From the IMG/VR virus record IMGVR_UViG_3300043219_000435: a DNA stretch of 64,000 nucleotides; one strand, written 5' to 3'. Positions 1 through 64,000 of this stretch are shown here, piece after piece (position 1 is the first letter of the stretch; the number at the start of each line of letters is the position of its first letter). The position numbers were made by a program, and so were the translations under genes. The stretch comes from a virus. Its lineage: Duplodnaviria > Heunggongvirae > Uroviricota > Caudoviricetes. Below the pieces are notes generated by a model. The model was not told where the DNA came from. It was given only the letters and a program-made list of their open reading frames with translations, and searched no databases.

Positions 1-127
1 TTAATAAGGTTTTTAGTTTAGTAAAATATTTAACCATATATTCCACATTGACAGTGGCTATGGTGCTTGTATAACTCTTAAAAGCCTCTAGCTGTTCATT
101 TACCATATCATTAAATTCTTTATTCAT
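1..127 (-). CDS. hypothetical protein, N-terminal part (gene continues beyond window start)
   Basis: Reverse-complement reads ATG at 125-127 then MNKEFNDMVNEQLEAFKSY... with no stop before the window edge. Confidence 0.3.
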   Translation of the reverse strand, partial: MNKEFNDMVNEQLEAFKSYTSTIATVNVEYMVKYFTKLKTLL

Positions 128-232
128 AATATCCTCCGGTTAACTAAAGTATATTATAAACTGGTAGACATGTCAATATAATAAATGTACTTTAGTTTAA
201 GCCGGAGAATTGGAATACAGGTGATTCTCTAA

Positions 233-372
233 GAGTCTGTGGCGAAATAGATATGCTAAAAGCTCTGTAATGGGGTATAGTCAGTAGATGTGGTCCCTGT
301 AAACCGAAAGGCAGACGGGGTTAGTTCTGAGAAAGCCTTACATCTTGTAGGAATCGAATCCTTCCAGGCTCT
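233..372 (+). ncRNA. tRNA-like / Y-RNA-like structured RNA, copy 1 (approx. 140 nt)
   Basis: 5' GAGTCTG pairs with 3' CAGGCTC (one G-U); D-arm-like GGCGAAATAGATATGC follows the 5' strand; T-arm-like AGGAATCGAATCCT precedes the 3' strand; approx. 90-nt structured insert where the anticodon arm would be; ends in a T-run. Confidence 0.55.
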
Positions 373-396
373 TTTTTAAACTAAAGTGAGGTATTA

Positions 397-717
397 ATGT
401 CAATCGACAGACGTGATTATTTAGTAACAGGTTATAAATTACCAGGGGATTTCTTAAACGATTATGATGAAGAAATACTTTTGCCGTATATTGAAGGAAG
501 ACAAGGATTAGAATATCGTATTATTGCCGATAGTATGTGTGGTGAATATGTAGTATTTGGATATGTTCACAGCTCATCTTCTTCCGATGTAGGTTGGGAT
601 TTTGTAGAGATTAATATTGAATGTTACAATGATAACATACTTAAACAGTTTCATAGTTTATTTTTCAAAGAACCTGATGTACCGTTAACTACTTTTATAT
701 TCAGCGAATTCTGTTAA
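397..717 (+). CDS. hypothetical protein
   Basis: ORF with RBS GAGGTATTA upstream; follows the AACTAAAGT motif. Confidence 0.45.
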   Translation: MSIDRRDYLVTGYKLPGDFLNDYDEEILLPYIEGRQGLEYRIIADSMCGEYVVFGYVHSSSSSDVGWDFVEINIECYNDNILKQFHSLFFKEPDVPLTTFIFSEFC

Positions 718-729
718 AACTTTAGTTGT

Positions 730-873
730 GAGTCTGTGGCGAAATAGAAATGCTAATCATATAGGATAGGGTAGGCTTCCTTTGGGCGAAGCTAGAGAGT
801 GATGAATGGATCGTAACCTTACCAATGACCTTATATGGAACTCTCATGCAGGAATCGAATCCTGTCAGACTCA
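730..873 (+). ncRNA. tRNA-like / Y-RNA-like structured RNA, copy 2
   Basis: GAGTCTG...CAGACTC terminal helix; identical GGCGAAATAGAAATGC box; T-arm CAGGAATCGAATCCTG; internal long helix ATATAGG/CCTTATAT and GGTAGG/CCTTACC. Confidence 0.55.
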
Positions 874-924
874 TTTTTAAACTAAAGTAGTTATAGACGT
901 GTCAACAGAATTTGACTACTTTAG

Positions 925-1542
925 TTGCCAAAAAGGATTATAATGAAATATTTAATAATAATAGCTATAACACTAATTACTTCTTGTGTAACAGACCCTA
1001 CACCTCCTGATTTGTCCTCCATAGAAGCTAAACATGAGGCACTTCAAACTAAAGTAGATTCATTGTCACAGATACCAACTAAAGTAGATACGGTTGTTAT
1101 TAATGATACTGTTACTGTGTTTGACACTTTAGTTGTGAATGACACCTCGTTTGTTGTTACTAAGGATACAATGTTTTTTGTTACTAATGATACTATGGTA
1201 GTTCGAGATACTTTAGTTGAATTTGTCCAACAAGATGTTGTAAAGTCGGTTGGTGTTGAAAGATTCAATAGAGCAGATTTTGATTTGGCAGACCTGGGCT
1301 ATCATATGTATAGTCAGGAATATACATACTGTTCAGAAGATAATCCCAGGTTGATAATTATCCAACTGTCAGGAACAGACGATGGTGTTTTTGTTCCATT
1401 ATCGTTGATTGTGGATTTATTTGATAGACACGACATGTTTTTAAGTTTTGTTCATAACAACTGTAGTTTTTCATTTGCTACAAACGATTTAGATTATCTA
1501 CTAGCAAACTATCAATATTATAAAATAATTATGATAGACTAA
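925..1542 (+). CDS. lipoprotein with degenerate V.NDT/DTLV repeats
   Basis: Signal peptide and lipobox (LITSC); 6 short repeats encoded by reiterated ACTAAAGT/ACTTTAGTT-like DNA. Confidence 0.5.
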   Translation: MPKRIIMKYLIIIAITLITSCVTDPTPPDLSSIEAKHEALQTKVDSLSQIPTKVDTVVINDTVTVFDTLVVNDTSFVVTKDTMFFVTNDTMVVRDTLVEFVQQDVVKSVGVERFNRADFDLADLGYHMYSQEYTYCSEDNPRLIIIQLSGTDDGVFVPLSLIVDLFDRHDMFLSFVHNNCSFSFATNDLDYLLANYQYYKIIMID

Positions 1543-1584
1543 CAATACAGCAATCAAATATTAAACTAAAGCAAATAGGAAGTT

Positions 1585-2169
1585 ATGAAAACAATATTAT
1601 TAATCATAATATCATTAAGTGTTTTGTTATCAGCTCAAACAAATAATGGTATATTACAAGCTAAAGACTCTTCATACATCATGGTGGGTATTGGTGCATC
1701 TAGTAGGTATAAGATGAATCTATCAATGGGGTATATTGGAAAAGATAGTGATATTGGAATTTTAGTTAATATAAAATTTGATCCTTCGTCTGATATTACT
1801 GATGAACTAGTATATACAGATTTAAGTAAAAATCCTTTCGGTGATAAAAATGTTACTCAAGATTACAAATCTAGTCAGTGGAATGTGGAATTGATGATAC
1901 GAATGTATGATTATCTTTACTTGAATCCAATTATTGGATGGGGAACCGATGATTATTACAATAAACTTCAGGACAACACTGGTATCCTTAGTAATGGTGG
2001 GGACTATTACTATACACCTGCATACACAGATCAATATTTTGTAACAGGTTTGGGTGCTATGTTAAAAATAGGTTATGTAGTTGCATTATTGGAACTTGAA
2101 GTACCTTTAGGCAACTCAGAAAATAACATATTAGTAGGATTTAACATAGGCTGTATGTTGGGTTGGTAA
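1585..2169 (+). CDS. secreted protein, possible outer-membrane beta-barrel
   Basis: N-terminal signal peptide; alternating hydrophobic strands; C-terminal ...GCMLGW ending in an aromatic residue. Confidence 0.45.
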   Translation: MKTILLIIISLSVLLSAQTNNGILQAKDSSYIMVGIGASSRYKMNLSMGYIGKDSDIGILVNIKFDPSSDITDELVYTDLSKNPFGDKNVTQDYKSSQWNVELMIRMYDYLYLNPIIGWGTDDYYNKLQDNTGILSNGGDYYYTPAYTDQYFVTGLGAMLKIGYVVALLELEVPLGNSENNILVGFNIGCMLGW

Positions 2170-2194
2170 TTAACTAAAGTAAAAAGGAAATAAC

Positions 2195-3253
2195 ATGAAG
2201 ATATTAATACTATTAGTATTATCAATTTTGTCTATTGTAAGTGGTGCAAACATAGATGAAGATTATTTAATTTGTCGAGAATTTGAAAAGAAAAAAGATT
2301 GGACTAAAGTAATTGAGTATTGTGACAAATCTATAAAGAACAAACCTGATGGCAACAACCCATATCATAAGTTATGTATAGCACATAGTATGGTAGGCAA
2401 TAATGAGAAAGCTATTGAAAATTGTACCGTAGTTATAGTTCGTAAAAAATTAAGTAAAGATTTACAATACTCGTCATATTATTATAGAGCATTTGCAGGT
2501 TATAAGTTAAAGTATTATGATAAAGCTCTAATGGATATAGAGAATGCTATCACCTTAAACCAAAAAGGTATGGATCAATATATATTACAAGGTAAAATTA
2601 GATATAGCTTAAATGAATATAAAAAAGCTGATATAAGTTTTTCTCGTGTTATCAACCAGGATCGCAATAATTATACTGCGACATATGGTAGATATCTCAC
2701 AAGGTTAAAGTTAGGTAATTACAAAGGTGCATATACTGATATAACATATGCCATAGATATTAATAAAAGTAAACCTTCTACAAAAGACCTATCCAAGTTA
2801 TATGTATTACGTGGTATAGTATCGAGTAAATTGACTAGATACAAGCAGTCATTTGTAGATTTTAATCATGCACTTAGTGTAGATTCTACAAATTATAAGT
2901 CGCATGTTGGAATAGCGCAACTTAAACATAAGTTGTGCGACTATTATGGTGCTATTCAATCATACAACAATGCTATAAAATTAAGTAAAATTAATTCATC
3001 ACTTTTAACATATCGTGCAGAATCATGGTCTGAATTAAGTGAATATAAAAATGCACTGGCAGATTGCAACAGTGCCATTAAAATAGACGCTAACTACGCA
3101 AAAGCATATTATATGCGTGGTATGATACGAATAAAACAAAATATACTAGACAATAAAGGTTTGTATGATTTGTCTATAGCTGCAAATTTAGGCATGTTTA
3201 AGGTGTATAACGTTTTAAGAAAAATACACAATAAACGGAATTCACCAAACTAA
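2195..3253 (+). CDS. secreted TPR-repeat protein
   Basis: Signal peptide; repeated A..Y..A/KA.Y.RG TPR-like helices. Confidence 0.5.
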   Translation: MKILILLVLSILSIVSGANIDEDYLICREFEKKKDWTKVIEYCDKSIKNKPDGNNPYHKLCIAHSMVGNNEKAIENCTVVIVRKKLSKDLQYSSYYYRAFAGYKLKYYDKALMDIENAITLNQKGMDQYILQGKIRYSLNEYKKADISFSRVINQDRNNYTATYGRYLTRLKLGNYKGAYTDITYAIDINKSKPSTKDLSKLYVLRGIVSSKLTRYKQSFVDFNHALSVDSTNYKSHVGIAQLKHKLCDYYGAIQSYNNAIKLSKINSSLLTYRAESWSELSEYKNALADCNSAIKIDANYAKAYYMRGMIRIKQNILDNKGLYDLSIAANLGMFKVYNVLRKIHNKRNSPN

Positions 3254-3279
3254 AGTAGTTTTGTTGAACAAGGAATATT

Positions 3280-3588
3280 ATGAGTAATGATCACCCCACA
3301 AATGATCCTGAGTTTGGTCTTGATTCAAGATACAGTTCTAATGCAGAATTAACTAAGGATACAATTGCTTTACTAAAGGCAAGATTAAATAGAAATAAGT
3401 TAATGTGTGAATCAGTTAAAAGTATGGCAGTAATTGATGTTGATACTTATGGTTCAGAAGCAGGATCTTTTTGTCCTATGTGTTATGGTAGACCTGATGA
3501 TAAAGGATTTGTTGATAACATATCAAAGATACATCATGAGTTAGACTGTGGTTATATTATAGCCATTGAATTATTAGAAGAAAACTAA
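3280..3588 (+). CDS. small Cys/His protein (CPMCYGRP..DCGY family)
   Basis: Paralog of 4534..4746; shared CPMCYGRP.DKGF.DN...HE.DCGY.IAIELL. Confidence 0.5.
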   Translation: MSNDHPTNDPEFGLDSRYSSNAELTKDTIALLKARLNRNKLMCESVKSMAVIDVDTYGSEAGSFCPMCYGRPDDKGFVDNISKIHHELDCGYIIAIELLEEN

Positions 3589-3602
3589 AGTAGGAATAGT
3601 AT

Positions 3603-3884
3603 ATGATAAAAATAATGTCATTGGCTGTAATATTGATCACTATGTGTTGGTTATGTTTTACCATCAAAATATACCATCTAACCGATAGTTTAGCAGCGAC
3701 TTTAGTTATTGGTTCTTTTGGATTGTTTATATCTTTGTATTTTTGGATAGATTTATATTTTGTAAGTTGTAGATACAGAGCTAGAAACTATATAAATGAA
3801 ACATTGTCCAATAACGACAAACCATCTGCTTCAGCTGCAGATCGAAACATTATGAAAATGATTAAAAACTGGAAACTAAAGTAG
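3603..3884 (+). CDS. small membrane protein
   Basis: Two predicted TM helices; RBS GGAATAG. Confidence 0.45.
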   Translation: MIKIMSLAVILITMCWLCFTIKIYHLTDSLAATLVIGSFGLFISLYFWIDLYFVSCRYRARNYINETLSNNDKPSASAADRNIMKMIKNWKLK

Positions 3885-3890
3885 GTTACG

Positions 3891-4070
3891 ATGAAAGATA
3901 TTAAGAAAGGTTACTACTGGGTGAAGTTTTACAACCATGATGTTATGCAAGTAATGTTGTTTAATGGCAAGAACTTTGAAGGTTTCAAGAGTGACAACTT
4001 AATACCCGATGAGATAGAGGGTTACGAGTATATTGATTACCCACCAGTGGGCTTGTGTAACGACAACTAA
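3891..4070 (+). CDS. hypothetical small protein (59 aa)
   Basis: ATG preceded by AACTAAAGTAGGTTACG; ends within the motif. Confidence 0.3.
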   Translation: MKDIKKGYYWVKFYNHDVMQVMLFNGKNFEGFKSDNLIPDEIEGYEYIDYPPVGLCNDN

Positions 4071-4210
4071 AGTACTTCCCATGGTTCTATATCTTCTTTT
4101 ACTAATATATCGTACATACGGGTTTTTGGATTATATTTGTATGTAGGACCATATTTTTTAACGGGTTTCGGTCCAACTAAAGTATCGAGGTGTTTAACGA
4201 GTTCTGTCAC
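4067..4210 (-). CDS. mini member of the LDTLV...WEV family (47 aa, GTG start)
   Basis: Translation VTELVKHLDTLVGP...EPWEVL; no ATG, so the start is uncertain. Confidence 0.3.
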   Translation of the reverse strand: MTELVKHLDTLVGPKPVKKYGPTYKYNPKTRMYDILVKEDIEPWEVL

Positions 4211-4216
4211 TTTAGT

Positions 4217-4516
4217 TTACTCAAAATTTATTCTGGTTGATCTATATAAGTGACCATCATTTATGTATTTTTGTATGTTATCCAAACCACATGTATATTG
4301 TTTTGAATAAAACCCAACTCTAGTACCAACATGTCCTTTTAAATACAACAATCTTATAACTTGATCAGACCTATCATAAATCAACAATGCAGCAGATCCA
4401 TTGCTCTTTAGTACATAATAAGCAAGTTCAAGTCGTATATGCTCTATCACTTTAGTTGCTGACATAACTACAGGCTGTATGTTATCTTCATGTTCTTCAT
4501 TAATAATTTGTTTCAT
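4217..4516 (-). CDS. hypothetical protein
   Basis: ORF with RBS GAGGGATAA; CACTTTAGTT lies upstream in sense. Confidence 0.45.
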   Translation of the reverse strand: MKQIINEEHEDNIQPVVMSATKVIEHIRLELAYYVLKSNGSAALLIYDRSDQVIRLLYLKGHVGTRVGFYSKQYTCGLDNIQKYINDGHLYRSTRINFE

Positions 4517-4533
4517 TTATCCCTCTTTTTAAA

Positions 4534-4746
4534 CTAAAGTGTTTTTAACAATTCAATTGCTATAGTATATCCACAATCTGGTTCATGTTCTATTTCGGCC
4601 ATGTTATCTGTAAAACCTTTATCATTAGGTCTTCCATAACACATTGGACAATATGAACCTGCTGTAGATCCATTAGTATCAAAATCAATTACAAGCATAT
4701 CTCTAATAGATTCACACATTGTTTTAATTTGTTCTTCATTAGTCAT
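4534..4746 (-). CDS. small Cys/His protein (CPMCYGRP..DCGY family)
   Basis: Paralog of 3280..3588. Confidence 0.5.
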   Translation of the reverse strand: MTNEEQIKTMCESIRDMLVIDFDTNGSTAGSYCPMCYGRPNDKGFTDNMAEIEHEPDCGYTIAIELLKTL

Positions 4747-5020
4747 ACTTTAGTTTCTCTATTGTAGATGTATAATTACTCAAGGCTTCTTTATTTAAAA
4801 ATACTACGTTAGTTCCGTCATGATATATTTCCAAATTTCGATAATATGTATATAATCCATATTGAGAAACCTTTTTCATATGAACTTTATCACCTTCAAC
4901 CTTTATCTGCTGTAAAGTAATAACAAATACCTTAAGCCTTTGATTATTATCTATATCATCGAAACCATATAATAAATTATCATCCATATCAAATATTAAA
5001 CACTTTTTAACTTCTTTCAT
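4739..5020 (-). CDS. hypothetical protein
   Basis: ORF; TACTTTAGTT plus RBS upstream. Confidence 0.4.
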   Translation of the reverse strand: MKEVKKCLIFDMDDNLLYGFDDIDNNQRLKVFVITLQQIKVEGDKVHMKKVSQYGLYTYYRNLEIYHDGTNVVFLNKEALSNYTSTIEKLKYD

Positions 5021-5052
5021 AATCCTATCTTATATCCATAACTAAAGTATCC

Positions 5053-5277
5053 TTACATATTGTCAATACTGTCTTTTAAATTCATTACAATACTATCAGT
5101 ATACAGTTTTTGTTCGTGCATACGGATTAAATTATGGTTCACCATTTTGTAGAGGATTTCAACATCTTCCTTCATACGTTCTATATGTACTTTTAAACGC
5201 ACTATTTCTTCATCGCCAGTATCTTCATCTAAAACACAGGAGGTTAATAATAGTGAAAATAGTATTACAAATTTCAT
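5053..5277 (-). CDS. small lipoprotein
   Basis: MKFVILFSLLLTSC signal peptide with lipobox. Confidence 0.45.
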   Translation of the reverse strand: MKFVILFSLLLTSCVLDEDTGDEEIVRLKVHIERMKEDVEILYKMVNHNLIRMHEQKLYTDSIVMNLKDSIDNM

Positions 5278-5631
5278 TTAGATTCCAATTATCCGTTTAA
5301 GTATGTCTCTTAAATCAACTAGATCTTGAGCGCAATATTCTCCTTCATCAATCCATTCATCAGACATCATTTCCAGAGCTTCTTTAATTGGGAATTTTTT
5401 ATAATTTCCATCTTCAGCGGTTAATCTTTTAGTGACATTTCCAACTAAAGTGTTTACAATTTTATCTGCAGCATCATCAATGTTTACATTGAATACTTTA
5501 GTTTCAGTTCTTTTTTCTCCACAACAGCAGTTTCCAGGTTCATTGCTATATGGAGAACTACAGTAAGGATTGTGGCATTGATATTTTGAATTTGTCCCTC
5601 TCAGGATATCTTTAATTTTTTCTTTATTCAT
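5278..5631 (-). CDS. Cys-rich protein
   Basis: Internal start MNKEK with a strong RBS GGAGGGAAAT; it overlaps the stop of the upstream gene (ATGAATAA). The longer track ORF 5278..5781 would overlap 5624..5971. Confidence 0.4.
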   Translation of the reverse strand: MNKEKIKDILRGTNSKYQCHNPYCSSPYSNEPGNCCCGEKRTETKVFNVNIDDAADKIVNTLVGNVTKRLTAEDGNYKKFPIKEALEMMSDEWIDEGEYCAQDLVDLRDILKRIIGI

Positions 5632-5971
5632 ATTTCCCTCCACATTCGCTGCAGAATTTATGTGGACATCCTGTTGTATAATCTTCATGCCAATGTTCGT
5701 AATTACAGTAAGGACAATTGTATTTAACATTTCTAAAGCTATCTCTTTCTGTAGTTGTAACAATTCTTTTCTTTGTTTCAACTAAAGTATTCATATGATA
5801 TTTTACTTTAGTTGCGAGTTTTTTGGCGCATTCTCCGCAGAATTCTACACCTTTATCTTCATAGCTCAAACTAAAGTAGTCACCGAATTCATCAGATATA
5901 TCATGTCCACACCATGAACCTACAAGTTCATATTCTTTTTTACATTTTTTACATATTGTCATATTTCCCAA
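5624..5971 (-). CDS. zinc-ribbon-rich protein
   Basis: Multiple CxxC pairs (CKKC, CGEC, CPYC, CSEC). Confidence 0.45.
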   Translation of the reverse strand: MGNMTICKKCKKEYELVGSWCGHDISDEFGDYFSLSYEDKGVEFCGECAKKLATKVKYHMNTLVETKKRIVTTTERDSFRNVKYNCPYCNYEHWHEDYTTGCPHKFCSECGGKYE

Positions 5972-6318
5972 CCTTGATATGTTAAATTGTTATTAGGATA
6001 CAAAATCAGTCTACATTTTTCATCTAAAGACATATAATCTGCACCTATACATTTGAAATCTGCAAATGAAGACATATAATCTGTGCTTCTTTTAAAGATA
6101 GAAATGATATTAACTTGATACATCCATACGGTGGTGTTTTTGTATTTTACAATATATATTACATTTTCATCATGAATATCTCTTTCTATGTGGAATTCTT
6201 CAAAAACTAAAGTGAAGTCATCATTATATTTTGTAGCCACCTCTAATATAACATCATACAATTTTTGATGTAATGGAGATCTTATTCCAACTAAAGTATC
6301 GAGATGTTCTGGTGTCAT
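5959..6318 (-). CDS. LDTLV...GWEV family protein
   Basis: MTPEHLDTLVG...YQGWEI; the track ORF extends to 6330 (MGSE-) using an ATG that lies inside the upstream gene's GWE codons. Confidence 0.55.
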   Translation of the reverse strand: MTPEHLDTLVGIRSPLHQKLYDVILEVATKYNDDFTLVFEEFHIERDIHDENVIYIVKYKNTTVWMYQVNIISIFKRSTDYMSSFADFKCIGADYMSLDEKCRLILYPNNNLTYQGWEI

Positions 6319-6575
6319 TTCACTTCCCAACCTTCGTGTTCATCATGTTTTTTATACAATTTTGTTGTGCGGTCGAATACCTTACATAATATATCTTCTA
6401 AAGTATCAAATGCCTTAAACTCTATTACATATACTACACCAAAAGCATGTAAGGAAACCCAATGTTTTTTGTTATTTAAATATTCTATTACTTTAGTTTT
6501 AGCTACATGGAATTCATATAATATAAACGGATCTATATCAGGCACAACTAAAGTGTCCAGGTGTTCCGGTGTCAT
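6315..6575 (-). CDS. LDTLV...GWEV family protein
   Basis: MTPEHLDTLVVP...HEGWEVK; ATGA stop/start overlap with its neighbours. Confidence 0.55.
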   Translation of the reverse strand: MTPEHLDTLVVPDIDPFILYEFHVAKTKVIEYLNNKKHWVSLHAFGVVYVIEFKAFDTLEDILCKVFDRTTKLYKKHDEHEGWEVK

Positions 6576-6733
6576 TTTACTTCCCATCCATTTTCAATAG
6601 GTCTATAATTAGCTTTGTATTTGATATCTAAATAACGGTTATCAACCGTATAAAATCTACAGTATCTCCCTTCAATTATACAATAGCCATAATTATCAGG
6701 TACAACTAAAGTATCGAGGTGATCGGGTGTCAT
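6572..6733 (-). CDS. LDTLV...GWEV family protein (53 aa, absent from the ORF track)
   Basis: MTPDHLDTLVVPDNYGYCIIEG...ENGWEVK; fills the gap between its neighbours and has the same junction repeat. Confidence 0.5.
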   Translation of the reverse strand: MTPDHLDTLVVPDNYGYCIIEGRYCRFYTVDNRYLDIKYKANYRPIENGWEVK

Positions 6734-6963
6734 TTCACTTCCCATCCAGGATGTTGTATTTCTTCCCGATATTCTTGTACGTAGAACAGTTCTTTAAATT
6801 CTTGTACTGTCATATGGAATGTTTCCCAACCTTTATCATTCCCGAACCATACAGCAAAATAATGTGACCATGGTCCATAGCATGTAATAGTACCTCGATC
6901 CCATTGTTTTATATCAAGATCTGGATGATCTATTTTGCTTATAGCTGTTCCATAATCATTCAT
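6730..6963 (-). CDS. GWEV-C-terminus family protein
   Basis: ...HPGWEVK; sigma70-like TTGACT-N17-TATACT lies immediately upstream of the ATG (leaderless-like). Confidence 0.5.
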   Translation of the reverse strand: MNDYGTAISKIDHPDLDIKQWDRGTITCYGPWSHYFAVWFGNDKGWETFHMTVQEFKELFYVQEYREEIQHPGWEVK

Positions 6964-7034
6964 CTTTAAAGTATAATAAAAATATATAGACGAGTCAATA
7001 AAAAATATGTACTTTAGTTAAAAAGGATTAATAT

Positions 7035-7307
7035 ATGACTGGTGAACAGTTAGATGAATACCATAGAAAGCAGCAAGTTGCTATAGATTTTTGGAAGAAG
7101 CGAGGAGCTACTGACAAAGAGATATTGTGGTTTGAGCGTGGTGCGTGTACTGGAATGCATAATTATCGTAATATGTTATATGAGAATAAACAACAAGATA
7201 ATATTATGGTTGAGATGGAAGCTATGAAAGCAGCTAATAAAGTACGAGAACAGAATAATGAAGCTTTAAAGTATTCAGAAGAGTCATTTATGGATTTGAT
7301 AGAATAA
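7035..7307 (+). CDS. hypothetical protein
   Basis: GTCAATAAAAAATATGTACTTTAGTT promoter-like box followed by RBS AAAAGGA. Confidence 0.45.
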   Translation: MTGEQLDEYHRKQQVAIDFWKKRGATDKEILWFERGACTGMHNYRNMLYENKQQDNIMVEMEAMKAANKVREQNNEALKYSEESFMDLIE

Positions 7308-7312
7308 AAGGA

Positions 7313-7600
7313 TTGAGTATGAAGCAATTAATTGGTTGGGTGATAGGAATTGTTATGTTTTGTGTTGTTATGTTTGTTATGACTTGGTTTATAAACGACC
7401 AGATTGGGTCTGAAGCGCAAGAACGTAAGATTAGAAATCGTGATTACAAGTACCAGGTAACATGTACTGTTAATGGTAAAACTATAACCGAATATTTTTT
7501 GGATTGTTATTCTGGTCAAAGTGGTTTGCGATGTGGTAATAGTCGTGCTACTACATTTTTATGTCAGGGTAATTACAGTTACACAATAGTCCCAAAGTAG
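7313..7600 (+). CDS. membrane protein
   Basis: One N-terminal TM helix; RBS AAGGATTGAGT. Confidence 0.45.
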   Translation: MSMKQLIGWVIGIVMFCVVMFVMTWFINDQIGSEAQERKIRNRDYKYQVTCTVNGKTITEYFLDCYSGQSGLRCGNSRATTFLCQGNYSYTIVPK

Positions 7601-7608
7601 GAGTAAGT

Positions 7609-7818
7609 ATGAAGATAATAATTTTATTAAGTTTAATGGTTATGTCATGTAGTTATGATGTAAAATCGATTAAATGTTATTCTGATGATAAGGTAATATA
7701 CGAGAGTAATAATGTGTATAGTTTGATGTTAAATTCAAACAATCGATATACTATAATAGAGAAAGGTTCTAAAAAACATATAAATGTAAGTGGCAATTGT
7801 ATAGTGGAGCATTATTAA
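7609..7818 (+). CDS. small lipoprotein
   Basis: MKIIILLSLMVMSC lipobox. Confidence 0.45.
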   Translation: MKIIILLSLMVMSCSYDVKSIKCYSDDKVIYESNNVYSLMLNSNNRYTIIEKGSKKHINVSGNCIVEHY

Positions 7819-7819
7819 T

Positions 7820-8083
7820 ATGTCAAAAGATTTAAGGGATTTAAAGTCTTATACGATTGAGTTTGCATCGTGGAATAATGGTGACGATGATAATTTAAGT
7901 ACGAAGTTTATCACATATGATACAGAGGAAGAGGCTTTAGCTGTTTTGAAGCTGTGTCAGGACTGTGATAGTGTGAATGAAATCAGTAAAGAGTTGGATT
8001 TTTTAGAACATGAGAATCCAGATAATTTTTTAGTTGAGTTTTATATTCACCAACGTAAGCAATACATTTGGAAGAAGGAGTAA
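7820..8083 (+). CDS. SW.NDGD...ALA.LKLC family protein
   Basis: Paralog of 8335..8745 (FASWNNGDDDN...EEALAVLKLC). Confidence 0.45.
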   Translation: MSKDLRDLKSYTIEFASWNNGDDDNLSTKFITYDTEEEALAVLKLCQDCDSVNEISKELDFLEHENPDNFLVEFYIHQRKQYIWKKE

Positions 8084-8307
8084 ATATGTCAGAAGTAGAA
8101 GTAGTAAACGTTTGGGTATCGATCTCAGGAGATTATTGTGCATTCCATGAGATGGGTTTTTCAGTAGTATATGACATAACAAATGATATTCAGTTTGATG
8201 ATATGACATTAAAGGAATTGAAAGCTTTCAAAAATGATGGTGATTACTGTGATTATGAGAAGCGTAAAGCATTGAAAGATGGTAAGAATTATTATGTCAA
8301 ATGGTAG
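8068..8307 (+). CDS. hypothetical protein (weakly related GDYC motif)
   Basis: ORF with RBS AGGAGTAAAT. Confidence 0.4.
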   Translation: MEEGVNMSEVEVVNVWVSISGDYCAFHEMGFSVVYDITNDIQFDDMTLKELKAFKNDGDYCDYEKRKALKDGKNYYVKW

Positions 8308-8334
8308 AAGCAACTAAAGTAAAAAGGAATAAAT

Positions 8335-8745
8335 ATGGCAAAGAAATTAATAGCTAACAAAGGTTATACAGTTGAAGTTGAATCCTGGGAAAATGATGGT
8401 GATTATCGTGCAACTGAAACCATTGTCTATGAAAACAAGGAAAAGGCTTTAGCATTACTTAAGTTGTGCAAAAAATTGTTTTCTGATGGGGACGGTGGTA
8501 TTGGTAATGGTATGGGTGGATCTGAAGAGAAGATTAAAGCGTATGCAAAAAAGAACCGCAAGGTTATATCTACACTTTTTGGTGAAGATATTGATATTGA
8601 TAACGGGGATCATATTGTAGACTCCATTCGTGATTTAAAAGGTGATATAATGGGTTATACTGAAATATATGACTCAAGAGTATTTGAGAGTGGAACTGTA
8701 TATTATTCACCTGAAGATGTATATTTAGAAGTGATAAAAAAGTAA
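8335..8745 (+). CDS. SW.NDGD...ALA.LKLC family protein
   Basis: VESWENDGDYRATE...EKALALLKLC; RBS AAAGGAATAAAT. Confidence 0.45.
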   Translation: MAKKLIANKGYTVEVESWENDGDYRATETIVYENKEKALALLKLCKKLFSDGDGGIGNGMGGSEEKIKAYAKKNRKVISTLFGEDIDIDNGDHIVDSIRDLKGDIMGYTEIYDSRVFESGTVYYSPEDVYLEVIKK

Positions 8746-8752
8746 CTAAAGT

Positions 8753-8944
8753 ATGAGCGATTGTATTTGTCATAAATGTATAAAAGAGAATAATTTAACG
8801 AATGAAGCTGGTTGGCCGTTAAGTTCTTGTGTAATGATAGTGTGTGACATATGTGGCAATAAACGCTGTCCAAAGGCTTCTGACCATGCTTTAGCTTGTA
8901 CTAATAGCAATGCACCAGGACAGCCAGGAAGTATCTACAGGTAA
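8753..8944 (+). CDS. Cys-rich small protein
   Basis: CICHKC...CDICGNKRCP. Confidence 0.4.
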   Translation: MSDCICHKCIKENNLTNEAGWPLSSCVMIVCDICGNKRCPKASDHALACTNSNAPGQPGSIYR

Positions 8945-8947
8945 CGT

Positions 8948-9145
8948 ATGGATGTAAAATTTAAAGATTTAGAGAATGGTGATATGTTTGAATGTTATGG
9001 TGATATTTTCATTAACTATAATTATTCAAAGATCTGCAGGTGTATTAAGATAGATGAGGATACCGCTCAGGAGATAGATGGTTGTAATTTTCTGGTGGAT
9101 CATAGTGATTATGTATATAAGGTGGATTCAAATGAAAGAATATAA
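8948..9145 (+). CDS. hypothetical protein
   Basis: ORF coupled to the upstream gene. Confidence 0.35.
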   Translation: MDVKFKDLENGDMFECYGDIFINYNYSKICRCIKIDEDTAQEIDGCNFLVDHSDYVYKVDSNERI

Positions 9146-9572
9146 AGTTTTTATGGATTCGAGCATTAAGATTTATACTAAAGAAGAGAATCCTGATATG
9201 ACCTATTATGGGTTTTTAGATTTCTTATATAATGAAGGTTGTAAAAAACCATATTATAGAACTAAAGATACTCAGTTTTATAATTCGATGTATGGTCCAT
9301 ATCATAATTGTTTACGTTTGATGAGATCTAGATATAACCAATCTGGATTTTATCCTGGATGGGACATCCGTGAAGATCGTAGAAAGTTACGTAGGTTGTT
9401 CTTCTATAAATTGGAAGAAGAGGTACAGGCAGCTTTAAATCCGTTAAAATTGGATGATACAATGACGTGGGCAGCTTTAAGTTTGGATCAAGGTGGTTAT
9501 ACATCAATTGATGTTGAATACACTTCACAGACTCTATTTTCAACTGGTAAAGGTTGGGAAATAAATAGTTGA
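9132..9572 (+). CDS. hypothetical protein with a GWEI-type C-terminus
   Basis: MKEYKVF... start with RBS AAGGTGGA; ends ..GKGWEINS. Confidence 0.4.
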   Translation: MKEYKVFMDSSIKIYTKEENPDMTYYGFLDFLYNEGCKKPYYRTKDTQFYNSMYGPYHNCLRLMRSRYNQSGFYPGWDIREDRRKLRRLFFYKLEEEVQAALNPLKLDDTMTWAALSLDQGGYTSIDVEYTSQTLFSTGKGWEINS

Positions 9573-9602
9573 CAAACTGAAGTGATTAATGTACTTTAGT
9601 TG

Positions 9603-9763
9603 TGCGCTGTTGGCGAAACATTGTGCAGACGCTCAGGGATCATAACTCTTATTTAAATTGACTAAGACAAGCATCCCTGGATTTGCGAATGGAAGATTGC
9701 GAGGGGTATACACCGGACAATTGGAAACGAGTAGAATAGGGGTTCGAATCCTTTACGGCGCAT
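9603..9763 (+). ncRNA. tRNA-like / Y-RNA-like structured RNA, copy 3
   Basis: TGCGCTG pairs with CGGCGCA (covarying relative to copies 1 and 2); TTGGCGAAACATTGTGC box; T-arm-like AGGGGTTCGAATCCTTT; starts directly after TACTTTAGTT. Confidence 0.55.
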
Positions 9764-9784
9764 TTTCAACTAAAGTGAATAAAC

Positions 9785-10093
9785 ATGAATAAAGATTGTC
9801 CTTTTTGCGGAGCTGTGGTATTTAAAAATGATTTTGGCAATGCATCTATAGAACATAAAAAAACTTGTTATTTCAACGAAATATATGCATTTCAAGGAAT
9901 ACAAATTTTAGATCTAGAAAAATGGAATAAGCGTGTTATCCCTTCAATGTATAGAGAAATAACAATAAAATCTGTTAAGAGTGTTCGAAGGATATCCAAC
10001 GCAGGTTTGAAAGAATCATTGAACGCACTTAAAGAATGTGACGGTGATATTGATAAAGCTGTAGAATTGTTGAAATTAACTAAAGTGAGATAA
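9785..10093 (+). CDS. zinc-ribbon protein with a UBA-like (EF-Ts N-terminal-like) domain
   Basis: N-terminal CPFCG...; C-terminal LKESLNALKECDGDIDKAVELL resembles the EF-Ts N-terminus (..CKKAL.E..GDIE.AIE.LR). Confidence 0.4.
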   Translation: MNKDCPFCGAVVFKNDFGNASIEHKKTCYFNEIYAFQGIQILDLEKWNKRVIPSMYREITIKSVKSVRRISNAGLKESLNALKECDGDIDKAVELLKLTKVR

Positions 10094-10095
10094 AC

Positions 10096-10302
10096 ATGAC
10101 AGATAATCAGATAAGTGCAGTAATAATATTTTCAATAGTAGAATTCTTCAATTTAATGTTTATGTTTATATTGTTATGTGATGGAAAATTCAGGACGAAA
10201 CTTCAGTTTTTAATTCATTTGTTTATACCATGGAGTTTAATGTATAGATTGTTCAGATATTGGTTTTTATCAGTAGAATCTGCGTGGGTCAGACTAAAGT
10301 AA
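10096..10302 (+). CDS. small membrane protein
   Basis: Hydrophobic helices. Confidence 0.4.
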   Translation: MTDNQISAVIIFSIVEFFNLMFMFILLCDGKFRTKLQFLIHLFIPWSLMYRLFRYWFLSVESAWVRLK

Positions 10303-10437
10303 ATAGGAATAATTATTATGGAAAAATTAGATGCACTTATAAAGATGATAAAGTTGTTTGTAGTCATATTTGTAATATATGGATTTGCATCATTGGTTCG
10401 TGATGTAATTAACTTACTTTAGTTTAAAAGGAAAACT

Positions 10438-10740
10438 ATGGCAGATAAAGAAAAGTGTGAAGAGATTATTTTAGAAGAGCACAAGAATGGTAATGTAGTA
10501 ACCTTTACAATAGAAGGCCCCGTAGCTCACAACCTAAAGGAATTTATCAAGCAGCCAGTTGACGGATTGTTATATGATTTGAATCGTTTAGAGGAAGTTG
10601 CGTTATCTTTGATAGATGATCCAAAATATGTAAATGATTTTGCAGTAGCTAAAGTGATCAGAGAATTATATAGACAATTAGAAGAATTAAAAGAAAAAGA
10701 AAAATTATATAAAGACGCATTAGAAGAGTGTAGACAGTAA
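10438..10740 (+). CDS. hypothetical protein
   Basis: TACTTTAGTT followed by RBS AAAGGAAAACT. Confidence 0.45.
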   Translation: MADKEKCEEIILEEHKNGNVVTFTIEGPVAHNLKEFIKQPVDGLLYDLNRLEEVALSLIDDPKYVNDFAVAKVIRELYRQLEELKEKEKLYKDALEECRQ

Positions 10741-10959
10741 TTACTTTAGTTTAAATAGTTACTCCGAATAATAATAACATAGAGCATATAAAGATAAGCC
10801 AACAGAAAACAATATACATGTCTGTAATTAAATCTCTTTTATTATCAACATTTTGTTGTATATCGTCTTTAGATTCTACCATTTGGTATCCTTTTTAATT
10901 TAAAGTAAATAAAAATATGGTAATGTCAAACAAAAAAATGTACTTTAGTTGTAAAAGGA

Positions 10960-11304
10960 TTGGCTATGAAAATATTAATTATAATAACATGTATGGTGTT
11001 TGGTTATGCTTTAGCTGATGACACGGAAGATATTACTCTTGTTGAGTTGTGTAAATATGCAGGATATGCACATATGTTAGGTGATGTGCATATATCTAAT
11101 GAGTTGCTACAGCAAGCGTTTACAAAAATACTAGTACCACCATGCGACAGTCTTAAAATTGAAACCCGTAGATGTTGGGATTTGTTTGATACTAGTAAAA
11201 AGATAGGTCTTCCTATTAGTGAACGTGAGTTAATAGGAAAAAAAATAGTCAAACTAAAGTTTATAGATATTCATCCTTCAATTTCCCATCCTTCTTTACA
11301 ATAA
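10960..11304 (+). CDS. secreted hypothetical protein
   Basis: Signal peptide MAMKILIIITCMVFGYALA. Confidence 0.45.
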   Translation: MAMKILIIITCMVFGYALADDTEDITLVELCKYAGYAHMLGDVHISNELLQQAFTKILVPPCDSLKIETRRCWDLFDTSKKIGLPISERELIGKKIVKLKFIDIHPSISHPSLQ

Positions 11305-11621
11305 AAATACCTTGATTGTAATTTATATTCTTGTGCAAATCCAATAAGTTTAATAGTCATTCTAATAAGAATTTCGTCTGGTTCAACTAATTTATAAGTC
11401 GGTACAGTCCTTCTAAATCTTCCTTTATATGTCCGTTTTAGTTTATTACTTTTGATTAGATATTTTCTTATAGAATCCATACTTTCAGGATCAAATGAAA
11501 ATATCAGAGTATTTCCAGTAGTATTTTCAATAATACCAATTAGTTTTTTATATGTGCTATCAAATACTTTAGTTGCTTTTTTATCCGCTACAACTAAAGT
11601 GTCCAGGTATTCATGGTTCAT
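11271..11621 (-). CDS. LDTLV...GWEV family protein
   Basis: MNHEYLDTLVV...KEGWEIEG. Confidence 0.55.
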   Translation of the reverse strand: MNHEYLDTLVVADKKATKVFDSTYKKLIGIIENTTGNTLIFSFDPESMDSIRKYLIKSNKLKRTYKGRFRRTVPTYKLVEPDEILIRMTIKLIGFAQEYKLQSRYFYCKEGWEIEG

Positions 11622-12052
11622 TCAATTTCCCATCCATCACCGGTTGTATGTTGAAGTCTGGTTGTATTTTCACAGATTCTTTGATATAGTAATTTGTCAA
11701 GTTCATCTACTTCTTTGCTTATATCTTCTTTAATATCAAATAATAATAGGTAGGTCGATATCCATTGATTATCTTTATCTGCTAACCATTTTTTATAATT
11801 AGTTACATCAGTTGATTGGTTCATCACTACTTTTTCTTCAGCCATGAGTATCATAGTAATTTTCATGATGTCTTTTTTGAAGTCATCCATGAAGTCGAAT
11901 TTTTGTTTGCCGTATGGATCGTTTAGATAACGAGATGAATCCTGGTTCATTATATTCAAAACAATATATTCTCTACATTTTTCATATTCTTTCTGCTGGT
12001 TGTGTGGTAGAATAACTCCAACTAAAGTATCAAGGTATTTCGGATCGTACAT
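11618..12052 (-). CDS. LDTLV...GWEV family protein
   Basis: MYDPKYLDTLVG...GDGWEIE. Confidence 0.55.
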   Translation of the reverse strand: MYDPKYLDTLVGVILPHNQQKEYEKCREYIVLNIMNQDSSRYLNDPYGKQKFDFMDDFKKDIMKITMILMAEEKVVMNQSTDVTNYKKWLADKDNQWISTYLLLFDIKEDISKEVDELDKLLYQRICENTTRLQHTTGDGWEIE

Positions 12053-12328
12053 TTAATATTCCCATCCTGTTTTAGGGTGAAAGATCATATCAATATAATA
12101 TCCGGCAATGATGCTAAACATTCTCGCTTCAAGATCATATACATCTTTAATACCATGTGAATCTACACTAATTATTTGAAATGATTCCTGACCTTGAAAA
12201 CCGATAAGTGTTTCACCATTTTCATAATGTTCAATTGCTTTAATTCTTTCTTTAAAGAATAGGTCTCTTACTTCAGTTGAGATTGTCGGTTTAACTAAAG
12301 TGTCCAGGTGTTTATAATTCATATTCAA
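12053..12328 (-). CDS. LDTLV...GWEV family protein
   Basis: MNMNYKHLDTLVKP...KTGWEY. Confidence 0.55.
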   Translation of the reverse strand: MNMNYKHLDTLVKPTISTEVRDLFFKERIKAIEHYENGETLIGFQGQESFQIISVDSHGIKDVYDLEARMFSIIAGYYIDMIFHPKTGWEY

Positions 12329-12557
12329 GTTCTTTTTGAGTATATTCTTTTCCGTTTATAACTTGTCTCAGAGTGACTACATCAATTTCATATGCTTTCC
12401 AATCTTCCAGGACGTAGATATAATGTTTAATCACTTTAGTTGATTCTCTGGGAGCCGGTTCGAGCATATCCATTTTATATGCATATGCAGCGTAATAAGA
12501 TCCTTCTATCAATGCAAAGTCACTGAATCTTCTTGATCTAAACAATGGAGCATTCAT
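12312..12557 (-). CDS. hypothetical protein inside the array (carries the motif in another frame)
   Basis: No LDTLV or GWEV; STKV is encoded by ACTAAAGT in a different frame. Confidence 0.4.
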   Translation of the reverse strand: MNAPLFRSRRFSDFALIEGSYYAAYAYKMDMLEPAPRESTKVIKHYIYVLEDWKAYEIDVVTLRQVINGKEYTQKELEYEL

Positions 12558-12709
12558 ATAACCTCCCAGCTACTGCATTTATTAATATAGAGATTTGAAA
12601 CAATTTTATAGACATAATTATGTCTGTCGTTATATGTAGTAAGCTTTGAGAAATCTATAGGCTTCTTTTTCCGAGGCCCAACTAAAGTATCCAGGTATTC
12701 AACAGTCAT
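12554..12709 (-). CDS. LDTLV...WEV family protein (51 aa, absent from the ORF track)
   Basis: MTVEYLDTLVGP...SSWEVI; ATGA overlaps on both sides. Confidence 0.45.
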   Translation of the reverse strand: MTVEYLDTLVGPRKKKPIDFSKLTTYNDRHNYVYKIVSNLYINKCSSWEVI

Positions 12710-13059
12710 ACTTCCCATCCTTCACCTTCACTATAACTACTGCAATGTTCACAATATTTTTTCATTTCTTTAATATGAAGTGGTGAGTCATCGAAATCAA
12801 ATCTTTTTATATGTCGTTTATTTTGCGAAGAGATAAAATGTTCGATTCGTATTCGATACATATTATTAGTATTTGGATGGTTTAAAATGGAATGATCTAT
12901 TAATAGTGTGATTAATACATAATTCAAAAATCCATATGAGCCTTTGAAATATATATTACTATATGTCAATGATTTTATGCCTTCATATATCACTTCAAAT
13001 AATTGATCTGACTTTAGTTTCTCCGGCCCAACTAAAGTATCCAGGTGTTCAACAGTCAT
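12706..13059 (-). CDS. LDTLV...GWEV family protein
   Basis: MTVEHLDTLVGP...GEGWEV; the track version starts at 13068 (MGSM). Confidence 0.55.
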   Translation of the reverse strand: MTVEHLDTLVGPEKLKSDQLFEVIYEGIKSLTYSNIYFKGSYGFLNYVLITLLIDHSILNHPNTNNMYRIRIEHFISSQNKRHIKRFDFDDSPLHIKEMKKYCEHCSSYSEGEGWEV

Positions 13060-13415
13060 ACTTCCCATCCTTCACCTGTTGTATCATTTGGGTCATATTT
13101 GAATGTTACAAGTGATACAATTTCAGTAAGTATTTTTTGATAGTCTTCCATTTTTCCAGATATTATATATCTGGCTAATGTTATTGTAATTCTATCGAAA
13201 TTATAATTGTACAACGGGAATAAGCGAGTATGGTGTATGAATCTTTCGGTTACTCTTCTAGTATCTGGATAAGCTATTTCTTTCATATCTGCAATAGTTT
13301 GATGGACACATATAAGTGCAGCCATATATTGTTCATCAGATATTTTTTTAGTTGTAGTAACTAAAGTGTCAAGATATTTTACTTTATAATTTTTTGTATC
13401 CAAAATTTTCCACAT
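13056..13415 (-). CDS. LDTLV...GWEV family protein
   Basis: ..YKVKYLDTLVTT...GEGWEV. Confidence 0.5.
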   Translation of the reverse strand: MWKILDTKNYKVKYLDTLVTTTKKISDEQYMAALICVHQTIADMKEIAYPDTRRVTERFIHHTRLFPLYNYNFDRITITLARYIISGKMEDYQKILTEIVSLVTFKYDPNDTTGEGWEV

Positions 13416-13423
13416 TTAAATAA

Positions 13424-13535
13424 AGAGTCTGGTAGGATTCTAACCTACAATTTAAGATCCGTTTATCGAGATTTTACCGTCTTTGACAACTTAAAGGAAC
13501 CTGACATCCTGCGATTATCATTTCGCTTCAGACTC
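13424..13535 (-). ncRNA. tRNA-like / Y-RNA-like structured RNA, copy 4 (minus strand)
   Basis: Minus-sense 5' GAGTCTG AA GCGA-AATGATAA-TCGC (clean D-arm) ... T-arm GTAGG-TTAGAAT-CCTAC then CAGACTC at the 3' end. Confidence 0.5.
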
Positions 13536-13639
13536 ATATAGAAAGTATATAAAAAATAAAGTTGAGTCAATAAAAATATAGACCAGTTAATAAAAACATA
13601 TTACTTTAGTTACTACGGATTAATAATTGGAGTATATAA

Positions 13640-14296
13640 ATGATAATGACACGGGATCAGATAAAGAAAGAAATATTAAAATTAAATGGATATGCTTTTA
13701 TATCATTTGAAGCGCAATATGACATATCTAAAAGTATCTTAAAAGCAGGTTCTAAGAAGGCTCAGGCTGCTTTATTGGAAAGTGGTATAGATAGATCTAA
13801 GATGTTCAAACGAGTTGTTACACATGCTCATTTGGCTACTACAAAGCGTGGTTATAATGAGTTTGTAGAGAATGAGTTTAAACGTGCTGGAATACCTACA
13901 GGGTTTAAAGAATGGAAGTCTTCCCAGGTAGAGAAATATGGTAAGACTTACAATGGTACATATGAGCGTATTGATGAGAATAATGCAGCATTGGAGATTG
14001 GTAAGAATGATACTGAGTATTTGGTGATATTTCGTGCTAAGAATTTAGAGACGGATTATTACTATATCGATGAGCAAACTAAAGAAAAACAAAAGATTTC
14101 TTTGGATGATTCCAAGCTTGTTGATTTTCAACCGAAGAGTTCAGTGAAGTATTTAGAGTATACTGAATATGAACAGATGGTGCGAAAGGTTCGTGATCGG
14201 ATTAATATACGTAAACCAAAATTAGATAACATACGATCAATCAACATTCTTGGTAATAATATTGATTTGATTGGTGATCACGGTTGGGAAGTTTAA
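13640..14296 (+). CDS. hypothetical protein with a GWEV C-terminus
   Basis: Ends ..IGDHGWEV; conserved GAGTCAATA..TACTTTAGTT promoter-like box upstream. Confidence 0.45.
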   Translation: MIMTRDQIKKEILKLNGYAFISFEAQYDISKSILKAGSKKAQAALLESGIDRSKMFKRVVTHAHLATTKRGYNEFVENEFKRAGIPTGFKEWKSSQVEKYGKTYNGTYERIDENNAALEIGKNDTEYLVIFRAKNLETDYYYIDEQTKEKQKISLDDSKLVDFQPKSSVKYLEYTEYEQMVRKVRDRINIRKPKLDNIRSINILGNNIDLIGDHGWEV

Positions 14297-14297
14297 T

Positions 14298-14666
14298 ATG
14301 TATAGCTTAAATTATAAACTAAAGTGTGAAGAATGCAAAAAGAATTTTACCGGTCGGATGAATGGTAAGTTTTGTTGTTCTTCATGTGCAACGAAGAATT
14401 GGAAGAATAACAATAAAGAGAAGATAAAAAAGAGATCACTGGAATGGTATAAAGAAAATCGTGAAGAACGTTTAAAGAAATCAAAGAAATATCGTGAAGA
14501 GAATCGTGAGAAGGCTTTAACATATGGTTTTTGGTATTATCAAAAGAATCGTCAAATAATTATTGATCGAGCGCAGGAATATCATAAAGCTAATCGTGAT
14601 AAATTATTACCTCGAATGAGAGCGTATATGGCTAAAAGACGTAAAGAAGAATTGGGGAACGTATGA
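14298..14666 (+). CDS. basic Cys-containing protein
   Basis: MYSLNYKLKCEECKK..CCSSC; K/R/E-rich; the ATG overlaps the junction GGTTGGGAAGT. Confidence 0.4.
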   Translation: MYSLNYKLKCEECKKNFTGRMNGKFCCSSCATKNWKNNNKEKIKKRSLEWYKENREERLKKSKKYREENREKALTYGFWYYQKNRQIIIDRAQEYHKANRDKLLPRMRAYMAKRRKEELGNV

Positions 14667-14875
14667 AATATTTAATAATTGTTTTTATTGTTACTTTAGT
14701 TGGGTGTGAAGGTGGAAATCATGTAGGTGATAGAACTTCAGTTTATGATACTGCATGTATAAATGGAGTTAAATATTATAGACGTGGACCTTCATTGGCA
14801 CCTGCATATGATAGAAGTGGTAATGTTGTTTTGTGTGAGGAGGAGGAGGAGGTTAATAAATGCAACCACAAATAG
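14663..14875 (+). CDS. small lipoprotein
   Basis: MKYLIIVFIVTLVGC lipobox. Confidence 0.45.
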   Translation: MKYLIIVFIVTLVGCEGGNHVGDRTSVYDTACINGVKYYRRGPSLAPAYDRSGNVVLCEEEEEVNKCNHK

Positions 14876-15051
14876 TATACACGTACATAGTAGATATGGA
14901 AATAGGTACAAATGGTGGTAGGGCTGTAAATAGTCTCGTAAAGATTCATCATTGTACCAACAACAAATATTATCGTGAGTCTCATGGTAAATTTGCCGGT
15001 GTATTAACTGAAGTATCTAAAGAAGAATTTGACAGTTGTAAACTAAAGTAA
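14860..15051 (+). CDS. hypothetical protein
   Basis: ORF ending in the AACTAAAGTAA motif. Confidence 0.35.
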   Translation: MQPQIVYTYIVDMEIGTNGGRAVNSLVKIHHCTNNKYYRESHGKFAGVLTEVSKEEFDSCKLK

Positions 15052-15237
15052 TATATTTAATCTGGAAGAATGAAGCTCACAGAAGGTACTAATGAAGCTC
15101 ATAATGTGGTACTGGCGAAATATAGTGGCTTATATTGGAACCGACCTCTACTTTAGTTTAGCCGATTAAAGGAATGTCTGAGAAACGGTTTGAGTTTTAC
15201 GAGTAAGTTCTTTCAGGTTTTTAAATAAGGAAAACAA

Positions 15238-15732
15238 ATGAAAAAATTTAAAAATGTAACTATAATAAAATATCCTGTATTCATATGGGATGTAGAGAAT
15301 GAATGTGTTGCGCTGAATGATATTGATAGAAATGTGACCTCTCATGTGATTAGAACATACAAATTTTCTGAAGACCAAACAATTGAAGATTTAATTGAAG
15401 ATCATAAAGATTATCATATTGTAATATGTGCAAACAATGAAACGTTATATTGGGATTATAATAAAAATCCTATTAAATTACCGAATATTAATCGTTCTTT
15501 TCCACCAAAACCAACAAGTGATAAGAGAGTGAGAATTTGTTTAATAGATAAAAATGGAAAATCTGTTGTACCATATGATTCAGAAATTTATATTGAAGGT
15601 AAAGCAATACGTAAATCAGATTTTATTAGAGAGATAGAATCTGGTGGAAGACCAGAATATCATATACGTGTAATTGATGGTGTAAAAACTCCATTTTTTA
15701 ATCCTGGCAAACCAAAAGATCATAGGGATTGA
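15238..15732 (+). CDS. hypothetical protein
   Basis: RBS AAGGAAAACAA. Confidence 0.45.
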   Translation: MKKFKNVTIIKYPVFIWDVENECVALNDIDRNVTSHVIRTYKFSEDQTIEDLIEDHKDYHIVICANNETLYWDYNKNPIKLPNINRSFPPKPTSDKRVRICLIDKNGKSVVPYDSEIYIEGKAIRKSDFIREIESGGRPEYHIRVIDGVKTPFFNPGKPKDHRD

Positions 15733-15755
15733 CAAACTAAAGTAAAGGTGAGTTT

Positions 15756-16004
15756 ATGAGCATGCGTGAAGAATATAGTAAATTGACTAGTTATCAAAAA
15801 TTCATTTTCAACAGTATAAGATATGGGTCAAAACTCGTATCATCTGAAGGTGAAAATTATAAATGTTGTTTAGATATACATGGTAATAAAAAAATGATAA
15901 GAAGAAACTCTGCAGAAATTGTTTGTGATAAAATGAAAGAGTATCTTATATTTGGTGACAATGAAGGTATTATATTTAAAAAACCTAAACGGAAGCAGGA
16001 TTAA
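15756..16004 (+). CDS. hypothetical protein
   Basis: ORF following the motif with RBS AAGGTGAG. Confidence 0.4.
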   Translation: MSMREEYSKLTSYQKFIFNSIRYGSKLVSSEGENYKCCLDIHGNKKMIRRNSAEIVCDKMKEYLIFGDNEGIIFKKPKRKQD

Positions 16005-16637
16005 ATGGATTATGGAAATATAGTAATATTGACGGGTGCAGGAATATCTGCAGAATCTGGAATTCCAACATTCCGTGGTGACGATGGATTGTGGGAAGGT
16101 GAGCCGATTGAAGAAATTGGTACTTCTGAAGGATATAGAAAAGATCCTGAAAGAGTTATTTCTTTTTTAAATGAATTAATAGATAAGTTTGCAGCAAAAC
16201 CAAATGCAGCTCATTACGCTTTAGCTGAAGCGGAAGCTAAAGCAGTATCAAAAGGTTATAAATTTACCTTGATAACTCAGAACATTGATGATTTACATGA
16301 GCAAGCAGGTAGTAAGAATATCTTACATATTCATGGTCAGTTGAACAAAACGGTAATTGATGATAATGGTGAACCAAGACCTGATGTTGTTTTGTTTGGT
16401 GAAAATCCATATCATGTTAAAGAGATTCAGAAGATGATGAAGTTCTGCAGATTGTTTGTATCTATTGGAACATCTGGTGAAGTATTACCGGCAGCATCAT
16501 TTGTTGATTTAGCATTTCGTGGTAGGACTGTAGAACTAAATTTAGAATCTACATGTATCAGTAAACGATTTCAAGAATATTCTTATGGCCCTGCAACTAA
16601 AGTAGTTCCTGAATTTTTCAGCAATATCAATAAATGA
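16005..16637 (+). CDS. Sir2-family NAD-dependent deacylase/ADP-ribosyltransferase (short form without a Zn ribbon)
   Basis: GAGISAESGIPTFRG Rossmann motif; QNIDDLH; HIHG catalytic His. Confidence 0.7.
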   Translation: MDYGNIVILTGAGISAESGIPTFRGDDGLWEGEPIEEIGTSEGYRKDPERVISFLNELIDKFAAKPNAAHYALAEAEAKAVSKGYKFTLITQNIDDLHEQAGSKNILHIHGQLNKTVIDDNGEPRPDVVLFGENPYHVKEIQKMMKFCRLFVSIGTSGEVLPAASFVDLAFRGRTVELNLESTCISKRFQEYSYGPATKVVPEFFSNINK

Positions 16638-16819
16638 CAATTGAGTATTTAGACAGTATTGTATTACCTGAAGAGATTATATATTTAGTTCCATACAACA
16701 TTTATACTATAGAACGATATATAAAATTTCTTAGAAAACAAAATATTTATCAAACGTTTTGGAGTCGTATTACTTTATTTCAAACAGAACAATTTGGTTG
16801 GGAAGTAAATGACAGTTGA
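16634..16819 (+). CDS. LD(S/T)(I/L)V...GWEV family protein
   Basis: MTIEYLDSIVLP...FGWEVNDS; the N-terminus is encoded without the ACTAAAGT motif. Confidence 0.5.
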   Translation: MTIEYLDSIVLPEEIIYLVPYNIYTIERYIKFLRKQNIYQTFWSRITLFQTEQFGWEVNDS

Positions 16820-16994
16820 TTATTTAGACAGTGTTGTATTACCGGAAAAATATTATTATATCGTGCCGTTTCAAGTTAAGTCATTAAGACAATATTTAAA
16901 TTATATGAATAAATATCATAATAGATTGTATAGTGATTATAATAGAATTGTCGTATATCGACCAAAACAAATAGGTTGGGAAGTAAATAGTTGA
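16809..16994 (+). CDS. LD(S/T)(I/L)V...GWEV family protein
   Basis: MTVDYLDSVVLP...IGWEVNS. Confidence 0.5.
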   Translation: MTVDYLDSVVLPEKYYYIVPFQVKSLRQYLNYMNKYHNRLYSDYNRIVVYRPKQIGWEVNS

Positions 16995-17024
16995 AAATGA
17001 ATAATTTTACAAAAGGAAGAAAAA

Positions 17025-17393
17025 ATGACTAAGTTAATAATCGTGCTAAGGAAAGACCTTAATATGCGTAAGGGAAAAATGATCAGCCAAGGTGCTCATG
17101 CCGTTTTAAAAATTTTTACTGATAGAATTACAGATACAGGTTTTTTAGAGACGACTGTAGAGATGGATGAATGGTTAAAAACTGATTACACTAAAATTGC
17201 TTTAGCTGTTAATTCTGAAGAAGAATTGTTGACATTACAAAAAATAGCAGAAGAACAAAATATACCAAATGCTTTAATTAAAGATCTTGGAAAAACTGAA
17301 TTTAATGGTGTCGAAACGTATACTGCTTTAGCTATTGGTCCTGCACAAATAGATATTATTGATGGTATAAGTGGTCATTTAAAATTATTATAG
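17025..17393 (+). CDS. peptidyl-tRNA hydrolase, PTH2 family
   Basis: LIIVLRKDLNMRKGKMISQGAHAV... matches the PTH2 core (GK.AAQ..HA). Confidence 0.7.
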   Translation: MTKLIIVLRKDLNMRKGKMISQGAHAVLKIFTDRITDTGFLETTVEMDEWLKTDYTKIALAVNSEEELLTLQKIAEEQNIPNALIKDLGKTEFNGVETYTALAIGPAQIDIIDGISGHLKLL

Positions 17394-17522
17394 GAATACG
17401 AACTAAAGTAATCAATTGACAATTTTAAGTACTTTAGTTAATATAAACGTGTACGGCACGAGTTTCACAGATGGGTTGTTTAGTCAAGTTCGAATCTTGG
17501 AGCTAAAACCGTATTAACTAAA

Positions 17523-17702
17523 GTAGGTTTTATGAATATTATTACGATTGATGAACAAAATTATGAGATAGTTTATACATCGAAGAAGAGAGATGTTGCA
17601 GCAAATATTTGTTACAAATTGTGCGAATACACACCAGAGCTTTGTCATTGTGAATGTCAATGTGATGATGGTAAAGAATATTATTTAAAGAAAGTAAAAT
17701 AA
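17523..17702 (+). CDS. small Cys-rich protein
   Basis: ..CYKLCEYTPELCHCECQCDDG; follows AACTAAAGTAGG. Confidence 0.35.
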   Translation, partial: VGFMNIITIDEQNYEIVYTSKKRDVAANICYKLCEYTPELCHCECQCDDGKEYYLKKVK

Positions 17703-17867
17703 ATGGAAGTACTTATTGGGCCAGTAGCATTTGGAATCAAATATGGCATATGTCCTATATGTGGTTATGATAAAATAGAGTTAACTGATATTGAATGTTA
17801 TAAATGTGATCAGCCTGTACAACCAGTAGAACGGATACTTACAATAGAATTAAAGGATAAGAAATGA
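17703..17867 (+). CDS. small zinc-ribbon protein
   Basis: CPICGY...CYKCDQ; ATGA overlap with tsf. Confidence 0.35.
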   Translation: MEVLIGPVAFGIKYGICPICGYDKIELTDIECYKCDQPVQPVERILTIELKDKK

Positions 17868-18739
17868 ATATAACAGCATCACAAGTAAAAGAATTAAGAG
17901 AACTGACAGGCATTGGAATGATGCATTGTAAGAAAGCTTTGGTTGAATCTGAAGGTAATATTGAGAAAGCTATTGAGAATCTTCGTAAACAAGGTGAAGA
18001 TCTTTCAAATAAGAGAGCCGGAAAAGATGCCAATGAAGGTTGTGTATTTATAGGTTCTTCTCTTGATAAGACAGCAATTGTTGAGATTAATTGTGAGACT
18101 GATTTTGTAGCAAAGTGTGCAATCTTCCAGGATTTCGGTAAAGCTATTGTTGATTTGTTACTTGAAGGTGATTTCAATGATGTAAATGAATTACTTGGTG
18201 TAGGTATTGATGAGGAAGAGAATATCGAAACACTTGGAGATGCTATTAAACGAATGTCTGGAATGCTCGGTGAAAAGATTGAGATTAAACATTTTGAAAC
18301 TGAAGTAATTGGTGAATTTAATATTGTTGGTACATATTCTCATATGGGTGGTAAGATCGGTGTTATTATTAATTTGACATACAGTGGTTATCATGCAGAT
18401 AAAACGGTTTTAGAGGGTATTGCAAAGAAATTATGTATGCAGGTAGCAGCCACTAAACCAATTGCTGTTCATTCCCATAACGTATCTGAAACGGTCTTAA
18501 ACAAGGAACGTGAGATATACAAAGAACTTGCATTAAAAGCCGGTACTAAAGAAGAATATATTGATCGTCAAATTGAAGGAAAGCTCAAGAAATATCTTAA
18601 AGAAGTTTGTTTGTCTGAACAGAATTATATAAAAGACAATAAGACTTCAGTTGCTAAACTTTTAACAAAAACTGAAGTGGCTATGGGAATTGTTGATTTA
18701 GAGATTGATTCATTTGTTCGTTTTGAGCTTGGAAACTAA
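17864..18739 (+). CDS. tsf: translation elongation factor Ts
   Basis: N-terminal ITASQVKELRELTGIGMMHCKKALVESEGNIEKAIENLRKQG (EF-Ts UBA-like domain); typical length for the family. Confidence 0.85.
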   Translation: MNITASQVKELRELTGIGMMHCKKALVESEGNIEKAIENLRKQGEDLSNKRAGKDANEGCVFIGSSLDKTAIVEINCETDFVAKCAIFQDFGKAIVDLLLEGDFNDVNELLGVGIDEEENIETLGDAIKRMSGMLGEKIEIKHFETEVIGEFNIVGTYSHMGGKIGVIINLTYSGYHADKTVLEGIAKKLCMQVAATKPIAVHSHNVSETVLNKEREIYKELALKAGTKEEYIDRQIEGKLKKYLKEVCLSEQNYIKDNKTSVAKLLTKTEVAMGIVDLEIDSFVRFELGN

Positions 18740-18773
18740 ATTGACAAAGACATTTGAAGCTGTTGCTGTAAAG

Positions 18774-18911
18774 ATGAAAGATGGCAATGTAGGTGTTTGG
18801 ACTGATGGAGTTATGATTCAGAGTGATCATTTAACACATCCATTAGGAGATTATTGTTTCCATAAATTTGTTCCTGGAAATAAGTACAAAATAACAATTG
18901 AGAAAATATGA
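18774..18911 (+). CDS. hypothetical small protein
   Basis: The track ORF begins at 18705 inside tsf; the internal ATG at 18774 is chosen, so the start is uncertain. Confidence 0.3.
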   Translation: MKDGNVGVWTDGVMIQSDHLTHPLGDYCFHKFVPGNKYKITIEKI

Positions 18912-19117
18912 TTGAAGCACAGTTGAAAGAATTAACTAAAACTCCTAAAACTATAGATGGCAATGCTGATCTATCGTTTCATGAAATCTGTTATTGTTCC
19001 AAACTAAAGTTCGGACATACTTGGTATTCCATGAAAGAGATTGAAGTAGGTATGCAGATGTTTGAAAAAGTTAGAGCTGCAGAAGAGTTAAAAAAAATAA
19101 TCGAGGATATTAAATGA
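18908..19117 (+). CDS. hypothetical protein
   Basis: ATGA-coupled ORF. Confidence 0.35.
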   Translation: MIEAQLKELTKTPKTIDGNADLSFHEICYCSKLKFGHTWYSMKEIEVGMQMFEKVRAAEELKKIIEDIK

Positions 19118-19410
19118 AAGAGATATTAAAGAATATAACTAGTGATCGTGACATGAATCTTAATATGTTAATAACGATTTGTATTTCTGGTATTCTGTTG
19201 ATAATAATTTACGGTATAATTTCAAACGTTTCTGCGAAGAATGATATTGATCGTGATAATGCAAAGAACAGGTGTAACTATCACCGGAATGAGGTAATCA
19301 GTAAACATGATAAGATTAAAGAATTGTATAGAGAGTTAGAGATTCAGCAAAGTGAAATAATTCGTTTAGAAGAATTCGAAACTAAAGTGTTAAATAGGAT
19401 AATGAAATAA
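19114..19410 (+). CDS. membrane protein
   Basis: TM helix LITICISGILLIIIYGII. Confidence 0.4.
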   Translation: MKEILKNITSDRDMNLNMLITICISGILLIIIYGIISNVSAKNDIDRDNAKNRCNYHRNEVISKHDKIKELYRELEIQQSEIIRLEEFETKVLNRIMK

Positions 19411-19412
19411 TT

Positions 19413-19718
19413 ATGGAAGAAGAATATTTAGAAAAAAGACTTAAGAGTCAAGAAGAAAAAGTGGAAGATATGATACAACATCATGATCGAAGATTAATGA
19501 GAATACTATCAGAAAATTTCATATCTCTTACCTGGATGGTAGCGTTTATTTGTATGACGTTTGTATTGTCTTGTTTTACAGACTGTGTAATGAAAAATAA
19601 CACAGAAGATAATAAACGCTATTATGATATGGAAAAGATTAAATTGGATAATGAGATTAGGCGTTTAAGAAAGTTGGAAAAGAAAGTTATAAACGATGCA
19701 ATTGGATATACAGAATAA
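19413..19718 (+). CDS. membrane protein
   Basis: TM helix LTWMVAFICMTFVLSCF. Confidence 0.4.
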   Translation: MEEEYLEKRLKSQEEKVEDMIQHHDRRLMRILSENFISLTWMVAFICMTFVLSCFTDCVMKNNTEDNKRYYDMEKIKLDNEIRRLRKLEKKVINDAIGYTE

Positions 19719-19886
19719 TTGTTGAATACAACTGAAGTAATTGTTACTTTAGTTGTATTGGTTTATAGCTAAAGCTGTCGGCTATTGTATATTCGTTAAA
19801 AAGGACACACCATAATGTCAGCCTCGCTTTCAAGGCCGAGACATAGGGAAAGCTTCGATGAATATTCATAAATCATACTAGGGAAA

Positions 19887-19912
19887 GGAGCAATAATTTG
19901 CTCCTTTTTTTA
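19887..19912 (+). terminator. rho-independent terminator
   Basis: GGAGCAATAATTTGCTCC hairpin followed by TTTTTTT. Confidence 0.6.
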
Positions 19913-20476
19913 TACCAATTCCTGGCATTCAGGGCACTTTTTCTCATCAGTTCTTATATATTTTTTATCTACAAAATCAACTAACCATACATCATTTCCT
20001 GTTTTATAAAAGTTAATTCCATCTTCAAACATTGCTTTAGCATCAATCAATGTAACCGCAGCTTTACCTCTTCTTTCTGCAACGTCTACTGCAGTATTAA
20101 TGTTGTCAGATAAATGTACATGATGCCTGGACATCTTTTTAATGCCAGTATTTAATATTGAAGACAATGATTTTATTGGGGTTCCGTGGAATAAAACATC
20201 CGGTGGTTTTATAGCTTCCAACTGAAGTATAACTTTTATCGAATGTCCTTGTTGGGCTTTGATTTTCAATCCATCTTCACTTAATATGAAGCGTTTTTTG
20301 TCATTCTTAGCCACAACTTCTTCAATTATGTCCCTGGTCAAGTCATATTTAGTAGTTTTTTGAATAAGTTCGTCAACATATGCCCAACCATGTTCATCAA
20401 TATTTAAATTTATAGATTCTGGTTTATGTCTTAATATTAAGCTTAAATATTTGGAGATGTGTGTTAATTTTTTCAT
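19910..20476 (-). CDS. kptA: RNA 2'-phosphotransferase Tpt1/KptA
   Basis: ISKYLSLILRHKPE...HGW..VDEL...KKRF.....G..I.A.QGHS...HGT...RHHVHLS aligns with KptA over the full length. Confidence 0.85.
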   Translation of the reverse strand: MKKLTHISKYLSLILRHKPESINLNIDEHGWAYVDELIQKTTKYDLTRDIIEEVVAKNDKKRFILSEDGLKIKAQQGHSIKVILQLEAIKPPDVLFHGTPIKSLSSILNTGIKKMSRHHVHLSDNINTAVDVAERRGKAAVTLIDAKAMFEDGINFYKTGNDVWLVDFVDKKYIRTDEKKCPECQELV

Positions 20477-20521
20477 ATGTTTTCTATTTTTATATAAAAT
20501 ATAATTACTTTAGTTGGAAAT

Positions 20522-20899
20522 ATGGACAATTCAGAATATTGTGAAACAAAAGTTGCTCAAGACTTAGGATTAGCACCAGATTGGAAAGAAAAACTGGCAA
20601 AATTGTTAGAGGGAAGTGAACCAACTCGATTTATGGAAATGCACCAATGTCAAAAAGATATTTTCGAGAAAATTCCCAATCATAAAGAATTTCTTGATCG
20701 TGAAATTGAATCAGTTGCTAAAAATTACTATGAACGATTAGAAAAAACAGCAAACATCATAAAAGACTCATTTGGACAGGGTTATTATATGAAAAATGAA
20801 AAAACTTTAGTTGATGCCTGGGAAAACAGCGAAGCTAAAGCAGCTTACGATTCAATTTTTGTAAAAATTGAAGAAAAAAAGAACTCCACGAATCAATAG
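20522..20899 (+). CDS. hypothetical protein
   Basis: ORF following TACTTTAGTT. Confidence 0.4.
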   Translation: MDNSEYCETKVAQDLGLAPDWKEKLAKLLEGSEPTRFMEMHQCQKDIFEKIPNHKEFLDREIESVAKNYYERLEKTANIIKDSFGQGYYMKNEKTLVDAWENSEAKAAYDSIFVKIEEKKNSTNQ

Positions 20900-20904
20900 A
20901 CAAT

Positions 20905-21438
20905 TTAATTTAAATAGTTCTCAACTAAAGTAATTTCATCTTCATAATAAGGAAAAACTGTATCAAAATCTGTAGAAAAAGTTTTTAATTCTTCCAGGTT
21001 AATCCATTTTACTTCAGAAAGCTCTTCTGTTTGAATGATGAATTTATCTAGATCTTTTTCTCTACATTTTACAATAAAAACATCATTTATCTCGTGATCT
21101 ATAAATTTTCCATTATTAGAAATGGATTTCTTTTTTAATGACTTTATAAATTTAACATCTGCAGGAAATAATATAATACCTAATTCTTCGAAGACTTCTT
21201 TAATGACAGTTCTGAATGATCGATCACCGGCAACAACATGGCCACCACAAGAAATGTCCCACATTCCAGGAAAGGAATCTTTATTCTCAGATCGTTTTTG
21301 AATAAGAATTTGTTTATCTTCATTTATTAACCAGACATGAACCGATAAGTGCCATAAGCCTTCTTTATGAGCCTGTTCCCGTGGTGCTGTATTTCCGGTT
21401 TGTGTTCCGTCTTCATTTAATATATCTAAATATTCCAT
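20905..21438 (-). CDS. Nudix hydrolase
   Basis: Nudix box GGHVVAGDRSFRTVIKEVFEELGI. Confidence 0.7.
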   Translation of the reverse strand: MEYLDILNEDGTQTGNTAPREQAHKEGLWHLSVHVWLINEDKQILIQKRSENKDSFPGMWDISCGGHVVAGDRSFRTVIKEVFEELGIILFPADVKFIKSLKKKSISNNGKFIDHEINDVFIVKCREKDLDKFIIQTEELSEVKWINLEELKTFSTDFDTVFPYYEDEITLVENYLN

Positions 21439-21704
21439 TATTTTTCCGGTTTTAATTTTGTAACTATACCATCAATATATCCAGGCCAACTATCCACAAA
21501 TGATGATTCATTGTGTTCACGAAATCCTATAAAAACAATTCTTAACATTTCAACAGGTGTAGCAACGACCACTGCAACCGCAATACATATAAATGCTGGA
21601 ATTGTAAATATCACATATATTAATCTTTTAATCATTCCTATCATATTGTTCTCGATTTTATTTCTTTTTCTTTTTTTAATAACCAATCTTTCAACTCCAA
21701 CCAT
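21438..21704 (-). CDS. membrane protein
   Basis: TM helix VIFTIPAFICIAVAVVVA. Confidence 0.4.
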   Translation of the reverse strand: MVGVERLVIKKRKRNKIENNMIGMIKRLIYVIFTIPAFICIAVAVVVATPVEMLRIVFIGFREHNESSFVDSWPGYIDGIVTKLKPEK

Positions 21705-21916
21705 ATTTTTTTGTCACAATCATTACCTAACATATCGGTTTTATCTCCATAATCAATATCTTTTATAATTTGATTTACAGAATTGCCATCTAATACATCA
21801 TGATAATTTTTTATTAATTCAGAAGATTCGAGAGTAGCATATGTTTTTCTTCCTAATGCATATCTGAAAGTACAGATTAACAAAGTTCTTAATTCAGTAC
21901 GAGGTATCATTATCAT
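21641..21916 (-). CDS. hypothetical protein
   Basis: ORF overlapping its neighbours. Confidence 0.35.
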   Translation of the reverse strand: MIMIPRTELRTLLICTFRYALGRKTYATLESSELIKNYHDVLDGNSVNQIIKDIDYGDKTDMLGNDCDKKIWLELKDWLLKKEKEIKSRTI

Positions 21917-22314
21917 GTGAACTTCTTTTTTAAACGTTCAAATTCATCTTTTTCTTCTTTTTCTAGTTCTTCTTTTTTAGCTTTAGCTTCAACGTCTTTA
22001 TGTTCTCTATCTGCTTTAGCAGCAAGTTCTTTTTTCATGTTTACAACAACAAGAATATCTTCATTCGACATATTCAATTCTTCAAATTGAACTGAAGTAT
22101 AAACCTCTTCACCTCTACAACAACTACAAGTTGTATCTTCATAGAATACTACTTCTAAATAATCGTTTTCATAATCAACTGAAGTGGCTGAATCATAAGA
22201 TGACAACTCTTCCGAACCATATCTTTTTAATGATGCAACTCTTATTGCAGCTTTATCAATTTCTGCTGTTTTAGTATAACATTCGGTTATATATTCTTTA
22301 GTAAAGGTTTTCAT
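21913..22314 (-). CDS. hypothetical protein with a K/E-rich tail
   Basis: ORF; CSCCRGEE motif. Confidence 0.4.
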   Translation of the reverse strand: MKTFTKEYITECYTKTAEIDKAAIRVASLKRYGSEELSSYDSATSVDYENDYLEVVFYEDTTCSCCRGEEVYTSVQFEELNMSNEDILVVVNMKKELAAKADREHKDVEAKAKKEELEKEEKDEFERLKKKFT

Positions 22315-22377
22315 AATTATCTAAGACTGAAGTACTTACACATCATTTAAATATTATTTAATGGCTTGTCAATAATA

Positions 22378-22593
22378 TTATTCTGGTATATTCATCCAGG
22401 CTACAATAAGACTGTCATCTATCCAAAACTTCCCGTTTCTACCCCAGCGATTGTGTTCTTTGTTGTACCAACCAAAAGTACACATCTTTACAGTATTTCG
22501 TTGATATTTAATTAAAACGGGTTCACCATCTTCCGGCAATCTATCTTTTACATCAATCCAATCTGAATTATTTGAATTCATTCCACTTACCAT
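22378..22593 (-). CDS. hypothetical protein
   Basis: ORF. Confidence 0.35.
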   Translation of the reverse strand: MVSGMNSNNSDWIDVKDRLPEDGEPVLIKYQRNTVKMCTFGWYNKEHNRWGRNGKFWIDDSLIVAWMNIPE

Positions 22594-22837
22594 TTTCTTG
22601 TTGAATTATCATTTCAAGATAATGAAGAGCCTTCTTAAGATCTTCCATTCCATTTTTAAGCTTATATCTGGTAACATACTTAACAACATTTCCTTGGAAA
22701 TAGTCCAGTTTGTTTGCATAAATATATTGGATAGGTTGAATAGCTTGTTTAGTATAATGATCGCCACCGATTTGATGATCAAAGGTTGTTTTAATTTCAC
22801 CTGTATTTATTATTTTATCTCTGCTACTAGGAGGCAT
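22568..22837 (-). CDS. hypothetical protein
   Basis: ORF. Confidence 0.35.
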   Translation of the reverse strand: MPPSSRDKIINTGEIKTTFDHQIGGDHYTKQAIQPIQYIYANKLDYFQGNVVKYVTRYKLKNGMEDLKKALHYLEMIIQQENGKWNEFK

Positions 22838-22896
22838 ATATACTCCGGTTATTGTTTAATAACTAAAGTACATATTTTTTATTAACTAGTCAATGA

Positions 22897-23322
22897 TTAT
22901 GGTGACGGTAGTAAATTTTTCCAGGCATCTTTTTTAAAACTGCCTTCGGAAATTTTATTTGGCTTAATATCAATCGAATGATTTATAGGCTTTGGATATG
23001 TCGCATCAATCCATCTTGATTGATTTCTACACCTGAATGGCTTGTCAGATAATCCATTTTGTTGTTGATAATACTCAGACATGTCTTCCATAAAATAAAA
23101 CAATTCAGCAGGACTCAACTTTAGTTTATACAATATATTACAAAAACTACCCATCGTTGGCAAATGATCTCCATGGATTATCCTCGACACTGAAGAAGGA
23201 TAGGTATTTAATTTAAAAGACATTTCTTTTGTACTTAAGTCATGTCTTTTCATATAAAGCCTAACTATTTTTTGAAACGGGTTATCGGAACGAATTCTTT
23301 TGACTTTTTTAACTTTGGGCAT
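22897..23322 (-). CDS. HTH (XRE/Cro-like) DNA-binding protein
   Basis: LSTKEMSFKLNTYPSSVSRIIHG helix-turn-helix. Confidence 0.5.
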   Translation of the reverse strand: MPKVKKVKRIRSDNPFQKIVRLYMKRHDLSTKEMSFKLNTYPSSVSRIIHGDHLPTMGSFCNILYKLKLSPAELFYFMEDMSEYYQQQNGLSDKPFRCRNQSRWIDATYPKPINHSIDIKPNKISEGSFKKDAWKNLLPSP

Positions 23323-23680
23323 TAAATATTAATCCTATAAATTTTTTCAAATATCTTATTTGTTCTAGATATGTACATATTTCACGATCAGGCTCTGCTT
23401 CAATATCAGAATATTTATTATTAGCATAATCAAAGGATCTTTTTATTAATTCATCCATGTATCCATATTGAAATCTTTCTTTAAGATAATTTTCTTGATG
23501 AATCCAAAACGCACCTGTACCTTTTGATTCATCTAACCATTCATCAAGACATGCATGTAAAAATTCTCTCCTCTTTTTTGTTAATTTTAAAAGATCACAT
23601 TCGGGAGGACAAATATCACTATGAATTTTCGTTCCATCGTCTTTGAGATATTCTATTTGTGCATGTACATTATTTTTCAT
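23309..23680 (-). CDS. hypothetical protein
   Basis: ORF. Confidence 0.4.
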   Translation of the reverse strand: MKNNVHAQIEYLKDDGTKIHSDICPPECDLLKLTKKRREFLHACLDEWLDESKGTGAFWIHQENYLKERFQYGYMDELIKRSFDYANNKYSDIEAEPDREICTYLEQIRYLKKFIGLIFNAQS

Positions 23681-24153
23681 CTACTATGATTCCAGGCAGT
23701 TCGATAATGAATATTTAATTTTTTTGCAATATCAGGCAAAGACATTTTTTTATATTGCAATTCTTTAACTTTTTTTCTTAAAGTAATGCGTTGAATTTCA
23801 CGCATAGTGATTTTAGTATTATCATGTTCTGGATGGTTTATAAAAAATTGAGTGATTAAATATCTTGAAATCGTTGCTTGTGCAATTCCAAGATCTTCAA
23901 TAATATCAGCAGTAGATTTTCCTTCCATATGCATTTCATAAACACGTTCCATTTTTTCTTTTTTTGATAATTTTAATTTTTTTATTGGTCCAACCATAGT
24001 AATCAATTCTCTTAGAGAATGACTATAAACTTTACTTTTATATCTTATTGATAATCTTCCAAATTTGTCATATGGAACAACTGTATTAACTCGATAAACA
24101 ATTTTTGTGTTTAAATCTATACAGTGATTTGGATACTTTGGTATTATTTTCAT
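23677..24153 (-). CDS. DNA-binding protein with two HTH motifs (regulator or sigma-region-4-like)
   Basis: ADIIEDLGIAQATISRYL and LPDIAKKLNIHYRTAWNH. Confidence 0.45.
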   Translation of the reverse strand: MKIIPKYPNHCIDLNTKIVYRVNTVVPYDKFGRLSIRYKSKVYSHSLRELITMVGPIKKLKLSKKEKMERVYEMHMEGKSTADIIEDLGIAQATISRYLITQFFINHPEHDNTKITMREIQRITLRKKVKELQYKKMSLPDIAKKLNIHYRTAWNHSR

Positions 24154-24419
24154 TTTTTCCCTTTAAAAAATAAATGAGTCGATAGGTTATTATCCTACTT
24201 GCCTTATCCACGTACATTTTAATCCTATTATAACCGAAGCTACCATTCCGATAATGTGGATTATATCAGAGGTAATTACGCTGTTTCACATTATAATACA
24301 GACTCACTTCACAGTGCAACTCATCTATCAATAAAAACTAAAGTAATTTATATCATTTTTAATGTCAATACATAAATGATATGTTATATTATAACAATGA
24401 AAATTTATTAAGGATTAAT
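24154..24419. promoter_or_regulatory. 266-bp divergent intergenic control region
   Basis: Largest non-coding gap apart from the RNA clusters; lies between divergent operons and contains AACTAAAGTA, GTCAATA-N12-TTATATT and an AAGGAT RBS. Confidence 0.4.
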
Positions 24420-25079
24420 ATGAAAGTACTTATAACAGCCGGTAGCACCAAAACAATGATTGACCAAGTAAGATGTATCACCAACGTCTTTAAAGGCCGT
24501 ACAGGGGCTGATATGGCAGAATACTTTGGTGCAAATGGTCATTATGTTGATTTATTAACATCGAATACAGATATCAAATTAATGAACAATGTAATGGTCC
24601 TTCCTCATTACAAAACATATGATGATTTGTTTGAGTCAATGAAAAAATTTATTACTATGAAAAAATATGATGTGATTATTCATAGTGCTGCAGTATCAGA
24701 TTATAAACCTGATGGGATATTTAAACCTGATATGTCGTCTGGTGAATTGGAATTAGAATGTGTTTCTTCAGCAACTAAAGTAAGTTCTGATCATGATGAA
24801 CTTTATATCAAAATGATTCCTACAGAAAAGATAATAGATAAAATTCGTTCTGAATGGGGTTTTGAAGGTACTTTAGTTAAGTTCAAGTTACAAGTTGATA
24901 TGAAAGATAAAGAGTTAATATCGGTAGCCCAGGAATCTCGCAAAGCAAGTAATGCTGATATTATTGTTGCAAACTGTTTAGAATGGGCAAGAGAAAGAGC
25001 ATATATTTGTGATGATAATGGACATTTAAATGTTAAACGTTGTAATCTATCTAAAAAATTATTGGAGAAGATTAGCTAA
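24420..25079 (+). CDS. coaB: phosphopantothenate-cysteine ligase (CoaB domain)
   Basis: MKVLITAGSTKTMIDQVRCITNVFKGRTG...AAVSDY matches the CoaB domain of CoaBC. Confidence 0.75.
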   Translation: MKVLITAGSTKTMIDQVRCITNVFKGRTGADMAEYFGANGHYVDLLTSNTDIKLMNNVMVLPHYKTYDDLFESMKKFITMKKYDVIIHSAAVSDYKPDGIFKPDMSSGELELECVSSATKVSSDHDELYIKMIPTEKIIDKIRSEWGFEGTLVKFKLQVDMKDKELISVAQESRKASNADIIVANCLEWARERAYICDDNGHLNVKRCNLSKKLLEKIS

Positions 25080-25639
25080 TGAATATATTATTAGGAATCA
25101 CCGGATCTATCAGTGCATATAAAGCATGTGATATCATATCTGGATTAAATGCTACCGGCCATGATGTTAAAGTAATAATGACTGAAGATGCTAAAAACTT
25201 TATAACTGAAATGAGTTTATCAATTATTTCCGGTAGAGAAGTTGTTTCAAAATTTTCAACTGAAGTAACTGGTCAGGTTGAACATATTGATCTGGCTGAG
25301 TGGGGAGAAATGTTATTAATTGCTCCTGCTACTGCCAATACAATTGCAAAACTTGCAAATGGAATTTGTGATAATGTATTGACTGCAACCGCTTTAGCTT
25401 TTCGAGGAAAGTTTAAAATACTTGCTCCTGCAATGAATACTCTAATGTATGACCATAAAACAACCAAAGGCAATTTAAAAAAACTTGGGGGTAAATTTTC
25501 TGAAAAAAATGTTTGGCATATTATTGAACCTGATGAAGGATTGTTAGCTTGTGGTGAAACCGGAGTTGGTAAATTACGAAAACCTAGAAGGATCGTTGAA
25601 ATAATAAACAAACTGGTAACTTTAAAAGAGGAAATATAA
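25079..25639 (+). CDS. coaC: phosphopantothenoylcysteine decarboxylase (CoaC flavoprotein)
   Basis: LLGITGSISAYKA..GH.V.V.MTE.A..FI; LIAPATANTIAKLANG; PAMN..M. Confidence 0.8.
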   Translation: MNILLGITGSISAYKACDIISGLNATGHDVKVIMTEDAKNFITEMSLSIISGREVVSKFSTEVTGQVEHIDLAEWGEMLLIAPATANTIAKLANGICDNVLTATALAFRGKFKILAPAMNTLMYDHKTTKGNLKKLGGKFSEKNVWHIIEPDEGLLACGETGVGKLRKPRRIVEIINKLVTLKEEI

Positions 25640-26835
25640 TGAGCAAAGCAGTATTCGCATTCTCTGCAGATCCAATAACATTTGGACATATTGATATAAT
25701 CAAAAGAGCATTAACTATGTTTGATGAAGTTATAATTGCCATTGGTAATAATACTGAGAAAACATATTTGTTTCCAACAGAAAAAAGAATTGAAATGACA
25801 ATTGATGCTTTAGCTACTATTGGACATGTAAATCAATATCCATATACAAATACAGTTAAAACATATGAAGGTTTATTAATTGATTTTGCATATGAACAAA
25901 AAGCAAATGTAATCGTAAGAGGAGTTCGAAATGCTGCCGATTTTGATTATGAAAAAAGAATGGCTTTGTGTGGTGAATCCCAGGATCTTGATATAGAAAC
26001 CGTTTTGTTAATGTCAAATCAAAAATATGAACATGTATCTTCTGGATCTGTAAAATCTCTTTTAAAAAGTGGGGGCTTCATTCATAAGATGGTTCCTCTC
26101 AATGTTAAATATAATCTTGAAAAAGAACTGCTAAAGCAATATATAATTGGTGTAACTGGTGAGATGGGTTCCGGCAAATCATTTGTTACTAAAAAATTAA
26201 TTGAAAAGATCGAATCAAAAGGTTATGAAGTTCATCATCTGGATCTTGATAAGATTGCTCACGAAGTATTGAAAGATTTAAAACAACCTGCTTATGTAAA
26301 TGTAAGAAAAATGCTGATAAGTACTTTTGGATTGGTTCATCAATGCAATGACGATTATATTGACCGTGCAGAAATAGGTAAAATTATTTTTGCTGATAAA
26401 AATGATATGGAAACATTTAATTCTATAATGCTTAAACCAATGCTCACAAGAATCAAGAAAGAACTGTTTGGCAAGAAAGGAATCATTCTTTTCAACAGTG
26501 CATTATTGGCTGAAGCAGATTGGAATTTGATCTGTAATAATTTTGTAATACTTATTAATACAACCAAAGAACTTCAGTTAAAGCGTTTACTAAATCGTGG
26601 CTTGGATGAAGATCAAATTAAAGAACGTCTTGATAATCAATTGAGTTTTGAAGATAAATACAATAAGATTTATTCTGATATAACAAAACATAATCAAGGT
26701 AAAACTTTTGTGTTCGAAAATACTTTAGATGATCTTGAACCAGAATTGGAAAGAGTCACAACTGAAGTAATTAGTTCAATTATTAATACTGAAAATTATG
26801 ATGCCTATTACCAAGAAGTAAATGGTTTACTTTAA
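25639..26835 (+). CDS. coaDE: bifunctional phosphopantetheine adenylyltransferase / dephospho-CoA kinase
   Basis: N-terminal AVFAFSADPITFGHIDII..RGVRNAADFDYE (CoaD); C-terminal IIGVTGEMGSGKSFV... with a P-loop (CoaE). Confidence 0.8.
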   Translation: MSKAVFAFSADPITFGHIDIIKRALTMFDEVIIAIGNNTEKTYLFPTEKRIEMTIDALATIGHVNQYPYTNTVKTYEGLLIDFAYEQKANVIVRGVRNAADFDYEKRMALCGESQDLDIETVLLMSNQKYEHVSSGSVKSLLKSGGFIHKMVPLNVKYNLEKELLKQYIIGVTGEMGSGKSFVTKKLIEKIESKGYEVHHLDLDKIAHEVLKDLKQPAYVNVRKMLISTFGLVHQCNDDYIDRAEIGKIIFADKNDMETFNSIMLKPMLTRIKKELFGKKGIILFNSALLAEADWNLICNNFVILINTTKELQLKRLLNRGLDEDQIKERLDNQLSFEDKYNKIYSDITKHNQGKTFVFENTLDDLEPELERVTTEVISSIINTENYDAYYQEVNGLL

Positions 26836-26841
26836 ATAAAA

Positions 26842-26880
26842 AGAGAGTTGGACATAGTGTACCCAACTCTCTCTTATTCT
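26842..26880. terminator. hairpin terminator between convergent genes
   Basis: AGAGAGTTGG-loop-CCAACTCTCT followed by a T-rich stretch. Confidence 0.5.
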
Positions 26881-26949
26881 TGGAAATGCATCAAACGATG
26901 CTCAAACAAAATAAATTAATTATTTTGTTTGGTCAACAATTATTATTTG

Positions 26950-27909
26950 TTATTTGCTACCTGCAGCTACTTCCGCAACTTTTTTGATAGTTGCTGCGTC
27001 AGCTTGTGCATTAAGAGCACTCTTAGCCATATCAGAAATTTGATTTACTTGATTTTCGATGATTGAATTTGATTTGTCAAGTTGAGCAATAAGATCTGTT
27101 ATTTTTTCCTCTAAAGAATTAATTCTTCCTTCCTGGATCTCAGCTTTAGATTCAGCACCCATTTTTGCCATACTAGAAGCATACTGTGCAGATCTTTTTG
27201 CTTTATCTTCACCGTCAACATATGATTTAGCAACTTTTTCTGCAGTCGAGTTTTCAAGCTCTGTGATCTTATTATTGAGAACTTCAACTTCTGCTTCACG
27301 TTGCTCAAGATCATCTTCACGACCATTGAGTTCCGTTTCACGAGTATCAAGAGATTTGAGTTTTGTACGAAGTGCATCATCAACAGCATCATTTGACATT
27401 GAACGTTTTCTGTCTGTCTCATATGAATAAACTTCAAGTTCACGTCTACGAGAAACTTCAAGATCATTTTTCTTGTCTGATGAATTCTCAATAATTTCAT
27501 TGTAATAAGTGTCAGCACGATCTCTGATGTCTTTTGCTTTTTCGTCAGCATCAGTAACCAGTTTTTCTTTAACTGCAGCTAAAGCAGCAAGATCATTTGC
27601 ACTTACTTCAATACCATGAACATCTTTAAGCTCAGCTTTTTTAGCTTCGATAGCAGTAATGATATCTTCATATTGACTTTTAAGATCAGTAATTTGACCA
27701 ACTAAAGTACTAAGAACACCATCAATAGCACTAATGTCCATTGAGTTTGCACTTGCAATAGAACCTTTGATTTTAGCTTCTGTTGCTTTAGCTGTTGTAG
27801 TGATTGGTCCACCTTGAATAGCTTCCAATTTTGCTTTTTGCTCTTTGTATGCATCCCACAAATCTTTTTTTGTTGAACCCATGAATTTAATTCCGTTATT
27901 ATCTGACAT
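26950..27909 (-). CDS. long coiled-coil protein (function unknown)
   Basis: Heptad-rich E/K/A sequence with no catalytic motifs. Confidence 0.4.
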   Translation of the reverse strand: MSDNNGIKFMGSTKKDLWDAYKEQKAKLEAIQGGPITTTAKATEAKIKGSIASANSMDISAIDGVLSTLVGQITDLKSQYEDIITAIEAKKAELKDVHGIEVSANDLAALAAVKEKLVTDADEKAKDIRDRADTYYNEIIENSSDKKNDLEVSRRRELEVYSYETDRKRSMSNDAVDDALRTKLKSLDTRETELNGREDDLEQREAEVEVLNNKITELENSTAEKVAKSYVDGEDKAKRSAQYASSMAKMGAESKAEIQEGRINSLEEKITDLIAQLDKSNSIIENQVNQISDMAKSALNAQADAATIKKVAEVAAGSK

Positions 27910-28134
27910 ATGTACTCCTTATTAATTCCGTTATTGTCATGTATAGAATATAATAACAATTAATATTACTTGTCAATACAATTAATAAAAAATATTAATT
28001 ATTATTAAATTTTATTAATAATAACTGTAATGAATATGTGTTTTTAAACTCAACAATAAGAACTTGTTGACAGACTAAATGGATATTGTTACTTTAGTTG
28101 TACAATCATTTTTGTTCATTATGATTGCCTTTTG

Positions 28135-28172
28135 AAAAAACAGATCTTTTGGCTAAGGATCTGTTTTTTTTT
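28135..28172. terminator. bidirectional rho-independent terminator
   Basis: A-run, then CAGATCTTT..AAGGATCTG hairpin, then T9. Confidence 0.6.
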
Positions 28173-28467
28173 ATGATTTGAAGCAATGTTTTATTTTATC
28201 TGCATATTTTAAGTAGAAGCCGGAGATCTCCGTCAACATATTTTTCTTAGTATCGAGTTTCGGATTTTCGAGGATACAATCAGCTTTTGATAAATGTAAA
28301 TTCATCTCACTAATCATATCTCTTTTCATCAACCGTTCTAAATGAACAACTTCAATTATTGCTAATAATGAATTTGGATCTTCAGCTAAAGCAACGATAA
28401 TTTGATAATGTTTTTCTTTATCAGAATCAGAAGAGTTAACTATTTCTGTAATCTTTTCCAGGTTCAT
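28171..28467 (-). CDS. hypothetical protein
   Basis: ORF. Confidence 0.4.
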   Translation of the reverse strand: MNLEKITEIVNSSDSDKEKHYQIIVALAEDPNSLLAIIEVVHLERLMKRDMISEMNLHLSKADCILENPKLDTKKNMLTEISGFYLKYADKIKHCFKS

Positions 28468-28924
28468 CTTTTATTCCTAATAGTTCATGAATTTCTTTTG
28501 GTGTGGGTGCCGGTGGCATATATTTCCAAAGTATTACAGGATCTATTCTATCTATCCTACATCTACCTTCGGGACCTTCAGCAGATGTCATATCAAAACC
28601 TGTTTTACGCATATAGCTATCTTCGTGTACATCCGGTTTATTTCCCATATGAGATACCCAGCAAGGATCATACTCAATAGCCAAAACACTCTTACCATAC
28701 ATTGGCTTAGGTACTTCAGGGAGGCCCTTACGCACGTCTATCCATGGATCTATATCATTAACTGTCAAGTTCAATGCTTTTATCAAATCTTTCTTACGTA
28801 CTTTAGTTGAAATAGTAGCTTTTTGTCCAACCGGATTAAGTCCACAGATTCTGTGACCATTAATATAAATGGTAGGATCTTTAGTAACATAAAATACATC
28901 TAATTCAATTAGTTCATTTTTCAT
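28436..28924 (-). CDS. hypothetical protein
   Basis: ORF of 162 aa. Confidence 0.4.
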   Translation of the reverse strand: MKNELIELDVFYVTKDPTIYINGHRICGLNPVGQKATISTKVRKKDLIKALNLTVNDIDPWIDVRKGLPEVPKPMYGKSVLAIEYDPCWVSHMGNKPDVHEDSYMRKTGFDMTSAEGPEGRCRIDRIDPVILWKYMPPAPTPKEIHELLGIKDEPGKDYRNS

Positions 28925-29106
28925 GAAATACCTTCTAAAAAATATCTTAATTTAAGTTCATGAGTATCTACTTGAATACCAATAATAGCATTTCTTAATT
29001 TATTATGATCTATTGGCTTTTCCTCTGATTCCAAGTTAATAGATTGTTGTACAATTGATAGTAATTTTTCCTCTATGATAGTAATTCTTTTTAAACCATC
29101 ACCCAT
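28921..29106 (-). CDS. hypothetical protein
   Basis: ORF. Confidence 0.35.
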   Translation of the reverse strand: MGDGLKRITIIEEKLLSIVQQSINLESEEKPIDHNKLRNAIIGIQVDTHELKLRYFLEGIS

Positions 29107-29263
29107 TCTTATACCATACTACAAATTTATCTATTATTGATGATATGACAGCACCGCCCATAAAGAACATAACACTGGTTTTCGGCAAATCAAAAAGCAT
29201 TGCTGCGAGGTTTATATTTATGAATATTAATGTCCATATCAATACTACCATCGTTATCTCACT

Positions 29264-29521
29264 TTAGTCTAATTTAAACAGTTTATGATCATTGTCTATC
29301 ATTGATACCAAATTCCCCAGGGAGAATATTAAATCATATGATTGATCTACAATATCAAAACCGATATCTGATCTGTTGGAAAAACTACATTCAGGATTAT
29401 GCTTGCTGCTTGTAGATGCACAACGATATTCCTTATATTGTTCTCTTATTTCTATAATAATGTAACACGGTTCACCAATATAAGGATTTTTACAACGTAT
29501 TACATCACCAAGTCTAAGCAT
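29264..29521 (-). CDS. hypothetical protein
   Basis: ORF. Confidence 0.35.
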   Translation of the reverse strand: MLRLGDVIRCKNPYIGEPCYIIIEIREQYKEYRCASTSSKHNPECSFSNRSDIGFDIVDQSYDLIFSLGNLVSMIDNDHKLFKLD

Positions 29522-29786
29522 GTTTATTATGCTTCGTTTTTAATAAATCTGTAAAATTGAAAAAATCTTCATGAGCCTTCCGTATTTTTGCTTTAAGCTC
29601 AACCATAAATACATCATTGAAAAAATGAAATCCATCATGAAATTCAACAACTAAAGTAACTTTACCTTGAGCAATTTTAACATAAACGATTCCTGCAGGA
29701 AATTGCATTTTATCATCTACCTTTAATGAAAAGAAAGATTTAAAGGGATTACCCTGTAACGATATTTGTATGCCATCTATAATCAT
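29514..29786 (-). CDS. hypothetical protein
   Basis: ORF. Confidence 0.35.
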   Translation of the reverse strand: MIIDGIQISLQGNPFKSFFSLKVDDKMQFPAGIVYVKIAQGKVTLVVEFHDGFHFFNDVFMVELKAKIRKAHEDFFNFTDLLKTKHNKHA

Positions 29787-30277
29787 TTATTAAGTTGTCC
29801 TCCAACTAATCTATCATATGCTTTCATATATTTGATTAATCGTCTAGAAAACGATTCTTGAGAATCTATTGACCAATCACCAAATACACGTCTTGACACA
29901 TCCAAATTGTGACGAAGATCTTCTATCTTAACTTCCCTGGCAATATCATTCTGTGCAACTATTTCAACATATTCTTCATAAGAATGTTTTTCTTTATCAT
30001 GAGTTAACGCACTGACTGCAGCTACAATTTCATAACTAAAGTCATATGACAAATCTTCTATAGTAATTTCATTCTTTTTACCCTTAGTATCTTCAACCAC
30101 ATCATGTAAGACAGCAACGATTAAAAATCTTTCATCAAAATTTTTTTCTTTTAATTTATGCATTACATGCATTGGATGAAATATATAAGGTCTTCCACTT
30201 TTATCCATTTGTCCTGCATGACCTGTAACGGATATGATTATTGCTCTATCTATATCATTCATAATTATCCTTTTCAA
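29783..30277 (-). CDS. small alarmone hydrolase (RelA/SpoT-type HD (p)ppGpp hydrolase)
   Basis: VTGHAGQMDKSGRPYIFHPMHV...VAVLHDVVEDT, the HD-domain signature of SpoT/Mesh1. Confidence 0.7.
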   Translation of the reverse strand: MKRIIMNDIDRAIIISVTGHAGQMDKSGRPYIFHPMHVMHKLKEKNFDERFLIVAVLHDVVEDTKGKKNEITIEDLSYDFSYEIVAAVSALTHDKEKHSYEEYVEIVAQNDIAREVKIEDLRHNLDVSRRVFGDWSIDSQESFSRRLIKYMKAYDRLVGGQLNK

Positions 30278-30350
30278 TCATCCCATAGATGATATAAGTT
30301 ATTAACATAACCATATTAATAACTTATTAAATGTAAGCAGATTTGTCAAT

Positions 30351-30380
30351 AAAAAAAGAAGAGAGCTGTGGAACTCTCTT
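30351..30380 (-). terminator. rho-independent terminator (minus strand)
   Basis: AAGAGAGCTGTGGAACTCTCTT hairpin; the A-run on plus gives a T-run on minus. Confidence 0.45.
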
Positions 30381-30440
30381 ATATAGCAGGAACACAAACT
30401 AAGTGGAAAAGCTTGTGCAGTATTAATATAAACTTTTATT

Positions 30441-30602
30441 TACGTTTCGTCAACTTTTTCTTTTGCATCTTCATATTCATCATGACATTTGAAACAACAA
30501 AAATTAAGTGTACCATTTGACAAACCATATTTAGTATAATTAAATTCTTTTTTACAAAAATCACATATTCTCAATCTTTCTTTTTGTTTTTCCCTGGGCA
30601 TT
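30441..30602 (-). CDS. small zinc-ribbon protein (53 aa, absent from the ORF track)
   Basis: MPREKQKERLRICDFCKKEF..CCFKCHDEY; its ATG overlaps the upstream stop (TAATG). Confidence 0.35.
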
Positions 30603-31041
30603 AATCAAACCCCCCACAATCACCACTGTCACAGCTAGATCCTGAGTCACATGATGAGCCTGAGTCATAGCTTGAAGAATCTGAATAACTATCACTCACA
30701 CAGCCACTCGCATCATCATAAGATGGTGATTCATCAGCATGTACATTAATGTTTGCTATAGTTTCATCTATCACATCACTTACATGATCCAACACAACTA
30801 AAGTATCATCTACCATATCTTCGACTTGTCTCAATGTGTTTTGCCTACGAATGTTTCTAACCAAATCATTTTCTTCATTACGATGATAATATGTATTTGT
30901 AGGACTAGCTGTTCTTCTCAGTTCTTCCATAGCCAGTTTCTTTTCCTCTTTCTCTTTTCTCTTGCGGTTATAAATTATAACAAAAGCAACTATTAAAGTA
31001 ACCAATACTACTGCTATTATAATTTCCATTTGCATTTCCAT
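30601..31041 (-). CDS. membrane protein with a Cys/Ser/Asp-rich tail
   Basis: N-terminal TM helix; C-terminal SSYDSGSSCDSGSSCDSGDCGG; RBS AGGAGTAAAA. Confidence 0.45.
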   Translation of the reverse strand: MEMQMEIIIAVVLVTLIVAFVIIYNRKRKEKEEKKLAMEELRRTASPTNTYYHRNEENDLVRNIRRQNTLRQVEDMVDDTLVVLDHVSDVIDETIANINVHADESPSYDDASGCVSDSYSDSSSYDSGSSCDSGSSCDSGDCGGFD

Positions 31042-31053
31042 TTTTACTCCTAT

Positions 31054-31082
31054 AAAAAAAGGGGGCTTATTATTAAGCCCCC
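31054..31082 (-). terminator. rho-independent terminator (minus strand)
   Basis: GGGGGCTTA..TAAGCCCCC hairpin; T7 on the minus strand. Confidence 0.6.
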
Positions 31083-31121
31083 TACTAAAGTAAATACAAG
31101 TTATTAACTTGTCAATATAAT

Positions 31122-32867
31122 TTATGCATCAGATTCTGGTACATCTTTTTTTGGAGTAATACATTCTGTTAAACCATTAAGAGAATCAGCATTCATACCA
31201 AGCTCGTTCAATAGATTATTGATCATTGGCGCTTGTGCTTTATACTTAAGAGCAGCTTCTGCCATGCTATCAGCCATATTAGTAGACTGTGGAGCACCTT
31301 CAACTGAAGTTCCTGTAGAAGAGCCTATACCGTTCAAACCTTCATATTGAACGATTTTAATTGATTCGATTGCTTCTATTGGTTTAACACTTTGCTCAAT
31401 GATTTTTGGAAGATTCTCAATAGTTTTCATTTTGATTTTCATTTCGATTATCTCAGGAGACAGAGAATTTTCGGCATCAACCATTTCTTTCTTACCGGCA
31501 GCATCAACAGAGTATTCTTTTTCTTTTGTTTCAGCTTTCATCATATCAGCGTTCTTATTAGCCTCAGCAATGATTTCAATTGAGTCCGCTTTGTCTTTAG
31601 AAGCTTTCTTTTCAGCATCAGCAGCAATAGTAATAGATACCGCATCTTTTTCAGCTTCTTCTTTTGCTTTAATGATTTCGATTTCTTTGTTACGATTAGC
31701 TACTTCAGTTTCTTTAACAGTAGTAACGTTCTCTTCCGCTTTAACAGCTAAAGCTCTTGCATCTTCAGCTTCTGCTTTAGCTTCAGACTCTTCTTTTGAC
31801 TTCTCACTGATAGCAATAGCTTTATCTTGAGAAGCGATCTCAAGGGTTTTGTTCTTATTAATCTCTGCAGATTGAATAGCTTGATTCTTTGTAATCTCTG
31901 CAGATTGAATAGCCTGTTCAGATTTAATGCTTTGCTCTTTGATAGCTTTTTGATTCTGAATAGTTTCTTCTTGAATTGCTTGGTTTGTAGAGAGTTGAGC
32001 TAAATCAATACTTTGTTGAGCTTTGATCTCTGCTTCTTCAGCTTCTTGTCTTTTCTCAGCTCGTTGTTTAGCAGTACTGGTAGATTCCTCTTGAGTTTTG
32101 ATAGAGATTTCTCTTTGCTGTTCAAGACGTGCATATTCATTATCTTTCTTGATAGACAGAGATTCTTTTTCAGCTTCAAGATTTTTCTTTTGAATTGCAA
32201 TTTTAGTTGACTGTTCAATGTCATTTCTTGATTTGTTACGAGATTCAATTTCTTGAGTAAGTTTCAATAAGCCTTCAGCATCAAATGCATTGTTCGGATT
32301 AAAGAATTCTTTATTAGTTTGATCCAATGAAGTAAGTGAAACAGATTCAAGTTCCATACCATTCTTCAATAAATCTTCTGTTACTGCTCGTTGAACTTTT
32401 TGAACAAAATCCGTTCTTTTTTCATGTAAATGTTCCATTGACATTTCAGCAGCTACAGAACGAAGTGCATCAACAAATTTACCCTCAACCAAATCTTTCA
32501 ATTCATTGATGACCAATGTTTTACTACCAAGAGTTTGTGCAGCATCTGCAATCGATTCATTTGTTGGTTTTACACGAACATAAAATTCTGCAGTAACGTC
32601 TACTCTCATTCTATCACTTGTAATTAATGAGTCCTTACATTTTCTATTAACGACTAATCTGATAGTGTTCATGTTTACCATAATGATGTCATGAAGAACA
32701 GGAAGTACTAACGCACCACCATTCATGATAACTTTTTGACCACCTAAACCAGTTCTTACAAAAGATCTTTCTTTAGTTGATCTGGTATATAATTTTGAAA
32801 ATACGATTCCCATTGTAAGTAATGCGACCACTGGTATTGCTATGAATAATATTAAACTGATATCCAT
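31122..32867 (-). CDS. flotillin-like SPFH/band-7 protein
   Basis: N-terminal TM, SPFH core (GGQKVIMNGGALVLP..), long EA-rich coiled coil; YqiK/FloT-like. Confidence 0.75.
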   Translation of the reverse strand: MDISLILFIAIPVVALLTMGIVFSKLYTRSTKERSFVRTGLGGQKVIMNGGALVLPVLHDIIMVNMNTIRLVVNRKCKDSLITSDRMRVDVTAEFYVRVKPTNESIADAAQTLGSKTLVINELKDLVEGKFVDALRSVAAEMSMEHLHEKRTDFVQKVQRAVTEDLLKNGMELESVSLTSLDQTNKEFFNPNNAFDAEGLLKLTQEIESRNKSRNDIEQSTKIAIQKKNLEAEKESLSIKKDNEYARLEQQREISIKTQEESTSTAKQRAEKRQEAEEAEIKAQQSIDLAQLSTNQAIQEETIQNQKAIKEQSIKSEQAIQSAEITKNQAIQSAEINKNKTLEIASQDKAIAISEKSKEESEAKAEAEDARALAVKAEENVTTVKETEVANRNKEIEIIKAKEEAEKDAVSITIAADAEKKASKDKADSIEIIAEANKNADMMKAETKEKEYSVDAAGKKEMVDAENSLSPEIIEMKIKMKTIENLPKIIEQSVKPIEAIESIKIVQYEGLNGIGSSTGTSVEGAPQSTNMADSMAEAALKYKAQAPMINNLLNELGMNADSLNGLTECITPKKDVPESDA

Positions 32868-32876
32868 GATATCTCC

Positions 32877-33542
32877 CTATTGTTTTTTTAATAATTGATT
32901 ATTGTTTTTTATTGCTTTGAATATATGATTGTTTTTTTCTGTTAAAATTACTTCAGTTCCTTGCTTAAACTCAACATTCTCTTCATCAGGCTCAACCATT
33001 ATATGATGAGTAGTGCCATGATGATCTTGAAATTTTGCCGAAGCCGGATAATTCAACTTTGCTGTACCTAAAGTTATAATAGCAACTTCACCGATAAACG
33101 AATCTTCTGATATTGATTGAGATTCATCATCAGGAATAATTTTATTTAACATGTTTGCACATGTTTTTATTATCGGTACAGAAATTACTATAGCCAGGAT
33201 ACTTGCAATGAATGAAGGAAAAAACTGAAGTAATATGGATTTTGATATTATCTGTATTAAATATCCAGACAAACCAAAAGTTGTTAATGCGAGTATTAAC
33301 AAAATTAGTATTGGTACTTTACCAATACAGAACCAAGTTAATATTCTTGAAAAGAAATCCGGTGTATCAAAATTATCTGGCACATCAGTATCAATATCAA
33401 AATCTGGTAATATTGAATCCAAAAGATTAGAAAATCCGACACCAATTAATAAACCAAAACCTTCCATAAATGATATAGTAATCATTATTCCAATTGCTAC
33501 AGTAAATGGAAGATTCTCGTTTGCTAAAATTAAATCAATCAT
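32877..33542 (-). CDS. NfeD-like membrane protein (flotillin partner)
   Basis: Multi-TM N-terminus plus a C-terminal soluble beta-domain; lies immediately upstream of the flotillin, as in yqiJ-yqiK. Confidence 0.5.
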   Translation of the reverse strand: MIDLILANENLPFTVAIGIMITISFMEGFGLLIGVGFSNLLDSILPDFDIDTDVPDNFDTPDFFSRILTWFCIGKVPILILLILALTTFGLSGYLIQIISKSILLQFFPSFIASILAIVISVPIIKTCANMLNKIIPDDESQSISEDSFIGEVAIITLGTAKLNYPASAKFQDHHGTTHHIMVEPDEENVEFKQGTEVILTEKNNHIFKAIKNNNQLLKKQ

Positions 33543-34201
33543 TACAGATTCTGTTTAAATTTTTGTAAACGAACTTCAATTTTATTTTTTCTTCTTATCT
33601 CTTTAAGTTCCTCGATTTCACGATCTGCTTTCATATCAGTACTTGATTTTGTAAGATCTTTGCCAACAATATTTGTAACAACTCTTTCAAATGCTGCTTC
33701 AGCTTTTGAAATATTATCTTCAATATTATGTTCTTTATCTGTTTGTGAATCAACTAATACTTTAGTTTCTTTTAACAGTGTTAACTCATCTTTCATTTCT
33801 CTAATTTTACTTTCAAGAGCAAGGATGAAATTTTCAAGTTCAATTTTCTTGTTATTGTTTTCTTTTAAAGACGATTCGATGATAGGTAATTGAGTTTCAA
33901 TATCAATTTGTTGAGAAATTACAGATTCTGCATGTTCATCTTTACCTTCATCAACAGCAATTTTGATAAGTTCATTATAGTCGTTGATTTTATTTTCAGC
34001 TTCTATTTTTCTCTTTGATCCTAGATAAAGAGCTGCTTCAATTTTACCAAGTTCAGATTTGATCTCACTCATTGCATCCTGAATTTCTTTTATGGATTGC
34101 TCCATCATAACTTCAGGCATAGAACTTTCTACAATGTTTATTAATTTGTGTGTGCTACCACTAATAATTCTGGTAACTTTTGATGATATACTTTCTTTCA
34201 T
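33542..34201 (-). CDS. pspA: PspA/IM30-family protein
   Basis: N-terminus ..MPEVMMEQSIKEIQDAMSEIKSELGKIEAA aligns with the PspA helix 1-2 region; all coiled coil. Confidence 0.55.
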   Translation of the reverse strand: MKESISSKVTRIISGSTHKLINIVESSMPEVMMEQSIKEIQDAMSEIKSELGKIEAALYLGSKRKIEAENKINDYNELIKIAVDEGKDEHAESVISQQIDIETQLPIIESSLKENNNKKIELENFILALESKIREMKDELTLLKETKVLVDSQTDKEHNIEDNISKAEAAFERVVTNIVGKDLTKSSTDMKADREIEELKEIRRKNKIEVRLQKFKQNL

Positions 34202-34279
34202 TTATTGATCCTTTAATTAAAAGTATTAACTAAAGTAATTCAAATGTATATTGTTGTCAATAAAAAAAATGGATCTAAA

Positions 34280-34312
34280 TAAAAAGAAATCAGCCTTTGC
34301 GGGACTGATTTC
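34280..34312 (-). terminator. rho-independent terminator (minus strand)
   Basis: AAATCAGCC..GGGACTGATTT hairpin with an A-run on the plus side. Confidence 0.45.
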
Positions 34313-34367
34313 TCTTAACATTAAGGAGAAGTCTACTGTAATTGACCTCAATAATAATATACATTAT

Positions 34368-34739
34368 TCATTTTCGATTGTCAACAGCCCATCCTTCAAT
34401 ATCGATCAATTTACGTCTTCTTTCATTAAAGATAGCAATTTGATTATATCCAATTATAAACATTTCTCCTTTCAAGAAAGCAATTTCATTGCTGATATCA
34501 CCAACTATTTTAAAGTTATGTTTATTTCCATCATCAATTAATTTGCCATCACACAGCATTTCTTCTTGTATCATTAATAAAGTATCACCAAAATTAGCTA
34601 TATGCATGTTACTTTCACATTCTAATTCTTTACGCACTACACAAGAAATAGTTTTATAATATGTTTCGATGAAGTCTGTACATTCTTTACTAAGTTTCGG
34701 TCTAACTAAAGTATTAAGATGTTTCACTTTAGTTGGCAT
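34368..34739 (-). CDS. L.TLV...GW.V family protein
   Basis: MPTKVKHLNTLVRP...EGWAVDNRK. Confidence 0.45.
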   Translation of the reverse strand: MPTKVKHLNTLVRPKLSKECTDFIETYYKTISCVVRKELECESNMHIANFGDTLLMIQEEMLCDGKLIDDGNKHNFKIVGDISNEIAFLKGEMFIIGYNQIAIFNERRRKLIDIEGWAVDNRK

Positions 34740-34979
34740 TCATTGTCCGGTTAATAACGATGATATCCATTTAAGGAATAATACAAATGAAGCAAGAATA
34801 AGAAAGACCGTTGCAAAAAATAATACAACAGGCCATATTAATATACATATCATAATAAACGGACCTTCATCTTCTACCTCTATAGCATTTATTCTTCCAA
34901 GAATTCCATAGCCAATTATTCCAATTACAACACCGGCAATCCATATTTTAAAAAGATGTGTATCAATAAATTCTATCAC
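34740..34979 (-). CDS. small membrane protein (GTG start)
   Basis: Two TM helices. Confidence 0.35.
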   Translation of the reverse strand: MIEFIDTHLFKIWIAGVVIGIIGYGILGRINAIEVEDEGPFIMICILIWPVVLFFATVFLILASFVLFLKWISSLLTGQ

Positions 34980-35137
34980 TTTTGTTTATCCATTTCTTCC
35001 AGGTAAAGTTCTTTAGTGAAATCATTCACTCTCTGGCTGAAATTTTTTATGACACCATCGGAACTTCTACCAATACCTTCATGTGCCATGCTATAACATT
35101 TATTCCATACTTCTTGATCTCTTTCATTTTCCATTTA
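34979..35137 (-). CDS. hypothetical small protein (52 aa, absent from the ORF track)
   Basis: MENERDQEVWNKCYSMAHEG...; RBS GGAGTATATAA. Confidence 0.3.
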
Positions 35138-35196
35138 TATACTCCGGTTAATAACTGATATTAACTAAAGTACATATAAAATATTTACATGTCCAT

Positions 35197-35224
35197 AAAA
35201 AAAGCCAGATCTCTCGATCCGGCT
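35197..35224 (-). terminator. rho-independent terminator (minus strand)
   Basis: GCCAGATCTCTCGATCCGGC hairpin followed by T7 on the minus strand. Confidence 0.5.
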
Positions 35225-35291
35225 CAACAATAAATGCACAAGATAATTACCCTGGCTGTATTATAATAAGTAATAATACTTTAGTTGTCAT

Positions 35292-35633
35292 CTAGTTTTT
35301 ATATAATTCACACCATTTGTCAAATTTATAATCTCCAACAAGTCGTTTTATTTGATTGAACATAGTAAATCGTATCATAGTATCTTTTTTGTTAACGAAA
35401 TTCATAACAATATATTTAAAACCATCTTCCATATCACATATTTTTTTAGAATCTCTTAACAGAGAATCAATCAAAAGTTGTACATCTTGTTTTGGTGTAC
35501 TGTATTTTTCTAATAATTTATGGCGAAGCTTCCAGTAATTACGTTCGGATTCCATAGCACTAAATTTGATCTCAGGAGATAACTCTAAATCTACAGGATC
35601 ATTAAAATCTGATTTTGATATTTTACTGTTCAT
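35292..35633 (-). CDS. hypothetical protein
   Basis: ORF. Confidence 0.4.
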   Translation of the reverse strand: MNSKISKSDFNDPVDLELSPEIKFSAMESERNYWKLRHKLLEKYSTPKQDVQLLIDSLLRDSKKICDMEDGFKYIVMNFVNKKDTMIRFTMFNQIKRLVGDYKFDKWCELYKN

Positions 35634-35811
35634 TATATGGCTCCGTTAAATATGCTCGTATATCAGTTTTAATATCTTCATATTCTTCTGACAACGATGA
35701 AAAAGGTATAGGACTTATACTTTCATGGTGCTTTTTAAGAATAGCCATTACACTTCTAACAGCTTTTTCGTCCTCTTCTTTTAATAACTCATTTATTACG
35801 GAATTTTCCAT
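35623..35811 (-). CDS. hypothetical protein
   Basis: ORF. Confidence 0.35.
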   Translation of the reverse strand: MENSVINELLKEEDEKAVRSVMAILKKHHESISPIPFSSLSEEYEDIKTDIRAYLTEPYNEQ

Positions 35812-35861
35812 GTTATCTCACTTTAGTTTTTCAACTAAAGTAAATCAATTAACTAAGTTTG

Positions 35862-36275
35862 TCATCTGATATTTCCACTTAAAGTGCTTACTGCACCTTT
35901 AATATTTTTAGCTTTAACATTACCACTTGTTGTTTTAATATCTCCATCGACATCACCACATTCAATATCACCGCTCGTTGTTGATATGTTACCATGGACA
36001 TCACCCATAACTTCAACATCACCACTCGTTGTAGATAACTTTCCAACATCACCACGAACTTCAATTGATTCACAATAATCAACAGTAAGAGTTAATATCG
36101 ATTTTTCAATAACAATATTAATATTTTTATCGTCGGAATCTACTTTCTTACCATCAATGATAACAGTTCCATTCTTCATAGATAATGAATTGCCATGATA
36201 ACTTTTACCATTTATACTAATGGTTCCTTTATTGTTAATTATTTTTTCTTTTAATTTTTTAAAAAACATATTCAC
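35862..36275 (-). CDS. beta-helix repeat protein, DUF4097/LiaG-like (bactofilin-like is an alternative)
   Basis: Four 14-residue repeats ..STTSGD(V/I)E..GDV.G.I.. Confidence 0.45.
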   Translation of the reverse strand: MNMFFKKLKEKIINNKGTISINGKSYHGNSLSMKNGTVIIDGKKVDSDDKNINIVIEKSILTLTVDYCESIEVRGDVGKLSTTSGDVEVMGDVHGNISTTSGDIECGDVDGDIKTTSGNVKAKNIKGAVSTLSGNIR

Positions 36276-36341
36276 TCCTTTTAATAACTAAAGTAAATAG
36301 AAATTATTGACACGTCTACACATTTTGTATATACTTTCTAT

Positions 36342-36698
36342 ATGAATCCTATTAATTATATAAAACAAAAACTGATGGTTAAGAAGCTCACTACTTTAGT
36401 TTTGCCGACAATTCACACAGAAGATATATTTTATGAGATATGTCAAGGATTGAGAGAGGTTAATAATCCTGGATCTCATTATACCAAACTTAATTTGAAA
36501 ATTGTGAATGAATCAGTTGGTGCAACTATAAGCAATGTGAAAATTTGTTATAATAATATACATTATATTGAAATAAGAAGATATGATATTATGCCAACTC
36601 ATTATTCTTATAATGATCTACAGGATTTGGAAACTTTTTGTGAGAGTATAAGCAGAAGTAATAGAGCTGACAAATATGAAGGATGGGAAGTTGATTAA
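36342..36698 (+). CDS. L.TLV...GWEV family protein
   Basis: ..KKLTTLVLP...YEGWEVD. Confidence 0.45.
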   Translation: MNPINYIKQKLMVKKLTTLVLPTIHTEDIFYEICQGLREVNNPGSHYTKLNLKIVNESVGATISNVKICYNNIHYIEIRRYDIMPTHYSYNDLQDLETFCESISRSNRADKYEGWEVD

Positions 36699-36735
36699 TA
36701 AAAAAATAAAATGGTACGAAAGCTTACAAGCAAGA

Positions 36736-37086
36736 ATGATTGATGAATGTATAATTGAAGAAAAATCAGTACAGGCAAAAGTTTGTATATCAACAGTCTT
36801 AGTAACGTTAAATGAAATCAAAAACACTTTAGTTGAGCAGAGAACAAAAGCTGTTGATATATTTAATAAGAAACATGATAGTGGAGATTTAGGAAATTAT
36901 CTTGAATATTATGCTTGGCCTCAAACCTTCAGTGGAACTAATCCATTTGGACCTGGGGGCTGCGCTATAACCTCTTTTACGATAGAGTGCTATCATAATG
37001 ACCTGTACAAGGATTGTGTCTTGTTCCTATGTGGGAGGCCACAATACCATGATAACTTTAAGCCCTTTATGAGATACAACACATGA
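36736..37086 (+). CDS. hypothetical protein (start uncertain)
   Basis: The track ORF starts at 36676, at the ATG inside the GWE codons of the upstream gene; the internal ATG at 36736 is used here. Confidence 0.3.
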   Translation: MIDECIIEEKSVQAKVCISTVLVTLNEIKNTLVEQRTKAVDIFNKKHDSGDLGNYLEYYAWPQTFSGTNPFGPGGCAITSFTIECYHNDLYKDCVLFLCGRPQYHDNFKPFMRYNT

Positions 37087-37313
37087 TTAATGAATATATT
37101 ATTGGAAGATTGAAATTAGGTCATTTGAAATCAAATAAAACCAAAGCAATTGCCATCTTTTTAAATAGTCCTACTTGTTGGGATATGGATGAAGCAAAAG
37201 GATCTATTATGAGTCATGGTGAAATCTGTGAACATGATACCGGATATATGTGCGAATGCAGAATCCAACATTTACTTGATTTTATTAATGATAATTTTAA
37301 TGAGAAACCTTAA
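37083..37313 (+). CDS. hypothetical protein
   Basis: ATGA-coupled ORF. Confidence 0.35.
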   Translation: MINEYIIGRLKLGHLKSNKTKAIAIFLNSPTCWDMDEAKGSIMSHGEICEHDTGYMCECRIQHLLDFINDNFNEKP

Positions 37314-37531
37314 CCACCCCACGGTACATGTTTACATGTTATTACTGCTTTACGGCTTCCACTATATTTTTTTAATTTATCTAAATCTTCTTGAGTATAC
37401 TTCTCTGGATGTGGATGGGGATTCTCAATTGAAACATTCAAACCATTTTCTTTTAAAGCTTTCTCAATGATATGAATCTCATAATCAAAAGTTGTTCCCA
37501 TTCCTTTTATTTCTATATGTATAGTATCCAT
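37310..37531 (-). CDS. hypothetical protein
   Basis: ORF. Confidence 0.35.
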   Translation of the reverse strand: MDTIHIEIKGMGTTFDYEIHIIEKALKENGLNVSIENPHPHPEKYTQEDLDKLKKYSGSRKAVITCKHVPWGG

Positions 37532-37722
37532 TACATCACTCTTTTAAATTTTTTATAAGATAATATTAAATCTGTAATAAAATATATATTGACCAATATA
37601 AGATTTATAATTATCAATATAAATATCGTTCCAAATCCAAAAGTATCATATATTATAATAGTAACACAAACAGATGCTGCTATTATTAATAATACACATA
37701 CAAACATTATTTTAATTAACAT
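37531..37722 (-). CDS. small membrane protein
   Basis: Two TM helices. Confidence 0.35.
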   Translation of the reverse strand: MLIKIMFVCVLLIIAASVCVTIIIYDTFGFGTIFILIIINLILVNIYFITDLILSYKKFKRVM

Positions 37723-37731
37723 TTTAACCCT

Positions 37732-37950
37732 TCACTTTAGTTCTTTAACATAGTCTACAATTTGTGTTGTATCACCAAAATTTATTGGATGTTCACCAAC
37801 CATTTTAGTACAAATAATAGCTATCTCATCAAGTATTTCTGTTTCTTCTTCTAATGTCAAATTACATTCACCAAAAGCAGGTAACTCAATATTTGATCCA
37901 ATAGTTGCAATTAACAATTTTGCTATTAATTTCTTTTTCTTTCTATTCAT
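37732..37950 (-). CDS. hypothetical protein
   Basis: ORF. Confidence 0.35.
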   Translation of the reverse strand: MNRKKKKLIAKLLIATIGSNIELPAFGECNLTLEEETEILDEIAIICTKMVGEHPINFGDTTQIVDYVKELK

Positions 37951-38354
37951 AATTTAAAAAATCGCTTTTCACTTACCGGCTTGTTTATGACATTTTCACG
38001 GATAACTTTAGTTGTACCATCAGGATACTCTTTTATTATGTCACATCCAGATAAGTATGTAATAGGAACGTTATTTGCTTTAGCTTCAAATACTGCCTTC
38101 TGACCACCAGCTAAAGCAAACTTTGCTATCTCTTCATCATATTCTATTATATATGATAAATCTCTTTTATCTTCAACTTTATCAAGTTCTTCATGAATAG
38201 AATTAAACTCTTCAATAGTTTTTGCTGCCATTAAACGATCTTCAAACTTCTTAGCAACATCATATATATTTTTCATTTGAATAGAAGTCAAATATCTACT
38301 ACGTAAATATTCTTGATAATCTTTCTGTTCCCATACTAATTCACTAATAATCAT
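37947..38354 (-). CDS. hypothetical protein
   Basis: ORF of 135 aa. Confidence 0.4.
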   Translation of the reverse strand: MIISELVWEQKDYQEYLRSRYLTSIQMKNIYDVAKKFEDRLMAAKTIEEFNSIHEELDKVEDKRDLSYIIEYDEEIAKFALAGGQKAVFEAKANNVPITYLSGCDIIKEYPDGTTKVIRENVINKPVSEKRFFKL

Positions 38355-38374
38355 AATTCACTTTAGTTTAAAAA

Positions 38375-38433
38375 GACGAGGGAGAGATTCGAACTCCCAT
38401 CTGCAGATATCTTGCCGGACCAAGAACCTCGTC
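38375..38433 (-). ncRNA. anticodon-arm-less mini tRNA-like element (59 nt)
   Basis: Minus-sense GACGAGG TT CTTG-GTCCGG-CAAG ATATCTGCAGAT GGGAG-TTCGAAT-CTCTC CCTCGTC; perfect acceptor, D- and T-arms, but only a 12-nt palindrome where the anticodon arm should be. Confidence 0.45.
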
Positions 38434-38437
38434 AGGA

Positions 38438-38725
38438 TTATAAATTCAACATACCTTTTAACTTATGCATACAGGCACGAATGTCTTTTTTATCTTCACG
38501 TAATCTGATTTCATTATCAACAAGGTTTTGACAATTAAATATCAAATAATATTTCTCAACTTCGGATTCAGCTAAATCTACCATATCAACAATATCATAT
38601 TTAAGAATCTCATTGGCTAACTGCCAACTCATTATTTCTAATTCAGATTGTTTAGTATATCTGACACATTTTTTAAATAATCGTTGAATCTCTGCTTGAT
38701 CTTTCTTACCAATCTTACCAATCAT
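38438..38725 (-). CDS. hypothetical protein
   Basis: ORF. Confidence 0.4.
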   Translation of the reverse strand: MIGKIGKKDQAEIQRLFKKCVRYTKQSELEIMSWQLANEILKYDIVDMVDLAESEVEKYYLIFNCQNLVDNEIRLREDKKDIRACMHKLKGMLNL

Positions 38726-38913
38726 AGTATACCAAATGTTATATCTAAGTAATAATATAACTAAAGTACTTTAGTTTGTCAATGGAATACAAATCATTTC
38801 AACATTTTCTATTGGATATTCTTTCCGTTCAGTAAATAACATCTTTAATTCAAATTCTTCGAAACTTGATGCTTCTTCATTAAATATGTAATCTTCTAAT
38901 GTCATCTTTTCAA

Positions 38914-39294
38914 TCATAATAAATTTGTAGCTCTCATTAAATCTTCATCTATTTCATCGAGTGGTGAAACAATCTGATACCAATCATAACCAGAGTCTTT
39001 GCGAAATATTCTATTATTTGTAGTTACGATGGTTGTAACTACATTTTGAGAAGAAACTCCATCATCTTTTGAATCAACTGAAGTAACATCCAACAATTTT
39101 ATATCTTCTGGTTCTTCAGGTTTCGTTGCATAATATTTACCTTTCAACTCTGTAAATAATGATCTTGCCTCACAGATAGCAGCAGTATGAATATGAGTTT
39201 CAGGATTTTTAATATGTTTAAAAGAACTTATTTCTTCACCTAAAAATTTGATCATATGATTTATATGTTCTATATCCACTTTAGTTTTCCTCAT
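38914..39294 (-). CDS. hypothetical protein
   Basis: ORF; MRKTKVD is encoded by the motif. Confidence 0.4.
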   Translation of the reverse strand: MRKTKVDIEHINHMIKFLGEEISSFKHIKNPETHIHTAAICEARSLFTELKGKYYATKPEEPEDIKLLDVTSVDSKDDGVSSQNVVTTIVTTNNRIFRKDSGYDWYQIVSPLDEIDEDLMRATNLL

Positions 39295-39415
39295 AATTTA
39301 TATGACAACGACAAGAGGCACAAACTGAAGTGCCATTGTGTCTACATGTATAACAATCACCTAACATAATATTCTCTACATTAAAAAACTAAAGTAATCC
39401 ATTTTTATTAATTTG

Positions 39416-39619
39416 TCAAGTCAATTTGACATGATAAGAATGTATTTTCATATCAACTTCTTCAAGATATTTTTCACACTCGTGGATCTTTTTGAGACAA
39501 CTTCCCAGATTAGTAGAACTTCCACAATCCATAGACATATGCGTTTCTGCAATTATGTCCATGTAAAGTTTTCGTAATTCTATTACAGCTTTAAAATCAT
39601 TATATTCTGTTTTTATCAT
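39416..39619 (-). CDS. hypothetical protein
   Basis: ORF. Confidence 0.35.
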   Translation of the reverse strand: MIKTEYNDFKAVIELRKLYMDIIAETHMSMDCGSSTNLGSCLKKIHECEKYLEEVDMKIHSYHVKLT

Positions 39620-39978
39620 TTCTTACTCCGATTAAAAGATTCATGCTGTACAGCTCTCGAATGTATTCTTTCTGACATCACCCGAACCACTACCGGAAAA
39701 TCATCTTCAGAAATACATTTGGAACAATTTACAGAATTAATAGAAGATGCATATTCTGACATTACTTCAGTTAACAACTCTTCAAGCTCATAATCAATAC
39801 CAGGAATGGTTTTGCTTTTAACATATTTGTCCGTTTCTTCCTGACTCTTCAGATCAATTAAAATACTCATAACTTCATTTCTCAATAAAGTATGATCCAA
39901 CACAACTTGATTCTTCTCCTGAGCAACAATATAATCAACCAAATTCAAAAGCTCATCCTTTACTTCAATTCCCATCAC
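39616..39978 (-). CDS. hypothetical protein
   Basis: ORF. Confidence 0.4.
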   Translation of the reverse strand: MMGIEVKDELLNLVDYIVAQEKNQVVLDHTLLRNEVMSILIDLKSQEETDKYVKSKTIPGIDYELEELLTEVMSEYASSINSVNCSKCISEDDFPVVVRVMSERIHSRAVQHESFNRSKK

Positions 39979-40190
39979 TTGTTTATTGCATCAGTAATTT
40001 TAGTTGTTGCATTAGGAAGCATCAATGCAACTAATACTTGTAGAGATACCATCTGCCAATATTTCAAAACTGGTAAACCGAAAACTTCAGGCATAACACT
40101 ATTCCATGTCCACATTGTAGGAAATGCAAACAATAATAACATTCCTGCAACAATTACCATTGTAATTATAAATCCAACTACCTTTTCCAT
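39975..40190 (-). CDS. small membrane protein
   Basis: TM helices. Confidence 0.4.
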   Translation of the reverse strand: MEKVVGFIITMVIVAGMLLLFAFPTMWTWNSVMPEVFGLPVLKYWQMVSLQVLVALMLPNATTKITDAINK

Positions 40191-40306
40191 AATTTACTCC
40201 TTTATTAACTAAAGTAACTAATTTTTATGTACTTGTCATTATTTAATTGACTTTAGTTAATATTTTTTATATACTTAAGTATAACTTACTTTAGTTGGAG
40301 AAAACT

Positions 40307-40492
40307 ATGAAAAGAAAACCCTCTGGATTTTATAACGATAAACAAAATGTATTGAATGCTGCAAATGTATGTGAATCTCTCGCAGAATTCCACAACTTAT
40401 TTAGAGGAGCTTATAATTCAGCTCTAAAAAATAAATGGCTAACAGAAATAAATAAATCATTTAAAATGATAGATCTCGCTTTAGCTGTTTAA
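40307..40492 (+). CDS. hypothetical protein
   Basis: ATG with RBS GGAGAAAACT (the track starts at a TTG at 40295). Confidence 0.4.
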   Translation: MKRKPSGFYNDKQNVLNAANVCESLAEFHNLFRGAYNSALKNKWLTEINKSFKMIDLALAV

Positions 40493-40879
40493 ATGAAACT
40501 TACAAATCAAATGGTTTCAGAGCAGTATAAGAATATTCAATTCTTTCTTATGCCAAGTGATTTTAAAGGTGCTTTAGCTTATTATATAGCTGTTCAAAAC
40601 CCAAATGCTATACTTGAAAATAATGAAGCTTTAATTGCTTATATGGATTTCTTATATTTTGTACACTTTAAAAATCCTAAAGAACCAATAAAATTTACTT
40701 GTGAGAAATTAAGGAATATTGTAAATGAAGATATATTCTGTGCCATACCTGAAGTTCGAGACCTCAATGAAATGAGGCCGGACTTTATCGATTTAGGTGC
40801 TTTAGCCAGGAATGTCTATTATATGATTATTAAACAAGTTATCATTGAAGATAATCTTGCAGATCCTTTAATGTTATAA
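40493..40879 (+). CDS. hypothetical protein
   Basis: ORF coupled to the upstream gene. Confidence 0.4.
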   Translation: MKLTNQMVSEQYKNIQFFLMPSDFKGALAYYIAVQNPNAILENNEALIAYMDFLYFVHFKNPKEPIKFTCEKLRNIVNEDIFCAIPEVRDLNEMRPDFIDLGALARNVYYMIIKQVIIEDNLADPLML

Positions 40880-40896
40880 CGACATATAACATGTTT

Positions 40897-41181
40897 TTAA
40901 CATTTTAAATGTACTGCAGTCAAAGTAGGTTCTTCCGGTTCCGTTACTTTAGTTGCTACTTCTTCTATAAAAACTTCAATAACTTGTTTTTTGAAGTGTT
41001 TGCGTTTCAAATATTCTTGATATTTACCAATTAAAAATCTTTCACAATAATCTAAACTATAACATGATTTTGTATCATCATAAGAATCTTTATAAATATG
41101 CCAAAATAAAAAAGTTTTATATTGAGGTATATACTGTTTATTTGCCATGGCATCTAATTTAATAATAATTCTATATTTCAT
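40897..41181 (-). CDS. MK(Y/T)RI-family small protein
   Basis: MKYRIIIKLD...; paralog of 41277..41591, 43115.., 43404.. and 44629..; RBS AAGGA. Confidence 0.45.
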   Translation of the reverse strand: MKYRIIIKLDAMANKQYIPQYKTFLFWHIYKDSYDDTKSCYSLDYCERFLIGKYQEYLKRKHFKKQVIEVFIEEVATKVTEPEEPTLTAVHLKC

Positions 41182-41195
41182 TTTAAATCCTTAAG

Positions 41196-41270
41196 CAGAC
41201 GTGGAAGGAATCGAACCCTCACTAGCGCTGATTTTGGAGATCAGTGTTCTACCGTTTGAACTACACGTCT
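41196..41270 (-). tRNA. tRNA, anticodon CCA (Trp)
   Basis: Minus-sense AGACGTG TA GTTC-AAACGGTA-GAAC A CTGAT-CTCCAAA-ATCAG .. GAGGG-TTCGATT-CCTTC CACGTCT; canonical cloverleaf, no encoded CCA. Confidence 0.7.
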
Positions 41271-41276
41271 ATAATA

Positions 41277-41591
41277 TTAATATTCTATTGTGATTGGGGC
41301 AAAGTCTACGTTCTCTATTTTTCTATCTTTGTCAAGATCTACCTTAGGTCTTTTGTCAAATCTCATAGGAACAATATTTATTTCAATTGGTTGTTGGCCT
41401 TCTATCAAAAATCTCTTGCGTCTTACCTTAAAGTCATTTAGTATATTATTTGTGACACTTTTAATATTACGGTTATCTACAAATGAATTAAATGACACGG
41501 GAACATCGTACCAACATATAAAGCTTTTCATTTCAGAACGATAATATACTTCTCCATCGTCATTTACTTTTACAATTATTCTATATTTCAT
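41277..41591 (-). CDS. MK(Y/T)RI-family small protein
   Basis: MKYRIIVKVNDDGEVYY.. start with RBS AGGAG; the longer track ORF to 41675 would run through the tRNA. Confidence 0.45.
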   Translation of the reverse strand: MKYRIIVKVNDDGEVYYRSEMKSFICWYDVPVSFNSFVDNRNIKSVTNNILNDFKVRRKRFLIEGQQPIEINIVPMRFDKRPKVDLDKDRKIENVDFAPITIEY

Positions 41592-41604
41592 TTTAACTCC
41601 TAAG

Positions 41605-41677
41605 CAGGTGTGACAGGCATCGAACCCGTAACCGTTGGATTTGGAATCCAGTGCTCTGCCAATTGAGCTACACACCT
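41605..41677 (-). tRNA. tRNA, probably anticodon CCA (one anticodon-stem mismatch)
   Basis: Minus-sense AGGTGTG TA GCTC-AATTGGCA-GAGC A CTGGA-TTCCAAA-TCCAA .. ACGGG-TTCGATG-CCTGT CACACCT. Confidence 0.6.
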
Positions 41678-41815
41678 ATTAATTATATTTATATAAAGTA
41701 CCAGATTACTCTGAACACTATTAAACAAGTTACCAGGAAAACCCAATTGAATTTCAATCGAAAATTTCCTATTTCTAATGAGATCCAAGCCCAACGTTTT
41801 TTCATCTTTGCCATT

Positions 41816-42919
41816 TTAAGCCTTTATGTTTATTAATGGAATAACTCGATGTTTTACTTCAACCAATTCTTCCTGTTCTTTCATTACATGGAAAATATCT
41901 TTATATGCAAATGGTGATTCATCAATTGTTCCTTGAATAACTTTTGCTTTAATACCTACCATAGATTCTTTAAAATCATCTAATGATATATTTTCTTTTG
42001 CTTGTCTTCTGCTAAGAATTCTACCGGCACCATGGGAAGATGAATAAAGAGAATCTGGATTTCCTTTACCTTCAACAATAAAAGACCCATCTCTCATATT
42101 CCCAGGTATCACACCTTCCATACCTGCTTCAGCATGTGTTGCACCTTTTCTATGAATCCACAAACCATCTTTAAATGTTGCATGATTATGATTTCTATTA
42201 ATCAATGATCTGAAATTTGCACCACCTTCACAATAATGTTTAATCTCTCTTACAACTCTTTCAAGCATTATCTCTCTATTACGAAGAGCAAACTCAAGAC
42301 AGAAATTAAGATCCATTATATAATTTTCACCTTCAACTGAAGTAACTTCTAAAGAATAATTTCCTTCTCTTGCTTTATTAGAATTTGAAGCAAGTTTCAT
42401 ATAATGTGTAGCAGTTTTATGACCAAGATTTCTAGATCCTGAATGAATAATAATCCAGATATCATCATTCTCATCATATCCTATTTCGATAAAATGATTT
42501 CCACTTCCCAGGGAACCCAATTGTTTTAATCCATTAATATCAAAATTTTCTCGACATGTTTTTGTACATTCAATTGCTTCAGCTTCTTTCCATGTACTTG
42601 AATGATCATTACGATTCATTCCGGTAGGAATTGCTCTATAGATACCATTAAAAATCTTTTCAGTTTGATCTACAATATCGCTCTTTTTAAAAGTGGTTTT
42701 TAAGGCACCTACACCGCAGCCAATATCATAACCAACCCATGCAGGGACAATATGTCCATCAGTGGCTACAACGGCTCCTATGGGTATAGAATAGCCCAAA
42801 TGTGCATCAGGCATCAATGCGCCACGTACAACAAAATCACATTTCATTGCATCATAAAATTGATTCATTGTTTTTGGTTCTATGTATTCAGCAAATACTT
42901 TATGTGGTTTTAATTTCAT
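41816..42919 (-). CDS. rtcB: RNA-splicing ligase RtcB (3'-phosphate/5'-OH RNA ligase)
   Basis: Full-length RtcB fold signatures: ..GCG.. Cys, NRNHNHA, SSSHGAGR, IPGNMRDGSFIVEG. Confidence 0.85.
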   Translation of the reverse strand: MKLKPHKVFAEYIEPKTMNQFYDAMKCDFVVRGALMPDAHLGYSIPIGAVVATDGHIVPAWVGYDIGCGVGALKTTFKKSDIVDQTEKIFNGIYRAIPTGMNRNDHSSTWKEAEAIECTKTCRENFDINGLKQLGSLGSGNHFIEIGYDENDDIWIIIHSGSRNLGHKTATHYMKLASNSNKAREGNYSLEVTSVEGENYIMDLNFCLEFALRNREIMLERVVREIKHYCEGGANFRSLINRNHNHATFKDGLWIHRKGATHAEAGMEGVIPGNMRDGSFIVEGKGNPDSLYSSSHGAGRILSRRQAKENISLDDFKESMVGIKAKVIQGTIDESPFAYKDIFHVMKEQEELVEVKHRVIPLINIKA

Positions 42920-43143
42920 TTTATCATCCTCTTGAGAAAAATTTCTGGGTAATCAGGTAATGGCATCCACCATTCTACATCTTTAGTATCACAGAAATAA
43001 TCATCTCCTTCTTCATCATCCCAACATTTATGATGGTCATTATAACACAGTATTTTCTGTGTTCCTTTATGTATAGCTAATACATAGGGATGTTTTTCAG
43101 GAGGTACTTGTACTTCAGTTTTTATCCAATCCGTCTTTTTCAA
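42916..43143 (-). CDS. hypothetical protein
   Basis: ORF. Confidence 0.35.
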   Translation of the reverse strand: MKKTDWIKTEVQVPPEKHPYVLAIHKGTQKILCYNDHHKCWDDEEGDDYFCDTKDVEWWMPLPDYPEIFLKRMIK

Positions 43144-43429
43144 AGAAAAACTCTTCTGTTAATTGTTGAATTTTCTTACCTGGATGTTCATCATATATGT
43201 AATCATGATATTTGATTGTAGTTACTTGGCTGTGTCGGCCTAAAAATCTACGTGCTTCATCAATATCGTAGAAATATATTTCATCACTACATTCAGGATG
43301 TGTATGTCTATCATACGTCCACCACATTGGAAATATCCAAAACAATCGGAATAAATGTTGTGGGTAAAACTTACTCTTACCGTTCTTCTTAACTTCTTTA
43401 ATTCTATACTTCATGGTCTGTCTCATCAT
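43115..43429 (-). CDS. MK(Y/T)RI-family small protein
   Basis: ..MKYRIKEVKKNGKSKFYPQ.. Confidence 0.4.
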   Translation of the reverse strand: MMRQTMKYRIKEVKKNGKSKFYPQHLFRLFWIFPMWWTYDRHTHPECSDEIYFYDIDEARRFLGRHSQVTTIKYHDYIYDEHPGKKIQQLTEEFFFEKDGLDKN

Positions 43430-43658
43430 GATATTTTACAACAGGAATACTATCAATTTTTTCTTGTATGAATGTTCTAGCATCTTTTATTGATTGGAAG
43501 GATATATTTCTTTTAATAGGTTGCATCTGTGGGAATGTAGGTGATGATGACATAATTTGATCCGTTTTTGTAAAACAAACCCATCCACTTAAATCTGCAT
43601 ACTGAGGGTAGAAACTACTTTTACCTTTAACAATTGATTCTTTTATTCTTGTTTTCAT
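43404..43658 (-). CDS. MK(Y/T)RI-family small protein
   Basis: MKTRIKESIVKGKSSFYPQ.. Confidence 0.4.
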   Translation of the reverse strand: MKTRIKESIVKGKSSFYPQYADLSGWVCFTKTDQIMSSSPTFPQMQPIKRNISFQSIKDARTFIQEKIDSIPVVKYHDETDHEV

Positions 43659-43744
43659 ATTAACTCCATAACTAAAGTATATAATTTTTATACACAGGTG
43701 TCAATAATTTTTATATACTCTTAATATAATTAAACGGAGTTAAT

Positions 43745-44632
43745 ATGAAAACAACATTTAAACGGTATGATAGTTCAGAAGGGAATGTCTGGAAGTATGT
43801 ATTTGATTTTGGTGACGCAATAGCTGAAGCGGTACTATATAAATATGAAGATTTTTATGAGCGTACAGTGATATGCATATCGGTCCAAAGTGGCTGTCCT
43901 GTAGGATGTACATTTTGTGGGACCGGCAAGAAATTTATTCGTAATCTTAATAGGCTTGAAATTGTTGAGCAAGTTGAAATTATTTTAGCGGATATGGATA
44001 TTAAAGATATAAGTCGTAATGGAAGAAGATTTCAAATAATGTTTATGTCTATGGGCGAACCATTTTTAAATTATGATGAGTTTAGTAGTGCGCTTGAGAG
44101 ATTAAATAGTTGTTATGTTAATGCTGAATTATTGGTATCAACAATTGCACCAAAAAAAGATGAAGAGAATTATGGTCATTTTATTGGTATGTCACAAACA
44201 TTTAGTAGAATTGGACTTCAGTTTTCAATCCACGAATCCAGTGATTATAGACGGAATATGTTGATACCATATAAGAACAAATATAATCTGAGAGAGATTC
44301 GAGATCTTGGATTAACTTGGCATATGAAAACGAATAGACCGGTTTATATTAATTATTGTGTTCACGAACATAATTCAGATATCACTGATTTTATATCTTT
44401 GAAAGATCTTTTTTCTCCCCTGGCATTCAGATTTACATTCTCAGTAATATGTTCTGCAGATGAGACTATGAAAGATGCAGGTGAAAAGAATATGGATTTA
44501 TTAACTAAAGTAAGTCAGAACTTTTTGAATGATGGTTATAATGTAAGAGTATTTGATCCGGCTGGACAAGATGATATTGGCGGTGGCTGTGGTCAGTTAT
44601 GGCATGTACAACAATGGATGAAAGAGCATTAA
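43745..44632 (+). CDS. radical-SAM RNA methyltransferase, RlmN/Cfr-like
   Basis: CISVQSGCPVGCTFCGTGKKFIRNL matches the RlmN ...SSQ.GC...C.FC.T...G..RNL motif; MSMGEPFLN; N-terminally shorter than RlmN. Confidence 0.6.
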   Translation: MKTTFKRYDSSEGNVWKYVFDFGDAIAEAVLYKYEDFYERTVICISVQSGCPVGCTFCGTGKKFIRNLNRLEIVEQVEIILADMDIKDISRNGRRFQIMFMSMGEPFLNYDEFSSALERLNSCYVNAELLVSTIAPKKDEENYGHFIGMSQTFSRIGLQFSIHESSDYRRNMLIPYKNKYNLREIRDLGLTWHMKTNRPVYINYCVHEHNSDITDFISLKDLFSPLAFRFTFSVICSADETMKDAGEKNMDLLTKVSQNFLNDGYNVRVFDPAGQDDIGGGCGQLWHVQQWMKEH

Positions 44633-44850
44633 GCTCTTTCTTTAGTAATATCTATAGGATAATGATATTTAGAAGCAGGGAATCTATTATTAATATATTC
44701 CACTGCTTCTTCATGTGTATAAAATTTTGTTGTTTCATACAAACTAAAACTATTTATTTTAGAACAATTCATCCACCACCAAAGAAGTTTTGTTTGTGGA
44801 ATGAATTCACTATACTTATGGTATTTTAATTCTAATATTCTTGTTTTCAT
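44629..44850 (-). CDS. MK(Y/T)RI-family small protein
   Basis: MKTRILELKYHKYSEFIPQ.. Confidence 0.4.
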   Translation of the reverse strand: MKTRILELKYHKYSEFIPQTKLLWWWMNCSKINSFSLYETTKFYTHEEAVEYINNRFPASKYHYPIDITKERA

Positions 44851-44883
44851 AAAAAAATGAGAGCCTTTCGACTCTCACCCATA

Positions 44884-45447
44884 TTATCTTCTTCTAGATT
44901 TACTTTTACTTCTACTCGGAGATGATTTTCTGATATTCATTCTACTTGGTGATTTCTTCTTAAGATTTAATCTTTTATTAGATTTTTTCTTAAGATTAAT
45001 ACGATTTGATTTTGCTTTAGCTGCAGGTTTCTTTTTTAAATCAATTCGTTTTTTAGCTGTTGGTTTAACAGATTTTTTAGTAGTTGTTTTTTTAGTAACT
45101 GTCTTTGTTTTTTTAACAATTTTTTTATTTGGATGTTTCTTTTGATAAGAATCTTGAGTAGGATAACGATCTCTTGTACCAGTATGATAACTTGAATTAT
45201 ATCCTACACTACCTACAAATATAAACACGCCAAGTGGACTGTAATAGCCACGATTACTATAAAAGTCTTGTTGATATACTCCTTGAGCATTCATATGACC
45301 TTGATCATAATAATCTTGCTGTACAGTTACCGGCTGAACAGGTACATGTACTACAGCTCTGCGTGTTGGTATACTTGTGATAATAATAACCAGAATCACT
45401 ACAGCAATTAATGATCCAAATATTAGTGTTGTTTTATTTCCATTCAT
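44884..45447 (-). CDS. membrane-anchored highly basic protein
   Basis: N-terminal TM helix; C-terminal K/R-rich tail with INLKKKS repeats. Confidence 0.45.
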   Translation of the reverse strand: MNGNKTTLIFGSLIAVVILVIIITSIPTRRAVVHVPVQPVTVQQDYYDQGHMNAQGVYQQDFYSNRGYYSPLGVFIFVGSVGYNSSYHTGTRDRYPTQDSYQKKHPNKKIVKKTKTVTKKTTTKKSVKPTAKKRIDLKKKPAAKAKSNRINLKKKSNKRLNLKKKSPSRMNIRKSSPSRSKSKSRRR

Positions 45448-45669
45448 TTTGTTTCTCAGTTAAATTAATAATATTAATAGTATATTAAATAAATCAATAT
45501 TATTCAAGGGTGTTTGTTAATTAAACATTCAAAGTTTTTTTGTTATAAAATCTTTACAAGTATCGATAATTGATATATTATTCATATATAAACCCTTTTA
45601 TTTGTTATAATATTATATTAATATTACGTTTAATGAATAGGTGATAATACTTTAACTAAGGACTAATTT

Positions 45670-46410
45670 ATGAAACAAATACTTAAAGATCCGGCAATTA
45701 TGGCAATAATATTTCTCGTATCTTGTACATTAGGTATATGTGTTTTTTCATTTATTACTCGTGAATGTGACATAAATAAACCATGTCCAGAAAAAACTAA
45801 AGTAACAGCAAACATTTATAATAAATTAACTGAAATTAATAATACTTTAGTTATTACAAAAACTGAACAGAAACAAAATGATAAACTTACTCATGAGTTA
45901 ATTAAAGATGTGAAAGATGATATTGTTGTCATACAAAATCAATATAAAGAACCATCATTTAATTATTTAATAACAGGCAGTATAATATTCATATTCGGGA
46001 TTGCTTTAGCTTTATATTTAAAATCAAATCCATTAAAACGAATGTCATATGAAAGAAGCTTATTTCTATTAAGTAAACTTGAACAAGAATTACTTGATCG
46101 TAAAATGTTATTAGAAGTACATAAACATGATATGATTGACAAATTAAAAAATTGTGATACTGAAAGTTCGGCTATTCAAAAAAATAATGTTGTATGTTTA
46201 TTAGATACATATACAAATTCATATCTTATGACTTTAGAAAGAATGTGTCATTTGTTATTATCTAATAGAAAATTAATATGGACTATACGTTATCGTTATA
46301 TGGATCAAATACACATGGTCTTAAAACAATATCCAGAAGAATTAAATTCTGTGACTACAGATTATAGAAGTGTTGTAAAAGTTTATAACAAATGGATGCA
46401 TGGTGAATAG
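45670..46410 (+). CDS. membrane protein
   Basis: Two TM helices. Confidence 0.45.
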   Translation: MKQILKDPAIMAIIFLVSCTLGICVFSFITRECDINKPCPEKTKVTANIYNKLTEINNTLVITKTEQKQNDKLTHELIKDVKDDIVVIQNQYKEPSFNYLITGSIIFIFGIALALYLKSNPLKRMSYERSLFLLSKLEQELLDRKMLLEVHKHDMIDKLKNCDTESSAIQKNNVVCLLDTYTNSYLMTLERMCHLLLSNRKLIWTIRYRYMDQIHMVLKQYPEELNSVTTDYRSVVKVYNKWMHGE

Positions 46411-46588
46411 AAAGAAACATCTAAAAATACCGACACGAAAACCAATGGTTTCAATGTCTTTAAAAGAATTACAACAAACATTTTGTAATGAAGCTTGTTG
46501 TCGAGACGTAGATTGTAATGAATGTATATTTAAGGATCGTCATTTTAAACAATTTGAGAAATGGGTTAAAAAACATGGAATAATATGA
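46400..46588 (+). CDS. Cys-rich small protein
   Basis: CNEACCRDVDCNEC. Confidence 0.35.
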   Translation: MVNRKKHLKIPTRKPMVSMSLKELQQTFCNEACCRDVDCNECIFKDRHFKQFEKWVKKHGII

Positions 46589-46773
46589 GTTTAATAGATG
46601 AAGAACCTGACAATGAATTCGTTCCTGTGTGTTTAGGAGTTGATGGTAGATGGCATCACAAAAAATTGGGATCTGATACTACGTTATGTGGCATAAAAAC
46701 AATTAAAGATTATAAAGTAGACAAACAACAAAATGTATCTGGTCGTCATGGTTGTTATGAATGCTCTTATTAA
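46585..46773 (+). CDS. hypothetical small protein
   Basis: Coupled ORF. Confidence 0.35.
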   Translation: MSLIDEEPDNEFVPVCLGVDGRWHHKKLGSDTTLCGIKTIKDYKVDKQQNVSGRHGCYECSY

Positions 46774-46782
46774 AAGGAAATT

Positions 46783-47315
46783 ATGAATAGTACAAATCTT
46801 ATAGAAGCTGCTAATAAAGCACATGATCGTTTAAAACATAAGAACTATGATAGAGTAAGTTTTACGAATGGATTTTTTGAATGCTTTGCTCATATGCTTA
46901 CAAAATATGAATCATTACAAATAAATGGTAAATTCTATACCCGTGATCAAATAGAATTAGCATTACACAGATTTGATCCACCTCCTGTAAAAGGATTTTG
47001 TGAATACTGCATGATAGTAGTTGAAGGTAGACCAGATCATGATGGAATGGGAACTTATTGTACGACTACTGAATGTGGTAGATTAGCTTCTACTTACAAA
47101 TTCGAAAAATATAAAGATGGTGAAAAGATTAAAAAACAATATGGTCTCGGTGAAGAAAGAACTATTGAAGATCATGTAGATGGATGTGGTTGTAGTGACT
47201 GTATTGGTGATACTGGATGGTGGTGTGAAAAATGTCAACCATACGACAGAGAACAAAACAAAATAATATTTCCAGGTACATATGACAAATGTCATTTTTG
47301 TGAGTCAAAAAGATA

Positions 47316-47316
<1 letters not shown>
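46783..47316 (+). CDS. Cys-rich protein (multiple zinc-ribbon-like motifs)
   Basis: CEYC, CTTTEC, CGCSDC, CEKC, CHFC. Confidence 0.4.
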
Positions 47317-49531
<2,215 letters not shown>

Positions 49532-49538
49532 GGATCTG

Positions 49539-49925
49539 ATGAAAATAATGCCCAACAAATTGACCGATGAAAATGTAGCTGATATAACCGTATCTGAAGT
49601 AGTTAAAATTGATTGTCCCATCTGCACTGATGGGATTGATCCATTCGGTGATAAATGTGATCATTGTAAAGGTTTAGGTAGTTCTATGAGAACTGTAGTT
49701 ATGTCTGCAGACAATATAAAATCTTTATATGATACTTTAGTTGAAAAATTAGGTGAACCAACTAAGCCTATCGCAAACACACCAACTAAGCCTATTGCAG
49801 ACATAGTAACTAAAGAAGCTACTAAAACAACAAAAGTAGCGAAATGTATTGATTGTGGTAAAGAAATCAAAATAGCAATCCGTGCTCGTCGTGAAACTGC
49901 TAAATGTCTAAAATGTAAAAAATAA
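49539..49925 (+). CDS. zinc-ribbon protein with a PTKPIA tandem repeat
   Basis: CPICTDG..CDHCKG at the N-terminus and CIDCG..CLKCKK at the C-terminus. Confidence 0.4.
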   Translation: MKIMPNKLTDENVADITVSEVVKIDCPICTDGIDPFGDKCDHCKGLGSSMRTVVMSADNIKSLYDTLVEKLGEPTKPIANTPTKPIADIVTKEATKTTKVAKCIDCGKEIKIAIRARRETAKCLKCKK

Positions 49926-50206
49926 TTTATAGATCCTTAATAATATGTATTATATTTACTAATACATATTATTAAAAGGTTTATAATGATTAATACATAT
50001 TTTAGAATAATTAAAGAACATCCTATTGCACATATTGTAGCATTCGTAACTGGAATATTTGTTTATAATTATATGTTTTAATGAATAGACGAACTAAACA
50101 CGCTATACAAACTCTTTTATTTTTCATGATTATAAACGCACTCACTTTTTGTGCATGTTACATGATTGCTTATGACCCCAATATATACTAAAGAACCCTT
50201 CGGCTT

Positions 50207-50365
50207 ATGAAACTAAAGTGTTTTAATTGTGGCGAAGAATATGATGGACCAGAACTGGAATATTGTTGTAATGGTAGTGATTGTGGATGTAATGGTCTTC
50301 CAATAGATCCTATTCTATGTGAACCATGCGAACATATATATTTTAACGGAGGTAATTATGAATGA
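50207..50365 (+). CDS. small Cys-rich protein (52 aa, absent from the ORF track)
   Basis: MKLKCFNCGEEY..CCNGSDCGCNG..CEPCEH; its ATG lies within the motif. Confidence 0.3.
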   Translation: MKLKCFNCGEEYDGPELEYCCNGSDCGCNGLPIDPILCEPCEHIYFNGGNYE

Positions 50366-50759
50366 TATTTTGAATATGTTATTTGATGATTTAGAAGATG
50401 ATGAAGTACAATTAGATTCCGATATTCAAGAAGAACCAGAATTAACTGAAGTACAAATTCATTACGACAAATTAGTTAACAAAACTGATAAGAGTTATTT
50501 GTTTGAAATTAATGGTATTGAGCTTTGGCACCCAAAGAAATTAATCACTGGCCTGGACACTGCAGAACAAACTTTTTTCATACCGGAATGGTTATATGAA
50601 AAAAAGAAAGATGAATATAATACAGCTATAATCACAGAGTTCAAGAATATATTCCATGATTTTTTAGATGAAAATGACATTACTATTACTAATCTTAATA
50701 ATAATTTGATGTTCAATGTCGAGGATTTAATGATTCCAATAGAGGACTGTATAAAATGA
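50358..50759 (+). CDS. acidic hypothetical protein
   Basis: Start MNDILNML with RBS GGAGGTAATT (the track starts earlier at 50319). Confidence 0.4.
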   Translation: MNDILNMLFDDLEDDEVQLDSDIQEEPELTEVQIHYDKLVNKTDKSYLFEINGIELWHPKKLITGLDTAEQTFFIPEWLYEKKKDEYNTAIITEFKNIFHDFLDENDITITNLNNNLMFNVEDLMIPIEDCIK

Positions 50760-50965
50760 GTTATATAATATATTATATCTGCACAATAATTTTTTCACTA
50801 TGTTTATTAATGTCATGCCTACATACCATTTTTATTGTTAAGCTCTATGTTCCAGGAACTATTGCTGCAGTAGGGACCATTGTATTATGTTTAATAATAA
50901 TAGATGCCATAAGAGCAACTAAAAGCAGAAATTTAAAATGGAATGAAAAATATAACCAGGACTAA
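50756..50965 (+). CDS. small membrane protein
   Basis: Two TM helices. Confidence 0.35.
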   Translation: MSYIIYYICTIIFSLCLLMSCLHTIFIVKLYVPGTIAAVGTIVLCLIIIDAIRATKSRNLKWNEKYNQD

Positions 50966-50967
50966 AG

Positions 50968-51192
50968 TTATTCAACTTCTTCAGCAATGAAACCTATATG
51001 TGGTTCTTTATCTGAAGGAATAATACCAGGACTGAATTGTTCAGCTTCTATGATAAGAAATATACCTTCAACTTTTCCTTCAAACTTCATTTCTTTACCA
51101 ATATAATCTTTAAAGTCAGGGAAGTGTTCACCGCAGCAAGCTCTTCCTCGACCTGTTATATTAAAAGAATCTTGTACGATAAAGGTTTTCAA
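50968..51192 (-). CDS. hypothetical protein
   Basis: ORF. Confidence 0.35.
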   Translation of the reverse strand: MKTFIVQDSFNITGRGRACCGEHFPDFKDYIGKEMKFEGKVEGIFLIIEAEQFSPGIIPSDKEPHIGFIAEEVE

Positions 51193-51650
51193 AACTCACC
51201 TCTTATTGGATTGATTTCACCTTCAAGAACCTGGATAACCGGCAATTTCATTTCTATCCATTTATTAACAACTTTGTTTCGATCTTCCAGGATAAGTGCT
51301 ATATCTTCCGGTTTAATTCCTGCCTTGACGAGTAATTCAGGCTTTGCGATAGTATCACACCGTCTATCATTTTCTTCCTTCATAAGCAGCTTAAAATCAG
51401 AAATATTGATGTGTTGTTTTAGCCAAACTTTAGTTTCATCATAGATCTCTTTGCTTCTACCAGTACAAAATACAATCTCATAGCTTTTAGAAAGCATCTC
51501 GACTAATTGTATAATTTCTGGAATAGGGGTATCAAGAGTGCATAATTTAAAAAAGGTTCTGTAATCTTTTCTTTTTCTCTCGATAAAATGTACTCGATGT
51601 TGTATATCTGCAACTGTGCCATCAACATCAACGATAACTATATTTCTCAT
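51189..51650 (-). CDS. HAD-superfamily phosphatase (phage Pnkp-phosphatase-like / 5'-nucleotidase-like)
   Basis: Motif I IVIVDVDGTV, motif II FCTGR, conserved Lys, motif IV LEDR; 153 aa. Confidence 0.55.
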   Translation of the reverse strand: MRNIVIVDVDGTVADIQHRVHFIERKRKDYRTFFKLCTLDTPIPEIIQLVEMLSKSYEIVFCTGRSKEIYDETKVWLKQHINISDFKLLMKEENDRRCDTIAKPELLVKAGIKPEDIALILEDRNKVVNKWIEMKLPVIQVLEGEINPIRGEF

Positions 51651-51731
51651 ATATATCCAAGTTAATATTTATTAATGATTATATCATAATAATAAATAAA
51701 AAACAAGGAAAATATATAAAAAGTATTAATC

Positions 51732-52049
51732 CTACTTTCTTTGCATTACATAATCAATAATTAAATTGATTTCTTCAAGTTCATGTGAATTAGCTTTTTT
51801 TACTTTTTCAATTATCATATCCTGTTCTCGATTCAATCCATGATCGGAACCTGTTAACTCTTTTGCATTACATTCAAAAACTTTACATAATTTGAAAATC
51901 ATTGATTTTGTTGCAATTCTCTCACCGGTTTCAAGTTGGGAGATAGCTGCTTGTGATACCCCACTTGATTTTGACAACTGAGTTTGGGTTAATTCTTTAC
52001 AATTTCTTAAAAACTTTAAATTCTCTGAAAATATAGACATCTTATGCAC
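51732..52049 (-). CDS. XRE-family HTH transcriptional regulator
   Basis: LTQTQLSKSSGVSQAAISQLETG. Confidence 0.65.
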   Translation of the reverse strand: MHKMSIFSENLKFLRNCKELTQTQLSKSSGVSQAAISQLETGERIATKSMIFKLCKVFECNAKELTGSDHGLNREQDMIIEKVKKANSHELEEINLIIDYVMQRK

Positions 52050-52221
52050 CTCTCAAATTAATCTTGCAGATATAAAATAAATATAGAAAAAATATGTAAC
52101 ACTTTAAATAAAACATAACAACTTTACATAAAACGACACACTTGCAACTAAAGTAAAAAAGTAGTTCCTTATTATCGTTCTATTTAGATGCCCAGGAACT
52201 ACTTCGAAGTGTCTCATATAA

Positions 52222-52509
52222 CTATTTTATTAGGGATTTTCTCTTCTTTTCTTTGAGATATTTAGATAACTTGTGAATTAAATCTAACACTTCATCGGAT
52301 TTAAGTTCCAATCCTACACAAATCTTTGTAAAAACTTCCATTGAAGGCAAATGTATTCCATTCATGAGACGATTTAATGTTGTAGTATTCAATTTTGTTC
52401 TAGCTATCATATCACCAACCGAGCCATGCTTTTTATAATTTTCAATCAATAAATGCTGAACAGGATTGTTATCGAATGCAGGTAAATGCTTTTTAAATGC
52501 AGACTCCAT
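52222..52509 (-). CDS. HTH (XRE-like) DNA-binding protein
   Basis: Internal start MESAF with a 1-nt overlap with the upstream stop; TTTLNRLMNGIHLPSMEVFTKIC. Confidence 0.45.
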   Translation of the reverse strand: MESAFKKHLPAFDNNPVQHLLIENYKKHGSVGDMIARTKLNTTTLNRLMNGIHLPSMEVFTKICVGLELKSDEVLDLIHKLSKYLKEKKRKSLIK

Positions 52510-52787
52510 TAACTTGCACCTACTATATGTGTTAGCATAGATGCAAAATGAGGCACTTCTGAGCAAATAACTGTTTGTGTCATAGGTGTTATAGCACAAG
52601 CAGATAATGACGTTGAATGGGTTTCCTCGTCCTTAACTGAAGACAATTGAAAATCTTCACAAGATTCACAAGCCTCAGATCCTACTATAATTAATTTACC
52701 CTTACATTTTTTTTTATATGGGCATTTTTTTTCTTTTCCATTTTCATCAAGTGAAGAAATTTCTTGAGTGTAAATTTTATTTGCCAT
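52509..52787 (-). CDS. Cys-rich small protein
   Basis: CPYKKKC..CESCEDF. Confidence 0.35.
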   Translation of the reverse strand: MANKIYTQEISSLDENGKEKKCPYKKKCKGKLIIVGSEACESCEDFQLSSVKDEETHSTSLSACAITPMTQTVICSEVPHFASMLTHIVGAS

Positions 52788-52977
52788 TATTATCCTTTAA
52801 TTGTAAACTTTAGTTTACGGTGTTGCTTTAATTATTTGAAATATAACATAATATAACAAATTGGTCTGTAATTTTAATTATTTGGGAATTATATGCTGTT
52901 ATTGTAAAATAATGTACACATAAAGTTAAAAGTTATTTAAATTACCATAAAGCTATTACTTATTTGCTTGGAGGCAT

Positions 52978-53382
52978 ATGATTAACAAACAAGAATTAAC
53001 TACTTTGGTTGCATCTGATTTATTACATCCAGAAATGTCTGTACGTAAGCATCCTGAGTTGCTGTTTAACTTTTATTATAATCTCCATGAGATGTCTGAA
53101 ATTTATATAGATATTAATCGTCAAAAATCGTATTTTGTTAATATTCATACTAAGTTTTTATCTGAAAGTATCCAGTTCCTCAATGATTACAAAAAACTAA
53201 ATGAATCTTCTTATAACGTCGAATTCTGTCAATCATATGTTACTTATCATTATCCTTTCCATACTAATGATGAGTTTTGTTATTATCTCGATATTCTGGT
53301 AAAAGAAAGCGAAGATGATATAAAGTTATGGAAACGATCAGATGGTATCATGACAGATATCTTCGACATATTCAAAAAATAA
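52978..53382 (+). CDS. hypothetical protein (N-terminus QELTTLVASD resembles the family N-terminus)
   Basis: ORF; no GWEV C-terminus. Confidence 0.4.
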   Translation: MINKQELTTLVASDLLHPEMSVRKHPELLFNFYYNLHEMSEIYIDINRQKSYFVNIHTKFLSESIQFLNDYKKLNESSYNVEFCQSYVTYHYPFHTNDEFCYYLDILVKESEDDIKLWKRSDGIMTDIFDIFKK

Positions 53383-53406
53383 GAGGCTTACGCCTCTTTA
53401 TTTTTA
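53374..53406. terminator. bidirectional rho-independent terminator
   Basis: A7, then GAGGCTTACGCCTC hairpin, then T8. Confidence 0.6.
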
Positions 53407-53615
53407 TAATTATTACACCATTTTATTTTCCAAGTTGGATCGAAGTTGATAGGATAGAAAAACCATCCATTTTGTATACCATATCCTTCACCTTTCATAT
53501 TTGGATCTGGAACAGCACATGATGAGTGACAATCACCTGGACAGGTGCGTCTATGTTCACAACTATAGCATTCATTCTGTATGGTTCTTGCATCACCTGC
53601 CATAATATTCCTCAA
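53388..53615 (-). CDS. Cys-rich small protein
   Basis: CYSCEHRRTCPGDCHSSC. Confidence 0.35.
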   Translation of the reverse strand: MRNIMAGDARTIQNECYSCEHRRTCPGDCHSSCAVPDPNMKGEGYGIQNGWFFYPINFDPTWKIKWCNNYKNKEA

Positions 53616-54528
53616 TCATATCAATCATTATTTTTTCAATATTATCTCTATCGGGTTCTTCTGGAAAATCTGATTTTTCATAAAGAACTTCAATATCAGC
53701 TTGAAGATCATTTGCCAACTGAAGTAAATCCTCATATTTCCATTTTCCAAATCTAATATCTTTCAATTGATCAGCATCAATTCCAGTACGATCAACAATA
53801 ACTTCACCGGTTTCAAATATTTCTTTAGATTGCTTTAGCAGCCTGATAACATGCATTGCATGTTTAGTATCATAACCTACTTTTAATTCCTGTTTAAGAC
53901 GGTCTACATTACGATTTTTCATGTGAGAGACATAATCATTGTATTCTTGTAATTGCTTCTGATAAAGCTTCTCTGCCTTTACTTGATCATGTATACCAGG
54001 ATTTAAATATTTTTCTGGAATTGATAATATTGCTTTTCCGTGAATTTCAAATTCATCTTTACGTACAGGCTTTACAACGTTCTTATCGAGCCAAGACTTG
54101 TGTCTCTTCAATCGATGCAATTGAGCTTGAGCATAACAAGTATAAGTATTTTTGATTCTTTTTGATATGAATTGATATCGGTTGTCATAGATTTCCATCC
54201 AGATAGAATCACAATAAGTCCAAAATTCAGGAGGTGCAAATAATATATCCAACATATTAGGATTGTTATTAAGCATTAACTTTAAAGCTTTTTGTAATGA
54301 ATAAATTACGTTGTCAGTATCTCGATCTTCGAATTGTTGATAGTCTTTGAACCCCAGGATATATTCTTTGGGAGGTATTGCAATACCTTTATAATCATGA
54401 TCTGATTCGTCACAAAAAGTACCGTATAATCGTGATCCAGTAAGTGTTTTGAAAATACAATTATTAGTTGCTATTTTCTTTTCGTTATCATAGTTTATTA
54501 CATCTTGTTCTGTTTTTAATTCTTTCAT
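53593..54528 (-). CDS. Pol-beta-superfamily nucleotidyltransferase
   Basis: N-terminal LTGSRLYGTFCDESDHDYKGI (hG[GS]..G....D.D minimal NTase motif) plus a helical C-terminal domain. Confidence 0.5.
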   Translation of the reverse strand: MKELKTEQDVINYDNEKKIATNNCIFKTLTGSRLYGTFCDESDHDYKGIAIPPKEYILGFKDYQQFEDRDTDNVIYSLQKALKLMLNNNPNMLDILFAPPEFWTYCDSIWMEIYDNRYQFISKRIKNTYTCYAQAQLHRLKRHKSWLDKNVVKPVRKDEFEIHGKAILSIPEKYLNPGIHDQVKAEKLYQKQLQEYNDYVSHMKNRNVDRLKQELKVGYDTKHAMHVIRLLKQSKEIFETGEVIVDRTGIDADQLKDIRFGKWKYEDLLQLANDLQADIEVLYEKSDFPEEPDRDNIEKIMIDMIEEYYGR

Positions 54529-55070
54529 TTTATACAGTTATCCTTTCTAAAATCTAATATGCATTTGAATTCTCTATCATCAAATAAAAGATTCCATTCT
54601 TCTTTAACATCAATCCACATGTTTAAATAATCACACTGATTTTTAGGTGGCATATATTTACAAGGATCTCTGGCACCCTTTTTTCTATTCTCTGATGCTT
54701 TAACCGCAATCAAATGATTAGGATTTTTTAAATAGTTAGAATATTTTTGTTTCTTTTTTTTATTCCATTCATAAGCACCCGATACATATGCTTCTTTTAA
54801 TGGGACCAAATGGTCAATGTCAAGTTCAGAAGCGTTGTATATAGTATCCCCAGAATAGAAACAAATCCATAAGCCTGTAACAACTTTTCTTCCATCTTCA
54901 GACATGGTAACTTTAGTTGATAAATTTTCTTCTAGCAAAACTTCGTGTCTGGTATTGATTTTATCTTTGTCCATATCTTTCCAACCACCGAATTCTCCAC
55001 GGTTATAACCGTTGCTGAATGCTATTTGGAATAATAATAGTAATGGTATTATATATTTAATATTTTTCAT
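54525..55070 (-). CDS. secreted HNH-type (DUF1524-like) nuclease
   Basis: Signal peptide; DIDHLVPLKEAYVSGAYEWN...NHLIAVKASENRKKG HNH-like core. Confidence 0.45.
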   Translation of the reverse strand: MKNIKYIIPLLLLFQIAFSNGYNRGEFGGWKDMDKDKINTRHEVLLEENLSTKVTMSEDGRKVVTGLWICFYSGDTIYNASELDIDHLVPLKEAYVSGAYEWNKKKKQKYSNYLKNPNHLIAVKASENRKKGARDPCKYMPPKNQCDYLNMWIDVKEEWNLLFDDREFKCILDFRKDNCIK

Positions 55071-55081
55071 ATATTTACTTC

Positions 55082-55612
55082 TTATTTACAATGTATTCTT
55101 TTTAGTTTTTTTATTTTCTTTTTTTCATAACGATCCATACTTAAACCCCACCAACTTTTAATTGATGTCCATTCGTTTAAGTATCCACATTTATTAATTT
55201 CGGGAAGCCATAATGTAGGCTCTCTACTCTTTCTTTCATATGCTAATTTTTTTTTAATAACAATTAAATGTTTTTCATAGTCAAGATAATTTGAAAATTT
55301 ATTTTTCTTTTTAGTATTCCATCTATTACCACCAGATCTCCAAGCTTCTCTTGTAGAAACTAAAGTGATAACTGAAATATTTTTCGGTTCGGTTATAGTA
55401 TCACCACTAAAAAAACATATCCATTTACCGGCTAATATATGTTTATAATCAGTTGATAATGTAATAGGTTCGATACTTCGGTCTATTAAAACTACATCTC
55501 GTATAGTACGTCCATAAGTAGATTCATAAAACATTTTCCATTCATATGATTTGTATGGTATAAGAGAGAATGTGTTGCTGATAAGTATGATAATTAAAAA
55601 GATATATTTCAT
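55082..55612 (-). CDS. secreted paralog of 54525..55070 with a degenerate HNH core
   Basis: Same architecture (GKWICFFSGDTI..), but the catalytic His positions are replaced (VITLVSTREAW). Confidence 0.4.
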   Translation of the reverse strand: MKYIFLIIILISNTFSLIPYKSYEWKMFYESTYGRTIRDVVLIDRSIEPITLSTDYKHILAGKWICFFSGDTITEPKNISVITLVSTREAWRSGGNRWNTKKKNKFSNYLDYEKHLIVIKKKLAYERKSREPTLWLPEINKCGYLNEWTSIKSWWGLSMDRYEKKKIKKLKRIHCK

Positions 55613-55690
55613 TTTTGTCCTGAATAGACAGTCCTGCAGCGATTAGGGTGGGGACGTGGGTGTTAATCGTTATCTGCAGGACTTTTGGGA

Positions 55691-56101
55691 TTATGAGTTA
55701 GTTAAATTTGCTACTTCTTCTTTTACTTTAGTTACTTCGAGAGCATCGAATTTTTCAAGAAAAGTATTTATTTCATGTAATTTTTTAATTGTATTAAGAG
55801 CAAGTTCTTTATAATAAAACTTGGATTTCTTTTTTGATTTAAAATCTTTAATCAGTGCCTCAAGCATTTCAGGTTGTTGTTTGAATTGTTCAATTGGAAC
55901 GATTGCTTCAATACCTTCGTCTGTCTTAACATGGCCATTAAATGTAGGGTCGTCGAGTAAATCTTTGGTTTTTTCTAAAATTGTCATTTGAGTTGATAAA
56001 TGTCTCTGCTCCATATCTTTATCGTCACAAAATTCTTCGATCGATTTTTCTAGTAATCGAAGTTCGGAGCCATCAAAAATTAATTTGTTTTTCATATTCA
56101 T
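55691..56101 (-). CDS. hypothetical protein
   Basis: ORF. Confidence 0.4.
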   Translation of the reverse strand: MNMKNKLIFDGSELRLLEKSIEEFCDDKDMEQRHLSTQMTILEKTKDLLDDPTFNGHVKTDEGIEAIVPIEQFKQQPEMLEALIKDFKSKKKSKFYYKELALNTIKKLHEINTFLEKFDALEVTKVKEEVANLTNS

Positions 56102-56165
56102 AATACATTCCTTTCGTTTTGGTAGTTATAATATAACATAAAAATTAATAATTGTACTTATTTTT

Positions 56166-56384
56166 TTATGTTTTTTTAAATAAAAACTCAAGTACTCTAG
56201 ACTTATTAATATCAACTTCAGTATTTTGGCCTTTAGGAGCTGAATCTATTACATATTTAACGTATTCTGCTGATGATGAAGTGCTTCCAAATAATTTAGT
56301 ACAGGCATTTAAATACATCCCCAATGTGTGTTTATTTTGATTTTTTAATTTCCCCATTGCCACTAAATCTTTTTTTTCTCTCAT
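56166..56384 (-). CDS. hypothetical protein
   Basis: ORF. Confidence 0.35.
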   Translation of the reverse strand: MREKKDLVAMGKLKNQNKHTLGMYLNACTKLFGSTSSSAEYVKYVIDSAPKGQNTEVDINKSRVLEFLFKKT

Positions 56385-56619
56385 CTTTTTTCTTACCAGT
56401 ATTTAAATTAATGTATTTTATCTTCTTTATTTTCTTAATTAAAGCCAATCTAGATTTCAATTTATAAACTAAAGTTTTTTCATACATTCGAGTTATTATT
56501 TTTAATTCTTTTAACAAATCATTCTTTTCTTTATCTTTTAATTCGTCATCTTTACACCATCTATCATAAAGATCGTTAATAATAACCCATTTCGTTCTAT
56601 CGGATATATAATCAAGCAT
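56332..56619 (-). CDS. basic hypothetical protein
   Basis: K-rich ORF. Confidence 0.35.
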   Translation of the reverse strand: MLDYISDRTKWVIINDLYDRWCKDDELKDKEKNDLLKELKIITRMYEKTLVYKLKSRLALIKKIKKIKYINLNTGKKKDERKKRFSGNGEIKKSK

Positions 56620-56878
56620 CGATATTTAAAACCCTTTCAGGATCTGTATTATTTCTAATACAGTCTATATGTTTTTCTAATTGATAAAGACTGTCCGATT
56701 TTAATAATGTATTTAAATAATCTACAAGAGATTCATTGGTCATACCACCCCAGGACGTAGATAATTCCATTGTAACAATATCATTCTTGTTTACAATTCG
56801 TAACCACCATCCCAAAGTATTACTAAAGCCAAATATCAGCTTATTATCGTTTTTAGTATGACCTTGAAATACAGACAT
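56612..56878 (-). CDS. hypothetical protein
   Basis: ORF. Confidence 0.35.
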   Translation of the reverse strand: MSVFQGHTKNDNKLIFGFSNTLGWWLRIVNKNDIVTMELSTSWGGMTNESLVDYLNTLLKSDSLYQLEKHIDCIRNNTDPERVLNIDA

Positions 56879-57924
56879 TAATTAGTAATACCTAATATGA
56901 ATTCACCTACTGTATTGGCCCACGCAACTCCAATACCTCTTGATAAAGTATAGAAAGCATATACAGCATAACAAGTAAGAAGGAAGGCTGCAGTCTTATA
57001 ACCTAATTTTTTTAACGAAAGGAAAATGAATAATAAGACTACAGTCAATCCTAAGAGCAATATTCGTAGTTCAGCAACACCAGCATCTATTGTTATGGTT
57101 GGTTCTTTTATTAAAGTAAATGCTAATAATGGGACTCCAAGACAAATACATATATCAAATATATTTGATCCTACAGCATTACTTACAGCATCATCATAAT
57201 TACCTTTTTTAGCATCTTTCATACTGATAATTGTATCGGGGACTGAAGTGGCTGCAGCAGCAATAATAACGGCTATAAAGAACGTAGGTATCTCTAAAAT
57301 CTTTGCAATTTCAACTACTGAGAAGGACATGATAAAACAACCTATACCAATTGATACAATTGCTCCAAGTAATAATAACCATGCTTTTTTGGTAGTCATT
57401 CCATTAAAGTCTTCTTCATCATCATCTTCAGAACGCACTTTAGTTGAAATTTTATTATGGATGTATAGAGTTAAAGCATAAAGGATATAAATTCCTATTA
57501 AAACAGCACCCATCCACCATTCTAATTTACCATCTGTTAATATTAATATTAAAGCCAATTCAGCAAGAATAAAGAAAAAACCATCTCTTATAATAACAAC
57601 TTTATTTATTGAAATGTTTTTGAGATTTGGTATAAATTTTAAAGCTGATACAATTACTAAACCAGGAATAATAAATGCATTAAATACACTAGATCCGGCA
57701 GTAGTTCCAATTGCTGCTGCAAATTCCTTTTCACCAAAAATAAACAAGAAGATAATAGTTGTCCATAATTCGGGCATAGAGCTGCCTATAGCGTTTATTG
57801 TGGCACCTTTAATGCCTGGGCCGAGATTTCTTCCAAGATAGCTTGAAGCGTCCTCAAACGGGTCACATGACTTCATTATCCATAAACAACCTACAATTAC
57901 TAATGCTAACCATAAAAATATCAT
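56878..57924 (-). CDS. Ca2+/cation antiporter (CaCA family, YrbG/NCKX-like)
   Basis: 10-TM-like hydropathy with two alpha-repeat signatures, GSSMPEL and GSNIFDI. Confidence 0.65.
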   Translation of the reverse strand: MIFLWLALVIVGCLWIMKSCDPFEDASSYLGRNLGPGIKGATINAIGSSMPELWTTIIFLFIFGEKEFAAAIGTTAGSSVFNAFIIPGLVIVSALKFIPNLKNISINKVVIIRDGFFFILAELALILILTDGKLEWWMGAVLIGIYILYALTLYIHNKISTKVRSEDDDEEDFNGMTTKKAWLLLLGAIVSIGIGCFIMSFSVVEIAKILEIPTFFIAVIIAAAATSVPDTIISMKDAKKGNYDDAVSNAVGSNIFDICICLGVPLLAFTLIKEPTITIDAGVAELRILLLGLTVVLLFIFLSLKKLGYKTAAFLLTCYAVYAFYTLSRGIGVAWANTVGEFILGITN

Positions 57925-57933
57925 TATATCTCC

Positions 57934-58542
57934 TTATTTTATAATTTTCATATTAAAATCATCTTCATTTTCATCATAAGTGATTACACATGGTGATTTT
58001 GGTTTAACTTGCCATTCATCAAGTGTTTTATAATTTGAGTTTCCATCATAAATAGTAACTTCATGATCATCATTAAATGATGGCAATTTTCTTAATTTTT
58101 TAACAAGATCAAAAATATAAATGGCATATGCTTCATAAGCATGAATACTTTCATCGAGATCATGTGTAGAATAAAACTCTTCCATAAAATTAGAGCAATA
58201 TATTTCCCATTCAAATGCAGAACCCATACGAACATTCCAACCAGATAATTTAGCTTCATTACAAATATGAAGAAATGCTTTAAATTGTGCTTGGATAGTA
58301 GGCATTTGAAATATAACATAACATTTTTTCAAAGAATGCGATTTAGGTTCTTCTTCACCATCATATGAAAAACCACAACAAGAAAATTTTGTAGGGATAC
58401 CTATTCGGTGCATCTCATATATAAGAGGTTTCATAGGTCTGTCAATCGAATTCCAAACAGATTTTTCATTACTATCAGCATTTAAAGATTTTAATCTTTT
58501 GCTATAGTTTAAATAATTGGAATCTTCCACTATATTTGTCAT
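57934..58542 (-). CDS. hypothetical protein
   Basis: ORF of 202 aa. Confidence 0.4.
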   Translation of the reverse strand: MTNIVEDSNYLNYSKRLKSLNADSNEKSVWNSIDRPMKPLIYEMHRIGIPTKFSCCGFSYDGEEEPKSHSLKKCYVIFQMPTIQAQFKAFLHICNEAKLSGWNVRMGSAFEWEIYCSNFMEEFYSTHDLDESIHAYEAYAIYIFDLVKKLRKLPSFNDDHEVTIYDGNSNYKTLDEWQVKPKSPCVITYDENEDDFNMKIIK

Positions 58543-58593
58543 ATATTTCCTTTAAATTAGGTATGGGGAAAGGCCATCCCCCACACCTAAATA

Positions 58594-59211
58594 TTATGGA
58601 TTTGTTTGAAATCCAAATGAGTGCAACAGGTCGCCAAGATCTTCATTTGATCCTTGACCTTGTGGGTGGAATTTCCACGCATCATTCTTTTTGTAAATTT
58701 CAAATACTCTCATGAATTTGAATTGACTATAATCTTCAGTAAGATCATACTCAACCAATTTTTCACCACTTGCATCATCAACAATACTAATTTGAGCGTT
58801 AACAGCTTGACCAAGATTCAAACCTGTCTGACCTTCTTTTTCATCAATTGAAATAAAGAAAGCGATTTTTGCTTTTGGTACTGTAGAAAGTTTTGCAACG
58901 ATTTCTTCAACTGAAAGACCGTCAGTTCCACCGTCAAGAACATCACCTGAGTGCATGATTGCACCTTCAGCAATAATTTTCTTGCCATCAGAATTTACAG
59001 TTTCGGTATTATAAAACAATAAATCCTCTGCACATAACATTTTGTCATTTTCATCAAGCATGATTGCAGATAAATCCAAATCAATTGCTTCAGTCATTGC
59101 AGGACTTTTTCCCCAACTTAAAACAGCTTTTACTTTGTCAAGTCCTGGAAGTGCTTTTGTAAGGTCGATTCTTACACCAGTTTGTGCTTTTTGTAAATTA
59201 ATTACAGTCAT
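58594..59211 (-). CDS. TerD-family protein (TerZ/TerE-like)
   Basis: VRIDLTK..LDLSAIMLD...GDVLDGGTDG...KFMRVFEIYKKNDAWKF matches the TerD fold signature. Confidence 0.7.
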   Translation of the reverse strand: MTVINLQKAQTGVRIDLTKALPGLDKVKAVLSWGKSPAMTEAIDLDLSAIMLDENDKMLCAEDLLFYNTETVNSDGKKIIAEGAIMHSGDVLDGGTDGLSVEEIVAKLSTVPKAKIAFFISIDEKEGQTGLNLGQAVNAQISIVDDASGEKLVEYDLTEDYSQFKFMRVFEIYKKNDAWKFHPQGQGSNEDLGDLLHSFGFQTNP

Positions 59212-59263
59212 ATTATTTCCCTTCCTAAATCATTTGAGGCCGAAGCCCCAAACGATAAGTTAA

Positions 59264-59740
59264 TTAAGCTTCTTCTGTGTCTGCAACGTCTTCAGTTGTT
59301 TCTACAGTAGTTTCAGTAACAGTTTCTTCTACAACAGTTTCTTCTGCTTCAACAGCAGGGAGAAGTGCATAAAGTTCGTCAAGAGCAGGATCAATTGATG
59401 TTGCTTTAGCTTTGATCTCTCTAAGAAGAGCTTGTTCGTTGTCATCTAATGAACCATCACCAGAGATTTTGTCAAACAGATATTTTGCTTCGTCTGCATC
59501 AACAACACCTGGAGTTTTTTCATCAGCAAGAACACCATCAGTAATAGCTTTAACAAATAGAGTTTTGAATGATGAATCGAAGTTGCCACTTTCTGAAACA
59601 GCATCATTGAGATCAAAAAGAACATCCATTTCTTCTTTATCAACAATACCATCTGCATAGATAGTAGTTTCGAGTTGTTTTACTTCTTCTGCGTCAATTT
59701 TACCGTCAGCAAGTATATCTTCTTTTAATTTTTGTAACAT
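59264..59740 (-). CDS. terB: TerB-family protein
   Basis: Repeated DG.ID.EE...L acidic helical motifs typical of TerB. Confidence 0.55.
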   Translation of the reverse strand: MLQKLKEDILADGKIDAEEVKQLETTIYADGIVDKEEMDVLFDLNDAVSESGNFDSSFKTLFVKAITDGVLADEKTPGVVDADEAKYLFDKISGDGSLDDNEQALLREIKAKATSIDPALDELYALLPAVEAEETVVEETVTETTVETTEDVADTEEA

Positions 59741-59808
59741 AAGTTACTCCTTTTTCGTTATTAGGTTAAAAGCGCATTTAACCCTGCGCTACAGGTTAAT
59801 TTTTTTGA

Positions 59809-60489
59809 TTAGTTCATCAATCCACGAAGTCTTCCCATAATCCCACCACCGGAATTACTAGAAGATGAATCTTGACTTGGAGTAGAACCGGAACTATAAT
59901 CTTTTGATGCAATAGCTCGTTCCATTTCTGCAATATTATTATGATTTGTAGCAATACCGAGGGCATTGAATTTCCATTCACCATTGTGACGATATACTTC
60001 ACCAAAGAAAAGGGCTTTATTGTCAGCAACAGATTTATCATCACTCAAAGTAAACTGATATAAATCTTTTTTAGAATCTGCATTTGAAAGACGAATCCAT
60101 GCATTTTTAAGATCTTTGAATTTGAAACCACTACTAAAAGTATTCATTATGATAACACATTTATCAACATCAGCAGCTACAGAATCAAAAATAACATCAA
60201 TTTTTTCATTTGGTGCATCAGCTCTTCCACCACCATCCAAATCGTCACCATGATGCTTAACACCTCTACATGAACTATTAAATTTTTGATATGAAACGGT
60301 TTCTTTAACTTTACCATCAGCTTTAACTAATACAATAGAAGCATCAAGATCGATTGTTCCCATTCCTTTTTTAGCCCAACCCATTCCCAACTGAAGTTTC
60401 TTCAAACCATCATGTTTTTTAGTAAGATCAATTCGTTGACCTTTATCTATTTTCTCTAAATTAATTACACTCATATGCACTCCTACCAA
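59809..60489 (-). CDS. terD: TerD tellurite-resistance-family protein
   Basis: QRIDLTK..IDLDASIVL..HGDDLDGGG...IDVIFDSV...FGEVYRHNGEWKFNALG. Confidence 0.8.
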   Translation of the reverse strand: MVGVHMSVINLEKIDKGQRIDLTKKHDGLKKLQLGMGWAKKGMGTIDLDASIVLVKADGKVKETVSYQKFNSSCRGVKHHGDDLDGGGRADAPNEKIDVIFDSVAADVDKCVIIMNTFSSGFKFKDLKNAWIRLSNADSKKDLYQFTLSDDKSVADNKALFFGEVYRHNGEWKFNALGIATNHNNIAEMERAIASKDYSSGSTPSQDSSSSNSGGGIMGRLRGLMN

Positions 60490-60575
60490 TTAAATTTTTA
60501 TTTCCGTTATACCATATTAAGTATTAATTTTTTGTCAGTCAATATATTTTTTAAATATTATTACTTTAGTTGTAA

Positions 60576-60603
60576 ATAAAAAAAAGACACTCAAAAGAGT
60601 GCC
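60576..60603 (-). terminator. rho-independent terminator (minus strand)
   Basis: GGCACTCTTTTGAGTGTC hairpin followed by T8 on the minus strand. Confidence 0.5.
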
Positions 60604-60630
60604 TTATAATCAGACGAATATCATGTACAA

Positions 60631-60713
60631 AGTTTTGATAGGATTTGAACCTATAGTTACTTGGCGTTAACCAAGTAGCCGGTTTATGAGACCAGTGCGT
60701 TTACCAATTTCGC
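60631..60713 (-). ncRNA. tRNA-like element (canonical arm order, CAU anticodon loop, extra variable-arm hairpin, mismatched acceptor)
   Basis: D-arm GCG-AAATTGGTAAA-CGC, anticodon arm CTGGT-CTCATAA-ACCGG, hairpin ACTTGG..CCAAGT, T-arm ATAGG-TTCAAAT-CCTAT; the complementary 5' strand GGTTTTG lies about 35 nt upstream of the D-arm. Confidence 0.4.
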
Positions 60714-60855
60714 TACGATGTAATTGTACATTGCAGTACTGATTAATCAAAACCTGGACTGTAGTTATATAATAATGAAATTATAAAAATTAACTACAGC
60801 CAGGATTTTCAATCATATAAATGGGTAAAAGTCAAAATAAGCGTTTTCTCCCGTT

Positions 60856-60911
60856 GCTCTACCAACTGAGCTACTTGCCCCCGTTATGGGCAAAGATGGA
60901 TTTGAACCACC
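60856..60911 (-). ncRNA. circularly permuted tRNA-like module B (YrlA-type Y-RNA-like)
   Basis: Minus-sense T-arm GGTGG-TTCAAAT-CCATC, acceptor 3' TTTGCCC, loop ATAAC, acceptor 5' GGGCAAG, TA, D-arm GCTC-AGTTGGTA-GAGC; preceded by the GTGTTGCAG..AGATACTTCG box. Confidence 0.5.
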
Positions 60912-61005
60912 GACACACAGCTTTACATACGAAGTATCTTATTCCTGCAACACCATTTAAAACATAAAAAAATTATAGGAAAAAATCAATCAGAGAGAAT
61001 ATCGT

Positions 61006-61061
61006 GCTCTACCAACTGAGCTATTCCCCCATGTTACGGGGAAAGATGGACTCGAACCACC
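61006..61061 (-). ncRNA. circularly permuted tRNA-like module C
   Basis: T-arm GGTGG-TTCGAGT-CCATC, TTTCCCC, G TAACAT, GGGGGAA, TA, GCTC-AGTTGGTA-GAGC; same flanking box. Confidence 0.5.
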
Positions 61062-61218
61062 GGCCACGTCGTTAAAAGCGAAGTAACTCTAATCTGCATC
61101 ACTACAATTTTTTTTATCACTCTCTAATCTTTGATCTACATAATAAAGAACATGATCTCAGAATGATAAAAATCAAATAAATAAATGGGTAAAAATCGTT
61201 AAGAGAATCTATATCGTT

Positions 61219-61275
61219 GCTCTACCAGACTGAGCTATCTCCCCACGTTACGGGGAAAGGTGGATTCGAACCACC
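61219..61275 (-). ncRNA. circularly permuted tRNA-like module D
   Basis: T-arm GGTGG-TTCGAAT-CCACC, TTTCCCC, G TAACGT, GGGGAGA, TA, GCTC-AGTCTGGTA-GAGC; same flanking box. Confidence 0.5.
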
Positions 61276-61381
61276 GACACACGGCTCCTAATGCGAAGTA
61301 ACTCTACACTGCAACACCATTTATTTAATATTTTAAAAATACAATAAAAAGAATGGTAAAAATCAATATAACAAATTTTTT

Positions 61382-61434
61382 TCTCTACCAATTGAGCTAT
61401 ATCCCCCTGGGGGAACAATCGGACTCGAACCGAT
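61382..61434 (-). ncRNA. circularly permuted tRNA-like module E (short loop)
   Basis: T-arm ATCGG-TTCGAGT-CCGAT, TGTTCCC, CCA, GGGGGATA, D-arm GCTC-AATTGGTA-GAGA; variant flanking box. Confidence 0.4.
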
Positions 61435-61541
61435 AACCTTTTGTATTTCAAACAATCGAAGTAAGTCATATTTGCAACACATTCTTTTTATTTTATTCTT
61501 AAAAAATTAGTAGGTAAAAAACGTAATAAGTGGTCTTTTGT

Positions 61542-61611
61542 TTACAATACCGGGATTGAACCAGTAACGTTTGATTAGCTATCAAATGCTCTACCAGTTG
61601 AGCAAATTGTA
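61542..61611 (-). ncRNA. tRNA-like element, canonical order but atypical (A33 in anticodon loop TAGCTAA, terminal acceptor mismatch)
   Basis: D-arm GCTC-AACTGGTA-GAGC, anticodon arm TTTGA-TAGCTAA-TCAAA, T-arm ACTGG-TTCAATC-CCGGT, acceptor GTACAAT/ATTGTAA; preceded by the flanking box. Confidence 0.35.
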
Positions 61612-61797
61612 CGAAGTAACTTATAACTGCAACACTACTAAAAGTTTTAAATTATAATAATCAGGTAAGTATCGAGGATAGTGTCTAGTTTTTTATTTTG
61701 AGAAAAAATTTTTCGAAGTAACTATTCCCTGCAACACTAATTATTATTTTTTATTAATTTCTTATCTATATATAAAGATAATAAAGATCAAAGTTAT

Positions 61798-61833
61798 AGT
61801 CAACCATTATCTTTCAAATGGCTGACTTTTTTA
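61798..61833. terminator. hairpin plus T-run abutting the Ro60 stop codon
   Basis: TAGTCAACCA..TGGCTGACT followed by TTTTTT on the plus strand; orientation relative to a transcript is unclear. Confidence 0.35.
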
Positions 61834-61834
61834 A

Positions 61835-63517
61835 TTATAAATCTACAGCATTTACCATGTCAATAATACCATGCTTCATAGTTTCCATTTCAACTACACT
61901 CTTAAGAAGATTATCACTCCATCCGCTAAGATGCATGTAATTATTATTCTTAGGATCTAACTGAGTAGAACTATCATTTGCTGCCAAGTTAAATTCATAA
62001 ACCTTAATTGACTTATTCACTTTAGTTTGATAAGTTTTAAGATCCTGGAACAAACTTGATCCACCATTATATGATCCGTTAAACTGACAATCAGTGAATA
62101 CGAACATTTGATCAACATGTATATTTCGCTTTGTAATATCTTGCATTACAGAAGCAAAATTTGTTGAATGACCAACTGAAGTACTCATGATCTGTTTAAC
62201 TCGATCAAGAGGATTATGTTTACGTTCATCAACTGCTACTATTTTCTCATGATTACCGAAACCATAAATAATTGATTTATCACAATACTGTTGCGCCAAT
62301 GAACCCATAACAGCACCGATTTCCATATAAGTAACAGATCCTTCTGCAGACAAAAGAGTATTCATAGAAGCTGACAAATCAACAGCAATTACGGTATTAC
62401 CATTCATCTTTGGTACATTCTTACCGGAATGCCATAATGCTTTATTAAGAGCACTTAAATAACGATCCCTGACAGTTCTAGTGTTTTCAGTGCCAGACCC
62501 ACCATATTTAGAATCGAAGGGATCTGTATTTTTATGTCCCCAACCACTCGTATTATATCCAGAGTTTCCACCAATAGCTTTATACGCACTCCAATATCTG
62601 AAAGGGAATTGTTTGCCTTTTTCTACTGCAGTCTCATTGGATAAAAACTGAAGTGCCATTCTATGTGCTTCTTCTGACAAACCACTTTCAATGATGTTAC
62701 GAATATTTCTTAACAAAGCCATATAAGGAAGTTTTTTAGCAAGAATTAATTGTTCCCAATTATCTTTTTTGGCAGCATCAACTTCTTTTTTCACTTCAGT
62801 TTTAGTCTTACCTTTTTTATCAATCTGACCGGCACCTGAAATTTTATTTTCCCAGGTATTTGCTTTCTCAAGAGTACCGTTCATAAATTTCTTCCAAAGC
62901 TCAGCTTGATCAGAATCAATTGGTTTAGGTCTAAGAATTCTGAAAATATCTCTCAATTTAACTTCTTTCTTAGCAGCTTTGTATTTGTCCAACTGATAAG
63001 CATCAAATTTTGAAATAGAATTTTGTAAACCAATTCTCAATTGTTTTGAAAGTTTTTTCTTGATATGTCTAGAACCATGTACAGTTGTTTTTTCTTTACT
63101 GTAATTATAAATCAAGTAAGAGATAATTTCTGTAATATCATCAACACGACAAGTAACTCTTTCAGCAACAGTTTTAACAACTGAAGTATCAACATCTTCT
63201 TTTTCATTTAACTTAGAAACAATTCTTGAAAGTTCCGCAGTCAATACATGAGAAACACTTCTTAGATTAAACTTTTCACGGCTTAATACAGCAAGTTTAG
63301 CAAGAAATACAGGATCTTCTTTACCGACTTTGTCGATAAGTTTATGTAGTTCTTTATCAGATTTGTATCCGCTTTTATAAAATTTATCTTGACCATAGAA
63401 ACACGTTAAAACTCTATCACACAAATCTTGATAGATAGATTTTTCAAATGCTTTTACTCCATCACATGAAGTAGTCATTTTACGTGTTTTTTTCGGAGTG
63501 GTATTAAACTTAGACAT
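61835..63517 (-). CDS. rsr: Ro60/TROVE-domain protein (Rsr orthologue) with a C-terminal vWA/MIDAS domain
   Basis: 560 aa; a helical TROVE-like N-terminal two-thirds and a C-terminal VIAVDLSASM (DxSxS MIDAS)...T...D vWA; adjacent to the tRNA-like RNA cluster, with rtcB in the same genome region. Confidence 0.6.
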   Translation of the reverse strand: MSKFNTTPKKTRKMTTSCDGVKAFEKSIYQDLCDRVLTCFYGQDKFYKSGYKSDKELHKLIDKVGKEDPVFLAKLAVLSREKFNLRSVSHVLTAELSRIVSKLNEKEDVDTSVVKTVAERVTCRVDDITEIISYLIYNYSKEKTTVHGSRHIKKKLSKQLRIGLQNSISKFDAYQLDKYKAAKKEVKLRDIFRILRPKPIDSDQAELWKKFMNGTLEKANTWENKISGAGQIDKKGKTKTEVKKEVDAAKKDNWEQLILAKKLPYMALLRNIRNIIESGLSEEAHRMALQFLSNETAVEKGKQFPFRYWSAYKAIGGNSGYNTSGWGHKNTDPFDSKYGGSGTENTRTVRDRYLSALNKALWHSGKNVPKMNGNTVIAVDLSASMNTLLSAEGSVTYMEIGAVMGSLAQQYCDKSIIYGFGNHEKIVAVDERKHNPLDRVKQIMSTSVGHSTNFASVMQDITKRNIHVDQMFVFTDCQFNGSYNGGSSLFQDLKTYQTKVNKSIKVYEFNLAANDSSTQLDPKNNNYMHLSGWSDNLLKSVVEMETMKHGIIDMVNAVDL

Positions 63518-64000
63518 CGCACAGCTCCTTTTAATTAGTTTTAAACCGACACATTCGGTTTGTTAATATAAGTATAGCAACTTTTATATTAACCGTCAAT
63601 ACTTTTAAGTAACTAATTTCATTTTATATAAATTGGAGTGTAATTACATTAATATTTTCAATAAATTTAAACTTATTATCATAATGATCTATATGCATCA
63701 TTTCATGAATATAGATTTTATCCTTATTAATAATTTTATAATAATGAACCACAACATTGTAGTTATTTTGTAACGCGAAATCTTTTGAATACATGGCTAA
63801 TCCTTAATAGAGATTATATACTAAGTTATTTATTTAACGTTGTCAATAAATTTATAAATATAATATAAGGATGAGACCTGAGAGGCAGAATGAATACTTT
63901 AACTAAAGTAGATTTTAAAGAATTAATAGCACAATTTATAAATTTATACGGACAGAATTTTATATGGTTTATTATAATTTTTATTTCTTTTTTCTTTTTA

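What the first reader, a model, noticed from the sequence alone, without database searches (positions are those of the whole stretch)
60631..63517. Ro60 (Rsr) orthologue next to a cluster of tRNA-derived RNAs with YrlA-like permuted architecture
The 560-aa minus-strand protein at 61835-63517 has the size and layout of Ro60: a TROVE-type helical N-terminal region and a C-terminal vWA domain with a DxSxS MIDAS motif (VIAVDLSASM). Immediately downstream on the same strand lies a 1.1-kb non-coding array. It contains at least four modules (60856-60911, 61006-61061, 61219-61275, 61382-61434) built from perfect tRNA T-arms and D-arms. Their order is T-arm, acceptor 3' strand, 5-7-nt loop, acceptor 5' strand, D-arm. 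The two acceptor strands of each module are complementary to each other and covary between modules (GGGCAAG/TTTGCCC, GGGGGAA/TTTCCCC, GGGGAGA/TTTCCCC). This is the architecture described for YrlA-class bacterial Y RNAs: the acceptor stem is closed by a loop and the RNA termini form the helix where an anticodon stem would be. Ro60, Y RNA and RtcB are a known functional trio (the rsr-yrlBA-rtcBA locus of Salmonella), and rtcB lies 20 kb away at 41816-42919. Four tandem Y-RNA-like genes next to rsr in a phage would be an unusually elaborate instance.
Basis: partly seen in the sequence, partly recalled or inferred. Interest (0 to 1): 0.88.

Follow-up and report, generated by a model that had tools for sequence, protein, structure and literature searches.

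The report
Phage Ro60 with seven Y RNAs
A gene for the ring-shaped RNA-binding protein Ro60 is followed by seven small tRNA-mimicking "Y RNA" genes that share one closing stem; this is a real instance of a partnership already known from bacteria and other phages, not a new kind of system.

Summary
The 560-aa protein (61835-63517, minus strand) is a Ro60 orthologue with TROVE and Ro60-type vWA domains and a DxSxS motif. The four modules with the order T-arm, closed acceptor-like hairpin, D-arm are real.

The array is larger than described. It has seven tandem units (60606-61744). Each is closed by the same two-helix stem around a conserved internal loop: 5' GGUGUUGCAG-N6-GUUACUUCG and 3' YGAUUUUUACC.
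- Four units (C-F) are YrlA-type.
- One unit (A) has no tRNA-like head.
- Two units (B, G) carry tRNA-like heads in normal D-anticodon-T order.

Rfam's YrlA model matches only the tRNA-like core, at 25-38 bits against a threshold of 69. An alignment of 27 related units from viral Ro60 loci shows strong covariation in all five helices. That includes the within-module acceptor-like stem, which excludes split or dimeric tRNAs.

A model built from that alignment finds eight tandem units beside the TROVE gene of Caulobacter phage CcrColossus, and arrays of up to about 14 units in other viral loci. The locus is therefore a new member of a known kind, and seven units is not exceptional. Ro60 binding and expression are inferred, not shown.

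The parts
63571..63599 (-). Sigma-70-like promoter candidate upstream of the Ro60 gene (TTGACG-17-TATACT with an extended TG)
   Evidence: 10 of 12 matches. This is a consensus match only; the number of such matches in the region is no higher than in shuffles.
61835..63517 (-). Ro60 (Rsr) orthologue, 560 aa: TROVE/HEAT ring plus a C-terminal Ro60-type vWA domain with a DxSxS MIDAS motif
   Evidence: The closest relatives are 72% (L001/P0002) and 40-49% identical metagenomic proteins. The closest isolate phage is only 30% identical.
61834..61863 (-). Perfect sigma-70 consensus (TTGACA-18-TATAAT) overlapping the last codons of the Ro60 gene; a possible promoter for the RNA array
   Evidence: 12 of 12. 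It is not conserved as such in L001, so its function is uncertain.
61775..61803 (-). Second promoter candidate just upstream of unit A (TTGACT-17-TATCTT). L001 has TTGACT-17-TATAAT at the equivalent place (L001 5736-5764).
   Evidence: The conserved position in a 72%-identity relative is the only support.
61799..61826 (-). Hairpin directly after the Ro60 stop codon (GUCAGCCAUU...AAUGGUUGAC)
   Evidence: Read from the sequence. Role unknown; it could be an attenuator or a processing site.
61657..61744 (-). Unit A: Y-RNA-like closing stem with a short unstructured A/U-rich head and no tRNA-like domain (YrlB-like)
   Evidence: R1 gives 46.3 bits, E about 1e-11, full length, and the unit was not in the training set. 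The orthologue is in L001 from about 5790 to 5870, with its 5' motif at about 5803.
61506..61642 (-). Unit B: the same closing stem around a complete cloverleaf in normal (unpermuted) order (61540-61612). The anticodon loop is UAGCUAA (A at position 33), the variable loop is short despite the GCU anticodon, G1 and A72 are mismatched, and no CCA is encoded.
   Evidence: ARAGORN. Rfam tRNA 45.2 bits. R1 49.3 bits, not in training. The centroid fold shows the closing stem plus a cloverleaf. No counterpart in L001.
61348..61487 (-). Unit C: YrlA-type (T-arm, acceptor-like hairpin UGUUCCC/GGGGAUA, D-arm; core 61382-61434)
   Evidence: Rfam YrlA 25.0 bits. R1 109.8 bits, a training member. The MFE fold gives the outer and inner helices.
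61181..61324 (-). Unit D: YrlA-type (core 61219-61275; acceptor-like stem UUUCCCC/GGGGAGA)
   Evidence: Rfam YrlA 38.0 bits. R1 125.7 bits. The inner helix has two mismatches, and the MFE fold prefers an alternative pairing, UUAGGAG/CUCUUAA.
60971..61109 (-). Unit E: YrlA-type (core 61006-61061; UUUCCCC/GGGGGAA)
   Evidence: Rfam YrlA 29.1 bits. R1 120.2 bits. The MFE fold reproduces the consensus closing stem.
60817..60960 (-). Unit F: YrlA-type (core 60856-60911; UUUGCCC/GGGCAAG)
   Evidence: Rfam YrlA 32.3 bits. R1 119.1 bits. The MFE fold reproduces the consensus.
60749..60809 (-). Long imperfect hairpin between units F and G, followed by UUUUGAUU. Its ends are conserved in L001 (AAAAUCCUGG...CCAGGUUUUGA).
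   Evidence: It could be a terminator or an RNase III-type processing site; not tested.
60606..60746 (-). Unit G: the same closing stem around an acceptor-less tRNA-like core (60637-60716) made of a D arm, an anticodon arm with loop CUCAUAA, a long variable arm and a T arm
   Evidence: Rfam tRNA 39.0 bits over model positions 7-64 only. R1 41.1 bits, not in training. MFE equals centroid equals consensus, z = -3.2.
60575..60605 (-). Intrinsic terminator after unit G (9-bp stem, 4 G-C pairs, then a U run)
   Evidence: An equivalent G+C-rich hairpin plus U run follows the last unit in L001.
41816..42919 (-). RtcB RNA ligase. It is context only and is not contiguous with the Ro60 locus.
   Evidence: PF01139, 305 bits. 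The functional link to Ro60 and the Y RNAs is inferred from the Salmonella rsr-yrlBA-rtcBA operon (PMC7790460, listed).

Best explanation
This is a Ro60 (Rsr) gene followed by a tandem array of seven Y RNA genes of the YrlA family, in what is most likely a large phage.

Fold of each unit. Each RNA is about 90-145 nt, and its 5' and 3' ends pair. The closing stem has these parts:
- an outer helix of 7 bp, a bulged pyrimidine, then 2 more bp;
- a conserved asymmetric internal loop (5' UGCA, 3' GAUUUUU);
- an 8-bp inner helix whose sequence differs in every unit;
- the invariant single-stranded UACUUCG.

Inferred mechanism. By position and by analogy with the GNCGAAN0-1G / GGUCCGA site of known Y RNAs, this closing module is the Ro60-binding site. 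The variable head is the effector module. In units C-F it is an L-shaped tRNA mimic without a free CCA end or an anticodon loop (YrlA-type). In units B and G it is a tRNA mimic in normal order attached through its acceptor end, the topology described for Deinococcus Yrn1. Unit A has no head (YrlB-like). The Ro60 ring would be tethered through these heads to tRNA-binding or RNA-degrading host factors, PNPase in the studied systems. That would redirect RNA surveillance, decay or repair during infection, alongside the phage's own RtcB, RlaP and Tpt1 RNA-repair genes.

Shown here: the protein's identity, the RNA architecture, its covariation and its family relations.

Inferred: transcription (possibly as one precursor from a promoter at the end of rsr to the terminator at 60584-60605), Ro60 binding, and the effector.
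For: Protein: TROVE plus vWA_Ro60 and PDB Ro60 hits.

RNA motif: seven copies of the 5' motif occur only in the array. Rfam YrlA is the best non-tRNA family for units C-F.

Conservation: a syntenic array with the same motifs and different helix sequences lies next to a 72%-identical Ro60 in L001.

Structure and covariation:
- RNAalifold on a sequence-only MAFFT alignment of 27 units from 17 loci predicts the outer helix, inner helix, T arm, acceptor-like stem and D stem. 30 of 33 pairs show compensatory changes.
- The count of structure pairs gives 92.9% of cells paired, against 61.4% shuffled and at most 49.7% when partners are slid. The covariation score is 0.87 against 0.25, with 0 of 500 shuffles as high.
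- The covariance model R1 finds units A, B and G at 41-49 bits (E 1e-10 to 1e-12), full length, although they were not used to build it. Nothing else in 64 kb scores above 21 bits.

Association with Ro60: the same module sits next to Ro60 genes found by protein search alone. These include CcrColossus (8 units), Xylella phage Usme (at least 3 by R1; motifs at 2502, 2573 and 2822) and L002, L006, L036, L038 and L040.

Matches to described YrlA features: UUAC matches the conserved YUAY/UA kink of YrlA. A bulged pyrimidine is flanked by covarying pairs (cols 10/163 and 11/162).

Known biology: Y RNAs are encoded within 4 kb of Ro60 on the same strand in 254 bacteria and 22 phages (PMC4201824). Phage phiLo Ro60 binds adjacent Y-like RNAs and host PNPase (PMC12135203).
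Against: - No unit reaches Rfam's YrlA gathering score (at most 38 bits against 69), and the Rfam model aligns only the core.
- The literal GNCGAAN0-1G motif is absent. The window has GGUGUUG or AGUGAUG instead.
- Single-sequence folding z-scores are weak for most units (-0.45 to -2.3; only G reaches -3.2).
- Unit D's inner helix has two mismatches and a competing pairing.
- The loci L165-L189 were retrieved with a pattern that contains the 5' motif and the T loop. Conservation of those elements in them is therefore circular.
- Unit ends in alignment A1 were chosen partly by complementarity, which inflates the paired percentage of helices 1-2. It does not affect helices 3-5.
- The 47%-identical Ro60 clade (L195-L197) has no adjacent array, so the association is not universal.
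- Nothing here shows expression, processing or protein binding.
Confidence: 0.85

Rival explanations
1. The modules are halves of split, intron-containing or dimeric tRNAs. The D-arm half of one module and the T-arm half of the next would form one tRNA after removal of about 90-100 nt. The YrlA hits would then be the known false positive caused by tandem tRNAs.
For: The Rfam tRNA model aligns across modules at 38.8 and 36.0 bits (61251-61406 and 60887-61030). Within the window, cross-module acceptor pairing is nearly as good as in-module pairing (6,7,6 of 7). Chen et al. 2014 warn about this artefact.
Against: Those tRNA alignments need an 87-100-nt insertion where the anticodon arm should be and have no anticodon stem. 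In the orthologous L001 array, in-module pairing is 7,7,7,6 and cross-module pairing only 2,4,5. Across 27 units the in-module stem is 93% paired, with compensatory changes at 7 of 7 pairs. The sequence between modules is itself a conserved, covarying two-helix stem, and that stem also encloses units with no tRNA halves at all (unit A).
Confidence: 0.03
2. Units C-F are circularly permuted tRNA genes, as in some red algae (my own recall, not checked here). The flanks would pair and be cut, the ends ligated (here by the phage RtcB) into a circle, and the acceptor loop then opened by RNase P and a 3' nuclease to give functional tRNAs.
For: The order is the same: 3' half, linker, 5' half. RtcB, RlaP and Tpt1/KptA are encoded in the window. 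M. smegmatis YrlA is cleaved by RNase P and receives CCA (PMC4201824).
Against: Joining the ends would not create a 5-bp anticodon stem with a 7-nt loop. The position is taken by a stem of about 17 bp with a conserved internal loop, identical in kind in all units. These include the headless unit A and the unpermuted units B and G, which would not need permutation repair. The closing module co-occurs with Ro60 genes across unrelated viral contigs. No CCA is encoded.
Confidence: 0.04
3. The conserved flanks are DNA-level signals rather than RNA structure: a phage-specific promoter (GTGTTGCAG-N6-GTTACTTCG) and a stop signal (GATTTTTACC) around small tRNA-like genes. They would have no relation to Ro60 binding.
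For: The 5' motif has a fixed length and sits immediately before each head. The tRNA-like part of unit B begins exactly at the last G of the motif. The 3' motif is U-rich. The weak -35/-10 matches TTTACC-17-TAAAAT and TTACCA-18-TAAAAT overlap the junctions.
Against: The variable N7 block covaries with a block just upstream of the 3' motif. The sequence upstream of the 5' motif covaries with the sequence downstream of the 3' motif. Helices 1 and 2 are 86% and 94% paired, and all 17 pairs show compensatory changes. Cognate 5' and 3' flanks pair better than non-cognate ones: 13.75 against 11.75 +/- 1.06, and 33 of 61 units lie in the top 5%. Such pairing is a property of an RNA that contains both flanks. 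The promoter-like matches are no more frequent than in shuffles.
Confidence: 0.05
4. The RNAs are Y-like in fold but act mainly as decoys or sensors for host tRNA-targeting defence nucleases. Ro60 would only stabilise them, and they would not be adaptors that tether Ro60 to an exonuclease.
For: Units B and G carry anticodon arms: UAGCUAA, and the Met-like CUCAUAA. The window encodes an RNA-repair set of RtcB, RlaP and Tpt1/KptA. The Salmonella rsr-yrlBA-rtcBA operon responds to damaged tRNAs (PMC7790460, listed).
Against: Five of the seven units have no anticodon loop. The strongly conserved parts are the closing module and the D/T elbow, not an anticodon arm. There is no direct evidence either way.
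Confidence: 0.15

Closest known systems
YrlA / YrlB of Salmonella Typhimurium (rsr-yrlBA-rtcBA locus; Rfam RF02553; Chen et al. 2014, PMC4201824; structure preprint 10.1101/312249)
   Same: It is encoded next to Ro60 on the same strand. Units C-F have the YrlA order: V region, T arm, closed acceptor-like stem, D arm, then a stem formed by the RNA ends. The D arm is GCUC...GAGC, the T loop is GGUUCGAAUCC, and UUAC corresponds to the conserved YUAY/UA kink. There is a 5-nt 5' loop containing UGC, as in the Rfam consensus AUGCU. Unit A resembles YrlB in lacking the tRNA-like domain.
   Different: Scores are below the Rfam gathering score (25-38 bits against 69). The literal GNCGAAN0-1G motif is replaced by GGUGUUG or AGUGAUG. 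An invariant UACUUCG and a conserved 3' loop strand (GAUUUUU) are present, although Chen et al. report that only the 5' strand is recognisable in the Salmonella and M. smegmatis RNAs. There are seven genes rather than two. rtcB is 19 kb away, and neither rtcA nor rtcR was seen.
[quoted passage not shown]
   Same: It has the same closing module (GGUGGCGUAG-N7-(U)UACUUCG ... CG-N5-UUCCCC). There are eight tandem units directly beside the Ro60 gene on the same strand. YrlA-type and short head-less units are mixed.
   Different: Its array lies upstream of Ro60, not downstream. Its sequence is G+C-rich. Ro60 is only about 27% identical. No unpermuted tRNA-like heads were seen among its eight units. 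The GenBank record annotates one unit as tRNA-Gln.
Deinococcus radiodurans Yrn1
   Same: Units B and G have the orientation reported for Yrn1: D-like arm, anticodon-like arm, then T arm, with the Ro60-binding stem at the acceptor position (PMC4201824).
   Different: No sequence comparison was made here because Yrn1 was not available to the tools. Chen et al. regard Yrn1 and YrlA as independently evolved, whereas here both topologies sit on one and the same closing module in a single array.
Thermus phage phiLo Ro60 with Yrl1/Yrl2 (PMC12135203; PDB 9KOP, 9L5Y)
   Same: It is a phage-encoded Ro60 with adjacent Y-like RNAs. It is the best PDB match of the window protein (2e-13). It has a 5'-3' stem with an internal bulge as the proposed binding site.
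   Different: phiLo has two RNAs defined by a CGAA motif, and no tRNA-like domain is described for them. Here there are seven RNAs with tRNA-like heads and no CGAA motif in the 5' strand.
Circularly permuted tRNA genes (red alga Cyanidioschyzon merolae; own knowledge, not checked here)
   Same: The 3' half precedes the 5' half, with the acceptor strands joined by a short linker.
   Different: Those genes yield functional tRNAs with a regenerated anticodon loop. Here the ends form a long conserved stem that is associated with Ro60 genes and is also present around non-permuted heads and around no head at all.

Membership tests
Ro60 / Rsr (TROVE family) | TROVE (HEAT-repeat ring) domain above the Pfam threshold | tested here: met
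   PF05731, 82.7 bits against a cutoff of 23. PDB Ro60 of phage phiLo, 2e-13.
Ro60 / Rsr (TROVE family) | C-terminal Ro60-type vWA domain with a MIDAS DxSxS motif | tested here: met
   PF25045, 42.6 bits against 27.7. DLSAS occurs in VIAVDLSASM. Xenopus and human Ro60 vWA regions match at 2e-5 and 4.5e-5.
Ro60 / Rsr (TROVE family) | Ring-shaped fold that binds Y RNA on its outer surface | not tested
   No structure prediction was run. Binding cannot be tested with these tools.
YrlA-class bacterial Y RNA (Rfam RF02553; Chen et al. 2014) | Score at or above Rfam's gathering threshold (69 bits) | tested here: not met
   38.0, 32.3, 29.1 and 25.0 bits, and mostly only model positions 23-87 align well. 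Relatives from G+C-rich viral contigs also stay at 34-44 bits.
YrlA-class bacterial Y RNA (Rfam RF02553; Chen et al. 2014) | Encoded within 4 kb of the Ro60 gene on the same strand | tested here: met
   The units span 60606-61744 and the Ro60 gene ends at 61835. All lie on the minus strand.
YrlA-class bacterial Y RNA (Rfam RF02553; Chen et al. 2014) | tRNA-like domain in the order T arm, closed acceptor-like stem-loop, D arm, with tRNA-type D and T loops | tested here: met
   Met for units C-F. The helices are supported by covariation in 27 related units: T 99%, AS 93% and D 97% paired. Not met by units A, B and G.
YrlA-class bacterial Y RNA (Rfam RF02553; Chen et al. 2014) | GNCGAAN0-1G motif near the 5' end (proposed Rsr site) | tested here: not met
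   The window has GGUGUUG, AGUGUUG, AGUGAUG and CAGUACUG at the equivalent place. The consensus of the related units is GG-Y-R-N-U-G. The position and context are the same, in a stem formed by the ends and followed by UGC.
YrlA-class bacterial Y RNA (Rfam RF02553; Chen et al. 2014) | Conserved YUAY at the start of the V region (the UA kink in the crystal structure) | tested here: met
   UUAC occurs in 6 units and AUAC in 1. UAC is invariant in alignment A1. The feature is described.
YrlA-class bacterial Y RNA (Rfam RF02553; Chen et al. 2014) | 5' and 3' ends pair to form the stem that carries the Ro60 site | tested here: met
   Outer helix of 9 pairs and inner helix of 8 pairs, all with compensatory changes. 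Recovered by MFE or centroid folds for units B, C, E, F and G.
YrlA-class bacterial Y RNA (Rfam RF02553; Chen et al. 2014) | Bound by Ro60 in vivo; carries tRNA modifications (psi55, D); substrate of tRNA enzymes | not testable with these tools
   This needs RIP, EMSA and modification mapping.
rsr-yrlBA-rtcBA type RNA-repair operon | rsr, Y RNA genes and rtcB/rtcA contiguous and co-regulated (RtcR, sigma-54) | tested here: not met
   RtcB lies at 41816-42919, 19 kb from rsr, with many genes between them. rtcA and rtcR were not found among the ORFs scanned, and not all ORFs were scanned.
Functional tRNA (for unit B, called tRNA-Ser GCT by ARAGORN) | U33, identity elements of its isoacceptor class (long variable arm for bacterial Ser), and a paired 1-72 position | tested here: not met
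   The anticodon loop is UAGCUAA, so position 33 is A. The variable loop is 5 nt. G1 and A72 are mismatched. The gene is embedded in the Y-type closing stem.

The most novel reading that the evidence does not exclude
The Ro60-binding closing stem may be a portable scaffold on which tRNA-mimic heads are exchanged in several circular permutations. The window has the YrlA-type (T-AS-D), the unpermuted or Yrn1-type (D-AC-V-T, units B and G) and no head (unit A). A related contig has a further AS-D-AC-V-T form (L186 1754-1893). If so, a single phage Ro60 would be armed with a panel of different adaptors or decoys, each aimed at a different tRNA-binding host factor or defence nuclease. It would also mean that the YrlA and Yrn1 topologies, thought to have arisen independently, can interconvert on one scaffold.
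Probability: 0.3. Interest if true: 0.6.

Novelty: new member of a known kind. Interest (0 to 1): 0.35.

Why it matters
Ro60 and its Y RNAs are well studied in animals and in three bacteria, but their role in phages is nearly unexplored. This locus adds no new principle. It does show cleanly that phage Ro60 genes come with whole arrays of Y RNAs that share one closing module and differ in their heads.

The analysis gives three practical results:
- a covariance model (R1) that detects phage Y RNAs which Rfam's YrlA model misses;
- a sharply defined candidate Ro60 site for mutagenesis (the UGCA / GAUUUUU loop, the bulged pyrimidine and UACUUCG);
- a correction of likely mis-annotations, namely 'tRNA-Ser' here and 'tRNA-Gln' in CcrColossus.

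Finding permuted and unpermuted tRNA mimics on one scaffold bears on how Y RNAs arose from tRNAs.

Tried and rejected
1. blastn of the whole locus against 50,697 phage records found only about 70-nt tRNA-like matches. There is no close isolate relative.
2. The first collection scan used a pattern with 14 specified bases (GTTGCA-N8-TTACTTCG). It returned 120 or more single chance matches and was useless. Adding the T loop made the pattern specific.
3. Ungapped scans of the 7-nt variable block, or of the outer strand alone, against 200-nt downstream windows had too little power in A+T-rich sequence. A joint test comparing cognate with non-cognate flanks, and the alignment-based counts, replaced them.
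4. Anchoring the 3' module by the outer helix alone often picked wrong sites.
5. Rfam at its gathering threshold gave no YrlA hit in the 12 viral Ro60 loci scanned that way. The E-value mode was needed.
6. The nearest larger Ro60 clade (47% identity, P0004 and P0008) was fetched in the hope of more orthologous arrays. Ro60 there is tightly flanked by protein genes and R1 finds nothing.
7. The 2020 review (PMC10870794) and the supplementary tables of Chen et al. 2014 are not held. I could not check how many CcrColossus RNAs were already listed.
8. The R1 hit at 26438-26505 (20.8 bits) lies inside a coding region and lacks the motif. I rejected it as chance.
9. Single-sequence folding z-scores are mostly unimpressive. 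The structural case therefore rests on covariation.

Full report
1. WHAT IS THERE

The minus-strand ORF 61835-63517 encodes a 560-aa protein. It matches Pfam TROVE (PF05731, E 4e-23) and the Ro60-type vWA domain (PF25045, E 8e-11). It also matches PHROG 850 and the solved Ro60 structures of Thermus phage phiLo (9KOP/9L5Y, 2e-13), Xenopus (1YVP, 2e-5) and human (9NEN, 4.5e-5). It carries the DxSxS motif (DLSAS). It is a Ro60/Rsr orthologue.

Its closest relatives are metagenomic. One is 72% identical and lies on a 211-kb IMG/VR contig (L001). The next are 40-49% identical, followed by Bacteroidota Ro60 proteins at about 33%. The best isolate phage is only 30% identical.

2. THE RNA ARRAY HAS SEVEN UNITS

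The motif TGCAR-N7-TTACTTCG occurs seven times within 2 mismatches. All seven lie in 60716-61733 on the minus strand, and there is one other match in the window. Chance expectation is 2.6 +/- 1.5, and 0 of 100 shuffles reached the observed total.

Each unit begins with (A/U-rich strand)-GGUGUUGCAG-N6-GUUACUUCG and ends with (complement of N6)-YGAUUUUUACC-(complement of the first strand).

With a covariance model (R1, below) the units are:
- A 61657-61744
- B 61506-61642
- C 61348-61487
- D 61181-61324
- E 60971-61109
- F 60817-60960
- G 60606-60746

Unit A has only about 30 unstructured A/U-rich nucleotides as its head.

Unit B encloses the 'tRNA-Ser(GCT)' called by ARAGORN (61540-61612). It is a complete cloverleaf in normal order, but position 33 is A, the variable loop is 5 nt, G1 and A72 are mismatched and no CCA is encoded. 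It is therefore not a plausible decoding tRNA.

Unit G encloses an acceptor-less tRNA-like core (60637-60716; Rfam tRNA 39 bits over model positions 7-64). The core has a D arm, an anticodon arm with loop CUCAUAA, a long variable arm and a T arm. Its MFE fold equals the consensus, with z = -3.2.

A hairpin follows the Ro60 stop codon (61799-61826). Two sigma-70-like sites precede unit A: TTGACA-18-TATAAT at 61834-61863, and TTGACT-17-TATCTT at 61775-61803. The second has a counterpart in L001. A long conserved hairpin separates F from G (60749-60809). An intrinsic terminator follows G (60584-60605). Transcription as one precursor is plausible but not shown.

3. IS IT MORE THAN CHANCE, AND IS THE FOLD REAL?

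Rfam's YrlA model (RF02553) is the best non-tRNA family for C-F. The scores are 38.0, 32.3, 29.1 and 25.0 bits against a gathering score of 69, and the model aligns essentially only the tRNA-like core.

L001 has a syntenic array of six units behind its Ro60 gene. The conserved motifs are the same but every helix has a different sequence.

A pattern scan of IMG/VR for the 5' motif plus a T loop returned 25 stretches. At least 16 of them encode a Ro60 homologue next to the match. The same motif precedes the Ro60 gene of Xylella phage Usme and of L002, both of which were found through the protein.

I aligned 27 YrlA-type units from 17 loci with MAFFT, using sequence only (A1). RNAalifold predicted five helices: an outer helix of 7+2 bp with a one-nucleotide bulge, an inner helix of 8 bp, the T stem, the acceptor-like stem and the D stem. 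30 of 33 pairs show compensatory changes.

The count of structure pairs gave the following:
- 92.9% of cells paired, against 61.4% in shuffles and at most 49.7% with partners slid by 1-3 columns.
- Covariation score 0.87 against 0.25, with 0 of 500 shuffles as high.
- By helix: 86%, 94%, 99%, 93% and 97% paired.

There are two caveats. The unit ends were chosen partly by complementarity, which favours helices 1-2. Many loci were retrieved with the motif itself.

Three independent checks address these caveats.
- Cognate 5' and 3' flanks pair better than non-cognate ones under the same search procedure: 13.75 against 11.75 +/- 1.06. 33 of 61 units are in the top 5%.
- R1 finds the untrained units A, B and G full length at 46, 49 and 41 bits. 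Nothing else in the window exceeds 21 bits.
- R1 finds the module beside Ro60 genes that were collected by protein similarity only.

The split-tRNA reading predicts better acceptor complementarity between neighbouring modules. In the window the test is weak, because D and E share the same 3' strand: in-module 7,7,7,7 against cross-module 6,7,6. In L001 it is decisive: in-module 7,7,7,6 against cross-module 2,4,5. Over all 27 units the means are 6.5 in-module and 3.3 for non-cognate pairs. The modules are self-contained.

5. COMPARISON WITH KNOWN Y RNAs

Chen et al. 2014 (PMC4201824) defined YrlA RNAs by these features:
- They are encoded within 4 kb of Ro60 on the same strand.
- They have a 5' GNCGAAN0-1G motif in a stem formed by the ends.
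- A conserved YUAY begins the V region.
- They have near-invariant T and D arms with an acceptor-like stem-loop between them.

They found such RNAs in 254 bacteria and 22 phages and reported several per locus where present. The crystal structure shows a tRNA L-shape with a UA kink (10.1101/312249).

The window units match in genomic position, in the stem formed by the ends, in YUAY (UUAC/AUAC) and, for C-F, in the tRNA-like domain. They do not match the literal GNCGAA motif (GGUGUUG instead) or the Rfam threshold.

They have an extended invariant UACUUCG and a conserved 3' loop strand, so both strands of the candidate Ro60 site are recognisable. The bulged pyrimidine two pairs from the loop recalls the bulged helix of animal Y RNAs. 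That resemblance is from my own recall and is only a lead.

Units B and G have the orientation that Chen et al. describe for Deinococcus Yrn1. Unit A resembles YrlB.

6. THE ARRAY IS NOT EXCEPTIONAL

R1 finds eight tandem units (L190 1709-2906) directly upstream of the TROVE gene of Caulobacter phage CcrColossus. The closing module there is GGUGGCGUAG-N7-UACUUCG...CG-N5-UUCCCC. CcrColossus is cited among the phages with Y RNA-like RNAs. Its GenBank record annotates one unit as tRNA-Gln.

Other viral Ro60 loci carry 3 to about 14 units (L186, L168, L177, L167 and L006). Heads fall into recurring classes:
- YrlA-type, the majority;
- head-less;
- hairpin plus T arm;
- rarely unpermuted (window B and G, L187);
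- otherwise permuted (L186 1754-1893).

Seven units is therefore ordinary for this group.

7. MECHANISM (INFERRED)

Ro60 most likely binds the closing module, and the heads act as effector modules that mimic tRNA. In Deinococcus and Salmonella, Y RNA tethers Ro60 to PNPase. Phage phiLo Ro60, its Y-like RNAs and host PNPase form a ternary complex in vitro (PMC12135203).

The window also encodes RtcB (305 bits), an RlaP nucleotidyltransferase, Tpt1/KptA, a NUDIX protein and a Sir2-like protein. That fits a phage RNA-repair or counter-defence toolkit of the kind described for jumbo phages (PMC7824862). None of these genes is in an operon with rsr. Which partner each head recruits, and whether B and G act as decoys for anticodon nucleases, remains open.

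8. VERDICT

The array is larger and more varied than described, and it is not unusual among phage Ro60 loci. It is a new member of a known kind.

Three points deserve modest interest: the sharply defined closing module, the failure of the Rfam model on this phage subfamily, and the coexistence of permuted and unpermuted tRNA mimics on one scaffold.

Noticed in passing
window 41195-41270 and 41604-41677 (-), next to rtcB 41816-42919 (-): Two tRNA-Trp(CCA) genes lie immediately downstream of the RtcB ligase gene. They are the only canonical tRNAs in the window. A duplicated Trp tRNA beside an RNA ligase may relate to a host nuclease that targets tRNA-Trp.
   Followed up: no
window 53593-54528 (-), 54525-55070 (-), 19910-20476 (-), 20905-21438 (-), 16005-16637 (+): Further RNA-repair or NAD-related genes are scattered in the window. 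They are RlaP (PF10127), an adjacent GmrSD_C/HNH-like protein, the Tpt1/KptA RNA 2'-phosphotransferase (167 bits), a NUDIX hydrolase and a Sir2-like protein.
   Followed up: partly
window 58594-59211 (-) and 59809-60489 (-); L001 about 6880-7530: Two TerD-domain paralogues flank an acidic 158-aa protein directly downstream of the RNA array. The position is conserved in L001, where a TerD-like gene also follows the array.
   Followed up: partly
window 17864-18739 (+), 47540-49531 (+), 31122-32867 (-), 25639-26835 (+), 56878-57924 (-): Several cell-like genes are unusual for a phage: elongation factor Ts, a full-length NAD-dependent DNA ligase, a flotillin/SPFH protein, a PPAT-dephospho-CoA kinase fusion and a Na/Ca exchanger. 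This fits a 'huge phage', but no structural gene was identified in the window.
   Followed up: no
window 60749-60809 (-); L001 about 6540-6600: A long imperfect hairpin lies between units F and G. Its ends are conserved (AAAAUCCUGG...CCAGGUUUUGA) and its interior varies between the two phages. It may be an internal terminator or an RNase III site that splits the array into A-F and G.
   Followed up: no
L190 (CcrColossus JX100810) 2116-2284; record 109217-109284: The GenBank 'tRNA-Gln' of CcrColossus lies inside a 96-bit R1 unit of the Y-RNA array, and ARAGORN finds no tRNA there. It is probably a mis-annotated Y RNA, as is the 'tRNA-Ser' of this window.
   Followed up: partly
L186 1754-1893 (IMGVR_UViG_3300037280_000066): One unit has a third permutation of the tRNA-like head: closed acceptor hairpin, D arm, anticodon arm, V loop and T arm, all inside the same closing stem. 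This 2-kb stretch holds about 14 R1 hits.
   Followed up: partly
L175/L176/L183 (other parts of the L001 contig IMGVR_UViG_3300037245_001419, and a near-identical contig): The relative phage carries two more units of the same family far from its Ro60 gene, beside a tRNA cluster. Not all Y-like RNAs are therefore Ro60-adjacent. In this 64-kb window none was found outside the array.
   Followed up: partly
L001 1313-1664 and L168 10041-10389: Phage-encoded tmRNA genes lie a few kb from the Ro60 gene in two related contigs.
   Followed up: no
L195-L197 (Ro60 47% identical, contigs up to 413 kb): In the next-closest Ro60 clade the gene sits between glycosyltransferase and UDP-glucose dehydrogenase genes. 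It has under 70 nt of flanking non-coding DNA and no Y-like RNA nearby. Its RNA partners, if any, are encoded elsewhere.
   Followed up: partly

What the first reader, a model, noticed from the sequence alone, without database searches (positions are those of the whole stretch)
60900..61740. Conserved box CGAAGTAACT-N5-7-CTGCAACAC (plus strand) repeated six times, flanking every tRNA-like module
The sequence cgaagtatcttattcctgcaacacc (60920-60945) recurs, with variants, at 61080-61105, 61295-61318, 61455-61480, 61612-61635 and 61713-61737. In minus sense (GTGTTGCAG-N-AGTTACTTCG) it sits 15-25 nt upstream of each module's T-arm. The last copy (61713-61737) has no module next to it. A second conserved block, TTTTACCCATTTAT (plus-strand ATAAATGGGTAAAA at about 60818, 61183 and 61355), follows the D-arm side. 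Each box could be a promoter for its RNA gene, or the 5' strand of the terminal helix of a longer (about 150-330-nt) Y-like RNA. The GTGTTGCAG of module B can pair through nine base pairs (with G-U) with CTGCAATGT at 60734-60742, which would enclose the large hairpin at 60756-60806.
Basis: seen in the sequence. Interest (0 to 1): 0.6.

Follow-up and report, generated by a model that had tools for sequence, protein, structure and literature searches.

The report
Phage Y RNA array beside Ro60 gene
The repeated box is the conserved 5' strand of a stem shared by seven small Y-type RNAs, most carrying tRNA-like parts, encoded in a row directly after a phage gene for a Ro60 RNA-binding protein; this is a known kind of RNA-protein pair, here in an unusually large and sequence-divergent form.

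Summary
GTGTTGCAG-N5-AGTTACTTCG occurs six times, all on the minus strand (0.02 expected), and a seventh, degenerate copy precedes the last tRNA-like element.

The box is not a promoter. It is the 5' half of an RNA stem: last P1 pair, a 1-nt bulge, a 2-bp step, a UGCA internal loop, the 8-nt 5' strand of helix P2, then an unpaired UUACUUCG junction.

In 27 units from five phage-like contigs, 96% of stem positions pair (59% when shuffled) and all 16 pairs show compensatory changes. The unpaired UGCA and UACUUC stay invariant.

The array of seven units lies directly downstream of a Ro60/Rsr gene on the same strand, between sigma-70-like promoters and one terminator. One unit has no module, one holds a full tRNA-like cloverleaf, four hold permuted YrlA-type modules, and one holds an acceptor-less tRNA.

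Across other phage Rsr loci the equivalent box is GA(A/U)GC(A/G)G-N10-UAC(U/A)UC. This contains the published CGAA(G) Ro60-binding motif, so the window's box is a derived form that has lost CGAA.

Verdict: a Y RNA (YrlA-like) array, a new variant of a known kind, of moderate interest.

The parts
61835..63517 (-). rsr: Ro60/Rsr ortholog (560 aa, TROVE + Ro60 vWA domains), directly upstream of the array on the same strand
   Evidence: Pfam TROVE 4e-23 and vWA_Ro60 8e-11. PHROG 850 'RNA-binding protein' 7e-53. PDB hits 9L5Y/9KOP (Thermus phage Ro60) 2e-13 and 1YVP (X. laevis Ro60) 2e-5.
61834..61863 (-). Sigma-70-like promoter TTGACA-18-TATAAT overlapping the end of rsr
   Evidence: 12 of 12 consensus matches. 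This is a consensus match only.
61775..61803 (-). Sigma-70-like promoter TTGACT-17-TATCTT, about 30 nt upstream of unit 1
   Evidence: A TTGAC(A/T)-17-TAnnnT site sits at the equivalent place in L001, L248 and L250.
61659..61742 (-). Unit 1: module-less Y-type stem-loop (box 61737-61714; 32-nt A/U-rich loop)
   Evidence: 15 of 16 stem pairs. Covariance model R1 scores 53 bits, E 5e-12. The syntenic L001 unit has 4 compensated pairs.
61508..61640 (-). Unit 2: the same stem enclosing a complete, non-permuted tRNA-like cloverleaf at 61612-61540 (box 61635-61612 abuts its 5' end)
   Evidence: ARAGORN calls tRNA-Ser(GCU); Rfam tRNA 45.2 bits. It is atypical: A at position 33, no long variable arm, and a 1-72 mismatch (alignment). 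Stem 15 of 16 pairs.
61350..61485 (-). Unit 3: YrlA-type unit (T-arm, closed acceptor-like hairpin, D-arm); box 61480-61457
   Evidence: Rfam YrlA 25 bits, sub-threshold. Stem 16 of 16 pairs. The single-sequence MFE fold reproduces the stem, as does RNAalifold.
61183..61322 (-). Unit 4: YrlA-type unit; box 61317-61294
   Evidence: Rfam YrlA 38 bits against a gathering score of 69. Stem 14 of 16 pairs. RNAalifold agrees.
60973..61107 (-). Unit 5: YrlA-type unit; box 61102-61079 (GUGAUGCAG variant, with P1b GA/UC)
   Evidence: Rfam YrlA 29 bits. Stem 16 of 16 pairs. The MFE fold reproduces the stem.
60819..60958 (-). Unit 6: YrlA-type unit; box 60953-60930
   Evidence: Rfam YrlA 32 bits. Stem 16 of 16 pairs. 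The MFE fold reproduces the stem.
60753..60804 (-). Long spacer hairpin between units 6 and 7; role unknown (possibly a processing site)
   Evidence: MFE -21.5 kcal/mol, z = -6.5. By eye (no alignment was computed), the base of the hairpin (AAAAUCCUGG.../...CCAGGUUUU) is conserved in L001 at about 6536-6600 while the top of the stem differs.
60608..60744 (-). Unit 7: the same stem enclosing an acceptor-less tRNA-like module (D-arm, CAU anticodon arm, long variable arm, T-arm); degenerate box 60739-60716
   Evidence: Rfam tRNA 39 bits over model positions 7-64 only. Stem 16 of 16 pairs. MFE equals the centroid and reproduces the stem, z = -3.1.
60584..60605 (-). Intrinsic terminator-like hairpin plus U-run ending the array
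   Evidence: Read by eye, equivalent G+C hairpin + T-run sequences follow the arrays in L001, L248 and L250; no terminator scan was run on those loci.

Best explanation
The region 61742-60608 (minus strand) encodes seven tandem Y RNA-type small RNAs. They are probably made as one precursor from sigma-70-type promoters at the end of the Ro60/Rsr gene and stopped by a single terminator.

Every unit has the same closing stem. From the outside in: helix P1; a single bulged nucleotide on the 5' strand; a 2-bp step (P1b); an asymmetric internal loop (5' UGCA opposite a 7-nt G+U-rich 3' strand); an 8-bp helix P2; and an unpaired junction UUACUUCG. The stem then opens into a variable insert.

The TTTTACC(C)ATTTAT block is the 3' loop, P1b and P1 of the same unit.

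Inferred, not shown: this stem is the docking site for the adjacent Rsr protein, as in other Y RNAs. It is a derived form of the canonical CGAA(G) Ro60-binding motif followed by the YrlA 'YUAY' element. The different inserts would tether Rsr to, or bait, tRNA-recognising factors such as nucleases or RNA repair enzymes during infection.
For: Six exact or near-exact boxes plus a seventh degenerate copy, all on one strand.

Rsr lies directly upstream on the same strand.

The four central modules give sub-threshold YrlA matches with T-arm, AS hairpin and D-arm.

Stem covariation in 27 units from the window, L001, L002, L248 and L250: 96.3% of positions pair against 58.9% in shuffles (0 of 500 reach it) and 38-50% when partners are slid; 16 of 16 pairs show changes on both sides.

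RNAalifold finds the same stem without guidance, both on the excised stems and on natural full-length units.

Cognate 5'/3' strands give 15.4 of 16 pairs against 9.2 +/- 2.1 for non-cognate strands. Within the window alone the figures are 15.4 against 9.7.

Between syntenic units of the window and L001 (Rsr 72% identical), 24 of 96 stem pairs changed on both sides and stayed paired, while the unpaired UGCA and junction are 68 of 72 identical.

Promoter-like sites stand at the head of the arrays in four contigs. A terminator-like site follows the window's array.

Link to Rsr and to the known motif. In 115 distinct Rsr loci, stem + UAC(U/A)UC units number 173 on the rsr strand against 13 on the other strand; control loci give 18 and 23. 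GA[AT]GC[AG]G is followed by TAC[TA]TC in 177 cases on the rsr strand (164 at exactly N10), against 2 of 758 in controls. The commonest form, GAAGCGG, carries the published CGAA / GNCGAAN0-1G motif (PMC4201824, PMC12135203). Intermediates such as GAUGCGG, GAUGCAG and GUGAUGCAG lead to the window's GUGUUGCAG.
Against: No transcript or binding data exist for this sequence.

The defining YrlA motif GNCGAAN0-1G is absent from all seven window units. Rfam YrlA scores (25-38 bits) are far below the gathering score of 69.

The bulged base is U, C or A, not the conserved C of animal Y RNAs. P2 is 2 nt shorter than in the common phage form.

Single-sequence folding z-scores are modest, from -0.5 to -3.1.

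The 3' partners in the curated alignment were located by a search that maximises pairing. This is mitigated by the independent RNAalifold result on a plain MAFFT alignment.

In two related contigs (L245, L247) Rsr has only one unit, about 3 kb away, and no adjacent array.
Confidence: 0.8

Rival explanations
1. Each box is a promoter (host sigma factor or phage RNA polymerase) that drives its own small RNA gene.
For: A roughly 24-nt conserved box repeated upstream of each gene is how phage-polymerase promoters look. Several weak (9 of 12) sigma-70-like matches lie between units.
Against: The variable N5 inside the box and the 6+ nt upstream of it covary with sequence beyond the module. Both must therefore be in the RNA.

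The box occurs nowhere else in the 64 kb.

Stronger, positionally conserved sigma-70-like sites sit at the head of the arrays.

The number of promoter-like matches in the region is no higher than in shuffles: 20 against 16.3 +/- 4.4.
Confidence: 0.03
2. The stem is mainly an RNA-processing signal. It would be a double-stranded or single-stranded ribonuclease site that releases tRNA-like RNAs from a precursor, and would not be a protein-docking site kept in the mature RNA.
For: The units appear to be co-transcribed and must be separated. Known bacterial Y RNAs are cut from polycistronic precursors, and M. smegmatis YrlA is cut by RNase P (PMC4201824). In unit 2 the box abuts the tRNA 5' end.
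Against: Invariant unpaired motifs flanking a covarying helix are typical of a specific protein site. The same bipartite motif is tied to Rsr genes by strand and distance. Module-less units keep the whole stem and have nothing to release.
Confidence: 0.1
3. The stem binds a protein other than Rsr (for example an RNA repair enzyme), and the adjacency to rsr is only operon organisation.
For: The window also encodes RtcB (41816-42919) and an RlaP nucleotidyltransferase (53593-54528). The canonical CGAA motif is missing.
Against: The motif pair tracks Rsr genes across about 78 of 115 loci with very different gene neighbourhoods. The commonest form contains the motif reported to mediate Ro60 binding (PMC4201824, PMC12135203). 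All loci examined were chosen because they contain Rsr, so independence from Rsr was not tested.
Confidence: 0.06
4. The boxes are merely remnants of a recent tandem duplication and are under no selection of their own.
For: The units are tandem and similar in length.
Against: The helices and modules have diverged almost completely between units. Meanwhile UGCA and UACUUC are invariant across contigs whose Rsr proteins are only 31-72% identical.
Confidence: 0.01

Closest known systems
YrlA (Y RNA-like A; Rfam RF02553; Chen et al. 2014, PMC4201824)
   Same: Encoded next to rsr on the same strand. The 5' and 3' ends form a two-helix stem with an internal loop. A permuted tRNA-like module (T-arm, closed acceptor-like hairpin, D-arm) is present in units 3-6. 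A YUAY-type element (UUAC/AUAC) follows the second helix. In the Rfam consensus the upper-case 5' elements AUGC (loop) and CUA (after helix 2) occupy the places of UGCA and UAC here.
   Different: There is no GNCGAAN0-1G motif. Scores are 25-38 bits against a gathering score of 69. The stem has a bulge plus a covarying 2-bp step. There are seven units rather than one or two. Three units carry other inserts: none, a complete cloverleaf, and an acceptor-less tRNA.
Phage Y RNA-like RNAs with the CGAA motif (mycobacteriophages, Bacillus phage G, CcrColossus: PMC4201824; Thermus phage phiLo Yrl1/Yrl2: PMC12135203)
   Same: Small stem-bulge-stem RNAs beside a phage Ro60 gene. In most phage Rsr loci sampled here the 5' strand reads GAAGCGG-N10-UACUUC, the same layout as the window's box. 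Phage G has five such units upstream of gp540.
   Different: In the window's clade GAAGCGG is replaced by N-bulge + 2 bp + UGCA (UGUA in L002), and P2 is 2 nt shorter. The arrays are longer, at 6-9 or more units.
Metazoan Y RNAs (Ro60-binding lower stem with bulged C9)
   Same: A stem formed by the two RNA ends. A single bulged nucleotide on the 5' strand is followed by two base pairs and an internal loop before the upper helix. The description of the conserved bulged C as the Ro60 site is in PMC4030889; the detailed hY1 pairing is from my own recollection.
   Different: There is no sequence similarity: no Rfam Y_RNA match at E<=10. The bulged base is not conserved as C. The loop holds tRNA-like modules.
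tRNA gene arrays of large phages
   Same: Tandem tRNA-shaped elements, co-oriented, in a large phage-like contig. Unit 2 passes tRNA detectors.
   Different: Only one of the seven is a complete cloverleaf, and it is atypical. All seven are enclosed in an extra conserved stem that ordinary tRNA genes lack.

Membership tests
YrlA / bacterial Y RNA (Chen et al. 2014; RF02553) | Encoded within about 4 kb of a Ro60/Rsr (TROVE) gene, on the same strand | tested here: met
   The array starts 93 nt after the rsr stop codon, on the same strand.
YrlA / bacterial Y RNA (Chen et al. 2014; RF02553) | tRNA-like module in the order T-arm, closed acceptor-like stem-loop, D-arm | tested here: met
   Present in units 3-6 (alignments; RNAalifold). 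Not present in units 1, 2 and 7.
YrlA / bacterial Y RNA (Chen et al. 2014; RF02553) | GNCGAAN0-1G motif near the 5' end (proposed Rsr contact) | tested here: not met
   The 5' strands read N-GU/GA/AC-UGCA-G.... CGAA appears only by chance where the junction runs into an A-run (units without a module). Related loci show graded intermediates from GAAGCGG.
YrlA / bacterial Y RNA (Chen et al. 2014; RF02553) | Score at or above Rfam's gathering threshold (69 bits) | tested here: not met
   Best scores are 38, 32.3, 29.1 and 25 bits. There are no YrlA hits at the gathering threshold in the window.
YrlA / bacterial Y RNA (Chen et al. 2014; RF02553) | Conserved YUAY after the stem, at the start of the variable region | tested here: met
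   UUAC or AUAC in all seven units. U23, A24 and C25 of the alignment are invariant in 27 units.
YrlA / bacterial Y RNA (Chen et al. 2014; RF02553) | Bound by Rsr in vivo; carries tRNA-type modifications | not testable with these tools
   Requires immunoprecipitation and modification mapping.
Y RNA in the broad sense | Terminal stem formed by the 5' and 3' ends, interrupted by a bulge or internal loop | tested here: met
   96.3% paired, and 16 of 16 pairs have compensatory changes. The consensus fold was obtained independently.
Functional tRNA (unit 2) | Canonical cloverleaf with U33, identity elements for its anticodon, and a paired 1-72 | tested here: inconclusive
   Detected as a tRNA (45.2 bits; ARAGORN Ser-GCU). 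However, it has A33, no long variable arm for a Ser anticodon, and a G1-A72 mismatch (alignment).
Promoter (sigma-70 or phage polymerase) as the role of the box | Lies upstream of the transcript start, with no RNA-level constraint on it or on sequence 5' of it | tested here: not met
   Box positions and the upstream 6 nt covary with downstream partners.

The most novel reading that the evidence does not exclude
The conserved stem may be a portable Ro60-docking cassette that has captured different tRNA-derived inserts: permuted YrlA-type, acceptor-less tRNA, a full but uncharged-looking cloverleaf, or none. The phage would then produce a battery of Ro60-tethered tRNA mimics, each aimed at a different host tRNA-recognising enzyme or anticodon nuclease. 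In this clade Rsr and its RNAs would have co-evolved away from the canonical CGAA contact to a bulge/UGCA/UACUUC site. The non-permuted and acceptor-less units would be living intermediates in the proposed origin of YrlA from tRNA transcripts.
Probability: 0.2. Interest if true: 0.65.

Novelty: new variant of a known kind. Interest (0 to 1): 0.4.

Why it matters
Y RNAs tether Ro60 to effector proteins, and what the tRNA-like module recruits is still unknown. This array offers seven versions of the same docking stem with four kinds of insert, next to the protein, in a phage that also carries RtcB and RlaP RNA-repair genes.

It shows that the CGAA motif, which has been used to recognise Ro60-binding RNAs, can be replaced while the architecture and a second motif (UACUUC) persist. 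CGAA-based or Rfam-based searches will therefore miss such RNAs.

The 84-nt module-less unit 1 is a compact substrate for testing what a Ro60 ortholog actually reads in its RNA.

Tried and rejected
1. An exact scan of viral contigs for the full box gave 0 hits. A looser 14-base pattern returned only single chance matches; those loci were reused as a negative control.

2. Covariance model R1, built from module-excised stems, recovers short units well (53-59 bits) but loses most units with 80-90-nt inserts. The surveys were therefore done with explicit pairing scans.

3. An Rfam gathering-threshold scan of 16 other phage Rsr loci found no YrlA match. Rfam therefore cannot be used to survey phage Y RNAs.

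4. The Rsr clade at 47% identity (L245, L247) has no adjacent array, only one unit about 3 kb upstream. P0016 had no DNA available.

5. I tested whether the junction CUUC pairs with the canonical GAAG, since the reverse complement of the junction reads CGAAG. There is no covariation between the flanking or central positions, so this was rejected.

6. Both segments are 5' strands with their own partners.

7. blastn of the array against cultured phages found only T-arm-sized matches.

8. The mechanical ORF 61248-61469 (73 aa) overlaps units 3 and 4 and is taken as spurious.

Full report
**Observation.** The box is real. GTGTTGCAG-N5-AGTTACTTCG (allowing up to 3 mismatches) occurs six times in the window and nowhere else. 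All copies are on the minus strand, at 60953-60930, 61102-61079, 61317-61294, 61480-61457, 61635-61612 and 61737-61714. Shuffles give 0.02 expected. The spacer is always 5 nt. A seventh, degenerate copy (…ACUGCAAUGUACAAUUACAUCG, 60739-60716) precedes the last tRNA-like element.

**Context.** The ORF directly upstream on the same strand (63517-61835, 560 aa) is a Ro60/Rsr ortholog.
- Pfam: TROVE 4e-23 and Ro60-type vWA 8e-11.
- PHROG 850: 7e-53.
- PDB: Thermus phage Ro60 (9L5Y/9KOP) at 2e-13 and X. laevis Ro60 (1YVP) at 2e-5.

The window looks like part of a large phage. It encodes an NAD-dependent DNA ligase, RtcB, an RlaP nucleotidyltransferase and TerD/TerB proteins. The closest Rsr relatives lie on viral contigs of 157-212 kb and in a 635-kb uncultured phage.

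Rfam at a relaxed threshold matches four of the 'modules' to YrlA, the bacterial Y RNA with a permuted tRNA-like domain. Scores are 25-38 bits, below the gathering score of 69. The other two modules match tRNA: one fully, one without an acceptor stem.

**Anatomy.** Duplex prediction between each box region and its downstream sequence shows one architecture in all seven units. An explicit pairing search agrees. From 5' to 3' each unit has:
- helix P1 (6-13 bp);
- one bulged nucleotide on the 5' strand;
- a 2-bp step, P1b;
- an internal loop with UGCA on the 5' side and a 7-nt G+U-rich strand (typically GAUUUUU) on the 3' side;
- an 8-bp helix, P2;
- an unpaired junction, UUACUUCG;
- a variable insert.

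The 24-nt box is therefore the last P1 base, the bulge, P1b, UGCA, the P2 5' strand (the 'N5' plus flanking bases) and the junction.

Unit coordinates on the minus strand:

| Unit | Coordinates | Insert |
|---|---|---|
| U1 | 61742-61659 | none |
| U2 | 61640-61508 | complete cloverleaf |
| U3 | 61485-61350 | YrlA-type |
| U4 | 61322-61183 | YrlA-type |
| U5 | 61107-60973 | YrlA-type |
| U6 | 60958-60819 | YrlA-type |
| U7 | 60744-60608 | acceptor-less tRNA with a long variable arm |

**Relatives.** The Rsr protein led to homologous arrays on other contigs.
- L001: a 212-kb viral contig, Rsr 72% identical, with six syntenic units downstream of rsr.
- L002: 157 kb, Rsr 31% identical, with at least five units upstream of rsr carrying UGUA in place of UGCA.
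- L248 and L250: Rsr 41% and 45% identical, with 6 and 9 or more units downstream.

**Covariation.** I aligned 27 stems with the inserts excised; the alignment is gapless.
- 96.3% of stem positions form standard pairs, against 58.9 +/- 1.7% in shuffles (0 of 500 reach the observed value).
- When partners are slid by 1-3 columns, only 38-50% pair.
- All 16 pairs show changes on both sides.
- P1b alone switches among GU/AC, GA/UC, AG/CU, AC/GU and GC/GC.

RNAalifold returns the same structure on that alignment. More importantly, it returns it on a plain MAFFT alignment of 17 natural full-length units, where it also finds the T-arm, the acceptor-like hairpin and the D-arm.

Cognate strands give 15.4 of 16 pairs, against 9.2 +/- 2.1 for non-cognate combinations. 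Within the window alone the figures are 15.4 against 9.7.

Between syntenic units of the window and L001, 24 of 96 stem pairs changed on both sides and remained paired. The unpaired UGCA plus junction are 68 of 72 identical. This pattern is expected for an RNA helix flanked by sequence-specific single-stranded contacts. It excludes the promoter reading, because sequence 5' of the box belongs to the helix.

**Transcription.**
- A perfect TTGACA-18-TATAAT overlaps the end of rsr (61863-61834).
- A TTGACT-17-TATCTT lies about 30 nt before unit 1. An equivalent TTGAC(A/T)-17-TAnnnT site precedes the first unit in L001, L248 and L250.
- A single terminator-like hairpin follows unit 7, at 60605-60584.

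I infer one precursor that is processed into units, as reported for bacterial Y RNAs (PMC4201824). This step is inferred, not shown.

**Relation to known Y RNAs.** Chen et al. (PMC4201824) define YrlA by four features: proximity to rsr on the same strand, a 5' GNCGAAN0-1G motif thought to contact Rsr, a conserved YUAY, and the T/AS/D module. The Thermus phage study (PMC12135203) used the 'CGAA motif' to find Ro60 partners. The window's units lack CGAA.

I scanned all Rsr loci fetched (115 distinct) for a stem of this geometry followed by UAC(U/A)UC.
- There are 173 strong units on the rsr strand and 13 on the opposite strand. Unrelated control loci give 18 and 23.
- 78 of the 115 loci carry at least one strong unit.
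- The consensus 5' of P2 in those units is GAAGCGG.

The converse also holds. GA[AT]GC[AG]G is followed by TAC[TA]TC in 177 cases on the rsr strand, 164 of them at exactly N10, against 2 of 758 in controls.

Bacillus phage G, already listed as carrying Y RNA-like RNAs, has five such units in the 1-kb gap upstream of its Rsr gene.

The forms GAAGCGG, GAUGCGG, GAUGCAG, GUGAUGCAG (unit 5) and GUGUUGCAG (the other window units) make a graded series. The box is therefore a clade-specific derivative of the general phage Y RNA 5' strand: the Ro60 motif, then helix 2, then YUAY. In this derivative CGAA has been lost, a bulge plus a covarying 2-bp step has appeared, and P2 is 2 nt shorter.

The layout of helix, single 5' bulge, two pairs, internal loop and upper helix also recalls the Ro60 site of animal Y RNAs, with its bulged C9 (PMC4030889). 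That resemblance is structural only.

**Mechanism (inferred).** The stem docks Rsr through the invariant UGCA, UACUUC and bulge geometry. Ro60 is reported to read mainly the 5' strand (PMC4201824). The inserts present different tRNA-shaped surfaces. In the S. Typhimurium YrlA structure the conserved UA of YUAY kinks the stem below the tRNA-like domain (bioRxiv 10.1101/312249), so the junction may act as such a hinge.

What the modules recruit is unknown, as it is for YrlA in general. Unit 2 has A33, a Ser anticodon without a long variable arm, and a 1-72 mismatch. Unit 7 has no acceptor stem. Both look like mimics rather than decoding tRNAs.

**Rejected ideas.**
- *Junction pairing with GAAG.* Pairing of the junction CUUC with the canonical GAAG shows no covariation.
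- *Long-range pairing of box B with 60734-60742.* It is possible only because both segments are copies of a box with a palindromic core, and each has its own supported partner.
- *Box as promoter.* Rejected as above.
- *Recent tandem duplication without selection.* Contradicted by invariant motifs amid fully diverged helices, across Rsr proteins only 31-72% identical.

**Limits.**
- There are no expression or binding data.
- All loci surveyed were selected for having Rsr, so dependence on Rsr is supported by strand and position but has not been tested against Rsr-free genomes.
- The curated 3' partners were chosen by a pairing search, although an unguided consensus fold agrees.
- Single-sequence z-scores are modest, from -0.5 to -3.1.

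**Verdict.** This is a genuine, previously unannotated array of seven Y RNA-type genes beside a phage Ro60 gene. The box is the conserved 5' strand of their Ro60-type stem. It is a new variant of a known kind, of moderate interest.

Noticed in passing
window 60753-60804 (minus); L001 about 6536-6600: A very stable hairpin (-21.5 kcal/mol, z = -6.5) lies between units 6 and 7. By eye, its base (AAAAUCCUGG / CCAGGUUUU) is conserved in L001 while the upper stem has different but still complementary sequence. It may be a processing site or a separate small RNA.
   Followed up: partly
window 41195-42919, 53593-55070, 58594-60489: The window carries an RNA-repair and conflict gene set. RtcB ligase (41816-42919, minus) is flanked by two tRNA-Trp genes (41195-41270, 41604-41677). 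There are also an RlaP nucleotidyltransferase (53593-54528), a GmrSD_C nuclease-domain protein (54525-55070), and two TerD genes plus a TerB-like gene directly downstream of the Y RNA array. A TerD-like ORF (read by eye, not scanned) also follows the array in L001.
   Followed up: partly
L254 (Bacillus phage G, NC_023719.1) about 3975-4690 of the locus (record about 406660-407380): Five unannotated stem units with GA(A/U)GCGG-N10-UUACUUC lie in the 1-kb gap upstream of the Rsr gene gp540. Most have no T or D arms.
   Followed up: partly
115 Rsr loci (L001-L044, L165-L254): A bipartite motif, GA(A/U)GC(A/G)G-N10-UAC(U/A)UC, flanks the 5' strand of a 9-bp helix. It is common on the rsr strand of phage Rsr loci: 177 occurrences, against 2 of 758 in controls. 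The UAC(U/A)UC half is more extended than the published 'YUAY', and I did not find it described in the papers I read.
   Followed up: partly
L248 about 5830-6000 and L250 about 3440-3800: A conserved non-unit segment (aagcggtcgctggcatcgtatct...ggctcatcgatagcc...) lies inside both Y RNA arrays. In L250 it has no Rfam match at E<=0.01 (L248 was not scanned). It may be another structured RNA.
   Followed up: partly
L040 1632-2275; L001 1313-1664: A ROOL RNA (RF03087, 284 bits) lies about 1.7 kb upstream of the Rsr gene in L040. A tmRNA (160 bits) lies upstream of rsr in L001. Many phage Rsr genes sit inside tRNA arrays.
   Followed up: no
window 61108-61182 (minus): The spacer between units 4 and 5 is about 75 nt longer than the other spacers. 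By eye (not folded), it contains an inverted repeat (UUUUUAUCAUUCU ... AGAGAGUGAUAAAAA) whose 3' arm runs into P1 of unit 5.
   Followed up: no
window 61248-61469 (minus): A mechanical 73-aa ORF overlaps units 3 and 4. It is almost certainly not a gene.
   Followed up: no
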